Positions 1-64,000 are shown, counted from the stretch's first letter. The stretch is 64,000 nucleotides of DNA from Macrostomum lignano (GCA_002269645.1 NIVC01000132.1:124001-188000), one strand, 5' to 3'. Notes: generated by a model not told the origin, from the sequence alone. Numbers and translations: made by a program.

Positions 1-727
1 CAAGATCTAATAGTAAGATACATGAAAGGTCACAACTAAAATCAGGACCATTTCGTACCTATACTTACAACGAAATTGCTTTCATAGTAATATTACATCT
101 ATGAGTTTATTTAAGCTGCAAAAATAGAGTACAATAAAATTAGATTATACCCTGTAGTGTAGATATCAGTAGAGATAGAACTAGAGCGATAAAGAGATAG
201 CACAGATAAAACAATGATACAATGAAACAGGAGAGTTAATCACAAATATATATTTATTTTTACTTTTGATTACAGTTAACAGTAAGTCAGTAGTGGTATA
301 ACAGAATTGCTTTGTAGAAACTAAAGTGACGTCTTTACATAAAATTGTATGCTGATATGAGTAGGTAATCATTGTGATAATTGATTATTGGCGACTGATG
401 CGTGGAGAATAATAGTGTATTTATAAATTTTAAGCTTCCTCATCCAATCCAGAAGTTCAGACCATGTTACACGTAGCACATGTAAAATTATTACTGAACG
501 TAATTTTTTAAATCATCAACTGCAAGACTGAATGGGTCGAAAAACGACAATCGTTATTTACCAGAAAGTGTAAATGAATCCATGGTTCTATCTGCTATTT
601 CTGTTTCAAATTGTATGTAAAATATAACTTAAGTTGTACCTGAAACTCAATGCATATCTTTCGCAATGTGGATTTTGCATAAGGAGTAAAAAGTGCTTGA
701 AAATACTCTTGAGAATGATAATTGTTC

Positions 728-869
728 AAAACCCCGAAAACCCCGAAAACCCGGTGGCCAAACCCGACCCGAACCCCGAACCCGACCCGGAACACCTACC
801 CCGAACCCCGAACCCGGTACCAAAACCCGACCCGAAACCCGACCCGACCCCGAACCCCGAACACCCCTA
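728..869 (-). mobile_element. Probable single end of a hAT-like DNA transposon: CCCGAA/CCCGAC subterminal repeat cluster ending in a TAGGGGTGTT terminus
   Basis: Dense imperfect (A)CCCGAA/CCCGAC repeats at 728-860 end abruptly at AACACCCCTA (minus strand TAGGGGTGTTCGG). This resembles the TAGGG/CAGGG termini of hAT elements. No partner TIR was seen in the window. Confidence 0.4.
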
Positions 870-1779
870 GTCCATCCGCATTCTTCCGGGATATTCACCT
901 TTTCTGAACCCTTCGGAATTCACCAACAGTTGCCTCAAGGCCAAGATCAAAAGCAGACTGGCGCAGCCTGACATCGTTGAGGAAGAGGCAGTTGCCCCAG
1001 AAGGCGTGAACCAGGAAGAGTGGCGTTACATGCTGCTGGAGAGAGTGGCGCGTGAGTCATTGCCTGAAGCCGTGACTCCGGACAAGGCAGCTGCGTGGGA
1101 ATTGCGCTGCTTCGTCAGCTTGGACGCTGCCTTGCTGGGCAGGAGTTCTGAACCTATGCTGCTGGACTGCTGTGTTTCCATCATTTTTCTGACTGTGCTG
1201 CCATTTCTGTTGTCAATTTCTCGTTTCTATTGTTAAAATTTCATTCAAATAAACGCGCACACTGCTCCCGTTGCCATTTTGATTGTCCAATTCTCATTTC
1301 GATCGTCAAAAAGTCTATGGCCTAAGCCGCAGCTGCTGCGAAGCTGAGCTGAGCTGCTGCATGCAGATCTACGGCTGTTTTCATTTTGATTGTCCATTTT
1401 CTCATATTGATTGGCAAAACCAATACTGAAAGCATCCAATGGAATCACTCATCCATAGTAAAAGCTGCATGAGCTTTAGCATTCGATATTTAGCTATAGA
1501 TATGATTTTCATCTTTAGTATTAAGATTGCAATCTGTAGAGCGTTATGGACAAGCATACAAACCTTAGAGATTTAGTATATTTAGATTCTCTGGTTTGAA
1601 ACTTTCAGTTCACAAGCGTCTGAATTACTCGTAATTGCCCGCTGTTCAAAATGGACTGCAAGATGCTATACGCATCAGATTAAACATGCCTTTAGAGGGA
1701 TTTATGAAAATAACTCCCTCAAAATGCATGTGTAATCTCGTATAAACCATAGACATAAAGACTTTACAGGATATTATTG

Positions 1780-3520
1780 AATTAAGTTGAGAAAACTCAA
1801 AATCAACATTTTAGTTTCTTAGACTTTTGCCAATGCATTTCGACAACAATCGGTCATCTTCAGCAGGGCAGACGCGTCAATTAATCACGCAGAACCATGT
1901 TATATATATTTATTAAGGAAATGAAAACTGTACAATACCAAGTGCAAATCAATTTCGGTCCAATCCGGTTAACAAGAGAAAAAAACCTGAATAAAGTTCA
2001 ACGAGACTGCCAACCTAGCTAAAACACATTGAGCTGGCGGCTTGCACCCCCATGGCTAACTGGCTGCAGGTTTCTGAGCCTTAATGTACATAGCCTCGAG
2101 AATGTTCAATTTGTTTTCTTTGCTACAAGAATCGATTACTTTAAACATATCACAACAGTCAACAGTTCTTATTGCAGCAGGAGTTACACGTGAGAATGTG
2201 CTCATTGATGGCAGAATTTCTAATCCAATGTTCCTTAACCCTTGTGTACAAGTGTCGCTTGGTTTTTCCAATGTAGGAGATGTTCTGAGCCACAGAACAA
2301 TGAAACTTATAGACGACACCTGCAACAAGTGGTCCAGGAACACGGGACTTCAACCTGCAGACAAACAGCAATCTTTTCCGTACGGAACAAAACCCGGAGC
2401 TGGGAATCAAATGTGACTTCTAAATAATTTTTCCACTTTCTTCCCAAACTCCATGGAGCAGAGGCCTAAATAAGGAACCACAATGACGGGACTACGATCA
2501 TTATTGAGATCATTCTTCTGAGTATGATTTTGACCAACTTCTTGCAGAGAAACCTATTAATGATGCCGGAAATATGGCCACGAGGGTTCTATTCATCATG
2601 AACAGCCGAGTAAGCTGCTCCAGCTCATCATGAAAAAGCTTCCAGGAACTGCAAATCAAAAAAGCTCTTTGGACCATTGCCTAGGGCAGAGGGCATCGAA
2701 CCTAAGCATGAGACCAGTGAAGCTAGCTTTTCTAAACACATTAGTTTGAATCAAACCTTTACTCGTATCAACGTCAATGTCCAGAAAGGGAAGTCTTTTA
2801 CCACCACCCTCAGAAGTAAACTTGATGTTCTTATGGGTAGCATTGATGGTATTAAAGAACTCCTCCTTTTCTTCCTCATTGTCGAAAATGGCAAAAGTAT
2901 CATCCACATAACGTTTGTAAAAACGAGGAGCACACGGGAGGGCCATCCACTCTTTTTCCCAGAAAGCCATGCAGAGATTGGCAAGAGTAGGAGCCTGAGG
3001 ACTGCGCATAGCGCAGCCATCAATCCGCCTGTAGTATTTGTCCTGGAACAGGAAATACCAGAGGTGGCGAACCCAAGCATCTTCTTGAAAGTGGTTTTTG
3101 GAAAGGATGGGTGATTAGAGCTTTTATAGACAAGGTCAATGGCAAACTGCAGAGGGATGTTAGTAAACAGCCAAACAACATTAAAGCTGAACAGTTTATC
3201 AGTGGGATGAACATTAACACAGTTCAAGCTTTCAACGAATTCACGATTAGAAGAGACCCAGTAATCTTGAGGGATAACAGGTTTGATAAGAGTATCAAGA
3301 TACTTGGCAAGCTCATACTCAGAGGTGTTAATCATGGACACAATGGGTCTCAGAGGGGCGAGGGCAGCCACTTTTGTGAACTTTGCACAGCCCATACAGC
3401 TGGCCAGGTTGGCTCCCACAAGGAGTAATCCGTTGAAAAGTATCAGGGAAAATGTGCGGCGTCACATATAGGTTCTAAGAAAAGTTTGTAAAGATCTCTC
3501 ATTTTTAGGCACGGGGTGCA
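1780..3520 (-). mobile_element. Decayed, 5'-truncated Penelope-like retroelement (RT + GIY-YIG endonuclease)
   Basis: Minus-strand fragments in order: QPGQLYGLCKVHKS..PLRPIVS, FNVVWLFTNIP, MRSPQAPTLANLCM, YKRYVDDTF, LPFLDI (PLE-type RT). These are followed by VVYKFHC..SYIGKTKRHLYTRVKEH..SAINEH..LNILEAMYIKAQKP (GIY-YIG). Several frameshifts and stops are present. Confidence 0.92.
1828..1870 (-). ncRNA. Minimal type-I hammerhead ribozyme-like motif in the 3' terminal region of the Penelope-like element
   Basis: Minus strand reads TGCC-ctg-CTGAAGA-T-GAC-cgattgtt-GTC-GAA-ATGCAT-T-GGCA. This gives a CUGANGA core, stem II GAC/GTC, GAAA, palindromic stem III ATGCAT and stem I TGCC/GGCA. Confidence 0.6.
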
Positions 3521-4599
3521 CGGGGGTAACATTATTGAATGTTACCAAATAAAATCCCGGAAAATGCAAATATTGTCACGGAAAATCTTTATATCTATGG
3601 ATTATCGCGGTATTTTACCTCACATGTACATGGGCCACTCAAGGCGCGAAAACCCCGGGTTCAGCTACCATAGACTGTAGCTTCTGCTGCTCTCAAGCAT
3701 TAGCAGCAACAGCTATAGTGACTGTGGCCCTAACCGCAGTTTTTTTCGCGCTGCAGCCAGTCGGTCGCTAAATACATTGTAAGTAATATTTTTATAGAAT
3801 CTGTGCTTGTGTGTGTCTTGCCTGATTTCCTGTCCTATAACGCGGAGACCTTGACGCTGACGGACTCGCTCGAACAGCAGGTTGGTGTGGCACACGCTGG
3901 CCTGCTGCGCGCCGCCTTCAAGATCGGCTTCGAGCCGAGTACTCTATGGCCGCACCTGTCTGTCCCGTCCCAGCGAACTGTTGCGACTCCAGCTGACAGG
4001 TCATATCATCCGTGCCGAGTCCTACTGCCCGTGTAGGAGGTGCTGTTGCTGACGTTGTAGGCGTGCAGGACAGGCGCGCACCCGACTGCCTGCTGGCTGA
4101 TGCTGGCGCTCCGGACACTGCCGGCGGTGCGGCCTCCGTTCGCGACCTGTGACGTCTTTGCCTCTATTGACTCGCTTGACTGGCTGACAACGTATTTTGT
4201 TGCATTTTTGTAGTGAGTTGCAAGCATACTGGGGGGATTTCATAACGCCTTCACGAGACCGAAATTTCACATCGTAGAAAACTCAATATAACAAAGACCA
4301 TGTAGATTTTTCGGCGTAATGCAATTTCGGCGTTGAAAACGACCTGTGTACTTGTATGCGCTAGTCGCTAGAGCGCAGGTTGCTACATGTATATTGTACA
4401 GCACGTATGTGCTTTTCACTCACTCTCTGTCTCTATCTTTTATACCAGGTATGTAACAATCGCATCACATTTAACTTGCGTATCGATCTAATAAACGTCA
4501 AGAGGCTTTTCGTCAACTCACAGTTGAAAAAGTAAAAAGCGAAGAATAATGAAACCTATATTTTCATAAGCACCAGAAAGGAGGAAAGGGTTTTGCATA

Positions 4600-5110
4600 C
4601 TTTCAGACTTTAGAAATTTAACAAAATCGTTTCCCGAAATTGTCTAACAAAATCTGTTGTGATCTCTGTCCTCTACTATTCTGTGCAGCACAAGTCCCTA
4701 CCACTCGCATAGCGTGATGTCCAGAGGTAGATTGTCGATTTCCAGTTCCACTGCTTGATGGCTGCCTTCAGACAAGAGCTTCCGGGTTTTTTGCTTCCGG
4801 GACATTGGCATTGTGTCCTAGGTACTTTAACGTATATGTACTGTATAAGCTGTTTTAACTTCCAGAGTACGACTCAGTTGCTTTGCTCGCGTCCATTCCA
4901 TCAAACTGATCCCGTAAAATGCGCTCATTCAAAGTCAAGAGAGGATTCTGGTTCAGTGCTGTCAACAGCGCCTGCACATGTTCCAAATGCCACCTTCGAT
5001 GATTGATCACGGCCACGTTGCAGCCAGTAATTTCATACCGTCATCGAATACTCGCAACAGTCTTTGCCTTGACATTCGGCCAACGCGAAAAATGCTTCCG
5101 TTGTTATTGC
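4600..5110 (-). pseudogene. Possible degenerate IS630/Tc1-like transposase fragment
   Basis: Manual minus-strand translation with stops: VASIR*RYEITG..EHVQALLTALNQNPLLTLNE..SKATES..LYSTYTLKYL..N.PEAKTR..GLVLHRIVE..FVKFL. This resembles the HTH and partial DDE region of IS630/Tc1 transposases. No TIRs were found. Confidence 0.33.
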
Positions 5111-5274
5111 TGGACGATTTGACACGGCTCTTACCATAGACAACTGGCATAGACGACGCGAATGCATGCGCGTTTTCATATTGGATTCTTTTGCTTGTTT
5201 GTAAGCTCTACTTACTAGCTGGCAAATTGCTAGACTAGGAAATTCGCTGATGGAACTTAGCACATCCCAGCCCA

Positions 5275-5810
5275 CCTCATCCCAATTCCCACTCAGCACA
5301 TCACATCCCAATCTATCCTATCCCATCCCATTCTATCCTATCCCATCCCATTCTATCCTATCCCATCCCATTCTATCCTATCCCATCCCATTCTATCCTA
5401 TCCCATCCCATTCTATCTGACCCCATCCCATTCTATCTTATCCCACCCCATTCTATCCTTTACCATCCCATTCTATCCTATCCCATTTTATCCCATCCCA
5501 TCCTATTCTTTCCTATCCCATCCCATCCCATTCTATTCTATTCTATCCCATCCTATCCCATTATATCCCATCCCATTCTATCCCATCCCATTCTATCCCA
5601 TACCATTCTATCCCATCCTATTCTATCCTATCCCATCCCATTCTGTTCTATCCCATCCAATTCTTTCCTATCCATCCCATTCTATCCTATCCCATTCTAT
5701 CCCATCCCATCCCATTCTATTCCATCCCATCCTATTCTTTCATATTCCATCCCATCCTATTCTTTCATATCCCATCCCATTCTATCTCACCCCACCCACC
5801 CCATCTAATC
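5275..5810. repeat. Pentanucleotide satellite (ATCCC/ATTCT/ATCCT)n
   Basis: Directly visible runs of tcccatcccattctatccta. Confidence 0.95.
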
Positions 5811-6904
5811 CCAGCATGCGATATCTGGCCTCAGGTCTCAGTGTGGCTGTTTCAAAGTCACTATCGACGTGTAAATAAAAACTCTGCACAAACCCATAGT
5901 GCAACAGATGTATGCCGTAATTTGGGTAAATAGTGTTCATTATTATAAATCACCAGTGAACATCTTTTTTGGCCTCGTTAAAATTTATTAATGCTCATAC
6001 ATAGGTGCAGGCACAAGTTTATAAAATCATTTTATATAAGATTCACTCCAGCTGCAGCAGCACAAGTGCGGCCAGCGTGTCCTGTGCAGTTGAGAATTTT
6101 ACAGATATTACTACTAATTACTACTAACATCATAAAGGCACGTATAGTAGCAAAACTTTCACTTTTTGTGGCCAAAAATTTTAATAATTACAAAAGCAAC
6201 ATTTATAAGTGGATGATTCCTTTCTGAACAGTAGGTTAACATAAGGGTAGACATGATCGAGAACAAAGGCACTACACAGCTAAAAAGCACTCGATGATGT
6301 ATTGAATTAACGTAAACTTGAAGGTAGTCACGTCCGAATCTAGGAAAGAGTTGACAGGCAGTGGGCCGATCCGGGAAACTACACGAGAGCCAGACGCGTT
6401 TACCGGTTGAACTGCCCTGCCACTCTGCTTCAAATTTGGTCTTCAGATTAAAGTTTTAGTTTTCCTAATTTTTTAATTGTCCTCTTGCTAAACCAGTAGT
6501 AACTGGTTAAACACAACCTAGTGAGCCACTTTAATCAATGCAGAAGAAGAAATTAACATCAAACACAGCGAATAAATCTAGCTTTAAATCGTCATTTAAA
6601 CAGACAGTAGCACAATTAGTGGAAGCAATTAAATGCTGAACATTACAGCGCATCGCTATCAGCAATGTTTCCCTAGTTAGTTAATGGACTGAAAAACAGA
6701 ACCTAAGGATAAAAAACAACTGGAGTAAAGATACAGAGATGGTGACGGACAATATATCAGAGCTTGATTGATTTATGAATCAGCTGCATTTTGATTAGCT
6801 GTGGTAACATTTTGTATGGGCAATAAAAATGCTGCCAAAATGCCTTATAAAAATAACCCAACAACCCAATCTGAGAAAAAGACGTTTCTAAGCATGGATG
6901 GCCC

Positions 6905-8277
6905 TGACAGATCTGCTCTAACCGTCTGACAGCTTTGGTCTGACTGTCTGACAGATCTGCTCTAACCGTCTGACAGCTTTGGTCTGACTGTCTGACAGTT
7001 CTGTTCTAACCTTCTGACAGCTTTGGTCTGACTGTCTGACAGATCTGTTCTAACCGTCTGACAGCTTTGGTCTGACTGTCTGACAGATCTGTTCTAACCG
7101 TCTGACAGCTTTGGTCTGACTGTCTGACAGATCTGTTCTAACCGTCTGACAGCTTTGGTCTGACTGTCTGACAGTTCTGTTCTAACCGTCTGACAGCTTT
7201 GGTCTGACTGTCTGACGGATCTGTTCTAACCGTCTGACAGCTTTGGTCTGACTGTCTGACAGATCTGTTCTAACCGTCTGACAGCTTTGGTCTGACTGTC
7301 TGACAGTTCTGTTCTAACCTTCTGACAGCTTTGGTCTGACTGTCTGACAGATCTGTTCTAACCGTCTGACAGCTTTGGTCTGACTGTCTGACAGTTCTGT
7401 TCTAACCGTCTGACAGCTTTGGTCTGACTGTCTGACAGATCTGTTCTAACCGTCTGACAGCTTTGGTCTGACTGTCTGACAGATCTGTTCTAACCGTCTG
7501 ACAGCTTTGGTCTGACTGTCTGACAGATCTGTTCTAACCGTCTGACAGCTTTGGTCTGACTGTCTGACAGATCTGTTCTAACCGTCTGACAGCTTTGGTC
7601 TGACTGTCTGACAGTTCTGTTCTAACCGTCTGACAGCTTTGGTCTGACTGTCTGACGGATCTGTTCTAACCGTCTGACAGCTTTGGTCTGACTGTCTGAC
7701 AGATCTGTTCTAACCGTCTGACAGCTTTGGTCTGACTGTCTGACAGTTCTGTTCTAACCGTCTGACAGCTTTGGTCTGACTGTCTGACAGATCTGTTCTA
7801 ACCGTCTGACAGCTTTGGTCTGACTGTCTGACAGATCTGTTCTAACCTTCTGACAGCTTTGGTCTGACTGTCTGACAGTTTTGTTCTAACCTTCTGACAG
7901 CTTCGGTCTGACTATCTGACAGTTCTGTTCTAACTTTCTGACAGCTTTGGTCTGACTATCTGACAGCTTTGGTCTGACTATCTGACAGTTCTGCTCTAAC
8001 CGTCTGACAGCTTTGGTCGGACTGTCTGACAGCTCTGCTCTAACCTTCTGACAGCTTTGGTCGGACTGTCTGATAGATCTGTTCTAACCGTCTGACAGCT
8101 TTGGTCTGACTGTCTGACAGCTCTGCTCTAACCTTCTGACAGCTTTGGTCTGACTGTCTGACAGTTCTGCTCTAACCTTCTGACAGCTTTGGTCTGACTA
8201 TCTGACAGTTCTGCTCTAACCTTCTGACAGCTTTGGTCTGACTGTCTGAAAGTTCTGCTCTAACCTTCTGACAGCTT
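6905..8277. repeat. 44-bp minisatellite, about 31 copies
   Basis: Unit TCTGACAGCTTTGGTCTGACTGTCTGACAGATCTGTTCTAACCG. Confidence 0.97.
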
Positions 8278-8300
8278 TAAACCACAAACATCCAACCCGG

Positions 8301-8801
8301 CTACCCCTTGCCAGCTTGCCGCTGCCATTTCCACTGCTGCCGGAGGCTGCCAGGCCGGCAGGCGGTCACCAGTAAGCCGGCATTGTCGGCGGCCGCCTCA
8401 AGGCACATACGGCGCAGCACGTGATAGATGGTGCCATCCGGCCTGTACAGCCACTCCTGGTTGCCGCGGCCGCCGTGGCAATTGTACACGATGACGCCGC
8501 TGCCCGGATAGTCGATGCAGCCTTCGTCGCGTCGAATTTCGCCCAGCTTAGACAGCATCCAGAACTGGTTGCCGCCCTGGCCGTGGCATTGCCACAGTTT
8601 CACGGCAGTCTGCCCAGTCTCTCTGTGACTAACTGGCGCGTCGATGCAGTAGGGCCCGGCCGCGCTTCGGATGGCGCCTTTGGCGAGCGCGTGGCGCGGC
8701 AGGAACAGTTCGGGATAGACGGTGTCCAGGTACCATTGGAAACTGCGACAGCCCAGCCGTTGGCGGAGGGCTTTGCGCTCGGAGACGTCGCCGAATTCAC
8801 C
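8301..8801 (-). CDS. GALNT: GALNT exon 5 (ricin domain, stop)
   Basis: CCCAG|GGT GAA TTC GGC GAC; encodes [34 protein letters not shown] at 8303-8301. Confidence 0.93.
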
Positions 8802-11800
8802 CTGGGAGGTGTAGTTTGGCAGGGGTTACTACTGACAGTAGGCTAAAGAGAAAATGCTGTGGCTTCTTCAAAATCCATTAAAAAATATAACCTTTAAGAT
8901 TTATAAAACATTCTAGCCTCTTAAATTTTATCTATAGTGACCTCTAAAATTCTCCTCAATTCATCATTTTCATTCCCATCATTCTCCATTACTCTCCCCA
9001 TTAGTCCCATGCCATTGTCCTCTCCATCGTCTCCTCTAGCTACCATTTCACCATTTCAATCTCCTTTTGGTCCGACTTTGCATCGCTTCGTCTACCCCTT
9101 CACCCTCCTCTACCCCTTCACCCTACTTCTCTACCCCTTCACCTTACTTCTCTACCCCTTCAACCTACTTCTCTACCCCTTTACCCTACTTCTCTACCCC
9201 TTCACCCTCCTCCTCTACCCTTCACCCTACTTCTCTACCCCTTCACCTTACTTCTCTACCCCTTCAACCTACTTCTCTACCCCTTTACCCTACTTCTCTA
9301 CCCCTTCACCCTCCTCCTCTACCCTTCACCCTCCTCCTCTACCCTTCACTCTCTCCCCTATCCCTTCACCCTACTCAACCGCACCACCCGCCCCTCTTCC
9401 ACCTCTCACCTTGCCCCCAACCCGCTCATAGTACAGCTTGCCGTAGTCGTCCATCCACACTTCGGCCAGTCGCACGGAGTTCTTCTTGAGCACGTTGCCC
9501 CGGCCCCAGGAATAGGGCGATCGTTTCCTAAACACGTGGCCAACAATGGAGCAGGGCACAATCTCTAGCGTGCCGCCGCACATCCAAATTTTAAAGCTAA
9601 TCTCCAGATTCTCGCCGCCCCAGATATCGAAGCCGGGGTCGTAGCTGCCCAGGTGGGCAAAATAGCGCCTGTCTATGGCAAACAGGCCGCCAGCCATGGT
9701 GGGGCTGGGCACCGGGTCGATGCGGCTGGCCCGCTGGTTGCGGACCCGGTCGGGCAGGACGTGCCAATTGAATTGCAGATTCCAATCGAAACCGCCCACG
9801 CTGACCGAGTCCAGGTTGGTGGTTGAGGACATTGCGAAGGTGTCGTCATTTATCACCTGGATGTTGGCGGATTAAAAATTTTTAGTCGAAAATCTGTTTA
9901 TCAACAGGACATTCAAGCTTTTAAGCTTTAGGATTGCGAGATTCAAAGCTTCAGGATCAGGGAATTCAAAGATTCAGGATCAGGGAATTCAAGGCTTCAG
10001 GATCAGGGAATTCAAAGATTCAGGATCAGGGAATTCAAAGCTTCAGGATCAGGGAATTCAAAGATTCAGGATCGGGGAATTCAAAGCTTCAGGATCTAAG
10101 AACTTAAAGCTTCAGGATCTGGCAATTCAAAGCTTCAGGATCTGAGAACTTAAAGCTTCAGGATCTGGCAATTCAAAGCTTCAGGATCTGAGAACTTAAA
10201 GCTTCAGGATCAGGCAATTCAAAGCTTCAGGATCTGAGAACTTAAAGCTTCAGGATCAGGGAATTCAAAGCTTCAGGATCAGGGAATTCAAAGCTTCAGG
10301 ATCTGAGAACTTAAAGCTTCAGGATCAGGGAATTCAAAGCTTCAGGATCTGGCAATTCAAAGCTTCAGGATCTGAGAACTTAAAGCTTCAGGATCGGGGA
10401 ATTCAAAGCTTCAGGATCAGGGAATTCAAAGCTTCAAGATCTGGGAATTCAAAGCTTCAGGATCAGGGAATTCAAAGCTTCAGGATCGGGGAATTCAAAG
10501 CTTCAGGATCAGGGAATTCAAAGCTTCAGGATCAGGGAATTTAAAGCTTCAGGATCAGGGAATTCAAAGCTTCAGGATCGGGGAATTCAAAGCTTCAGGA
10601 TCGGGGAATTCAAAGCTTCAGGATCGGGGAATTCAAAGCTTCAGGATCTGAGAACTTAAAGCTTCAGGATCAGGCAATTCAAAGCTTCAGGATCTGAGAA
10701 CTTAAAGCTTCAGGATCAGGGAATTCAAAGCTTCAGGATCTGAGAACTTAAAGCTTCAGGATCAGGGAATTCAAAGCTTCAGGATCGGGGAATTCAAAGC
10801 TTCAGGATCAGGGAATTCAAAGCTTCAGGATCAGGGAATTCAAAGCTTCAGGATCGGGGAATTCAAAGCTTCAGGATCGGGGAATTCAAAGCTTCAGGAT
10901 CAGGGAATTCAAAGCTTCAAGATCTGGGAATTCAAAGCTTCAGGATCTGGGAATTCAAAGCTTCAGGATCTGGGAATTCAAAGCTTCAGGATCTGGGAAT
11001 TCAAAGCTTCAAGATCTGGGAATTCAAAGCTTCAGGATCTGGGAATTCAAAGCTTCAGGATCTGGGAATTCAAAGCTTCAGGATCTGGGAATTCAAAGCT
11101 TCAGGATCTGGGAATTCAAAGCTTCAGGATCTGGGAATTTAAAGCCTCAGCATCTGGGAATTCAAAGCTTCAGGATCGGGGAATTCAAAGCTTCAGGATC
11201 AGGGAATTCAAAGCTTCAGGATCAGGGAATTCAAAACTTCAGGATCAGGGAATTCAAAGCTTCAGGATCGGGGAATTCAAAGCTTCAGGATCGGGGAATT
11301 CAAAGCTTCAGGATCGGGGAATTCAAAGCTTCAGGATCTGGGAATTCAAAGCTTCAAGATCTGGGAATTCAAAGCTTCAGGATCGGGGAATTCAAAGCTC
11401 AGGATCGGGGAATTCAAAGCTTCAGGATCAGGGAATTCAAAGCTTCAGGATCAGGGAATTCAAAGCTTCAGGATCGGGGAATTCAAAGCTTCAGGATCGG
11501 GGAATTCAAAGCTTCAGGATCAGGGAATTCAAAGCTTCAGGATCGGGGAATTCAAAGCTTCAGGATCAGGGAATTCAAAGCTTCAGGATCGGGGAATTTA
11601 AAGCTTCAGGATCGGGGAATTCAAAGCTTCAGGATCGGGGAAGTCAAAGCTTCAGGATCAGGGAATTCAAAGCTTCAGGATCGGGGAATTCAAAGCTTCA
11701 GGATCAGGGAATTCAAAACTTCAGGATCGGGGAATTCAAAGCTTCAGGATCGGGGAATTCAAAGCTTCAGGATCAGGGAATTCAAAGCTTCAGGATCAGG

Positions 11801-14800
11801 GAATTTAAAGCTTCAGGATCAGGGAATTCAAAGCTTCAGGATCGGGGAATTCAAAGCTTCAGGATCGGGGAATTCAAAGCTTCAGGATCGTGGAATTCAA
11901 AGCTTCAGGATCTGAGAACTTAAAGCTTCAGGATCAGGCAATTCAAAGCTTCAGGATCTGAGAACTTAAAGCTTCAGGATCAGGGAATTCAAAGCTTCAG
12001 GATCTGAGAACTTAAAGCTTCAGGATCAGGGAATTCAAAGCTTCAGGATCGGGGAATTCAAAGCTTCAGGATCAGGGAATTCAAAGCTTCAGGATCAGGG
12101 AATTCAAAGCTTCAGGATCGGGGAATTCAAAGCTTCAGGATCGGGGAATTCAAAGCTTCAGGATCAGGGAATTCAAAGCTTCAAGATCTGGGAATTCAAA
12201 GCTTCAGGATCTGGGAATTCAAAGCTTCAGGATCTGGGAATTCAAAGCTTCAGGATCTGGGAATTCAAAGCTTCAAGATCTGGGAATTCAAAGCTTCAGG
12301 ATCTGGGAATTCAAAGCTTCAGGATCTGGGAATTCAAAGCTTCAGGATCTGGGAATTCAAAGCTTCAGGATCTGGGAATTCAAAGCTTCAGGATCTGGGA
12401 ATTTAAAGCCTCAGCATCTGGGAATTCAAAGCTTCAGGATCGGGGAATTCAAAGCTTCAGGATCAGGGAATTCAAAGCTTCAGGATCAGGGAATTCAAAA
12501 CTTCAAGATCTGGGAATTCAAAGCTTCAGGATCGGGGAATTCAAAGCTCAGGATCGGGGAATTCAAAGCTTCAGGATCAGGGAATTCAAAGCTTCAGGAT
12601 CAGGGAATTCAAAGCTTCAGGATCTGGGAATTCAAAGCTTCAGGATCGGGGAATTCAAAGCTTCAGGATCAGGGAATTCAAAGCTTCAGGATCGGGGAAT
12701 TCAAAGCTTCAGGATCAGGGAATTCAAAGCTTCAGGATCGGGGAATTTAAAGCTTCAGGATCGGGAATTCAAAGCTTCAGGATCGGGGAAGTCAAAGCTT
12801 CAGGATCAGGGAATTCAAAGCTTCAGGATCGGGGAATTCAAAGCTTCAGGATCAGGGAATTCAAAGCTTCAGGATCGGGGAATTCAAAGCTTCAGGATCG
12901 GGGAATTCAAAGCTTCAGGATCAGGGAATTCAAAGCTTCAAGATCAGGGAATTCAAAGCTTCAGGATCAGGGAATTCAAAGCTTCAGGATCGGGGAATTC
13001 AAAGCTTCAGGATCTGGCAATTCAAAGCTTCAGGATCTGAGAACTTAAAGCTTCAGGATCAGGGAATTTAAAGCTTCAGGATCAGGCAATTCAAAGCTTC
13101 AGGATCAGGGAATTTAAAGCTTCAGGATCAGGGAATTTAAAGCTTCAGGATCGGGGAATTCAAAGCTTCAGGATCGGGGAAGTCAAAGCTTCAGGATCAG
13201 GGAATTCAAAGCTTCAGGATCGGGGAATTCAAAGCTTCAGGATCAGGGAATTCAAAACTTCAGGATCGGGGAATTCAAAGCTTCAGGATCGGGGAATTCA
13301 AAGCTTCAGGATCAGGGAATTCAAAGCTTCAGGATCAGGGAATTTAAAGCTTCAGGATCAGGGAATTCAAAGCTTCAGGATCGGGGAATTCAAAGCTTCA
13401 GGATCGGGGAATTCAAAGCTTCAGGATCGTGGAATTCAAAGCTTCAGGATCTGAGAACTTAAAGCTTCAGGATCAGGCAATTCAAAGCTTCAGGATCTGA
13501 GAACTTAAAGCTTCAGGATCAGGGAATTCAAAGCTTCAGGATCTGAGAACTTAAAGCTTCAGGATCAGGGAATTCAAAGCTTCAGGATCGGGGAATTCAA
13601 AGCTTCAGGATCAGGGAATTCAAAGCTTCAGGATCAGGGAATTCAAAGCTTCAGGATCGGGGAATTCAAAGCTTCAGGATCGGGGAATTCAAAGCTTCAG
13701 GATCAGGGAATTCAAAGCTTCAAGATCTGGGAATTCAAAGCTTCAGGATCTGGGAATTCAAAGCTTCAGGATCTGGGAATTCAAAGCTTCAGGATCTGGG
13801 AATTCAAAGCTTCAAGATCTGGGAATTCAAAGCTTCAGGATCTGGGAATTCAAAGCTTCAGGATCTGGGAATTCAAAGCTTCAGGATCTGGGAATTCAAA
13901 GCTTCAGGATCTGGGAATTCAAAGCTTCAGGATCTGGGAATTTAAAGCCTCAGCATCTGGGAATTCAAAGCTTCAGGATCGGGGAATTCAAAGCTTCAGG
14001 ATCAGGGAATTCAAAGCTTCAGGATCAGGGAATTCAAACTTCAAGATCTGGGAATTCAAAGCTTCAGGATCGGGGAATTCAAAGCTCAGGATCGGGGAAT
14101 TCAAAGCTTCAGGATCAGGGAATTCAAAGCTTCAGGATCAGGGAATTCAAAGCTTCAGGATCTGGGAATTCAAAGCTTCAGGATCGGGGAATTCAAAGCT
14201 TCAGGATCAGGGAATTCAAAGCTTCAGGATCGGGGAATTCAAAGCTTCAGGATCAGGGAATTCAAAGCTTCAGGATCGGGGAATTTAAAGCTTCAGGATC
14301 GGGGAATTCAAAGCTTCAGGATCGGGGAAGTCAAAGCTTCAGGATCAGGGAATTCAAAGCTTCAGGATCGGGGAATTCAAAGCTTCAGGATCAGGGAATT
14401 CAAAGCTTCAGGATCGGGGAATTCAAAGCTTCAGGATCGGGGAATTCAAAGCTTCAGGATCAGGGAATTCAAAGCTTCAAGATCAGGGAATTCAAAGCTT
14501 CAGGATCAGGGAATTCAAAGCTTCAGGATCGGGGAATTCAAAGCTTCAGGATCTGGCAATTCAAAGCTTCAGGATCTGAGAACTTAAAGCTTCAGGATCA
14601 GGGAATTTAAAGCTTCAGGATCAGGCAATTCAAAGCTTCAGGATCAGGGAATTTAAAGCTTCAGGATCAGGGAATTTAAAGCTTCAGGATCAGGGAATTC
14701 AAAGCTTCAGGATCGGGGAATTCAAAACTTCAGGATCTGGGAATTCAAAGCTTCAGGATCGGGGAATTCAAAGCTTCAGGATCGGGGAATTCAAAGCTTC

Positions 14801-17800
14801 AGGATCGGGGAATTCAAAGCTTCAGGATCAGGGAATTCAAAGCTTCAGGATCGGGGAATTCAAAGCTTCAGGATCAGGGAATTCAAAGCTTCAAGATCTG
14901 GGAATTCAAAGCTTCAGGATCTGGGAATTCAAAGCTTCAGGATCTGGGAATTCAAAGCTTCAGGATCAGGCAATTCAAAGCTTCAGGATCTGAGAACTTA
15001 AAGCTTCAGGATCAGGGAATTCAAAGCTTCAGGATCGGGGAATTCAAAGCTTCAGGATCTGGGAATTTAAAGCTTCAGAATCGGGGAATTCAAAGCTTCA
15101 GGATCGGGGAATTCAAAGCTTCAGGATCGGGGAATTCAAAGCTTCAGGATCGGGGAATTCAAAGCTTCAGGATCTGGGAATTTAAAGCTTCAGAATCGGG
15201 GAATTCAAAGCTTCAGGATCGGGGAATTCAAAGCTTCAGTATCAGGGAATTCAAAGCTTCAGCATCAGGGAATTCAAAGCTTCAGGATCGGGGAATTCAA
15301 AGCTTCAGGATCAGGGAATTCAAAGCTTCAGGATCGGGGAATTCAAAGCTTCAGGATCAGGGAATTCAAAGCTTCAGGATCGGGGAATTCAAAGCTTCAG
15401 TATCAGGGAATTCAAAGTACCAGAAGCACGGCAGGCCCACCTCAATGACAGGGGTCACTACTCGAGTCCAGTTCTGCGCAATGCGGTGCAGCAGAGGCTC
15501 CAGCCATCCAGTGACGCACTCGCAGTGAGAATCTAGGAAAGTCAGCACGGCGCCAACGGCTTTTCGGGCGCCCATCAGACGGGCGCGGATCAGGCCTTCG
15601 CGTTTGGCGGCACGGAGAATGCGCACCTTTGGCGAGTAGTACCTGGAAATAGGCAAGGCTAGATGAGAAGATCAAATGAATAAATGAAAGGTTATTGCTC
15701 GAAATGACAGGTATCGCATTTTCAGAACTAAAAAAAGGACTTTGTTTGCAAGGTGAAAGGGTATGAGGGTTAAGGAAGTGGGTGAAAAGGGATTAAGGGA
15801 GGCGGAATGAAGGGAGTGGAAATGAAGGGAGGCGGAATGAAAGGAAGCGGAATGAAGGGAGGCGAAGCGAAATGAAGGGAGGTTGAATGGAAGCGGAATG
15901 AAGGGAGGCGAAGCGAAATGAAGGGAGGTTGAATGGAAGCGGAATGAAGGGAGGCGGAGCGAAATGTAGGGAATTTTAAGATAGAGGCGTTGCTTCAGGT
16001 GTAACTGCCAATTACTGATATGATCTATTCATGTTCGTTTTTAATAGGTGAATCCGTATTCCCCCTCTAGAATATTCTAGAATGTTTTTTTAATTTCGTA
16101 TAGTGCTTGTCTCTGTTTAAATACCCCGCAGTTAATCTTTAAGAGCAACTTAATTTTCAATATGCTTGTCAACTCTTCTGCTTTTGGAACTGATCCAAAT
16201 GAAACCCTGGTTTTCTTAATAGGGAAGTGGAATGAAGGGAGGGAAATGAAGGGAAGGGGGTAATGAAGGTGGGTGGGGAATAAATGGAGAACGGAGTGAG
16301 AAGAGAGCTGGGTGAAGAAAGACAGGAAGAAGGATATGAGGGGAAGTGAATCTTCCTGTGAAATGAAGGGAGGGTGGAACGAAGGTAGAAAGTCAAAAAA
16401 TGACAGCGACATGAAGAGAAAAGAGAATTAAAATACTAATTGAAGAAGCTTGTACTTGGGAAGTTCACAAGGTTTACAATGAAGGACAATTGAATCTAGT
16501 CCAGCCGCCCCCAATTAGATCAGTCGATAGTCTCACTTCATATATTCCTCTAGCGGTCGTTTGAGATGGTCGAGCTCAGAAGCATCGTCAACCAGTATAA
16601 TCTCGCGCAGCAGAGAGCCAGGCGATTTATTAATAACCGAGTGGACGGTGCGCAGCAGCACAGACCAGGCCTCGTTGTGAAAGCAGATAATAACGGACGT
16701 GTCCGGCAGCTGGCCGGCGTACACGGCCGATTTGCACTGGGCGTCGCGATTATCGCCAACGTCTCGATCTACCGAGATCATATCGCTGACGTACTGGTTG
16801 AATGCGTTCCTCTGCCAGCCGTCTTCTACCTGCGTTTTTTTCAAGGGGAAGGTGAGAGCGCTTCCAACTAGGAGTTTCTGGCCAATTTTGACGCCAATAA
16901 CTGACCAATTTTGACGCAAAAAACTGACCAATTTCAACACCAATAACTGACCAATTTCAACACCAATAACTGACCAATTTTGACGCCAATAACTGACCAA
17001 TTTAGGCGCCAATAACTGACCAATTTTGACGCCAATAACTGACCAATTTTGACGCAAATAACTGACCAATTTTGACGCAAATAACTGACCAATTTTGACG
17101 CCAAAAACTGACCAATTTTGACGCAAATAACTGACCAATTTCAACACCAATAACTGACCAATTTTGACGCCAATAACTGACCAATTTCAACACCAATAAC
17201 TGACCAATTTCAACACCAATAACTGACCAATTTCAACACCAATAACTGACCAATTTCAACACCAATAACTTACCAATTTCAACACCAATAACTGACCAAT
17301 TTCAACACCAATAACTTACCAATTTCAACACCAATAACTGACCAATTTAACACCAATAACTGACCAATTTTGACGCCAATAACTGACCAATTTTAACACC
17401 AATAACTGACCAATTTTGACGCCAATAACTGACCAATTTCAACACCAATAACTGACCAATTTCAACACCAATAACTGAACAATTTCAACACAAATAACTG
17501 ACCAATTTCAACACCAATAACTGACCAATTTCAACACCAATAACTGACCAGTTTAACACCAATAACTGACCAATTTTGACGCCAATAACTGACCAATTTC
17601 AACACCAATAACTTACCAATTTTGACGCCAATAACTGACCAATTTTGACGCCAATAACTGACCAATTTTGACGCCAATAACTGACCAATTTCAACACCAA
17701 TAACTGACCAATTTCAACACCAATAACTGACCAATTTTGACGCCAATAACTGACCAATTTCAGCACCAATAACTGACCAATTTTGACGCCAATAACTGAC

Positions 17801-19934
17801 CAATTTCAACACCAATAACTGACCAATTTCAACACTAATAACTGACCAATTTCAACACCAATAACTGACCAATTTCAACACCAATAACTGACCAATTTAA
17901 CACCAATAACTGACCAATTTTGACGCCAATAACTGACCAATTTCAACACCAATAACTGACCAATTTTGATGCCAATAACTGACCAATTTTGACGCCAATA
18001 ACTGACCAATTTTGACGCCAATAACTGACCAATTTCAACACCAATAACTGACCAATTTTGACGCCAATAACTGACCAATTTTGACGCCAATAACTGACCA
18101 ATTTTGACGCCAATAACTGACCAATTTCAACACCAATAACTGACCAATTTTGACGCCAATAACTGACCAATTTCAACACCAATAACTGACCAATTTTGAC
18201 GCCAATAACTGACCAATTTCAACACCGAAAACTGACCAATTTCAACACCAATAACTGACCAATTTCAACGCCAATAACTGACCAATTTCAACACCAATAA
18301 CTGACCAATTTTGACGCCAATAACTGACCAATTTTGACGCCAATAACTGACCAATTTTGACGCCAATAACTGACCAATTTTGACGCCAATACAACTGACC
18401 AATTTTGACGCCAATAACTGACCAATTTTGACGCCAATAACTGACCAATTTTGACGCCAATAACTGACCAATTTCAACACCAATAACTGACCAATTTCAA
18501 CACCAATAACTGACCAATTTTGACGCCAATAACTTACCAATTTCAGCACCAATAACTGACCAATTTCAGCACCAATAACTGACCAATTTTGACGCCAATA
18601 ACTGACCAATTTCAACACCGAAAACTGACCAATTTCAACACCAATAACTGACCAATTTCAACACCAATAACTGACCAATTTTGACGCCAATAACTGACCA
18701 ATTTTGACGCCAATAACTGACCAATTTTGACGCCAATAACTGACCAATTTTGACGCCAATAACTTACCAATTTCAGCACCAATAACTGACCAATTTTGAC
18801 GCCAATAACTGACCAATTTTGACGCAAATAACTGACCAATTTTGACGCCAATAACTGACCAATTTTGACGCCAATAACTGACCAATTTCAACACCAATAA
18901 CTGACCAATTTCAACACCGAAAACTGACCAATTTCAACACCAATAACTGACCAATTTCAACACCAATAACTGACTAATTTCAACGCCAATAACTGATCAA
19001 TTTCAACACCAATAACTGACCAATTTCAACACCAATAACTGACCAATTTTGACGCCAATAACTGACCAATTTTGACGCCAATAACTGACCAATTTTGACG
19101 CCAATAACTGACCAATTTCGACGCCAATAACTGACTAATTTCAACACCAATAACTGACCAATTTTGACGCCAATAACTGACCAATTTCAACACCAATAAC
19201 TGACCAATTTTGACGCCAATAACTGACCAATTTCGACGCCAATAACTGACTAATTTCAACACCAATAACTGACCAATTTTGACGCCAATAACTGACCAAT
19301 TTCGAGGCCTTTTGCAAACTTAACTAACTAATCTTGCCGCAAACATCCCACAATACGAACAAATCTTTCTTAGCGGCCTCACGCCAACAACAAGAAAATC
19401 TGTCTGGATTTTGAACACGCCAATCACCTTTTTTCTCTCCGCAGCTGACAGTTTCTCTTTGTCAACTGTGACCGGCTGGCCACCCTCGCCGTGCTCCCGG
19501 CCGGCAGCCGAGGGCAGGCCAGACCACAGGGCGCGCACTTCCGGCGGCGGCGTCACAGCGAAGCCTTGGTCGGAGCCGGCAGCGCCAGCGGCTGCTAGAG
19601 GAGCTGCTCCTCCATTCCGCTGCGCCCTGCCGGCAACGGCCGCTGCAACGCTGTGCCGCCTGCCAAACAGCAGCTCGGCGCGCACCTCAGCAATGTTCTC
19701 CTCAACGCCCATGACAATTCCCGGCTGTAATTGTTGTCGCTGTCTGGCGCCAGCAGCTTCTAGCACCGCCCGCGGCAGCGGAGGTCGCAGAATTGGTGGC
19801 GGCGGCTGGTGTTTAGAACTGAATAAACTGCTGTTGAATCTGCTGCCAGTTGGGAGCAGAACCAGCATCAGCAGGGCGATGACTGCGCAGGAGCAACCAA
19901 CCAGGATCCAGCGAGCTCGGCCTTTTAATCGCAT
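8301..19934 (-). CDS. GALNT: Polypeptide N-acetylgalactosaminyltransferase (GT27, ricin lectin C-terminus), 5 exons, about 649 aa
   Basis: complement(join(8301..8801,9410..9856,15441..15642,16537..16829,19428..19934)). All introns are GT-AG and phases are consistent. Features: N-terminal TM anchor, [58 protein letters not shown] (DxH), [26 protein letters not shown], and a QxW ricin domain. Subfamily is not determined. Confidence 0.97.
9095..9370. repeat. About 21-bp pyrimidine-rich minisatellite in GALNT intron 4
   Basis: Unit TACTTCTCTACCCCTTCACCC. Confidence 0.92.
9410..9856 (-). CDS. GALNT: GALNT exon 4
   Basis: CCAG|GTG ATA AAT through GGC AAG|GTGAGA; encodes [20 protein letters not shown]. 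Confidence 0.95.
9940..15417. repeat. 23-bp minisatellite, about 238 copies, filling GALNT intron 3
   Basis: Unit GCTTCAGGATC(A/G/T)GGGAATTCAAA with recurrent variants. Confidence 0.98.
15441..15642 (-). CDS. GALNT: GALNT exon 3
   Basis: TTTCCAG|G TAC through ATT GAG|GTGGGC; encodes KVRILR..DSHCEC..TPVIE. Confidence 0.95.
15770..15965. repeat. Purine-rich degenerate repeat in GALNT intron 2
   Basis: Repeated GAATGAAGGGAGGCG / GAAATGAAGGGAGG. Confidence 0.8.
16537..16829 (-). CDS. GALNT: GALNT exon 2
   Basis: CAG|GTA GAA GAC GGC TGG through TAT ATG AA|GTGAGA; encodes [17 protein letters not shown]. Confidence 0.95.
16875..19305. repeat. 23-bp minisatellite, about 105 copies, filling GALNT intron 1
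   Basis: Two interspersed unit types, AATAACTGACCAATTTTGACGCC and AATAACTGACCAATTTCAACACC. Confidence 0.98.
19428..19934 (-). CDS. GALNT: GALNT exon 1 (TM anchor and stem)
   Basis: ATG at 19934, donor AAG|GTGATT, 507 bp, phase 0. Confidence 0.88.
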
Positions 19935-20390
19935 TTAGGCAGAGGAGATTGAGGGGTTTTAGGCTGAATGTCAAGTCATATTCAATTTAAATCATATGAT
20001 ACCCACTAATGTAGCAGTTTATATCAATATACCTTTTTAGGCAAAAGAATTGAGAGTAGAATTTTTTTGGGAAGAATATCCAAAAGTTTTAATTTTTGCA
20101 GTTAAAATTTTTTGGTCAGTTTTTTTAACAAACATTATATATACATACAAATTTATAAAAAAAGATTTTTCCTTTGGCTTTAATTTAGTTTAATGCCAAA
20201 TAAACATAGTTGAATGCCAACCTTAAGGCCTTGATAAAAAATGTGTTAGATAGTTATTGCATTATATACACTAATATACCTTTAAGACTCATGGTCATAG
20301 AATAAAATATTAGACTACTCAGAAGCTACCAGTAGACAAATACTAATATTTAGATATATATTTAATAGATTAAAAAAAATTTAAGGGCTT

Positions 20391-20723
20391 AAATTATTTA
20401 AAAACAGATTTTCTTAAAAAATTAACAATTCTTAAATTTAAAAAGCTAAAAAATTGTAAAATGACTATATGAGTTTGTCTAAATTGTTGAGTCTAGAAAT
20501 TAGATTCAACAATTTTTTAAGCTTTAATCAACTTTAACTTCAATAAAGTTTAAAATAAACTTAATAATCTTTAATAAAATAAGCTTTTTCTAGCTTTAAT
20601 AAACTCTAATTTCTAGACTCTACAATTTAGACAAACTCATATAGTCATTTTTTACCATTTTTGGCTTTTCAAAATTCAAGAATTGTTAGTATCTTTTAGG
20701 AAAATCTGTTTTTTTATAATTTA
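20391..20723. mobile_element. AT-rich foldback/MITE-like inverted repeat (arms about 115 bp, spacer about 100 bp)
   Basis: Arms 20391-20504 and 20605-20723 are reverse complements. The inner 47 bp (AAAATGACTATATGAGTTTGTCTAAATTGTTGAGTCTAGAAATTAGA) match with one mismatch. Confidence 0.75.
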
Positions 20724-22207
20724 TATGTATTAAATTATTTTTTAGTTCAATACTTGTTGGACTAGTTTCTAGTATATAGTTTCATTTTTTCTTTTAGTCT
20801 ATATTTGATATTTTTATTTGAGAACTTAGCTTTTAAATTCTATTTCATAGAAACCTAAATTCTAAAATAATATTAAGCCTATAAAGGTGTGGTGTTAGAC
20901 TAGTTATAGCATATAATAGGCCTTAAAATCACTTTAATTTCAAGTTAATAATGCCACACTTATAAAGCCATTAGAAAAAGTAGCAAAATCTTTTGCACTT
21001 TAAATCTTTGTCCCTTTTAATACCTATTCATCTGCTGATATTGCTTGCCAACTCATTTCAGTAAAGGACAAGGCACTTCCCTTTATCTTTACTTGTTATT
21101 GTTACTTATTTTGATTTAGAGAAGAGGCCTGGCAAGACCCAGAGATATCAGATAATCAGATTTGAGTAGGTATAAGACCTTAAGCAAGCTGCAATTCCCT
21201 GTCTGAAACTATTATTTTGTTGAACTTAAATTTAAAGTGCAAATGCAGCTGTTCAACTCTCGTCTAGTCGCAGGAAGTCACACGAAAAAACACACAAAAT
21301 ATTTAGATGTGCAACAAAAAGGCATCACATATTGTATCGCGTTGCCATGCCATTAATGTTGATGTGGACCGCGTTTCCTGTGAAGATTAACTCTCAAATG
21401 AGAGTTAAATACTCAGTGTGTTATAACAAATCAGTTAAATGCTTTTATCAGCTTTTTTAAGTAACTGAAAAGATCTAAAACTCAGCGATGTTTGTAAGTG
21501 CGCTAAACGGAGCTTTTGTGTTCCATTAATGAGTATTATAACCGATTTCCGGCATAAGCGCACAGGTAAAATTTGAGTCTGTCTGCAAAAGCCGCGCGCT
21601 TAAAAGCAACACCGGCAATACGAGCTAATTAAAAGCTCGTGTTGGTGGCATGCGCATGTAAATTTGTAGATTGATATCCAAAAATTAGGTAGCTAGCTCC
21701 TACCATGTATTGTCACTTTATTTTAGTTGTACATGCACAAATTTTGAACGTTAAAACGTTAAAAACGTTTACAGAAAGTTTAAAAATATTGCTAGTAGTA
21801 GCCCTGGAAGGTTGCTAGAACAGCGGCTACTCTGACCAACTCTATAGTCCTGGGACCCCTTTTCGGGAACAGACGCTCGACTCATTGTTGATATACCATA
21901 CATGGAATTGATTAAACTAGAAAAAGTCAAATCGATATCTACTACACGATTAGCATGAAATCGTCAAATACGCTTTTGCCCGTAATCTTACATGCGTGCT
22001 TGTGCAAAGCGACGTTTTAATTAGTGGCCGAGTCACTAATGAGATGTTACAGACGTTGGTCTACGTCAACGCAAGTCGCGGAATACACTACTTCCTAACT
22101 TTCTTTCAAGTAATATGATGACTTAAGTAGTATATAGAGCTTCTTATTGTCATTGACTGTTTTGCTTTGTTTTGGTTTGTTCTTGATTTGCACTTGTCTA
22201 TTCAAAT

Positions 22208-22311
22208 TTGGCGCCACCCGAACGACCACACTACGGCGCCATTCGGACACCTACTTTGGCGCCATCCAGACTCCCAATATGCGCCATCCGGACACCTATT
22301 TCGGCGCCATC
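22208..22311. repeat. Short degenerate GGCGCC cluster (5 units of about 24 bp)
   Basis: tttggcgccacccg / cggcgccattcggacac / tttggcgccatccagac / gcgccatccggacac / ttcggcgccatc. Confidence 0.7.
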
Positions 22312-23214
22312 TAGCACTACCTAATTATAGCTATATTTTCTTGTCAAATGTATTTCCCTTCACTTTGGTGCAATCGCAGAGTTTATTACTGTAAAAAGCG
22401 TTTATTACTATAAAATAGATTTTAAAATCCTATTATTGCACCCATGCAGGTAGAGCTAACGCTTGTCGCTAATGGTTATTTTCTCTGCAAGTAACCCCTC
22501 CTCAACTGAAGGTCGCGAACTAAGCGCCCCCCCCCCCATTTATAAGCCCCCCCAAAAGCTCAAGCATGCGCTCTGTTCCCACTGCTTTTGAACACTGCAC
22601 AATTTGCACCTGGACCAGCTGCAGTGCCGACCGCCCCCCCCCACACTCCGCTGCATTGCGCACCAAGCGCTGACAACTTCTTCATCTCTCACTCTCAGAC
22701 CAAATCCGCATGAGCTGAGGGAAAACAATGGCAAGCGGAAGTGTTCCGCGGCCTATTATAATTGAGAGATGCGCAGTCTAAATCTGCTGTATAGCTGTAT
22801 GCGAACTCCGCTCTTGCCACCCTCAACACACAAGTGTATAGAACCTGTTGTGCTTGGAGACGCGTCGCTGCCCACTCCACAATGCCCCCCCCGTCTCTCA
22901 AACTCTCCTCTCTTATCTCTGTAGCACATGCACTGCATGGCTGTTGTATAGCTCGCGTATACTCTTAAATGCGGTGGTGGCCTGCATGCTTTTCAACTGC
23001 ACCATCTGCTTATGGAAATTGTGTCCGTTTCCTTCCGCTGCATTGGGCTCTCCAAAATCTTCAAGGATTTTGTGCAAGGCTCCCGCGGAGCATAGAGTTT
23101 GCTCTGCATGCTCTACAAAGTATTCTTAATTCTCGACTTAGCGTGTTGCATGCAGGAATGCAGAACTGAATTATTTTTATCTACGAGGCGCCATTTTAGA
23201 TCTATGTTTAGTTT

Positions 23215-24105
23215 ACGGGGGCAGTTTAAATCTTTGGGGCGCCAGTTTAATCTACGGGAGACGGTTTAATCTACTGGAGACGGTTTAATCTAAGGGCGCC
23301 GGTTTAATCTACAGGGCGCCGGTTTAACCTACAAGGCGCCGGTTTAACCTATGGGGCGCCAGATTACATTTACGGGGCGCTAGTTTAATCTACGGGGGCC
23401 AGTTTAATCTACGGGGCGCCAGTTTAATCTACGGGCGCCATGCAGTTTAAATCTTTGGGGCGCCAGTTTAATCTACGGGGCGCCAGTTTAATCTACGGGG
23501 CGCCAGTTTAATCTACGGGGCGCCAGTTTAATCTACGGGCGCCATGCAGTTTAAATCTTTGGGGCGCCAGTTTAATCTACGGGGCGCCAGTTTAATCTAC
23601 GGGGCGCCAGTTTAATCTACGGGGCGCCAGTTTAATCTACGGGCGCCATGCAGTTTAAATCTTTGGGGCGCCAGTTTAATCTACGGGGCGCCAGTTTAAT
23701 CTACGGGGCGCCAGTTTAATCTACGGGGCGCCAGTTTAATCTACGGGGCGCCAGTTTAATCTACGGGCGCCATGCAGTTTAAATCTTTGGGGCGCCAGTT
23801 TAATCTACGGGGCGCCAGTTTAATCTACGGGGCGCCAGTTTAATCTACGGGGCGCCAGTTTAATCTACGGGGCGCCGGTTTAATCTACGGGGCGCCAGTT
23901 TAATCTACGGGGCGCCGGTTTAATCTACGGGGCGCCAGTTTAATCTACGGGGCGCCGGTTTAACCTACTGGGTGCCAGATTACATCTACGGGGCGCCAGA
24001 TTACATCTACGGGGCGCCGGTTTAACCTACTGGGCGCCAGATTACATCTACGGGGCGCCAGATTACATCTACGGGGCGCCAGATTACATCTACGGGGCGC
24101 CTGTT
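23215..24105. repeat. 20-bp GGCGCC minisatellite with a 104-bp higher-order unit
   Basis: Unit GGGGCGCCAGTTTAATCTAC. The variant CCATGCAG recurs at 23441, 23545, 23649 and 23773. Confidence 0.95.
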
Positions 24106-25631
24106 TACATCTGAGGGGGGGGGGGTAATTTGTCTTCTAATGGCGCCAGATTATCCTTCAAGGGGCCTATAAGTCAACATAAATGCCTTGGTAGTCACGC
24201 GGCAATGTCAGTCGATCCCAAATTTTTTTATCCTGCCTTGCGGCCTGTCATCAAAAGATTTAATGGGACGAAAGAAATCCAATGTAGCTCCATGCATCAG
24301 TTCAATAGCAGGATATTTAGACAATAACTGAGTTGATGGCTCTGTGTAGAATTTATGGCTTGCTAAATGCATCGCATCAGAAAACTCGTACTCATGGCCT
24401 TCACTTGCCGAATATATATATATAGCTTTGTCGCAATTTGCTTTTAAAAAGCTTCTGACAGAGTTCTCGTAGCAATCTGTTGTATTGAGTTAACGGTTTA
24501 GTTAAGTTAAGTAAAAGGGGAGCAGCATTATATATTGAGTGAGCATAGAGCTCAGAGCGGAACACGAATCCCCAGCAAACCTTATCTTATCTCTCGCACC
24601 CCTGCTTGCGGCAAGCCAGCTGCCCTCTCCCTCATCCTCCGTCAGGACCCACCCCGCCCGTCCGCAGATAAGCGAGGCAAACAGTCTGTCTGTCTGCATC
24701 TCTTGCCAATGTGCTCATTCAAGCTCCGTCCCCTTGCCTCTTCCTTCAGCCGTCAAATTCCTCTCTCTGCAGCTCCGCGCTCCCAAAGACTTGTCCCGTG
24801 CGATAAAACTGAGTCGGCTCCGATTCCTGCTCCGATTCCTCCCGCTTCGCTCTGCGCGTTCTGAAAAACTTTGAGGTTTTGTGGAGACAGCGAGGGGTGG
24901 GGGTAGAAATCCTTCCCCAATGGCTGCTGATTCTAAATCCTATCCCGCCCAGCTTCAGTCTTCATCCGAGTCTTCGCGGTCCACGGTCCGGAGGGAGGTA
25001 GGGAGGGTGCTCAAGCGGCCTCAGGCGGCCCCATCCGATGGGTGTAGCCCAGCCAATGACGAGGCTCCCCCAGCAAGCTCCAAAATTTCTGTCTCTCTGG
25101 AGGCCAGCACCGCCTGTGCCTCCCTGTCGGTTTTGAGCAGAGCAGAGGAGAAGAAGAGAGAAGCAGCGGAGCGGCGGAGCGGTGGAGGCTGAGGTGGGCG
25201 GCGGGCCAACCGGAGCAGCTCAACTGAGCCTGTCAGCTCCCCAGCCCGCCGCCTCCCCCCGCGGCCCCCCAGCCCCCCTACTGAGCGAGGGTTTAAAGTC
25301 AAGTGTAATCATTTCCCTATGCTTTAGTTGGGAATTTATTTTCCGAGCAATCAAAGTTGGCAAATTTGCCCAAGAAGAACTGACCGGCTGTCCGACTTCT
25401 CCTCCTGCCCCTCTCGCCCCAGATCGAGTTTTTGTTTGCTCAAACACCGAGGCGGCTTATTGTTTGCGAGAGTTAAACTCGGTGGCACTGCTACTCTCCT
25501 TGTGCTGGCATCGAAGGCGATAAGGAGCAGCTTGCGGTTTGATCAAAAAGGACGAGTAAGGAAATTGAAAGACAAGCAATATTAGCATAGCGGTGAAGAC
25601 TTATATAGAAAAGTGCAGTCCCTGAGCCGCC

Positions 25632-27239
25632 ATGTTGACAGGGAAAACATACGATCCCAGCAGCGTGTCCGCCTGCTACTCCGGCATGAGCAGCGGCTAC
25701 GCAATGAGCTCGGCCATGTCACCCGGCTACAGTCCACAGATGGCCGGCCACATGATGGGCATGGGCCCCATGGCCGTGTACAATGGCGCCGCAGCCGCAG
25801 CAGCTGCTGGGATGCCGACAGCCGCCGGGCACATGGGCATGCCACCGTCGGCAATGCGGAGTGTCGACCTCAATAACGGCATCGGCGGAACCGGCGTCGG
25901 CGGCGGCGGCGGCCTGTCCACAAGCCGCAGCTCCAGCCCGACTGGACGCAGCGTCATCGGCGGTGGCGGCGGCGGCGGCCTCGCGGGAGTCGGCGGCATG
26001 AGCGGCGCGGTGAGCGGCTTGGACGGCGGCAAGGCGGCCGCGGCGGCGGCCTACAGGCGGACTTACACGCATTCCAAGCCTCCCTACAGCTACATCAGCC
26101 TCATCACCATGGCCATCCAGCAGTCGCCGCAGCACATGTGCACCCTGGCTGAGATCTACCAGTACATCATGGACAACTTCGCCTACTACAGGCAGAACCA
26201 GCAGCGCTGGCAGAATTCCATCAGGCACTCGCTGTCATTCAACGACTGCTTCTTGAAGGTGCCGCGCAGTCCGGACAAGCCGGGCAAAGGCTCCTACTGG
26301 ACGCTGCACCCGGAGAGCGGCAACATGTTCGAGAACGGCTGCTACCTGCGCCGGCAGAAGCGCTTCAAGGACCCGAAGCGGGAGGCCACTCGGCGGGCGA
26401 ATCGAGCCGCGGCCGCCAATGACGACTCGTCGAATCAGGACGACCGGGACGATGACGACGACGAAGACGACGACGGTTGCATGAAGGCGGAGCCAGGCAG
26501 CCCGTGTGGCAGCAGCCCGGCCTCCACGCCAAAGTCCAAGCTACAGGCAGCAACTCCGGAGGCTGCGGCGGCCGCTGCGGCGGCGGCGGCAGCGGCAGCA
26601 GCGGCGGCAGCGGCTTCCCAGTGCGGCCAGGAGCAGCAGGGCAGCAACCTCGAGCAAGCGCAGCATCCTTCATCACAGCAGCAGCAGCAGCAGCTTCACG
26701 ATCCTCAGTCGAGCATGGCTGCTGCAGTATCTTCGTCGGCTCCAGTGGGGTGTCACGGCATGCCGGTGGGTCCCCACCTGGCGCCTCACCAAATGATGGG
26801 ACCACCTTCTCACCATCAGCTCATGCAGATGCCGCATCAGCAGCACCAGTCGCATCAGGCTCTTCAGCATCAGCACCAGCACCAGCCGCACCAGCAGCTC
26901 CAGCAGCAGCAACAGCAGCATCTGCAACAGCAACAACAGCTTGGACAGCAGGAGCTCCAGGGCCTTCACAGCGGCCACCATGCCGGCATGATGGATGGGT
27001 CGCTAGCGCCGCCTCCTCACGGCTACTTCCTGTCAGCCGACATGATGGCCATGGACCCCAGTCTCATGGGCAACTTCAGCCATCCGTTCTCCATCAGCTC
27101 GCTGATGAACCACGGCGCCGCGGCTGCGGCAGACTTGAAGTACTACGACATGGCCAGCTACGGCTATGGGCCCATCAAGGCCGAGGACCCGGCTGCGCAG
27201 CACCAGTACTATTACAAATACCACAGCGGAGCCTTGTAG
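25632..27239 (+). CDS. FoxA: Forkhead box A (FoxA/HNF3/fork head) transcription factor, intronless, 535 aa
   Basis: Forkhead domain [75 protein letters not shown] is of the FoxA class. C-terminal [11 protein letters not shown] matches FoxA conserved region II. ATG context GCCGCCATG. Poly-Ala and poly-Gln tracts are present. Confidence 0.98.
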
Positions 27240-30154
27240 TCAGGTGTGTTTACAGTGTAATCATGCGAGTTACCCCCATGCCTACTGCATGCACATATAG
27301 GCTGTGAGTGAGTGCTGCCTGTCTGCCTGTCTGCCTGCATCCTCTTCCCGTGTCTGTTGCTGCACAGGCCCCCATATACTTTGATTGTGATACCAACTCC
27401 TCCTTGTTGAGTGCACTGGAACTCTTCTCATTGCAATTTGCAGCAACCAATTGAACTACTCAATGCACTTCTGTTTCTCTTGCTTGATTGCTGCTTGACA
27501 TGTTTGTGCGGTACAAAATAAGTTAAATTAATTTATTGGGTATAATTATGCAGCCAGTGTGTGTACAGTTGAAGATGTCTCAGCTCTTTGCTTTGGCATG
27601 AATGTCTTGCATGCCAACTAAATCATCGCATTCTGTTCTGTTTGCTTTTTTGTTTGAAATCTCTTTGGGATCAGAGCTGCCAAGAAGCTCATTGGAGAAG
27701 CATTGTAAAACTGTTCTTTTGTTTTTGTTTTGTATTTTACTCATATATCTTTTGTGCAGAACCATTTTTCCTGGCAATGCCCCTGGCATCAATAGATTTC
27801 TGACCAAGGAAAATCAATCAATATCTCAGCCATTTTGTGCGTTCTGGGGTAAACTTTACTGTAGTTACTAAGCATGTTCTCTTCTAAAACATTGTCTTAT
27901 TCACAGAACTTTTATTCTGTTCAATTTCATTGTGCAAGACTCGTGCATTATGCCAGTTATTTGCTGTTTAATTGACTAATTGGCTTGAGCAAGAGAACCG
28001 GCATCTCAAAATTGGAGAAATATTGTCCGTTTTCTGCTTTTAATTTCTCTGTATGGGGGGTTTTGGGGCGCTGTTTTTTCCGACAATTGTTCTGAGTCCG
28101 TATTTTGAGTTGCGGTTAACAATTAACTATATTTAATTCTTTAATAAGCGTGCAAAATATACAATATTATCTATCTCTGTTATGCATAAATTATATTTAT
28201 TGCATATATTATCTTACAATGCTTAACAACATGCCTAAATGATTGAAACTTTCAAAAATTTAGTGTTCATTTTTCGAATTTTTTGAATTCTAAGTTTTCA
28301 CAGGAAGGAACTTTTGAGGATCTGAGCGGGGTATTAGGATTAGGATATGTTGGACTGTTCTCTTTGCAGCTTAGCCGAGTATTGAGTAAAGTAAATTGAA
28401 TGGTAAACATTTGGCATTGTGCGCGGGTGGCCGTTTGTGTATTATAGAATTTATAATCTCTTAAACTCTATATAGACGTTGCTATGCCGGGGGATTATTA
28501 TGTCACCTGATCCTTTCGCTTGCGCGGGGGGTGGTTAAGACTTTGCCCATATATATATAAGAAGTCTTTGTTGTAGGTGGGGACGCTGAGCTATTCTCAC
28601 ACCTGTGCTCATGGAGACGGAAAGTGAGAACAAGAAAGCTTATTATATTTTGAATTGGCTGTGGCACTTCAGCGATTCTTCCATTATATCGCTAAATAAT
28701 GGCAAAAGCGAGCCCCTGCACCCGTCCCAGTAACTCTGAGGATGGTTTCTTTGATTCAAGTGGCCCCGAATGCAGAGAAGTGAGAAGTGAGGCTGAAGAC
28801 GAGTGGAAATTTGCCGAGAGATGGAGAAAGGTGTGAAACGATATTACTCGTATATACCAATGCGTATCATATATTAGAGTCCCGAATATAGATCATTTTA
28901 TTGGCCACTCGAAGCCCAGGTGTTGTCTGATGATATATGGATGTTTGCCTTGAGAAGTTTGTGGCTGCACGGATGGATACTAATACCTTCGCGTTTGGGT
29001 TGTGCGGTGGGAAAGTCGAGTCACAAATAGATGGGATATGCTTGGGATTCAAGGGTGGGAATAGATATAGAGACGAGGCGTGCTGGTACCCTGCATGCAT
29101 CTTCATCAAATTTTTTAGCACGCGCGCCTTCTGAACTCAACTGAGCTGAAGCTGTCTATTCTCACCGTGAATTAGCCAGCAGCTCCAGGCCTGTCAATCA
29201 AAGCCACGCGGCACTGCATGAGGAGATGCGGGAAGTCGAAATGCAGTGTGTTTGACTTCTGCCCATCAGTCAGCCGAGTGGCAAACAGTTTTGGCAATCA
29301 GGACTGCCATGGGCCAAGCTGCTGGGCCACTCGCCTTTCAGAGCCATCAATTGTCTTTAATTGATCAGTATATCCCCACCCACCTGATTTTAATCAACTG
29401 TTTTATAAGGGCTATCATAATAGAGTGGGGTCTGCTACTGACGCCCTCATTGTCTTATGGCCGCGGTCAATAGCAATCAAAGAGCCATTAGCTGCCAACT
29501 ATATACCCCACGAGGCTTAATTGGGGCGAAAATATTGCTGCATTTTTTGACAAAACTGTCAAATGGAATGCGCTATGATATGCATTGACTGTAGATAATT
29601 GGCACCGCCCATCTCATGCTTAACCCATTGCAGCAGAATCCGCGGACTGATTGTTGGTCCCCATCTCTGCAGACTTTGCACGTGCGCAGCAGGTCTCATT
29701 CTCCTCAGCTCATTTGAACAATGCTTTCGGTTTAGTGCTGTCTTCTAAATAGCTAATTGCTGCACCAGCCGATTGACTGACAGGGGATAATGCCCGGTCC
29801 GAGTGGCCACTTCAGCTGGGCTGTGGCTGAAATTTATCGGGGGGGGGAATAGGTGGGGATGCGATGATGTCAAACTGCCCCTGAAACCATGGATTGCTAG
29901 GCCAGAACTCACTGACTGACTGACTGACAATGCAGCACTTTGAGTGCCCTCGTACCTGCATTGGGCTGGGGGCGGACGCGTTGGTCACCTTTTTAGGGGG
30001 GGGGAGATCTTCCTTATGCTAGATAGCTGTGTGACTGACAGCCTGGGAGAAATGAGAAATACATGTACGAGCGTGCGAACTCTAGCAGTTTACACACAGG
30101 GAGAATAAGAAAATTCGAAAGAAACAAGAAAGCGAAATTTTAAGGCTAAGAGAG

Positions 30155-31172
30155 GGTACGAGTGATGGGCGAGAGGGTAGAGTGATGGAAGAGAGGATAG
30201 AGTGATGGGAGAAAGGATAGAGTGATGGAAGAGAGGATAGAGTGATGGGAGAGAGGATAGAGTGATGGGAGAGAGGATAGAGTGATGGGAGAGAGGATAG
30301 AGTGATGGGAGAGAGGATAGAGTGATGGGAGAGAGGATAGACTGATGGGAGAGAGGATAGAGTGATGGGAGAGAGGATAGAGTGATGGGAGAGAGGATAG
30401 AGTGATAGGAGAGAGGATAGAGTGATGGGAGAGAGGATAGAGTGATGGGAGAGAGGATAGAGTGATGGGAGAGAGGATAGAGTTATGGGAGAGAAGATAG
30501 AGTGATGGAAGAGAGGATAGAGTGATGGGAGAGAGGATAGAGTGATGGAAGAGAGGATAGAGTGATGAGAGAGAGGATAGAGTATTGGGAGAGAGGATAG
30601 AGTGACGAGAAAGAGGATAGAGTGATGGGAGAGAGGATACAGTGATAGGATAGAGGATAGAGTGATGGGAGAGAGGATAGAGTGATGGGAGAGAGGATAG
30701 AGTGATGGGAGAGAGGATAGAGTGATGGGAGAGAGTAGAGTGATGGGAGAGAGGGTGGAGTGATGGAAGAGGGGGTAGAGTGATGGAAGAAGGGGTGGAG
30801 TGATGGAAGAGGGGGTAGAGTGATGGAAGAAGGGGTAGAGTGATGGAAGAAGGGGTGGAGTGATGGAAGAGGGGGTAGAGTGATAGGAGAGAGGGTAGAA
30901 TGATGGGAGAGAGGATAGAGTGATGGGAGAGAGGATAGAGTGATGGGAGAGAGGATAGAGTGATGGGAGAGAGTAGAGTGATGGGAGAGAGGGTGGAGTG
31001 ATGGAAGAGGGGGTAGAGTGATGGAAGAAGGGGTAGAGTGATGGAAGAAGGGGTGGAGTGATGGAAGAGGGGGTAGAGTGATGGGAGAGAGGGTAGAATG
31101 ATGGGAGAGAGGATAGAGTGATGGGAGAGAGGATAGAGTGATGGGAGAGATGGTAGAGTGATGGGAGAGAGG
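30155..31172. repeat. 20-bp purine-rich minisatellite
   Basis: Unit AGAGTGATGGGAGAGAGGAT. Confidence 0.96.
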
Positions 31173-32234
31173 GTGCAGTCTTAATGCCCTGACAATTTTT
31201 ATTAGGTGTTTAATTTTCAGCAAATGTCATTATTTTGACTTTGATACTCCCAAGCCGCAGGAAGTAGGTGGAAGAAAATATTTAAAAAGTGTGTCGAATA
31301 AGAGACAGTCAGACAGAGCGAAGAAGTGCTATTTCTGCTGCCCCAGAGCATCCCTATTATCTGCTTCTCCCAAAGCCTGCGTTCGACTCGCATTTGAAAG
31401 TATTGGTAAAAGAAGCTCACAGTAAAGGCAAAGGCAGTGATGAGTTGATGAGGCTCCGCGGGATCCTAGATGATGGAGGAGAGTCTGGAATGGAAAAAAA
31501 ACGGTAATTTGAGGAGGCCCCACGCGGGAAGGACAGTTGAGACGGACCCCACCCTCACTGAAGCCGTTCTCGAGGCCTTTAATGACATGTTTGCCCAGGC
31601 AGGCTGTGTGAATGGGGGGGGGGGGGGTTGGTGGGCATCTAATAGCGGCCGAATTGCTTCCAATAGTGGAGGCGCACCTTGCGGCAGACTTATATATTGT
31701 CTGCAGACAGAAGCAGATCCACTTCTATCCTCAGCTTTCTCCCTCTTCTTGCCTTTCTCATCCCCCCCGTGTGTTGTGTCCCTCTCGATATCGCCTCTTC
31801 CCCCAGATACGGGACTGAGCACAGGGATCCCCATCTATGCATGTTGGGCGCACGCACAATGGATGGCCGCGGCTGCAAGCGGGGTGGTGGACACTGTTGA
31901 GTAGGTCACTCAAGAAATGCTTTAAAATTCCCTCTCTCGGATAGTAAGGGAAGGCGTTTTTTAACATTTCCCACTGTCAGGCAAGTACTTCGTGAGTATT
32001 TTAATAAAACTATATTGCACCGGGGACGAGGTTCTGTATAATGGAAAATGTTCAATAAAGCATTACATAGTAAGAAGTCTCTTTACTGCAATCGATTGAT
32101 CGACAACTGGAAAATATGGATGCCGCATGAGCACAGCACGGTCATCGATCTGTGCAGTTCTGCCCGCTGCGATTCAGCATGGATTACGTTTAATGTTCAT
32201 CATACTGTTCTAGACTGTCGGGTCTTGGCTGATC

Positions 32235-33585
32235 TCGGCACCCCGTTTGTGAATCTCGGCGCCCTCCTTGTGAATCTCGGCGCCCTCCTTGTGAATCTTG
32301 GCGCCCTATTTGTGAATCTCGGCGCCCCATTTGTTAATCTGGGCGCCACATTTGTGAATCTCGGCGCCCCTTTATTGAATCTCGGCGCCCCGCTTGTGAA
32401 TCTTGGCGCCCTATTTGTGAATCTCGGCGCCCCATTTGTGAATATCGGCGCCAAATTTGTGAATCTTGGCGCCCCATTTGTGAATCTCGGCGCCCCATTT
32501 GTTGAATCTAGGCGCCCCATTTGTGAATCTCGGCGCCAAATTTGTGAATCTCGGCGCCCTCCTTGTGAATCTTGGCGCCCTATTTGTGAATCTCAGCGCC
32601 CCATTTGTGAATATCGGCGCCAAATTTGTGAATCTCACCGCCCCATTTGTGAATATCGGCGCCAAATTTGTGAATCTTGGCGCCCATTTGTGAATCTCGG
32701 TGCCCCATTTGTGAATCTCGGCGCCCTATTTGTGAATCTCGGTGCCCCATTTGTGAATCTCGGTGCCCCATTTGTGAATCTCGGCGCCCTATTTGTGAAT
32801 CTCGGTGCCCCATTTGTGAATCTCGGCGCCAAATTTGTGAATCTCAGCGCCCCATTTGTGAATATCGGCGCCAAATTTGTGAATCTTGGCGCCCATTTGT
32901 GAATCTCGGTGCCCCATTTGTGAATCTCGGCGCCCTATTTGTGAATCTCGGTGCCCCATTTGTGAATCTCGGTGCCCCATTTGTGAATCTCGGCGCCCTA
33001 TTTGTGAATCTCGGTGCCCCATTTGTGAATCTCGGCGCCAAATTTGTGAATCTCGGCGCCCCATTTGTGAATATCGGCGCCAAATTTGTGAATCTTGGCG
33101 CCCCATTTGTGAATCTCGGCGCCCCATTTGTTGAATCTAGGCGCCCCATTTGTGAATCTCGGCGCCAAATTTGTGAATCTCGGCGCCCTCCTTGTGAATC
33201 TTGGCGCCCTATTTGTGAATCTCAGCGCCCCATTTGTGAATATCGGCGCCAAATTTGTGAATCTTGGCGCCCATTTGTGAATCTCGGTGCCCCATTTGTG
33301 AATCTCGGCGCCAAATTTGTGAATCTCAGCGCCCCATTTGTGAATATCGGCGCCAAATTTGTGAATCTTGGCGCCCATTTGTAAATCTTGGTGCCCCATT
33401 TGTGAATCTCGGCGCCAAATTTGTGAATCTCGGCGCCCATTTGTGAATCTCGGCGCCCATTTGTGAATCTCGGTGCCCCATTTGTGAATCTCGGCGCCAA
33501 ATTTGTGAATCTTGGCGCCCATTTGTGAATCTCGGTGCCCCATTTGTGAATCTCGGCGCCCCGCTTGTGAATCTCGGCGCCCATT
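32235..33585. repeat. 20-21-bp GGCGCC minisatellite
   Basis: Unit ATTTGTGAATCTCGGCGCCCC and variants. Confidence 0.96.
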
Positions 33586-34059
33586 TAAGTGTCGGTGTAA
33601 GGGGTCTACTTAAAGCATTTAGATGTACTTATAAGTTATAAGTTAAAACCAAAGGCTCAGTAACAAAAATTGATTAGACTAATGGATCTAATTAAGTAGA
33701 ATTAAGTAGACAACTTGAGTCACTAAAAATTGAAGAGCATAAATGCGTTATTAAACTACAAAAATGCGTCACTGCGTGTATTTGTACAACCTGCTGCAGG
33801 AGCCAAATTGAGATCGGCAAAAAAGACAACAATATTTAGTTACATATCAAAAAGACAAAATAGTCATAGGTCAATCTCGCGAGCCACTAGGTCACCGAGG
33901 CCTCTTCAAGTGTCTGCAATGTTCAAAGAAGAAGACCAATTTTAGTCAATATATTTATTAACTGTCATGAGCTAAGAGTATGTTGCTTATTGAAATAATT
34001 GGATTTAACAATTGAATGTTGCATCTTTTCAGAGAGGGTATCGCAAAACCAAAACTTTA

Positions 34060-34873
34060 CAAACCCTGATGGGGACTTCACGAACCCTGAATGAACCTCA
34101 CGAACCCTGAATGAACTTCACAAACCCTGAAATGAACTTCACAAACCCTGAATGAACTTCACAAACCCTGAAATGAACTTCACAAACCCCGAAGAAACTT
34201 CACAAACCCTGAAATGAACTTCACAAACCCCGAAGAAACTTCACAAACCCTGAAGAAACTTCACAAACCCTGAAATGAACTTCACAAACCCCGAAGAAAC
34301 TTCACAAACCCTGAAGAAACTTCACAAACCCTGAATGAACTTTACAAACCCTGAAGAAACTTCACAAACCCTGAATTAACTTCGTAAACCCTGAAATGAA
34401 CTTTACAAACCCTGGGTGAACTTCACAAACCCTGGGTGAACTTCACAAACCCTGGGTGAACTTCACAAACCCTGAGTGAACTTCACAAACCCTGAGTGAA
34501 CTTCACAAACCCTGAGTGAACTTCACAAACCCTGAGTGAACTTCACAAACCCTAAGTGAACTTCACAAACCCTGGGTGAACTTCACAAACCCTGAGTGAA
34601 CTTCACAAACCCTGAGTGAACTTCACAAACCCTGGGTGAACTTCACAAACCCTGGGTGAACTTCACAAACCCTGAGTGAACTTCACAAACCCTGAGTGAA
34701 CTTCACAAACCCTGAGTGAACTTCACAAACCCTGAGTGAACTTCACAAACCCTGAGTGAACTTCACAAACCCTAAGTGAACTTCACAAACCCTGGGTGAA
34801 CTTCACAAACCCTAAGTGAACTTCACAAACCCTGAGTGAACTTCACAAACCCTGAGTGAACTTCACAAACCCT
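34060..34873. repeat. 20-bp minisatellite
   Basis: Unit TGAACTTCACAAACCCTGAG. Confidence 0.96.
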
Positions 34874-35368
34874 AAACTGACTAAACTTCAAGGCATCCAC
34901 CGTGTATTTTATACCACATGAAATTTTTGGTTGTTCAAGTTTTGAGTTTAAAATAGTGCTGGACCCTGCTGCACTTTTTAGCAGAGACCCTCTCAGATTT
35001 TTTCGTGTTTTCACAATGAGTCAGTGCTTCATCAACTCATACATTGAGAGCAGCTGTATCTCTATCTAAATACGAGCGTTTAATTATAGAATTAAACCTG
35101 CTGTCAAATTTAGCAACAAAAACGACGGCTCATAAATATATTAAACTTCAGGCGTGTAAAAATATGGGCGGTTCTGCGGCGCGCGGGCCATGCAGCCCCC
35201 GTGTGTGTTGCGCGCGGCCTCTGATGAGGGCGCAAGCGAGCGCTACTACCAAAACAACCTGCGGCAACGCAGCCTTGCCCATTGTGCGGGCGGCTGGGCT
35301 GCTTTCACTCCCCGAACTGGACAACAATAGACGGGTCCCCTGGCTTCAGTTCTGCGTGACGAAATGGA

Positions 35369-35475
<107 letters not shown>

Positions 35476-38400
35476 TAAACGGGTCTGACAGCCTCAGATA
35501 CCGCAGAGGGGCTATGCTACAGAGTCTTAAACAAACAATGAACCGATCCAAAGGCGCTGGCTGAGCCTCTCAAAACCTGTGGGTGGTCGTCCCTTTTTCT
35601 TATCCCTCCCGCCGCTTCCCCAATCGAATTAAGGTTGTCGAAATCTCTTTTTTTGTCTAACCGTCTGTCCGCCTGCCACCCCCCCCCCCGCCACAACACA
35701 GCACTGTCTCTGCCACGCTCAATTGCTTTCAATGAAAACAAACAGGTATAAGGGTAGGTGGGGAGGCTTCGGTTTTAACGTCCATCGAAGAGACTCAAGA
35801 GAGCAACCTTTCTTACACTGGAATTTAAAGTATAGACTTAAGTATAACGAGCTCAAGATAAATGGCGCTCACGGACAAGCATCTGGGCAAGTCGGTTTTA
35901 AGGGAAAATACGAGAGAATTGAAGCACAGTCTTGCTCCGTCTTTGGGCCTAAGCCCTTCTTTTTACCTTTGCATCATCCGTTCCCGAAGCCCTTTACCCT
36001 GCACTCCAGTGGGGGCCGCCTGCGCATTTGTTTGCTCATTTCACCGCCAGCCCCCCCCTCACAGCGCGCTCCGCTATTCTAAGGAAATGATGAAAGTTTG
36101 TTCAACCCGGGGCCTCGCCAAGGCGGACTCACACGCGGGCAGGGCACTCCACAGCTCCCCCCGCCCGCCCCAACCCTCGGCAAACAACTTTGAGTTGTCG
36201 GCCGTGTCGGCGGGACAAGGGGCCCCGGGGTCGGGGCCGGGCCGGCGGTGAAAGTCTTGAGTCAACAACTCAAAAACCCGAGCTCCCATGGCGCATGAGA
36301 CAGGCGGCAGGGGCTGAGATGAAGGAGAAAGTGTTTAAGCAAGCTGGCGAGCTCAGGTAAAAATAAAAGCGGGACAGACAGATGGCGGGGACCCCCCACG
36401 AAGTAAAGGGGATGTCAGACTGACATGAAGCCTGAAAGCATTTTTCTTTCGGAAGGCAATCTGAAGCAGTTAATTGCTCAAAATTGATAACATTTTTTGG
36501 CGCATTGGTACCGGGACCGGACAATCTGAAAATGCGTCTGAATCTCGTACCACGAACCCTGGTTCGGTTCTCTGCGCAAACGCATTAAATTGGGTCCATG
36601 AGGGCCAGCCCCCAAGGCACGGAGACTGTACATGCCTGACGATTGGAAAGTCAGGGCCGCTGTGCACCCTGTGTGAGCTGTGTGTGCCTGCGTACAGCAT
36701 TGGTGCGCTTGCATGTGCTCAGGAGCCAGCGGAATGGGCAGAAGGCGTTGCGCCAGGGTGCCCGCAGCCCTCCTGGAGTTATTAATCCCACTTTCACATA
36801 ATGCTAAGTCCATTCGCCTCATCTACCGGAAGAGTAACGTTTCCTCTCGATTCAGAGAGCAGAATTCTGAGCAGACATCCAGCTCACTGCAGTTTGCTGA
36901 CTGAGGCATGCTATGCTGCATGAGCCAGATTTTCAGGCAGGCCATGGTACACGCGATAAACGTTTGCTTTCGCTGCTGCTATGGGAGACGGCGCGCGCTG
37001 CATGGGGTTCCGGACAAACAAATGGAGAAATGGGGGATGGAGGATGCAGCGCCTACCTACCTACTGTGTTTGCTCTCATCCTGAGCATCCTGCTAAGGCC
37101 TCATCTGTCAATTCAATATTCCCATAGAGAGCTGCTAGGCTCATGGGATCTGCACAACCGGCTTTCTGGTGCAGTTTGCGAAGTTCTGGGATAAATGACG
37201 AATATTGGGATTTTCGCCATAGACAAATTTCGGTCGAGAAACAATGCGCTGCAGAGACAGGGACAGCTGAACTCTCGCCGCAACTTTGCTTGCCTGCCGG
37301 TCTCCGGTAGCAGTTCATGAAAACAAATGGCTTGATGAAATTTTTCTGCTGCAGCTTTCTGCTTTTTCTGCAGTGGATTTCTGCTTTTTCTGCAGCGTCT
37401 CTCTCCCGCGTCAAAGTCAGTTTCGACTATGGGTGTGAAATTTGAGAACTCGATTTTTTTGCTTTTGGCTTCGGGTTGGGGAAGAGGATGAGGCACTGGT
37501 AGAAAGTGATGAAGCGTCCTTACGGTTTGCTTGATCTGTCCAGCATCCATACAGCTCAGCTTTAGCCAATTAACTAGATTAACTGATGGAGCAGCCCCCC
37601 CCCCCACTGTGTCACTTGGTTCGGTTTGATCTGTTTTCACGCTCAATTGAGTCATGCAAGCTTGCAAAGTACAAGAAATCTAAGCATTTCTGCGATTAAA
37701 ACGTATCTGATATTGTATTTAGCTGGCTTTTCTCCAGATGACTGACTGACAGACAGACCGCCGGTCGCCGGTCGGTCTGGTGCCTGCATTGCCTCTTAGT
37801 TAAAGAAAATAACAGCATTCTTGATCTTGCACATGTACTGCATTAATATGTGGGCGTATATTTTATACAATCTGGCCGATTGCTGACTTTCATACCCACT
37901 CTCTGAGTCTCAATCTGTTCCTCCCACTCCACCACCCACTGAGCCTCTCGTATCGCACAGCCTTCAGCCACTCCCCCCCCCCACTCTGTACCATTTCTAC
38001 GATAAGAAACCCCCAGCGCAAGGCCCCTGGCAGCAATGGCGCAATGGCGGAGGACTCATTGGGGGGGGGCTGCTTGAGCCGAGTTCACGATATAGACCAT
38101 AAGCCCGGCTGATAAGGAGGTTGGAGTTGCTCATTGCTGGATCTGTCGTAACTTCCATCTTCTAAAAGACCTCCGAGAGCGTTCTATATATAATATATAA
38201 TAAGATAGATAAGAAATATCCTTGAGTGTGCAGAATTTAAACTGCCTTGGTTCACTGAGCCAATTTGCGCGATACAATTCATTTGTTTTCATTTATATCG
38301 TAAATTGCAAAGGCTCTGGCTTATCTTACTTTGCGATGCCAATCTTTTGTTTCTTTGAAAATGACGACTTTTTTGCTTATCTACCAGAAATACGAATGCG

Positions 38401-38507
38401 ACCAGTTCTGCTCGGGCTTATTTGACGTGAACTCAGCTTCTGACACAGTGCTAAATTGTGATAACTGCATTTAGAGTTTTGACACTTTTTAGGATTTTAT
38501 CAGCTTA

Positions 38508-39240
38508 CGCCATTGTTGTTACATCTGTTTCACCAACTAGCGCCATTGTTGTCACATCTGTTTCACCAGCTAGCGCCATTGTTGTCACATCTGTCTCACC
38601 AGCTAGCGCCACTCCTGTCACACCTGTCTCACCAGCTAGCGCCATTGTTGTCATATCTGTCTCACCAGCTAGCGCCACTCTTGTCACACCTGTCTCACCA
38701 GCTAGCGCCATTCCTGTCACACCTGTCTCACCAGCTAGCGCCATTGTTGTCACATCTGTCTCACCAGCTAGCGCCATTGTTGTCACATCTGTCTCACCAG
38801 CTAGCGCCATTGTTGTCACATCTGTCTCACCAGCTAGCGCCATTGTTGTCACATCTGTCTCACCAGCTAGCGCCATTGTTGTCACATCTGTCTCACCAGC
38901 TAGCGCCATTGTTGTCACATCTGTCTCACCAGCTAGCGCTATTGTTGTCACATCTGTCTCACCAGCTAGCGCCATTGTTGTCACATCTGTCTCACCAGCT
39001 AGCGCCATTGTTGTCACATCTGTCTCACCAGCTAGCGCCATTGTTGTCACATGTCTCACCAGCTAGCGCCATTGTTGTCACATCTGTCTCACCAGCTAGC
39101 GCCATTGTTGTCACATCTGTCTCACCAGCTAGCGCCATTGTTGTCACATCTGTCTCACCAGCTAGCGCCATTGTTGTCACATCTGTCTCACCAGCTAGCG
39201 CCATTGTTGTCACATCTGTCTCACCAGCTAGCGCCACTCC
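38508..39240. repeat. 33-bp minisatellite
   Basis: Unit GCCATTGTTGTCACATCTGTCTCACCAGCTAGC. Confidence 0.97.
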
Positions 39241-40147
39241 TGTTGCAATCCTCAGCAAAGCCGGTGGCATCCAGTAATTTTTGAGTTTAAGTTTCCGCCC
39301 CACCCAGGAGCTGAACTCAATAATATATGGTGCACAGGGAATCGGGTCTGAGGTACTGCGTACTTCATACCATATGCATATGCGATTACTGTGTACCCTC
39401 TTTCTATTGCTAGTGCGTGAACCGACTTCAAGTAGCTTATTTATTTGAGCTGATATAATAGCAATCTTCTTGAAATGGCTGCTATATTATTTGGAAAAAT
39501 GATATTTTACGAGGGAGAGCGAGGGAGAGAGGGGGAGAGGGGGAGATATAGGGAGAGAGGATGCGAAAGAGGGGGGAGAGAGGGGTGAGAGAGGGAGAGA
39601 GGGAGAGAGCGATGGAGAGAGTGAGGAAGAGGTCGAGTGAGAGAGGGGGAGAGGGCGAGGGAGAGGGCGATAGATGGGAGTAGGCTGCAAACAGAAGAGG
39701 ACAGGTTAGTGAAAGTGGGGCTCTGTATATGAGGCTTGATTATTATTATAAGTCATCGAAAAAAAAGAAATGAGAAAATGAGTGTATTTTGGATAGCAAT
39801 GACCGATGTAGATCTGTCACTCCGGACTGGAGCGGATGCTGGGTTCCCATCACTCGCTCACATGGGAGCGGACCACCCAGGCGACAGCTGGGAAAATTAG
39901 CTCGTATTAAGAGAGCGATGAGAAAGGGGCGAAAAGTTGTTAAAAAGGCCCATTTTTCACCATGCACTCCGCGCGGTTTCTATGCGGCTGGTTACGCGGT
40001 TTTTTCTCTCTATGGGAGGCAACAAAAACAAAAAAAACGACAAAGAGAAATTGAGAGCCAAATATTTACTATGCCAGTTGAACATATTGGGACCAAATTT
40101 GCTCCACGTTTATCCGTTTGATCCGTCTGTCCGTTTGATTATCCGTC

Positions 40148-41190
40148 CTCTGAGATTCGTCTCATCTGAGATTCGTCTCCTCTGAGATTTGTCTCCTTTG
40201 AGATTCGTCTCCTCTGAGATTCGTCTCCTCTGAGATTCGTCTCATGTGAGATTCGTCTCCTTTGAGATTCGTCTCCTCTGAGATTCGTCTCCTCTGAGAT
40301 TCGTCTCATCTGAGATTCGTCTCCTCTGAGATTCGTCTCCTCTGAGATTCGTCTCCTCTGAGATTCGTCTCCTTTGAGATTCGTCTCCTCTGAGATTCGT
40401 CTCCTCTGAGATTCACCCTCCTGAGATTCGTCTCTTCTGAGATTCATCGCGTCTGAGATTTGTCTCCTCTGAGATTCGTCTCCTCTGAGATTCGTCTCCT
40501 CTGAGATTCGTCTCCTCTGAGATTCGTCTCCTCTGAGATTTGTTTCCTCTGAGATTTGTTTCCTCTGAGATTCATCGCGTCTGAGATTTGTTTCCTCTGA
40601 GATTCGTCTCCTCTGAGATTCGTCTCCTCTGAGATTCGTCTCCTCTGAGATTTGTCTCCTCTGAGATTCGTCTCATCTGAGATTCGTCTCCTCTGAGATT
40701 CGTCTCCTCTGAGATTTGTCTCCTTTGAGATTCGTCTCCTCTGAGATTCGTCTCCTTTGAGTCGTCTCATCTGAGATTCGTCTCCTCTGAGATTCGTCTC
40801 ATCTGAGATTCGTCTCCTCTGTGATTCGTCTCCTCTGAGATTCGTCTCATCTGAGCTTCGTCTCCTCTGAGATTCGTCTCCTCTGAGATTCGTCTCATCT
40901 GAGATTCGTCTCATCTGAGATTCGTCTCCTCTGAGATTCGTCTCCTCTGAGATTCGTCTCCCCTGAGATTCATCTCCTCTGAGATTCGTCTCCTCTGAGA
41001 TTCGTCTCCTGAGATTCGTACCTGAGATTCGCCCTCAAATTCGTTTCATCTGAGATTCCCTCCTGAGATTCCCCTGAGATTATCTCCTGATATTCCCCTG
41101 AGATTCCCTCCTGAGATTCCCCTGAGATTTCTTCCTGAGATTCCCTGCTGAGATTCCCTTCTGAAATTCCCTTCTGAGATTCCCTTGAGA
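40148..41190. repeat. 16-bp minisatellite, degenerating at its right end
   Basis: Unit CTGAGATTCGTCTCCT. Confidence 0.96.
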
Positions 41191-41837
41191 TTCATCTGTA
41201 TTCATCTCCTGATCTTCGAGCTACAGGCGGCAATGTCATGCAGCAACAGAGCTCAACATGCCAATGGAGTATTGCCGAATACTGAGCCACATGCTCGATG
41301 TGTAGCGGGTCAAGGAGATAGGGACTGATTGAATCGCTGACGGGCTGGCTGGCATGCATAATTTGCCGTTAAGTTTCCCACCCGACCCGCCAGAGAGAGG
41401 AAGCTCGGAATTGAAAGCGAGATCGTATAAACAACAACCATTTCTCCCCCCTGCCCTGCAACCGATGATGAAGGAGTGAAGCTGGGCTCACCATAGGCTT
41501 CTGTGGCTGCCGGACTGCCGAGCTGGTTTCTCGGGGATTAACCGCTTCCCGAATGAGCCCTGTCTGGCCCCCAGTTTCCCGGCTCCTTCTCGCCATCTAT
41601 ATTAAATCCCGCCCCACCCTCCCTACTCATCCGTTGCGCCTCCAACTTAATCAAAACCTGCCCGCCCTTATGCCTGTTCTTATTAGATTACAAGGCCTCT
41701 TTGGTCGATGCATTGCAGTGAGTCCTGCTCAAGTTCAGCCACTGCTAGCAGCTGAATCTAGCGATGATGCATGGCCTCATTTCACTCGCTTTCGTTGCCA
41801 AACCCGCTTGGTCCCTGCTTGATGCCTGACTCCTGAC

Positions 41838-42527
<690 letters not shown>

Positions 42528-42965
42528 ATAGAAATTCTATCCAATCTGAGCCTCCTTTCCTTAACAGCTATCTGTCCTGTGCTAGTAATAATAAATCCTG
42601 ATTCAAGCGTCGCACCTGAGCCCTAGAGACAGGACAGAAAGGAAAAAAGCACCGAGCCTGAAAAAACCGGACAGGTGTCCCGGCCGACCCTTCACCCCCT
42701 CAAGAGCGTTTTCAATGCCTAGTAAAACCCCCTCTGGCCTTTCTCTCAATTTCTTCCGCGCTTTTTCACTGAGCGGATTAAGCTGGGAGGGAAAGTGAGT
42801 CGGGGTCTGGCTGGGGGGGTTGAGCTGCGGACTCACAGATAGGTGAGATTCGGACCGGACAGACAAAGCGGAACTCAGGGGCGGCCAGCGGAGACATTCA
42901 AGTTCAGTCGCAGCCTAGCAGCTTAGTTCGCTAAGCTATGGATTGCGAAAATATTTCGCCTGGCT

Positions 42966-42972
<7 letters not shown>

Positions 42973-43045
<73 letters not shown>
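42973..43045. repeat. (CT)n microsatellite
   Basis: CT run. Confidence 0.97.
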
Positions 43046-44249
43046 GTGTGTGCTTTCCTAGAAATGCACCGACCGCGCTTCGCAACCTGCCAGGCAGGCA
43101 AAAGGGGGAAAAACAGCGGAAGAGAGCAACGGGGGGGGGGGCGACCGTCGGGGTCTCGCATCCACCCTTCCCCGCATTTAATCACATGTCGAGCGCGGCC
43201 CCGGCCGACTCTCCTTGGGCAAACAAGAGCCGCCGAGCGAGCTATGACTGGGCATTAAAAGTGGAAGAGCCTTGAGCAAACACACAATGGGACCGGGAGG
43301 TCCGGGGGGTCCGGGGGGGGGTCAGGGCCGGGGGTAGCCAAGGAGACCGAGAACCGAAGCCTCGATTGAAAACTTTTCCAAAATCTGTCACTTTTAGACA
43401 ACTCGACAACTCTATAAAGGCTGATTTAAGCTTTGAACTGAGACCATAAGTTTAGTACAGCTGTCGGCCTACAGTTGTATATTGGCCTACAGCTGTCAGT
43501 CGGCCTATAGTTGTATATCGACCTACAGTTGTCACTCCAGACGCAGGTTCTAGGCCTCCTTGGGGGCGCAGCAAAAGCAGAATCGTTCGCTCGCTGGAAG
43601 CAAGTCGGTAAAAACTCCCCAGTCCCACCCTCTCCCTGCCCAGAAGTTGCTGCTCCTAAAAGCTGGGACAGGCGGCCCCGCACGGACTGCTCACGAAAAA
43701 ATCGTGACAAAATCGTTGCGAAAAATTCCGGGAGAGAGAAAGTGTGTGTCATGTGTCGAAATGAATATTTTTCTTTTCATTTGAGTTTCCCCAACTTTTG
43801 GGACAATTTTTTCTTATTCCATAGAGAAAACTTTTTAAAATTATAATTTCCCTTTTCTCGGGTTTGCAATGGAACTGATAGAGGTGCGAAGGTGCCATAT
43901 CAAACAAACTGAAACAATTGAAAGTCTTTATTTATTTGTCTGCCTGAAGTCCACTGAGACAGTTATTGCATAGTGTGAATTGCAAACCAGTTTTGTTCGA
44001 GATTGAATGCCTTGGATTTGCATCCTCACCTTCATATCACTTCGCATGCAGTTAAGGATTGAAAGATAAATAATTGACGTTCAAAAAATGTGTCAAAAGG
44101 CCAGTTTTGAAGGCTCGCATTTTTTAACACTCTGTTATGATCGGTCGGTACGAGTACTGAGGCTACAGAATCTTTTAAACAAATAGCGAAAATATAAATT
44201 TTACCTCATTCCTTCTACGATTGTTTTATTCGTTTAAAGAGTCGCCGCT

Positions 44250-44615
44250 TTCCCCTCCTGGTCCTTCTCTCTGGGCCGCCACAATCCCCTCCTGGTCCTT
44301 CTCTCTGGGCCGCCACTATCCCCTCCTGGTCCTTCTCTGGGCCGCCGCTATCCCCTCCTGGTCCTTCTCTCTGGGCCGCCACAATCCCCTCCTGGTCCTT
44401 CTCTCTGGGCCGCCACTATCCCCTCCTGGTCCTTCTCTGGGCCGCCACTATCCCCTTCTGGTCCTTCTCTGGGCCGCCACTATCTCCTTCTGGTCCTTCT
44501 CTGGGCCGCCACTATCCCCTCCTGGTCCTTCTCTGGGCCGCCACTATCCCCTTCTGGTCCTTCTCTGGGCCGCCACTATCACCTCCTGGTCTTCTCTGGG
44601 TTGCCGCTATCCTTT
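44250..44615. repeat. About 32-bp minisatellite
   Basis: Unit CCCCTCCTGGTCCTTCTCTGGGCCGCCACTAT. Confidence 0.94.
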
Positions 44616-45111
44616 TCTGGTCCTTCCGAGAGCCTCTCAATTGCTTGTATGAATATTCTACGATAAACCGCCCTGGAATCAAAAAATTTATTTTTTTGCG
44701 AAGTCAAGGTTGGTTACTTTGATTGATTGAAAAATACTTAACAAATGAAATATACTACTTACTGGCTGAAAGTAGTCAGATTCAATTTTATATTCTCCCT
44801 AAATATCGACAAGCTAACAAAAGTAATATCAAACCGAGGCCACACCAAACCGCGAAGTCCTCAAACTTCCAATCTAAATGAGGCAAGGCAAGAATCACAC
44901 TAAGGAACAGGGTCACACAACCTGTAAAGCCTAATGCAGTGACGCTGTCACAGATTTTACGGTGAAGAACTGAAATCACCGAAAATTTGACAAGATTCAC
45001 GTGCACACAGCAATCCTATTGACCCTTCTTTGGCTTCCCTGCCGCAGGAAAGACTGCAACACGCGATAGCTAGTAGATCGCTCCAGGAAATTTTGGAAAT
45101 CGTTTTGGAGC

Positions 45112-45625
45112 CACTGACACTCAATTCGGCATATCTGACTCTCAATTCGGCATGTCTGACTCTCAATTCGGCATCTCTGACACTCAATTCGGCATCTCTG
45201 ACACTCAATTCGGCATGTCTGACTCTCAATTCGGCATCTCTGACTCTCAATTCGACACCCCTGACACTCAATTCGGCATGTCTGACACTCAATTCGGCAT
45301 CTCTGACTCTCAATTCGACACCCCTGACACTCAATTCGGCATCTCTGACTCTCAATTCGACACCCCTGACACTCAATTCGGCATCTCTGACTCTCAATTC
45401 GGCATTTCTGACTCTCAATTCGACACCCCTGACACTCAATTCGGCATTTCTGACTCTCAATTCGACACCCCTGACACTCAATTCGGCATTTCTGACACTC
45501 AATTCACCCTGTCTGACACTCAATTGACACCTCTGACACTCAATTTGATACCCTCTGACACTCAATTTGATACCCTCTGACACTCAATTTGATACCCTCT
45601 GACACTCATTTGACACCCTCTGACA
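45112..45625. repeat. 21-bp minisatellite
   Basis: Units CTGACTCTCAATTCGGCATCT and CTGACACTCAATTCGACACCC. Confidence 0.94.
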
Positions 45626-46879
45626 TTCGTCCCTGGCGCTCATTGCAATAATTTGAAGGAAGGAATGAAGTAAGTCACACACCAATAACTCTTTACGGTC
45701 ACCCAATAGAAAGTTTACAAAAAGGTCAACGAAGATAAGAATCGAAGCCTCTAATACGCTGCAGAGCAAAAGAGAAGACAACTTACTCCTGAACCAGCGG
45801 GTGTCTCAATGGCAGATTCGCGATGCATCTCAGCCAGGCCATTGTTCTCGAATCATTCTTGTTAAAAAATCTCTTAAACGCTCTTCTACGAAGCAGGATT
45901 TTTTTCAACGCTCGAGGTCGAATCCGATCGCCGGACCACCGCGAGCTGCCCGGGGGGACCCTTAAATACTTCCAACCAAGGGATCTCTTTATGTAGTTAG
46001 TAATGGAAAACTGAGCAAATTGCGCTTCTCTCAGCCAGGAGGGGAAGCTCCGTAGGAGGAGAATTTGCTTGGGGACGGGGGCCTCGCGGCTGCTCAAAGC
46101 ACAAATATGTGCTCAGGGAGTTGAGCTCAGGGCCGCTGCAGCTTGGGCTTTGGTGGACCGATTTGCTCTCTCTCTCTCTTCTCTGTGTGTATCTTTGAGA
46201 CGGAAGAGGAGAGAGAGAGGAGAGAGACGAGTTTCGTAGGAAGGGAAAACATTGAGCCGAAAGCCAAGCCAGGGGCCGTTCTGCAGTTGTTTATCGAAGC
46301 TCATTGAAGTCAAGTTCCAACAAAATCGAGCTCTTGTGCAGCTTAGCTGAAGAATCTGCTCTCTCTCTCTCTCTCTCTGTGTGTGTGCGCGCGCTAAGGA
46401 CTACTAGGCTAGACCAGGGCTACTTAACTACCAGTGGTCCTTGGTGTGTGCGCTCCCGACACTGTTGAACTGCCAGAACTGGTTCTCAAGCTCAATACGA
46501 TCATGGTCGGGTCATTTTCCTCGAATGAATTCCCGGATTGGCAGAAGGAAAATATGGCATGTGTGTTTGGGGGGACACGAATTTTTTTAGACTTCGCCTC
46601 CAACCCCCGCCCGGCCCCTTAGTCCAACAACTGGCTGGCGTGCTCGGCCCTGTGTGCCCAGGGCAAACATCCCGCCAGTGTGTGGCGGGCGGCCGCGGCT
46701 GCCTTTTCTTCTGTTCTGCGACAACTCCGTCCTGTTGGCGCTCTTTGCTGCGTCTGCCGACACCCTGCCGACAAGCTGTGCGCTCTCGAAACTCGGACTA
46801 GGCGTCAAGGATTTTGCACGGTTTTTATTCAACAACACGAGGCCTCGGTCTCTGACGCTGCGACGCTCCGAAAGTTGCA

Positions 46880-47275
46880 CGTTCCGACACTCCGACACCC
46901 CCGACACTCATAAATTCAACGTTTTGACATTCCGACACTCTGACACATCGACACTCCGATACACGTTCAATCCAACGCTTCGACACATCGACACTCCGAC
47001 CCTCATATGATCCAACGCTTCGAAATTCCGAAACCTCGACACTCTGACACACGTACAATCCAACGCTTCGACACATCGACACTCCGACCCTCATATTATC
47101 AAACGCTTCGAAATTCCGAAACCTCGACACTCCGACACTCTGACACACGTACAATCCAACGCTTCGACACATCGACACTCCGACCCTCATATTATCAAAC
47201 GCTTCGAAATTCCGAAACCTCGACACTCCGACACTCTAACGCAGATACCCTAACAGTAATACCCGACACCCCGAC
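46880..47275. repeat. CGACAC-rich degenerate repeat containing a roughly 100-bp tandem duplication
   Basis: Repeated CGACACTCCGACAC motifs. The block AACGCTTCGAAATTCCGAAACCTCGACACT occurs three times. Confidence 0.85.
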
Positions 47276-47628
47276 ACAATGATATTTTGGTACTTTTACT
47301 TTGGCTGTGATCTACGAGCGTATGATTTGGGAGTATGCAAGCGGCCATTTTTGCATGAAAAAAGTTTCGAAAAACAATAATACGAGTACTATACTTATTG
47401 ATGAAGCCAGCTCGGTTCATTTCAAATCAGAGTTATCCGTCAGCAAAGTCGCACGCGCACGGGCGCAGCCGCACTTTGCAAGAAACCCCCGCTCCCAAAC
47501 AAAAGAACGTAAAAGAGGAACGCGATGAGCAGAGCATAGAAAGTGCATAGAATAATCATACCACTCTCCCTAGGATTTAAAAGACGCAACAAATTGTATA
47601 TGGCAAAAGTTCTCAGAAAGTCAAGAAT

Positions 47629-49620
47629 TCACTTTGGAGGATAAAAATGTTGGAGGTCGTCGTTCTCTGGCCGTTCGTCTCGGCAGCTGAGCCTTTTGCT
47701 GATTGGTTTCGGTCGCTGTCTCACACCCGGGCCGTCGTCACCGTCGAACAGCTTGGGAGGAAGCTTCACCCGGGCATCGGGCGCCTGGAGCAGAGGATCG
47801 CCCAGTCCGTCATCAACTTCGACTGCGGTCGCCTGCAGGTTGTCACCGGGTCGTAAGGAGATGCACCGTTCCATGAATTTCAGGACCCGGGGCCGGCCCC
47901 ACTCGGTAGTTGACCTCGCCAAGCTTCTTCCGGATGATGCTCGGCCCGGACCAGCGGTTACTGAGGTTTTTCGATCTGCCAGATTTCACCACCTTGCAGC
48001 TCAACATCACCAGCCTGCCCTCCTTGTACGGCCGGAGTCCCCATGTTGTACCGCTCGTTGCGACCAGCTGTCCAGCATAAGTGCGCGGCGGCTTTTCTGC
48101 ATGCCGAGCCGCTGGCACAGGGACTGGAGCAGTTGGCTTTCGAATTGACGTCCTTGGTCGCTGTGGATTGCGTCTGGGACGCCCTGCCGAAGCGCTACCT
48201 GCCGGAACACAGCGTCGGCCACCCGCTCAGTCTCGATGCTTGGCAGAGCGCAGGTCTCCATCCACTTGGAGCAGCAGTCACAAATGCTCAGCACTTAGCT
48301 GTTGCCTCGTGGCGTCCTTGACAGCGAACCCTTGATATCGATCTGGACCATCTCCCATGGCCTCGACAGCAGTGGCGTCGCTTGCAGTGGTGCCCGCTGC
48401 GGCCGACTGTTATGGATCTTCTGCTGAAGACAGGCGGCGCAGTTCTTGACGTTGCTCTGCATGCCCGGCTACCAGCAGCGGTCGGCTAGATTGTCCAGTG
48501 TTCGGTGGCTGCTGCAGGCGGCGGCGGCTTGCCTTGTCGGACCAGCGCACCGTCTTGCCCGATCTCGACGTCGCCATTCGCTAAGACGTCTTCGATTCGC
48601 TGACGACAGCCCTGGGATAGGTGGACGAAACCTATCATCTAATCATCTCACTAATCATCTTGAAGACATTCTGCAGAAGGCTGTCACGGAGCTGCTCTGC
48701 CAGCAAGTCACAACTGTCCGACTGAGCACGTCGCGGACACCCACGTCCTCTCGCCCTGGCCAGTATCAGAGAGCGAAGCTGAACGACTGGATGGTTTCGA
48801 GCCAACGCGCCAGCCGACTCTCTGACTCCTTGGTCTGCAGCACAGCATGTCAATGAATCGTCGCACCTCCTCGGCACAACTTGGCGACTGAATCTTGAAC
48901 CTTGACTGACTGGCCGATTTGAATTGTGGCTCAGGCAGTCCCGATGCAACTCAAGCGGCTTTCATCGATCGCAGTCGGGCAGCAGCTTTCATCAGACATC
49001 GGGCTCGAGCTGGAGGCCTCACGATCAGGGATGTCTGTGCGCCAGAATCGAGCAGGAAACTGACCTCCTTGCCTTGCAGAAGCGCGCGCACAAAGATGGA
49101 GAGTGCAGATTAGGCACGTAGTTGTCGGGTTGGAGCTGGCCCTTCGCCCGCTAACCCTCGATCAGAAGCTCCCGGCGGCTGAGCCTTTGATGGCCGGGCA
49201 GACAGCTTCGCTGTGGCCCCAGCCGGAGCAGTTGAAGCAGGGACCTCGGCCCTGAGATCCGCCGGCAGTACACCGGAGACAATAGGGCCTTCTTGCCACA
49301 CCAAAAGCAGCTTGATGACCGATCTCTCGGCCTACCGCCACCGCGTTCTCTCGCGCTGCCGCCCCTCAACCACAGCCGACAGGGTCTCCAGCTGTCTGAT
49401 TAAAAAAATAGCTGCAGGCTAGCCTTATCAGTCAATCGTCGCCTCGCCAAAGTGGGCGAGTTGCTTGGTTTGCCGTAGCTTGCGATTTACTCCAGCCTCA
49501 TGGCCCGCTCAACCAGCTCCTCCAGCGTGCAGGAGTTCAGGTCTCTGTTCTTGAGCAGGGCGTCGCATCCGCAATCAATATCTACTATACTAAATGATTC
49601 AGAACTTCACTTTACGACCT
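47629..49620 (-). mobile_element. Ty3/Gypsy LTR retrotransposon remnant: gag-protease-integrase, with no RT/RNaseH
   Basis: Minus strand: gag (TLEELVERAMRLE; knuckle-like SCFWCGKKG), then protease (VSFLLDSGAQTSLI at about 49058-49030). Integrase follows (VKNCAACLQQK..PWEMVQIDIKG..DCCSKWMET..GVPDAIHSDQGRQFES) with a GPY/F region (RWSGPSII..VNYRV). Stops and frameshifts are present. A possible PPT AGGGAGAG at 47571-47564 is followed by an unpaired candidate 3' LTR (about 47306-47563). Confidence 0.9.
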
Positions 49621-50322
49621 CGCGGGTCGTCATGGCCACTGATAGCAGTACGCATAGCACGAATACTCTACATGTACGTGTACATGTACTGTATGTCAGA
49701 AATTTTTGAGAAAAGTAAGGAAGAAGGTCGATCTAATTTTGAGCATGTAACACTAACCAAGCATTTAACTTCTTAGTGGTCCTTCCCTAGACCCCTATTT
49801 ACAGAAATTATGTATTAGATAGTTTAATTCACAATAAAGAAGTAAGCAAAAAATTTATGACTCTACCTCTAGTTTGGTCGTTGGTAACGCGATTTTATTC
49901 AACTCTCAACACTGTACAACAGTGCGATCACCAGAGGCGCGCGCAGCTTTAAGGGGCTGCGACCCTCCAATAGGGCTGGCACCTTTTTGTAAGCTGATAT
50001 GGCACCGCTACCCCTTGCGCTCCTGGGTGCCGTTTCGAATAGAAATTGAAAGATTCGTCCATGAAGCATATCAGCTGATGTCAACACACCGTCATTAGTA
50101 GGGTTCTAATATTTTTATTTTTGTGCTCTTAGAACCCGTAACAAAATATTTAAGCAATTTTTAGCACCGTTTCAGTCCTTTTTTGAAAGGAAAACTTTTA
50201 ATTAGGAAAGCAGAACAAAAATAATTGTTAGTTCAAGTTAAAAATTCAATATCGAACATCACGATTTAGCGTAATTTTTTCGCATTGTGCTTTTTATAGA
50301 TTTTAAAACATATCCCGTCAAT

Positions 50323-50582
50323 GGCCCTTTTCATATTATCAATTCCAGAACCAGAATCGGTTCGGAATTCCAAGAAAAACAGCAGTATAACTATTAAACT
50401 CTGTTAATATTTGACTGCCTTAACAACCTAACTTAGCAAAATTTTTCACTTTATTCTTGGCGATTGTCATTCAATAATAAAAACTTTATAGCACGTATCT
50501 CCCTCTAGTTATGGAGACAAAAAGTTATACTTCACTAATTGGTTCTGGTTCTGGAACCAGAGCAAGCAGTATGAAAAGGCCC
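50323..50582. mobile_element. 260-bp MITE, PIF/Harbinger-like
   Basis: TIR GGCCCTTTTCATA / TATGAAAAGGCCC (1 mismatch), inner CCAGAACCAGAA / TTCTGGTTCTGG, and a 3-bp direct repeat AAT on both sides (50320-22, 50583-85). Confidence 0.75.
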
Positions 50583-51141
50583 AATGAAACATTATCCACT
50601 CACACACGACCACATTGACAATATGACATCGACATGGCTATCATAGCTGTAATGACTAACATAGTCCGCCCCGGTCTCCATCTAGAGTTTTTATTCATGG
50701 ACGGGACACCAACGACATGTATTGTGTATAATATTAACTATCAGTCCCAGTGTAGGTCAAGCAATTAGCCTAGCTTAAATAAATGTATGGATGAAAATAA
50801 AACTATGGGATAAGCAAAACAAACAATGACCAGTATATCTGATCCATGTGGTAAATAGGAATTAGGTCTATTTTGAAAGCCATAGATATTAATAATAGGG
50901 CCACGGCCACTAGGGCCTAGGCCTAATTCAATATAGACAATAATATTGATTTGATAATCATTAGACATTAGGCCTGTTGCTATGGCCTGCTGAAAAAAGA
51001 CATAAGTTACTTTATTGTAAATTATTATATGCCAAAAATGTAAAATTTCTAATTAAACATAATTTCACTAGTGGATAATAAATAATGTCACCAATCAATT
51101 TTGAATATTTTATTAGTTTGTCTATGTTTATAATGATATAT

Positions 51142-51335
51142 CAGGGGTGTAGCCAGGAATTTCCTATGGGGGGATACACCAAGGTGAATTTTCTACAAGG
51201 GGATACACCAAGGTAAAAGTGCTATGACAAAAGTATATGGTAGTATGTATAGCAACAAAGGGCAACAAAAAAGTTTTGGTCAAGCTCTTCAACTTTGGCG
51301 GGGAAATCCCCTCTATCCCCCTTCCCTCATGCCTG
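51142..51335 (+). mobile_element. Possible degenerate CAGGGG(C/T)GTAGCCAG-type non-autonomous element
   Basis: Starts CAGGGGTGTAGCCAGGAATTT and ends in a C-rich tract CCCCTTCCCTCATGCCTG. The TIR match is poor and no clean TSD is seen. Confidence 0.3.
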
Positions 51336-51506
51336 GATAGTATTTTACTTATAAAAAAGAATATATCTCATTTTAAGTTTTAACCAATTAATTTTATATC
51401 CTAATTCCTAAGTGTAGAAACATTTCTATTAGTTATATTTAAGTTTTTTATTATTTATAATATACTTTGCCTGTCCGGAAGGTTGTGAGAATGTGTTAGT
51501 CAAGCA

Positions 51507-51804
51507 CATACATGCGCAACCTCCAAAATTCGGTCGGCCATACGACTTAGTTTTAACAAAAATGCGACGTAGTTTTTGGCCAAAAATGCGACTTGCATGT
51601 AAAAAAACCCTAAAGCAAAATCAACGCAACTTTGGGTAAACGGCAGGAGTAACTATGACTGTCTTATTAAGTAAAAATGCCTCGTCATCTACTTAGTACT
51701 ACTACTTTGGTATTTTTTTGGGTGGGCATTTTTGCGACTTTCTTGATTGGCCGCCAAATCGGTCAGCCGGATCGGCCGACTCGGCCGACTGTTGCGCATG
51801 TATG
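51507..51804. mobile_element. 298-bp hAT-type MITE nested in the mariner
   Basis: Perfect 14-bp TIR CATACATGCGCAAC (51507-20) / GTTGCGCATGTATG (51791-804). Perfect 8-bp TSD GTCAAGCA (51499-506 and 51805-812). Confidence 0.9.
51634..51697 (+). other. 28S rRNA-derived 64-nt fragment (R2/I-PpoI target region), copy 1
   Basis: GGGTAAACGGCAGGAGTAACTATGACTGTCTTATTAAGTAAAAATGCCTCGTCATCTACTTAGT versus the eukaryotic LSU sequence as recalled, GGGTAAACGGCGGGAGTAACTATGACTCTCTTAAGGTAGCCAAATGCCTCGTCATCTAATTAGT: 53/64 ungapped by hand. Confidence 0.85.
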
Positions 51805-52050
51805 GTCAAGCAAGAAAGCAGCAAGCTGATGACATGTCACACATAAAATTTCAATAATAGACATATATCTATGGTGAAAATTCTTGTTATTCTAGCAGCA
51901 AAATTGGGGGCAGGGGCGAGCTCAGCCTGATTGCAGCGCATGGGCATTTTGGCGAACGGCGTCTGGCGCAGATCAGCCTGCACGGCGCAGCATTGGTGGT
52001 AGACCAGGGGTAAGTCGCAAAAATGCCACCCCATAAAATACGGGCGTAGT

Positions 52051-52114
52051 ACTAATTAGATGCTGAGGCATTTAGGCTTGATAAGATAGTCATAGTTACT
52101 CCTGCCATTTACCC
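52051..52114 (-). other. 28S rRNA-derived 64-nt fragment, copy 2 (inverted)
   Basis: Reverse complement GGGTAAATGGCAGGAGTAACTATGACTATCTTATCAAGCCTAAATGCCTCAGCATCTAATTAGT: 52/64 ungapped by hand. Confidence 0.82.
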
Positions 52115-52300
52115 AAAACTGCGTTAATTTTGCTTTAGGGTTTCTTTCACAGGTAAGTCATTTCACAGCGTGGCGCAGGTTGTGTAGGCGTCTGGTGTAC
52201 TTAAGCCATGCGCTGCAATAGGGGAGCTCAGCATAAAGTGCTCAATAACCAATGCAACGCGGTGATCAAGCTTAAAAAATTTAATAGTGAGTTCGTCAAA

Positions 52301-53343
52301 ATGGAAGATTTCCAGACTTATGCCTACACTAGATACCATCTTGGAATCTCTGTTATTAGTTGTTATGATGAACTACTTAAAGTTTATGGAGATGCCGCAC
52401 CAAGTCAGTCAACGGTTTACAGATGGCACTCAAAGTTCCATGATGAAGCATTTCCCCTGGCCTCAGCTCCTCGGACTAGCCGGCCACGGTCAACAAGGAC
52501 AACAGAACTGATCAAAACCTGCCGAGCTCTCGTTGAAGAGGATTCAAAAGTTAGTGTCTGAGACCTCGCCAACTTTTTGGAAGTTGGTAAAACAACAGTG
52601 CACAAAATTTTGACCGAGGATTTGCACCTTCGAAACATTTCTGCCGTCTGGGTTCCTTATGCTCTATCTGAGGAGAACAAGACTGCTCGCATCAATTGTG
52701 CCAAGCAAATCCGCAGGCTTTTTTTAACGAGGGGGTGGAAAACTTTTGCGACAAGTACATGGTGGAAGATGAGACATGGGTGTACCTAAACAACACTGGA
52801 ACAAAGCAAAACAACAGGTGCTGGCTTGGCCAAGGAGATCATCGGCCCCAGGTTGTCAGGCACTTAGTCGGGAATGCAAAGACAATGCTTCTGGTTGCTT
52901 TCACTCCAAGCAAGCGCTTCTCCATTAAATCCACAGCCCCAAAGCAAACTGTTGATGCAGATGGCATAGTTCAATTCATTCGGCACACGGGAGACCTATG
53001 GTATACTTTGAGGTCAAAGCCAATTCACCTGTCGGATGTTCTTTGGCAGTAGGACAATGCGCGACCTCACGTAGCCTGTTCTGTGCAGCAGTACATGGAG
53101 TCCCATGGAGTTCAGCTAGTATTTCAGAGTCCTTACAGCCCAGACTTCAATCTGTGCAACTGTTTTTTGTTCAGTTGGATGAAGAATGATTTCTCCAGGC
53201 GAGTATTCAGCGACACAGTTCGAGAAGCTGTGTTGCAGTGGGCAAGAGGCCTTGACGAAGATTGCTTAAAAAGAGAGGTTCAGCGACTCGTTGACCATTG
53301 CCAAGCTGTAATCAATGCAAGGGGAGATTACATTACCAACTAG
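52301..53343 (+). pseudogene. Mariner (DD34D) transposase pseudogene
   Basis: HTH YGDAAPSQSTVYRW, WVPYAL (WVPHEL motif), EDETW, DNARPH, PYSPDF. Lesions: TGA at 52559-61, a frameshift in the T-run near 52720-52727, TAG at 53050-52, and N in place of the third catalytic D (34 residues lie between it and the second D). Confidence 0.93.
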
Positions 53344-55632
53344 TGCTGTTATCTTGTTTTTTGATAGTTCTGACTGGTTTTTTAAATACATTCTCGCGAC
53401 TTTCCGGACAGCCGAAGTATAACTTTTAAAGAAATGTTAAATACCAAATTGAAATGTTTATATATAGACCATTTTGGTAATAACCCATTTTCTATATTGG
53501 AGATAATATATTGAAATATAAATTATAAGATATATGAGAAATTTCTAATAAATTATGATTTGGCAATTAAAAATGAAAAATAAGTATATAATTGGCTTAA
53601 TTTTTATTATAATATTAGGCAATCTATTGGATAATGATTATCAAATAAAATTGCAATCACTTTAAAAATTTTTTTAATAAATAAAGTAGAAATGCTTTAA
53701 ACAATATAACAAACTATTTCTGATATTAAAAATCTTAATTTTTTAGCATTCATAGACTATATTCCAGATCATGTAATATATGCCCAAAAATGGCCTTGCA
53801 ATGCATGCCTAAAGTTGGCATGCATAACTCTTAAAAATAATGTACATACATACTTAGCATGCACTTCATAGAATCACATGGAAAAATTAGTGTTAAGTGG
53901 AAAAAAAATTGAAAATGTTCATATTTTAGCATAAATTTCAAATTTTCTAGCTTTTAAACTCATTAATAATGCATTTAAACAAAAGCTTATGCATATTAAA
54001 TTTTTATTGTAAATGGTATAGACAAGAAAAATAAATAATCAACCAAATTATTAGACACAAAGAGTCTTATGCAATGCATTTTGGAAGATGATCATTTCAA
54101 TTTTACTAGTACATGCAAATGGTTGTTAATCAAAAGTATAGTTCTTACTTTTGGGAAATATTCAGTAGGTACCTAACCCAATGTATAGTACCTTATGATG
54201 TTTATCAAATTAAGCTTTGAATTTTATAAAAATGTTCTTCTCCAAATTGAAATTTGCTTTTTGTGTGCATCACACCATGAAAAACCTTTGGAACATAATC
54301 ATTCCTTTCTAAAAGTTGCATAGAAATGATTGCCTTCCAAAACTGATTATATATAGGCTGACTATTTAAATGACAATTTAACTTATTTAAACATTTTAGT
54401 TTCTTCCATTTGTATAGAGAATTGAGAAAAATGTCAATAGGGATTGATTGTTTACCAAATATTAAGTTAAGCAATGATCCTTATCCAAAAGATTGCTGTT
54501 TATTATTATTTGGATTACTTTTTTAATATCTTAGGCCCTTACCAAATGATAATGAAGCAATTCATATTTTAAATTTATCTATCCTATAGTCATTTTTAAA
54601 TTTATGAGTTTTATAGCACAGTTAAATAAATAAGATATAAAGGAATTAGTTTTTAGGTATATTGATTATTAAAATTGAAAACAAGTTAGTTTGCAACCCT
54701 ACAGAAAAAATTTGTAAAACTGCAGACAGTGTCCAGCACACTTTTGACATTTTTTAAGTGCATTGCATGCACAGGTGCATAATGCCTATACACGTACTAC
54801 CCTTTCCTGTTGGCTGCTGCTTCAGCAAATAAATATACATGAAAAAGGGCCTAATACCTCTGTGGAAAGGGCCTATACGCTTGTCATTTATATTGCTTAC
54901 AGATATTTCAAAATTTGATTTCAATTTTCTCAGAATTGGAATTTTTAAGAGCAAATTTGAATTTCAATGAAAAAATGGAAGTCAAAATTTTGTGTCTAAA
55001 AAGTGGCTAAAAAAGCTAATTTCTACTACATATACATGTATTTTGTTTTACATAAGGAGTATATTGAAAGTAAAAAAGTGAGTGTTGGTCATACTAAACT
55101 TTGTTTTTCTTAATTTTGATTTCAGAAAATTCAATTTTGATTTTAGAAAGTTAGCAAATTTTGATTTTGACAGAAAATGCTCTTTTGGAACATCTCTAAT
55201 AATGCTAAAGCACAATAAAATAATTTGACTCCATTCTAAAGTGCACGTCTGTGGGTTTTTAACATTTATTCCAATAGGGGTATGCAAAGTAAGATGCAAT
55301 GCTATAACCATTTGATTGCAAGTGCTTTATATTTATAGTTTTTCCATTGAATATTCTAGAATAATGAATTCTCTTGAAAGAGTTTGTGATAGAATTCAAC
55401 TTACCATATAAGTTGATACATACAACTTACCATATAATTGGATAGATATTCTTAGATAAATTATATTATAATTATGAATTTTTATCTGGAAACATTAAAA
55501 CCATTGTTTGTTAAACATTTAAACCAATATTAACATTAAAACAAAGTTAATGTTGGCCATAAAAGTAGAAATAAGATTGCATTTATAGTATTCAATACAA
55601 AACACTATTTAATGGTTAACAAACTTTTTTTA

Positions 55633-55900
55633 TCCAGAGTGCTCATGCCTCATCCAGAGTGCTCATGTCTCATCCAGAGTGCTTATGCCTCATCCAGAGT
55701 GCTCATGTCTCATCCAGAGTGCTCATGTCTCATCCAGAGTGCTCATGTCTCATCCAGAGTGCTTATGCCTCATCCAGAGTGCTTATGCCTCATCCAGAGT
55801 GCTTATGCCTCATCCAGAGTGCTTATGCCTCATCCAGAGTGCTCATGCCTCATCCAGAGTGCTTATGCCTCATCCAGAGTGCTCATGTCTCATCCAGAGT
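55633..55900. repeat. 20-bp minisatellite just upstream of crooked neck
   Basis: Unit TCATCCAGAGTGCT(C/T)ATG(C/T)C. Confidence 0.95.
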
Positions 55901-56049
55901 GTCCCATCATCTCATTTGGCTTGTGTCCCATCAGTGAAGTAAATGAATGAATAAAAATTGATATTCCTTTGAATAGCGCAGCCACTTGACCCGAAAATTT
56001 GCTGCAAATTGTCTGCCCCATCGACCATAGCTAGGCCTGTACAACAGCC

Positions 56050-59000
56050 ATGGATTTTGATGACACTGAAGAACTGGGCAGCGGCGCTCGGGCCGCCAGG
56101 CCAAGCTGGCCAAATCTATGAAGGCTAAAAATAAGATGGCCAATCAGGTGCAGATCACAGCCGAGCAGTTGCTGCGCGAGGCCAAAGAGCGCGAACTGGA
56201 AGTGCAGGCTGCTCCTCCGAAGCAGAAAATCAGCAGCATGGCCGAGCTGCGCGATTTCCAGCTCCGTAAACGCAAAGAATATGAGGATAATATACGAAAA
56301 AATCGGACTTCGCTGCACAATTGGATCAAATATGCCGCTTTCGAAGAGGACCAAGGCGAATTGTTCAAGGCTAGGAGTGTTTACGAGCGGGCGCTGGACG
56401 TTGATTATAGGAGTCCCAGTCTGTGGATTAAATACGCTGAGATGGAGATGAAGCACAAACAGGTTAGACTTGGATTTATATTAAACTTTGTGTCAGATAA
56501 TTGCTAAAGAAAGTTCACTGCAGAAATGAGATAAAAAATCTATGGGCTAAAAGCCACTGAAGGATCACGGAGGGGGCTATGACAAGCCACTGAAGGATCA
56601 GGGAGGTGACTATGTGAAGCTACTGAAGGATCAGGGAGGGTGTTAGCAGCAGTCACTGGAGAATCATGGAGGGGGGCTAGGAGAAGCTACTCAAGGATCA
56701 GGGAGGGGGCTAGGAGAAGCTACTCAAGTATCAGGGAGGGGACTAGGAGAAGCTACTCAAGGATCAGGGAGGGGGCTAGGAGAAGCTACTCAAGTATCAG
56801 GGAGGGGACTAGGAGAAGCTACTCAAGGATCAGGGAGGGGGCTAGGAGAAGCTACTGAAGGATCAGGGAGGGTGTTAGCAGCAGCCACTGGAGAATCATG
56901 GAGGGGGGCTAGGAGAAGCTACTCAAGGATCAGGGAGGGGACTAGGAGAAGCTACTCAAGGATCAGAGAGGGGCTAGGAGAAGCTACTCAAGGATCAGAG
57001 AGGGGCTAGGAGAAGCTACTGAAGGATCAGAGAGGGTGATAGCAGCAGCCACTGGAGAATCATGGAGGGCGCTAGGAGAAGCTACTGAAGGATCAGGAAG
57101 GGGGCTAGGAGAAGTCACTGAAGGATCAGGGAGGGTGATAGCAACAGCCACTGGGGAATCATGGAGGGCGCTAGGAGAAACTACTGAAGGATCAGGAAGG
57201 GGGCTAGGAGAAGTCACTGAAGGATCAGGGAGGGTGATAGCAACAGCCACTGGGGAATCATGGAGGGTGATAGCAGCAGTCACTGGAGAATCATGGAAGG
57301 TGATAGCAGCAGTCACTCGAGAATCATGGAGGGTGATAGCAGCAGTCACTGGAGAATCATGGAAGGTGATAGCAGCAGTCACTCGAGAATCATGGAGGGT
57401 GATAGCAGCAGTCACTGGAGAATCATGGAGGGTGATACTGAAAAACACCAGAGTTCTAGAATATCACCACCACACCCCACCAATGCATCGGTCAGGTGAA
57501 CCACGCCAGGAACATATTCGATCGGGCCGTGAGCATACTGCCCAGAGTGAACCAGTTCTGGTACAAATACGCCTATATGGAGGAGATGCTGGGCAATGTG
57601 GCCGGGGCCAGGCAGGTGTTCGAGAGATTCATGGAATGGGAGCCGGACGAGCAGGCCTGGCATTCTTACATTAACTTTGAGCTGCGCTACAAAGAGTTGG
57701 ACAGGGCCAGGTATATCTACGAGAGGTTCGTGCTTGTCCACCCGGAGCCAAAGAATTGGATCAAATACGCCAAGTTTGAAGAACGGAACGGATATCTGGC
57801 TAGCGCTAGACAGGTAAGCTTTTTGCTTCTTTGTATGATGTACTTTATTGCGCTAGTTTTTGCTGCACGGTTTTTTTGGCTGTCCCCTTTTTTCTGTCCT
57901 CATTGACCCTCCTTTGGTCTGCTGACCTCTTTTCCTTTGCTTACTAACCCCTTGACCCTCTCCCTTATCTGCTGACCCCCTTATCTGCTGCCCCCCTTGT
58001 CCCTACCCCTTATCTGCTGACCCCCTTGACCCTCCCCCTTATCTGCTGACCCCCCTGACCCCCTTATCAGCTGCCCCCCTTGCCCCTACCCCTTATCTGC
58101 TGACCCCCTTGACCCTCCCCCTTATCTGCTGACCCCCTTGCCCTACCCCTTATCTGCTGGCCCCCTTATCTCTTAACACCCTTGCCCCTCCCCTTATCTG
58201 CTGCCCCCCTTGCCCCTTCCCCCCTTATCTGCTGATCCCCTTGCCCCTCCCCCTTATCTGCTGACCCCTTACCCCTCCCCCCTTATCTGCTGACCCCCTT
58301 ACCCCTCTCCCCTTATCTGCTGACTCCTGGCGCACGTTTTGATTCCTTTATCTGACTTTCCTCAGAGACCTTGGCCTACTCTTTCGTTATACCTTACCCT
58401 TTTATCGCAAGAAGCCTATTCAAATAAACCTACATGTATAACCGGCGTCCCGCCCGTTCCCAACCCCAGGTGTTCGAACGTGGCGTAGAATTCTACGGCA
58501 ACGAGAATCCCGACGCCCGTCTGCTAATAGAATTCGCCCGATTCGAAGAGCGCCAGAAGGAGCACGAGCGGGCCAGATTCATCTACCGGTTTGCATTGGA
58601 CAATCTGCCCAAATCTGAGCAGGCCGACATCTACAAAGCCTACACTGTGCACGAGAAAAAGTACGGCGACCGGGGCGCAATCGAAAGCGTTGTTATTAGT
58701 AAGCGCCGGATAAAATACGAAGCCGAATTAGAAGACAATCCGCTTAATTACGACGCCTGGTTCGATTATATCCGCCTGGCCGAGGAGGAGCTGGCCAGCA
58801 CCGGACAGGTGGACGATGTGCGACGAATCTACGAGCGAGCGATTGCCTGCCTGCCGCCCCTAGAGGAGAAGCAGCATTGGCGCCGGTACATCTACCTGTG
58901 GATCTACTATGCCCTATTCGAGGAGCTGGTTGCCGGTGATATTCCGCGCACTAGAGAAGTCTACCAGACCTGCCTGACAGTGCTACCGCATAAGAAGTTC

Positions 59001-59896
59001 ACCTTTGCTAAAATTTGGCTACTATTTGCTAAATTTGAAATCAGACAACGCGACGTTACGGCTGCGAGGCGGTTGCTAGGCCAGGCGCTCGGCCGCTGTC
59101 CCAAGGAGCGACTGTTTCGCGGCTACATTGAATTGGAAATTCAACTGCGAGAATTCGATCGTTGCCGCCGATTATACGAGAAGTTTCTAGAATTTTCGCC
59201 AGAGAACTGTCAGACCTGGATGCGATTCGCCGAATTCGAGACTGTACTGGGCGACCTGGACCGGGCCAGGGCGATCTACCGGTTGGCAGTGGGCCAGCCC
59301 CGCCTGGACCTGCCCGAGCTGCTGTGGAAAGGTTTCATTGATTTTGAAATCGAAGCTGAAGAATTCGCCAAAGCCAGGTCGCTCTATAGGGAGCTGCTCG
59401 AACGGACTCAGCACGTGAAGGTGTGGCTGAGCTTCGCCAGCTTCGAGGAGGCCCACGGCGACGGTGCTGACGCTGCCAGGCAGATTTACTCCGAGGCCGA
59501 TGCCGCTATGCGGTTTGGCCGCGACCCGCAGCAGCGGCTCACCCTGCTGGAGGCCTGGCTGGAGTTCGAGAAGCGACAGGCCGGCGGCGACGACCCCGAC
59601 GCCGTGGACCGGGATCCCCGGTGCGCCGGGTCGCCGGCCTCATGCCCGAACGGGCCACTCGGCGTCGCCGTACAGACGACGGCGGCTGGGAAGAATTCGA
59701 AGAGCTGCTGTTCCCGGACGAGCAGCAGCAGCCAAATCTTCGGCTGCTCAGCCTGGCCAGACGCTGGCGTCGGCGTCAGCAGGGCGACGGTGTCGATTTG
59801 GACGACGATGATGACGACGACGATGAGCAGGCTGAGGGCGAAGATGCCGATGATGATGTCGAAGAGGATTCTGATGATGAGGAAGATGATACGTAG
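56050..59896 (+). CDS. CRNKL1: Crooked neck / CRNKL1 (Clf1) HAT-repeat pre-mRNA splicing factor, 3 exons, with two apparent frame disruptions
   Basis: join(56050 or 56118..56462,57496..57813,58470..59896), GT-AG. Motifs [103 protein letters not shown]. The conserved tail LMPER..GWEEF..LFPDE.QPNLRLL lies in a different frame from 59621 on. Confidence 0.95.
56560..57435. repeat. Compound 33-bp minisatellite in CRNKL1 intron 1
   Basis: Interleaved units GGAGGGGGCTAGGAGAAGCTACTCAAGGATCAG and GAGGGTGATAGCAGCAGTCACTGGAGAATCATG. Confidence 0.93.
57905..58330. repeat. C-rich degenerate minisatellite in CRNKL1 intron 2
   Basis: Repeated CCCCTTATCTGCTGACCCCCTTG. Confidence 0.9.
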
Positions 59897-60169
59897 TCGC
59901 CTCCTCGTCCGGCAGCTGGTGGCGTGGATGCGGACTCGCCTTGACGACTAACGAACTCGTTTGGGGTGCCCGCGTGGTTTTCGGATTCTCTGTTTTCTAC
60001 TTCTAGGGGGAGCCAGGAGAGTGCTGCTAGTGCGCTGATCAGATAATATTTAAGTGTAAAATATTTCTACAATTTCAGCCTTCTAAACTGATGAGTTAGT
60101 ATTCTAATATTTAATGAAAATTGTTCCCTTAATTGTTGAAAAACCGGTTCTATTTATAATCTAACTGAA

Positions 60170-60925
60170 GTTTGTGGGAATCCAAATCTATCTGAAGTCT
60201 GCAGGGATCTCAACCTATCAGAAGTCTGTGGGAATCTCAACCTATCTGGCCTCTTAGGGAATCCCAACCTATCGAGTATAGGGGAATCCCAAACTATCTG
60301 GAGTCTAAGGGAATTCCATTTATTCCTATCTATCTGGAGTCTAAGGGAATCCCAATCTATCTGAAGTCTAAGGGAATCCCAATCTATCTGAAGTCTAAGG
60401 GAATCCCAATCTATCTAAGTCCAAGGGAATCCCAATCTATCTGAAGTCTAAGGGAATCCCAATCTATCTGAAAGTCTAAGGGAATCCCAATCTATCTAAG
60501 TCTAAGGGAATCCCAACCAATCTGAAGTCTATGGGAATCCCAATCTATCTAAGTCTAAGGGAATCCCAATCTATCTAAGTCCAAGGGAATCCCAATCTAT
60601 CTAAGTCCAAGGGAATCCCAATCTATCTGAAGTCTATGGGAATCCCAATCTATCTGAAAGTCTAAGGGAATCCCAATCTATCTACAGTCTATGGGAATCC
60701 CAATCTATCTACAGTCTATGGGAATCCCAATCTATCTGAAGTCTATGGGAATCCCAATCTATCTGCAGTCTAAGGGAATCCCAATCTATCTGAAAGTCTA
60801 AGGGAATCCCAATCTATCTACAGTCTATGGGAATCCCAATCTATCTACAGTCTATGGGAATCCCAATCTATCTGCAGTCTAAGGGAATCCCAATCTATTT
60901 ACAGTCTAAAAGGAATCCCAATCTC
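60170..60925. repeat. About 27-bp minisatellite between CRNKL1 and GSTZ1
   Basis: Unit AGGGAATCCCAATCTATCTGAAGTCTA (25-28 bp variants). Confidence 0.95.
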
Positions 60926-61399
60926 AAAACCTACATAAATATGTACTTTTATTGCGCTGCATATTTATCGAATACAACAATGCGCTAAGTCGCAATGCTA
61001 ACATCTTTCCTTCTATTAATTGCATTACATTGCTCCGGTTTACAATGTCATATATCTGTAAAAACAATCTTTGCTTTAAATAAGTGTTTATGTTGTCGCG
61101 TGTGTTGCATTAAACAAATTAACGCACCCAATAAAATGTTTGTAGCATTTTTGTCATAAACTATGTGCATGTAAATAGTAAATGTGCGTGAGAAGGTGCG
61201 TCTGATTCTTTCCCTGCAATCATTTAAGTTTTATTTAAATCTTCAAGTTTAGATAGATGTTGAAAAAGATAAATTAAGACTTATGCTTGTAAATTCTTGG
61301 TGTTGTTTGTATCTAAGGACATTAAAGTTTTATTAATTATAGTTAATAATTTTCCATTTCAGCGCTTTCCAGTTTAGCGACTTTGATTAACTGAGAATC

Positions 61400-64000
61400 A
61401 TGTCTTCCGCAAAGGTAAGCGAGTGAGTTGTTATTTTAAAACATCGCTTTCTAATGTACTGCTTTAAGAGATTGTAAGTACAAGTCTTCCTATCTGTTAC
61501 CCCACACTCCGCAGCCCGTGCTCTACTCCTATTTTCGTTCCTCCTGCTCTTGGCGAGTTCGCATCGCTCTGCTACTCAAAGGTCTGGAGTTCGAGACCCG
61601 GCCAATCAACCTATTAAAAGGAGAGAACCGATCCGACGAGTATTTAGCAATTTGTCCGATGGGCCAGGTACCAACTCTGGTGATTGACGGGCACACAATG
61701 ACCCAGTCTGTGGCCATTATCGAGTACCTGGAGGAGGCTTATAAAGAGCGGGGCACCCGGCTCCTACCTGACCTGCCTGTGGAACGGGCGGTGGTTCGCG
61801 AGCTGACGGAGATGATCTCGTCCGGGATGCAGCCGCTGCAGAATCCTTCGGTTAGTGTCTAGGGTGTTTATGGGGTCATTACCCCCCTCAGGGTGTTTAT
61901 GCGGTCAGTGCCCCCCTCAGGGTGTTTATGCGGTCAGTGCCCCCCTCAGGGTGTTTATGCGGTCAGTGCCCCCCTCAGGGTGTTTATGCGGTCAGGGCCT
62001 TTTCAAGACTATTTAATCGGTCATTCCCCCCCCCCCCAAGACTGTTCAGTCGGTCATTCCCCCCCCCCCCAAGACTGTTCAGTCGGTCATTCCCCCCCCC
62101 CCCAAGACTGTTCAGTCGGTCATTCCCCCCCCCAAGACTGTTCAGTCGGTCATTCCCCCCCCCAAGACTGTTCAGTCGGTCATTCCCCCCCCCCAAGACT
62201 GTTCAGTCGGTCATTCCCCCCCCCCAAGACTGTTCAGTCGGTCATTCCCCCCCCAAGACTGTTCAGTCGGTCATTCCCCCCCCCAAGACTGTTCAGTCGG
62301 TCATTCCCCCCCCCAAGACTGTTCAGTCGGTCATTCCCCCCCCCAAGACTGTTCAGTCGGTCATTCCCCCCCCCCAAGACTGTTCAGTCGGTCATTCCCC
62401 CCCCCCAAGACTGTTCAGTCGGTCATTCCCCCCCCCAAGACTGTTCAGTCGGTCATTCCCCCCCCCCAAGACTGTTCAGTCGGTCATTCCCCCCCCCCCA
62501 AGACTGTTCAGTCGGTCATTCCCCCCCCCCCAAGACTGTTTAGTCGGTCATTCCCCCCCCCCCCAAGACTGTTTAGTCGGTCATTCCCCCCCCCCCAAGA
62601 CTGTTCAGTCGGTCATCCCCCCCCCCAAGTCGGTCATTCCCCCCCCAAGACTGTTCAGTCGGTCATTCCCCCCCCCCAAGACTGTTTAGTCGGTCATTCC
62701 CCCCCCCAAGACTGTTCAGTCGGTCATTCCCCCCCCCAAGACTGTTCAGTCGGTCATTCCCCCCCCCCCCAAGACTGTTCAGTCGGTCATTCCCCCCCCA
62801 AGACTGTTCAGTCGGTCATTCCCCCCCCCCAAGACTGTTCAGTCGGTCATTCCCCCCCCCAAGACTGTTTAGTCGGTCATTCCCCCCCCAAGACTGTTTA
62901 GTCGGTCATTCCCCCCCCAAGACTGTTCAGTCGGTCATCCCCCCCCCCCAAGTCGGTCATTCCCCCCCAAGACTGTTCAGTCGGTCATTCCCCCCCCCAA
63001 GACTGTTTAGTCGGTCATTCCCCCCCCCCAAGACTGTTCAGTCGGTCATTCCCCCCCCCCAAGACTGTTCAGTCGGTCATTCCCCCCCAAGTCGGTCATT
63101 TCCCCCCCCCCCCCAAGACTGTTCAGTCGGTCATTCCCCCCCCCCCAAGACTGTTCAGTCGGTCATTCCCCCCCAAGACTGTTTAGTCGGTCATTCCCCC
63201 CCCCCAAGACTGTTTAGTCGGTCATTCCCCCCCCAAGACTGTTCAGTCGGTCATTCCCCCCCCCCAAGACTGTTTAGTCGGTCATTCCCCCCCCAAGACT
63301 GTTCAGTCGGTCATTCCCCCCCCCCCCAAGACTGTTTAGTCGGTCTCCCCCCCCCCAAGACTGTTTAGTCGGTCATTCCCCCCCTAAGACTGTTTAGTCG
63401 GTCTCCCCCCCCAAGACTGTTCAGTCGGTCATCCCCCCCCAAGACGGTTCAGTCGGTCATTCCCCCCCCAAGACTGTTCAGTCGGTCATTCCCCCCCAAG
63501 ACTGTTCAGTCGGTCATTCCCCCCCCCCCAAGTCGGTCATTCCCCCCCCAAGACTGTTCAGTCGGTCATTCCCCCCCAAGACTGTTCAGTCGGTCATTCC
63601 CCCCCCCAAGACTGTTCAGTCGGTCATTCCCCCCCCCAAGACTGTTCAGTCGGTCATTCCCCCCCCAAGACTGTTTAGTCGGTCATTACCCCTCAAGGCT
63701 ATTAAATCGGTCATTACCCCTTCAAGGCTATTAAATCGGTCATTTACCTCTTCAAGGCTATAAACCCCTTAGTCATTCCATGTTCATGTTTATTTTCCAA
63801 GCGTAAATATTAGCAATTACTAATCCTCACTTTCTAAAACCCTCTAATCTATAACTCATTAATCCTCACAAAATGCCAGGTATGCGCCAGAGTCGGCGCT
63901 GACAGGAAGACTGAGTGGGGCCACTACTACATCGATCGCGGCTTTCAAGCCCTGGAGAAGCGTCTATTAGAAACGTCGGGCAAATACTGCTTCAAGAATA
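61400..64000 (+). CDS. GSTZ1: Glutathione S-transferase zeta / maleylacetoacetate isomerase, 5' part (runs off the window)
   Basis: join(61400..61414,61515..61850,63880..>64000): MSSAK|[52 protein letters not shown]|[29 protein letters not shown]. The zeta signature [11 protein letters not shown] is present and all phases are 0. Confidence 0.96.
61875..63760. repeat. Minisatellites in GSTZ1 intron 2 (29-bp x4, then a roughly 30-bp unit with variable poly-C)
   Basis: CCCCTCAGGGTGTTTATGCGGTCAGTGCC followed by AAGACTGTTCAGTCGGTCATT(C)n. Confidence 0.96.

Follow-up and report, generated by a model that had tools for sequence, protein, structure and literature searches.

The locus described here raises the question of how a short piece of the 28S rRNA gene, lying across the target site of the R2 retrotransposon, came to occupy the centre of a small DNA element in Macrostomum lignano, and whether it serves any purpose there. 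The analysis covered a 64-kb stretch of the genome (hereafter, the window), in which two elements with such a centre, E1 and E2, were found.

Two TIR elements and their surroundings

The two elements and their parts are located as follows.

51499-51506: left TSD of E1, GTCAAGCA, a perfect 8-bp direct repeat abutting the TIR
51507-51804 (core on the plus strand): E1, a non-autonomous TIR element of 298 bp
51507-51520 (plus strand): left TIR of E1, CATACATGCGCAAC, 14 nt, matched in the 64-kb window only by the two ends of E1
51557-51568 and 51581-51592 (plus strand): two direct copies of the subterminal motif CAAAAATGCGAC
51590-51740 (plus strand): core module of ~150 nt common with E2 (blastn)
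51634-51697 (plus strand): 28S rDNA-derived block, helix 69-71 region, approximately -36 to +28 around the R2 nick (nhmmer, Rfam)
51667-51674 (plus strand): altered octamer TTAAGTAA in place of 28S AGGTAGCC, covering the R2 nick AAGG/TAGCC and the I-PpoI cut TTAA/GGTA
51726-51734: partial inverted copy of the subterminal motif, GCATTTTTG, toward the right end of E1
51791-51804 (minus strand): right TIR of E1, the reverse complement of CATACATGCGCAAC
51805-51812: right TSD of E1, GTCAAGCA
51918-51925: left TSD of E2, GAGCTCAG; the flanking repeat extends to GAGCTCAGC
51926-52223 (minus strand, core opposite to that of E1): E2, the second 298-bp TIR element, with the ends CCTGATTGCAGCGCATGG / CCCTATTGCAGCGCATGG (16/18, inner 14 perfect)
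52012-52159 (minus strand): E2 copy of the common core
52051-52114 (minus strand): 28S-derived block of E2 (nhmmer, E = 3.2e-12)
52074-52081 (minus strand): E2 octamer, TCAAGCCT
52224-52231: right TSD of E2, GAGCTCAG

The inverted ends of E1 are perfect (14/14). The combination of a perfect TIR of at least 10 nt with a perfect 8-bp TSD was found for E1 alone in the 64-kb window and for none of the 30 first-order Markov shuffles that served as the chance control. E1 is thus bounded as the first-pass annotation had described it, namely, as a cleanly delimited non-autonomous TIR element with perfect 14-nt TIRs and an 8-bp TSD. E2 was detected through an exact 15-mer of the E1 block, located on the minus strand at 52088-52102. 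The elements are separated by 121 bp and inverted relative to each other, and two kinds of element ends are distinguished, CATACATGCGCAAC (E1) and CCYKATTGCAGCGCATGG. E1 and E2 are independent insertions, each with its own TSD. A nested E1-type insertion was rejected as the origin of E2, since no E1 TIRs occur inside it.

In both elements (298 bp each), the longest open frame found in any frame has 43 codons, and hence they have no coding capacity. TIRs, flanking TSDs, small size and the lack of coding capacity together characterize E1 and E2 as MITEs. As for the superfamily, E1 had been annotated as hAT-type. The 8-bp TSDs of both elements agree with this assignment; TSDs of 8-9 bp are also made by P, some Mutator, Merlin and other superfamilies. 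The termini do not agree with it: hAT termini follow the consensus 5'-YARNG (e.g., CAGNG or TAGNG), whereas E1 starts with CATAC and E2 with CCTGA/CCCTA. Comparison with the hAT TSD consensus nTnnnnAn gives a half match in each case, GTCAAGCA having T at position 2 and C at position 7, and GAGCTCAG having A at position 7 and A at position 2. Neither a further E1 TIR nor a partner transposase was found in the 64-kb window. Membership of E1 in hAT is possible, the 8-bp TSD being the only feature that suggests it. Pokey-like (piggyBac) membership was rejected, since the TSDs are 8 bp long and are not TTAA.

The subterminal motif has six matches in the window against 0.4 expected, and three of the six belong to E1 and E2. 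Subterminal repeats near both ends are the usual layout of transposase-binding sites. In addition, the TIRs of E1 and E2 share GCGCATG / TTGC..GCGCATG (51510-51518 and 51932-51943, respectively) in opposite orientation with respect to the element end, the common stretch reading CATGCGCAA inward in E1 and TTGCAGCGCATG inward in E2; it may represent a near-palindromic binding motif or a chance similarity.

No third copy was detected in the 64-kb window by blastn, by nhmmer with E1, E2 and the core HMM, or by TIR patterns; the window matches of the core HMM were the cores of E1 and E2 only. A family-specific 24-nt pattern had no match in metagenome contigs, a family-specific 19-nt pattern had none in viral contigs, and a protein search with the translated core gave no candidate.

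E1 lies in a non-rDNA, TE-rich intergenic region, and the stretch containing both elements (~50-56 kb) has a low GC content (31-39%) and is rich in transposons. Other features of the window are listed below.

25632-27239: FoxA forkhead gene, single exon, 99% identical to M. lignano A0A1I8HY24
~52298-53343: mariner/Tc1-like transposase pseudogene whose N-terminus is HTH_48-like and whose frame is interrupted by one or more stops and several frameshifts
56118-59951: exons of a crooked-neck (CRNKL1-like) splicing factor, ORFs 56118-56507 and 58434-59951

E1 is located ~4.6 kb upstream of the crooked-neck start codon, and the end of E2 is ~70 bp upstream of the first ATG of the mariner-like pseudogene; no mariner TIRs were found around E2 or the pseudogene. 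Minisatellite arrays with units of 20-45 bp are very dense in the window (e.g., 9941-15417, 16878-19302, 6904-8274 and 62004-63720), with one 23-bp unit present 238 times. This density agrees with the published content of simple and tandem repeats in the M. lignano genome, 15% (PMC5730564). A degenerate, interstitial telomere-like array of the AAACCC(G) type occupies 728-862.

The 28S-derived block and the lesion at the R2 site

An LSU profile and an LSU consensus were built from 70 distinct real eukaryotic LSU sequences, the source being eukaryotic LSU rDNA that contaminates prokaryotic assemblies. According to the nhmmer analysis, the profile matches positions 51628-51697 with E = 3.7e-14 (46 bits), and blastn with the consensus finds the E1 block with E = 2e-15. 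Without gaps, 51634-51697 is identical to the consensus at 53 of 64 positions, including 26/27 in the left part and 22/23 in the right part, and eight of the 11 mismatches form a single run at 51667-51674, which is the octamer. The same counts had been given in the first-pass annotation, according to which the centre of E1 is captured 28S rDNA spanning the R2/I-PpoI/Pokey site, and this identification is confirmed. Chance resemblance to rRNA was rejected, an E value of ~1e-14 having been obtained twice. The occurrence of the block in the related E2 also answers the earlier concern that it could be a one-off insertion.

The Rfam model LSU_rRNA_eukarya (RF02543) gives a local, sub-threshold match at positions 2255-2310 (14.7 bits against a gathering threshold of 50; E = 0.34). 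No Rfam family reached its gathering threshold anywhere in the window, and no tRNA was found there. In the H69 stem, two of the six pairs are broken in E1 and E2 alike, which indicates that no rRNA-like structural constraint acts on the copies. With this score and these broken pairs, the block was rejected as an LSU rRNA gene; it is a fragment derived from an rRNA gene.

The homology ends abruptly on both sides of the 64 nt: the adjoining 50 nt on each side resemble 28S no better than shuffles do (p = 0.18-0.78). A co-linear AAAT(T)CAAC-CAA resemblance just upstream of the block is suggestive only. A 17/18 match, CTGTGAAATGACTT..., was also seen between 52153-52170 (E2, minus strand; positions 55-72 of the E2 query) and 44 LSU loci; it concerns a variable 28S region ~130 nt downstream of the block, in which the sequence of these loci looks plant-like. 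As an extension of the 28S homology this match was judged to be due to chance, being out of order with respect to the block and coinciding in part with the motif of the element itself.

The oligonucleotides given in PMC13000458 place the first-strand nick of R2 at AAGG/TAGCC, and this position falls inside the altered octamer of E1. The probability of a run of at least eight among 11 mismatches in 64 positions is 2e-6, and therefore the eight consecutive mismatches cannot be independent substitutions. The gapped nhmmer alignments place small indels exactly over AAGG/TAGCC. Judged from these alignments, the change reads as a small indel scar and not as a block of substitutions. One parsimonious ancestor is CTTA-TTA-AGCC-AAAA, in which AGGT was lost, TTA copying the adjacent TTA was gained and one extra A was added; this reconstruction (TTA-AGGT-AGCC to TTA-TTA-AGCC plus the extra A) is not unique. 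The change resembles an end-joining scar, that is, a deletion with a locally templated insertion.

The first-pass annotation had described the cut site as replaced, but a fixed replacement does not hold: the octamers of E1 (TTAAGTAA) and E2 (TCAAGCCT) differ at four of eight positions, and the octamer is the most variable part of the core (Fisher p = 0.038). The octamer region of E2 keeps the GCC of TAGCC. The idea that the centre varies because the octamer lies in the loop of a long MITE hairpin was rejected, since the DNA folds show TIR and subterminal pairing only. A 5'-truncated R2 insertion or an R2 copy was likewise rejected as the source of the octamer: neither copy has the TAGCC 3' junction, and the arms are just 8 nt apart. 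No RT, ribozyme or 3' UTR sequence of R2 was found in E1, in E2 or beside them.

The common core and the origin of the block

The cores of E1 (51590-51740) and E2 (52159-52012) are 83.6% identical over 152 nt (blastn, E = 1.8e-39). According to nhmmer, the homology continues for ~40 nt past the core on one side, and the terminal thirds are otherwise barely alignable. The 28S block is embedded in non-28S core sequence that is likewise common to both elements. The core is bracketed by 8-nt direct repeats, TGCGACTT in E1 (51587-51594 and 51733-51740) and GACTTACC in E2 (52152-52159 and 52009-52016), which may either belong to the subterminal motif or stem from the target duplication of an earlier nested insertion. 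As a whole, the core is much better conserved than the element termini. MITEs usually show the opposite pattern, and the cause could be either constraint on the core or recombination between families. Within the core, the 28S arms without the octamer differ between E1 and E2 at 5 of 56 positions (8.9%) and the remaining core at 19 of 88 (21.6%), a comparison of two copies with p = 0.065. The identity of the arms to 28S is 95% in E1 and 91% in E2.

In a three-way comparison, five differences from 28S are common to E1 and E2, namely, G12A and T.AAG within the octamer. Lineage-specific changes number two in E1 and three in E2, and all three sequences differ at four positions. The common derived changes, together with the common non-rDNA flanks, indicate one acquisition before the E1 and E2 lineages split; on sequence grounds, they point to a 28S fragment that was gained a single time.

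Pieces of the same 28S segment were also observed outside the gene in metagenome loci of other organisms. One complete rDNA unit (L152; LSU at 1-3292, 5S at 5390-5508) has in its spacer two copies of a 34-nt fragment, CGGGTAAACGG...CTCTCTTA, at 4720-4756 and 5043-5078, which end exactly at the I-PpoI/R2 site (TCTTA/) and are followed by TTAGAGT. A 244-bp tandem satellite (L138, 450-1760) carries the 28S segment in each unit with AGGTAGCCAAA deleted (…CTCTCTTA-TGCCTCGTCAG…). These two cases indicate that pieces of the segment leave the gene time and again, in many cases with the break at the cleavage site. In a further locus (L133, 1-170), tandem ~31-nt copies of GGGAGTAACTATGACTCTCTTAAGGTAGGCTC directly adjoin telomere repeats of the TTAGG type. 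The copies of these three loci (L152, L138 and L133) and those of L129/L142 are like E1 in being short GGGTAAACGG...CTCTCTTA copies outside 28S, often ending at or lacking the cleavage site. Unlike E1, they are tandem or spacer repeats of unrelated organisms, have no TIRs or TSDs and mostly contain the upstream half-site. In addition, the same inserted element (its start resembles ...GGATTGATATTCGA...) was seen inside 28S after CTCTCTTA in two loci (L143 and L153), and outside rDNA in four others (L121, L139, L146 and L145), still after a ~24-nt 28S leader. Processing of R2-type RNAs upstream of the junction would be expected to leave such a leader.

These observations bear on where the core came from. 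The whole core, including its non-28S flanks, might have been captured from an M. lignano rDNA spacer that already held a short 28S duplicate. The 64-nt homology does sit inside non-28S sequence conserved between E1 and E2, and the 34-nt spacer fragment described above shares its left boundary with the E1/E2 block and stops exactly at the point where the identity of E1 and E2 to 28S breaks off. Similar spacer copies occur in L129 and L142, and Pokey carries spacer-derived repeats (PMC10946416). However, the organisms with these spacer copies are unrelated, the copies include no more than the upstream half of the site, and the core flanks found no match in 156 rDNA-containing loci, as would be expected of spacers, which are not conserved across taxa. 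We regard spacer capture, with Pokey as its analogue, as rather unlikely. Another explanation takes the core of ~135-150 nt for a small separate module, mobile or recombining, which came into two MITE backbones unrelated to each other, and not for a piece inherited within one family. In its favour, cores of 84% identity lie between TIRs that are unrelated and terminal thirds that mostly cannot be aligned, and the bracketing repeats TGCGACTT and GACTTACC fit it as well if they are an old target duplication. Yet these repeats overlap the subterminal motif AAAAATGCGAC in a register slightly shifted between E1 and E2, the core has no TIRs of its own, and both the homology extending ~40 nt past the core and the length of exactly 298 bp in each element favour common descent of whole elements. 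A separate module therefore appears improbable.

Two further explanations assign the locus a function. The block could be a selected, uncleavable mimic of the R2 target: R2, or another protein that targets rDNA, would bind to the intact arms on either side but be unable to nick the site, and the copies would serve as dispersed decoys or docking sites. The extent of the block, -36 to +28, is close to the span of the duplexes that have served as complete R2 targets in vitro (-43 to +17 and to +41), the arms retain 95% and 91% identity to 28S around a nick site disrupted in both copies and tend to be better conserved than the remaining core (p = 0.065), and R2 is present in flatworms (PMC5035012). 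Against selection, that signal is a non-significant trend in two copies, both of which have substitutions in the upstream arm (G12A and position 28). Conservation is lowest in the octamer, where a fixed, optimised replacement would be expected, and target specificity has been lost in some R2 families of flatworms (PMC5035012). A selected decoy would be highly improbable on this sequence evidence. There is likewise a very slim chance that a maintained mimic is the part kept at the centre of two or more MITE lineages whose ends have diverged beyond recognition, titrating or recruiting R2 or acting via rRNA-directed small-RNA pathways; if true, a DNA transposon would be exploiting or buffering the target recognition of a retrotransposon. 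Alternatively, the locus as a whole may be a predicted source of hairpin RNA: read-through would give a ~150-bp duplex and could yield small RNAs, including ones identical to 28S rRNA or antisense to it. The modelled RNA fold of 51560-52190 has an MFE of -287.7 kcal/mol against -183.6 +/- 6.5 kcal/mol for shuffles (z = -16), the two cores pairing with each other from end to end. However, any two inverted copies give the same fold, which is a property of the locus and not of the element, and E1 and E2, each with its own TSD, are independent insertions. We give this model very little credence.

The reading that we favour, and consider probable, is that a scarred rDNA fragment was captured once into a MITE ancestor and has been a passenger since. 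On this reading, E1 is a miniature class II cut-and-paste element making 8-bp TSDs, and it would have to be moved in trans by a transposase recognising the 14-nt ends and probably also the subterminal CAAAAATGC(GAC) motifs. The 64-nt fragment would have been gained in the common ancestor of E1 and E2 as filler DNA or by a template switch during double-strand-break or gap repair, and its source may have been an rDNA copy, or a spacer duplicate of the segment, already bearing the small indel scar at the cleavage site. After capture the fragment would have drifted, being neither rRNA nor a cleavable target; lineage-specific changes, the octamer difference (4/8) and the broken H69 pairs (2/6) are signs of such drift. 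Most likely, the block is a passenger fragment. That the arms tend to be better conserved than the remaining core (p = 0.065, from a comparison of only two copies) runs against this reading. A random 64-nt piece of 28S would contain the 15-nt site only ~1% of the time, so the location of the block asks for an explanation, and break repair is one possibility. Among the three explanations offered in the first-pass annotation (a repair junction, a decoy or docking site, and a source of rRNA-like small RNAs), the repair junction at the cleavage site is the most plausible; the functional interpretation given in that annotation is overstated.

Relation to known elements and significance

Ds-like and MITE derivatives with filler DNA, Pack-MULEs and hAT transduplication gain internal sequence via abortive gap repair or template switching. 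Like E1, the products of such capture are short non-autonomous TIR elements with internal sequence unrelated to the transposase gene. In E1, unlike these, the fragment comes from multicopy rDNA, is 64 nt long, is centred on a scarred endonuclease target and occurs in two elements with different ends.

Pokey and mPok (piggyBac, Daphnia) are similar to E1 as a DNA transposon with MITEs, internal rDNA-derived sequence and a link to the same 28S site (TTAA in CTCTCTTAAGGTAGC) (PMC3849761, PMC10946416). Pokey is characterized by TTAA duplications, insertion into the 28S site itself and repeats derived from the spacer, whereas E1 has 8-bp TSDs and a non-rDNA location and carries a mutated segment of the 28S target. 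The mammalian SINE28 and the 5S-derived SINE3, Cassandra and Ajax share with E1 a non-autonomous nature and modules derived from rRNA genes (PMC10946416). Unlike E1, they are retroelements; the 5S modules among them bring the clear advantage of a Pol III promoter, and the source of SINE28 is the 3' end of 28S. E1 is a DNA element with TIRs and TSDs, and its H69-H71 fragment has no known promoter activity.

R2 is connected with the block through the same 28S site, and the 5' junctions of R2 show small deletions and additions (PMC5035012, PMC13000458). Some fish R2 lineages have gained 28S-derived sequence (PMC5035012, PMC13000458), and R2 occurs in Platyhelminthes, where some families are without target specificity (PMC5035012). 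E1 and E2 differ in containing no R2 sequence and no R2 end joined to TAGCC.

A 2024 review of TE parts derived from rDNA includes the 5S promoters of SINEs and TRIMs (SINE3 and its relatives, Cassandra and Ajax), SINE28 and the spacer repeats of Pokey (PMC10946416). According to this review, TEs commonly gain rDNA modules by reshuffling, and most of these gains are probably without benefit (PMC10946416). No report of a TIR element with this 28S segment was found in the open-access literature. The documented parts of mobile elements that derive from rDNA are few, and E1 would be an addition to them: a MITE whose captured rDNA module comes from the 28S segment targeted by R2, I-PpoI-type homing endonucleases and Pokey, with the lesion exactly at the cut site.

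In the annotation of M. lignano repeats, copies of the E1/E2 type would be mis-flagged as LSU-rRNA fragments. The E1 block itself would be a molecular fossil of break repair at the R2 site in a flatworm. Constraint on the arms across the family would suggest that a DNA transposon and an rDNA-specific retrotransposon are engaged in cross-talk; in its absence, the elements would be an example of filler-DNA capture.
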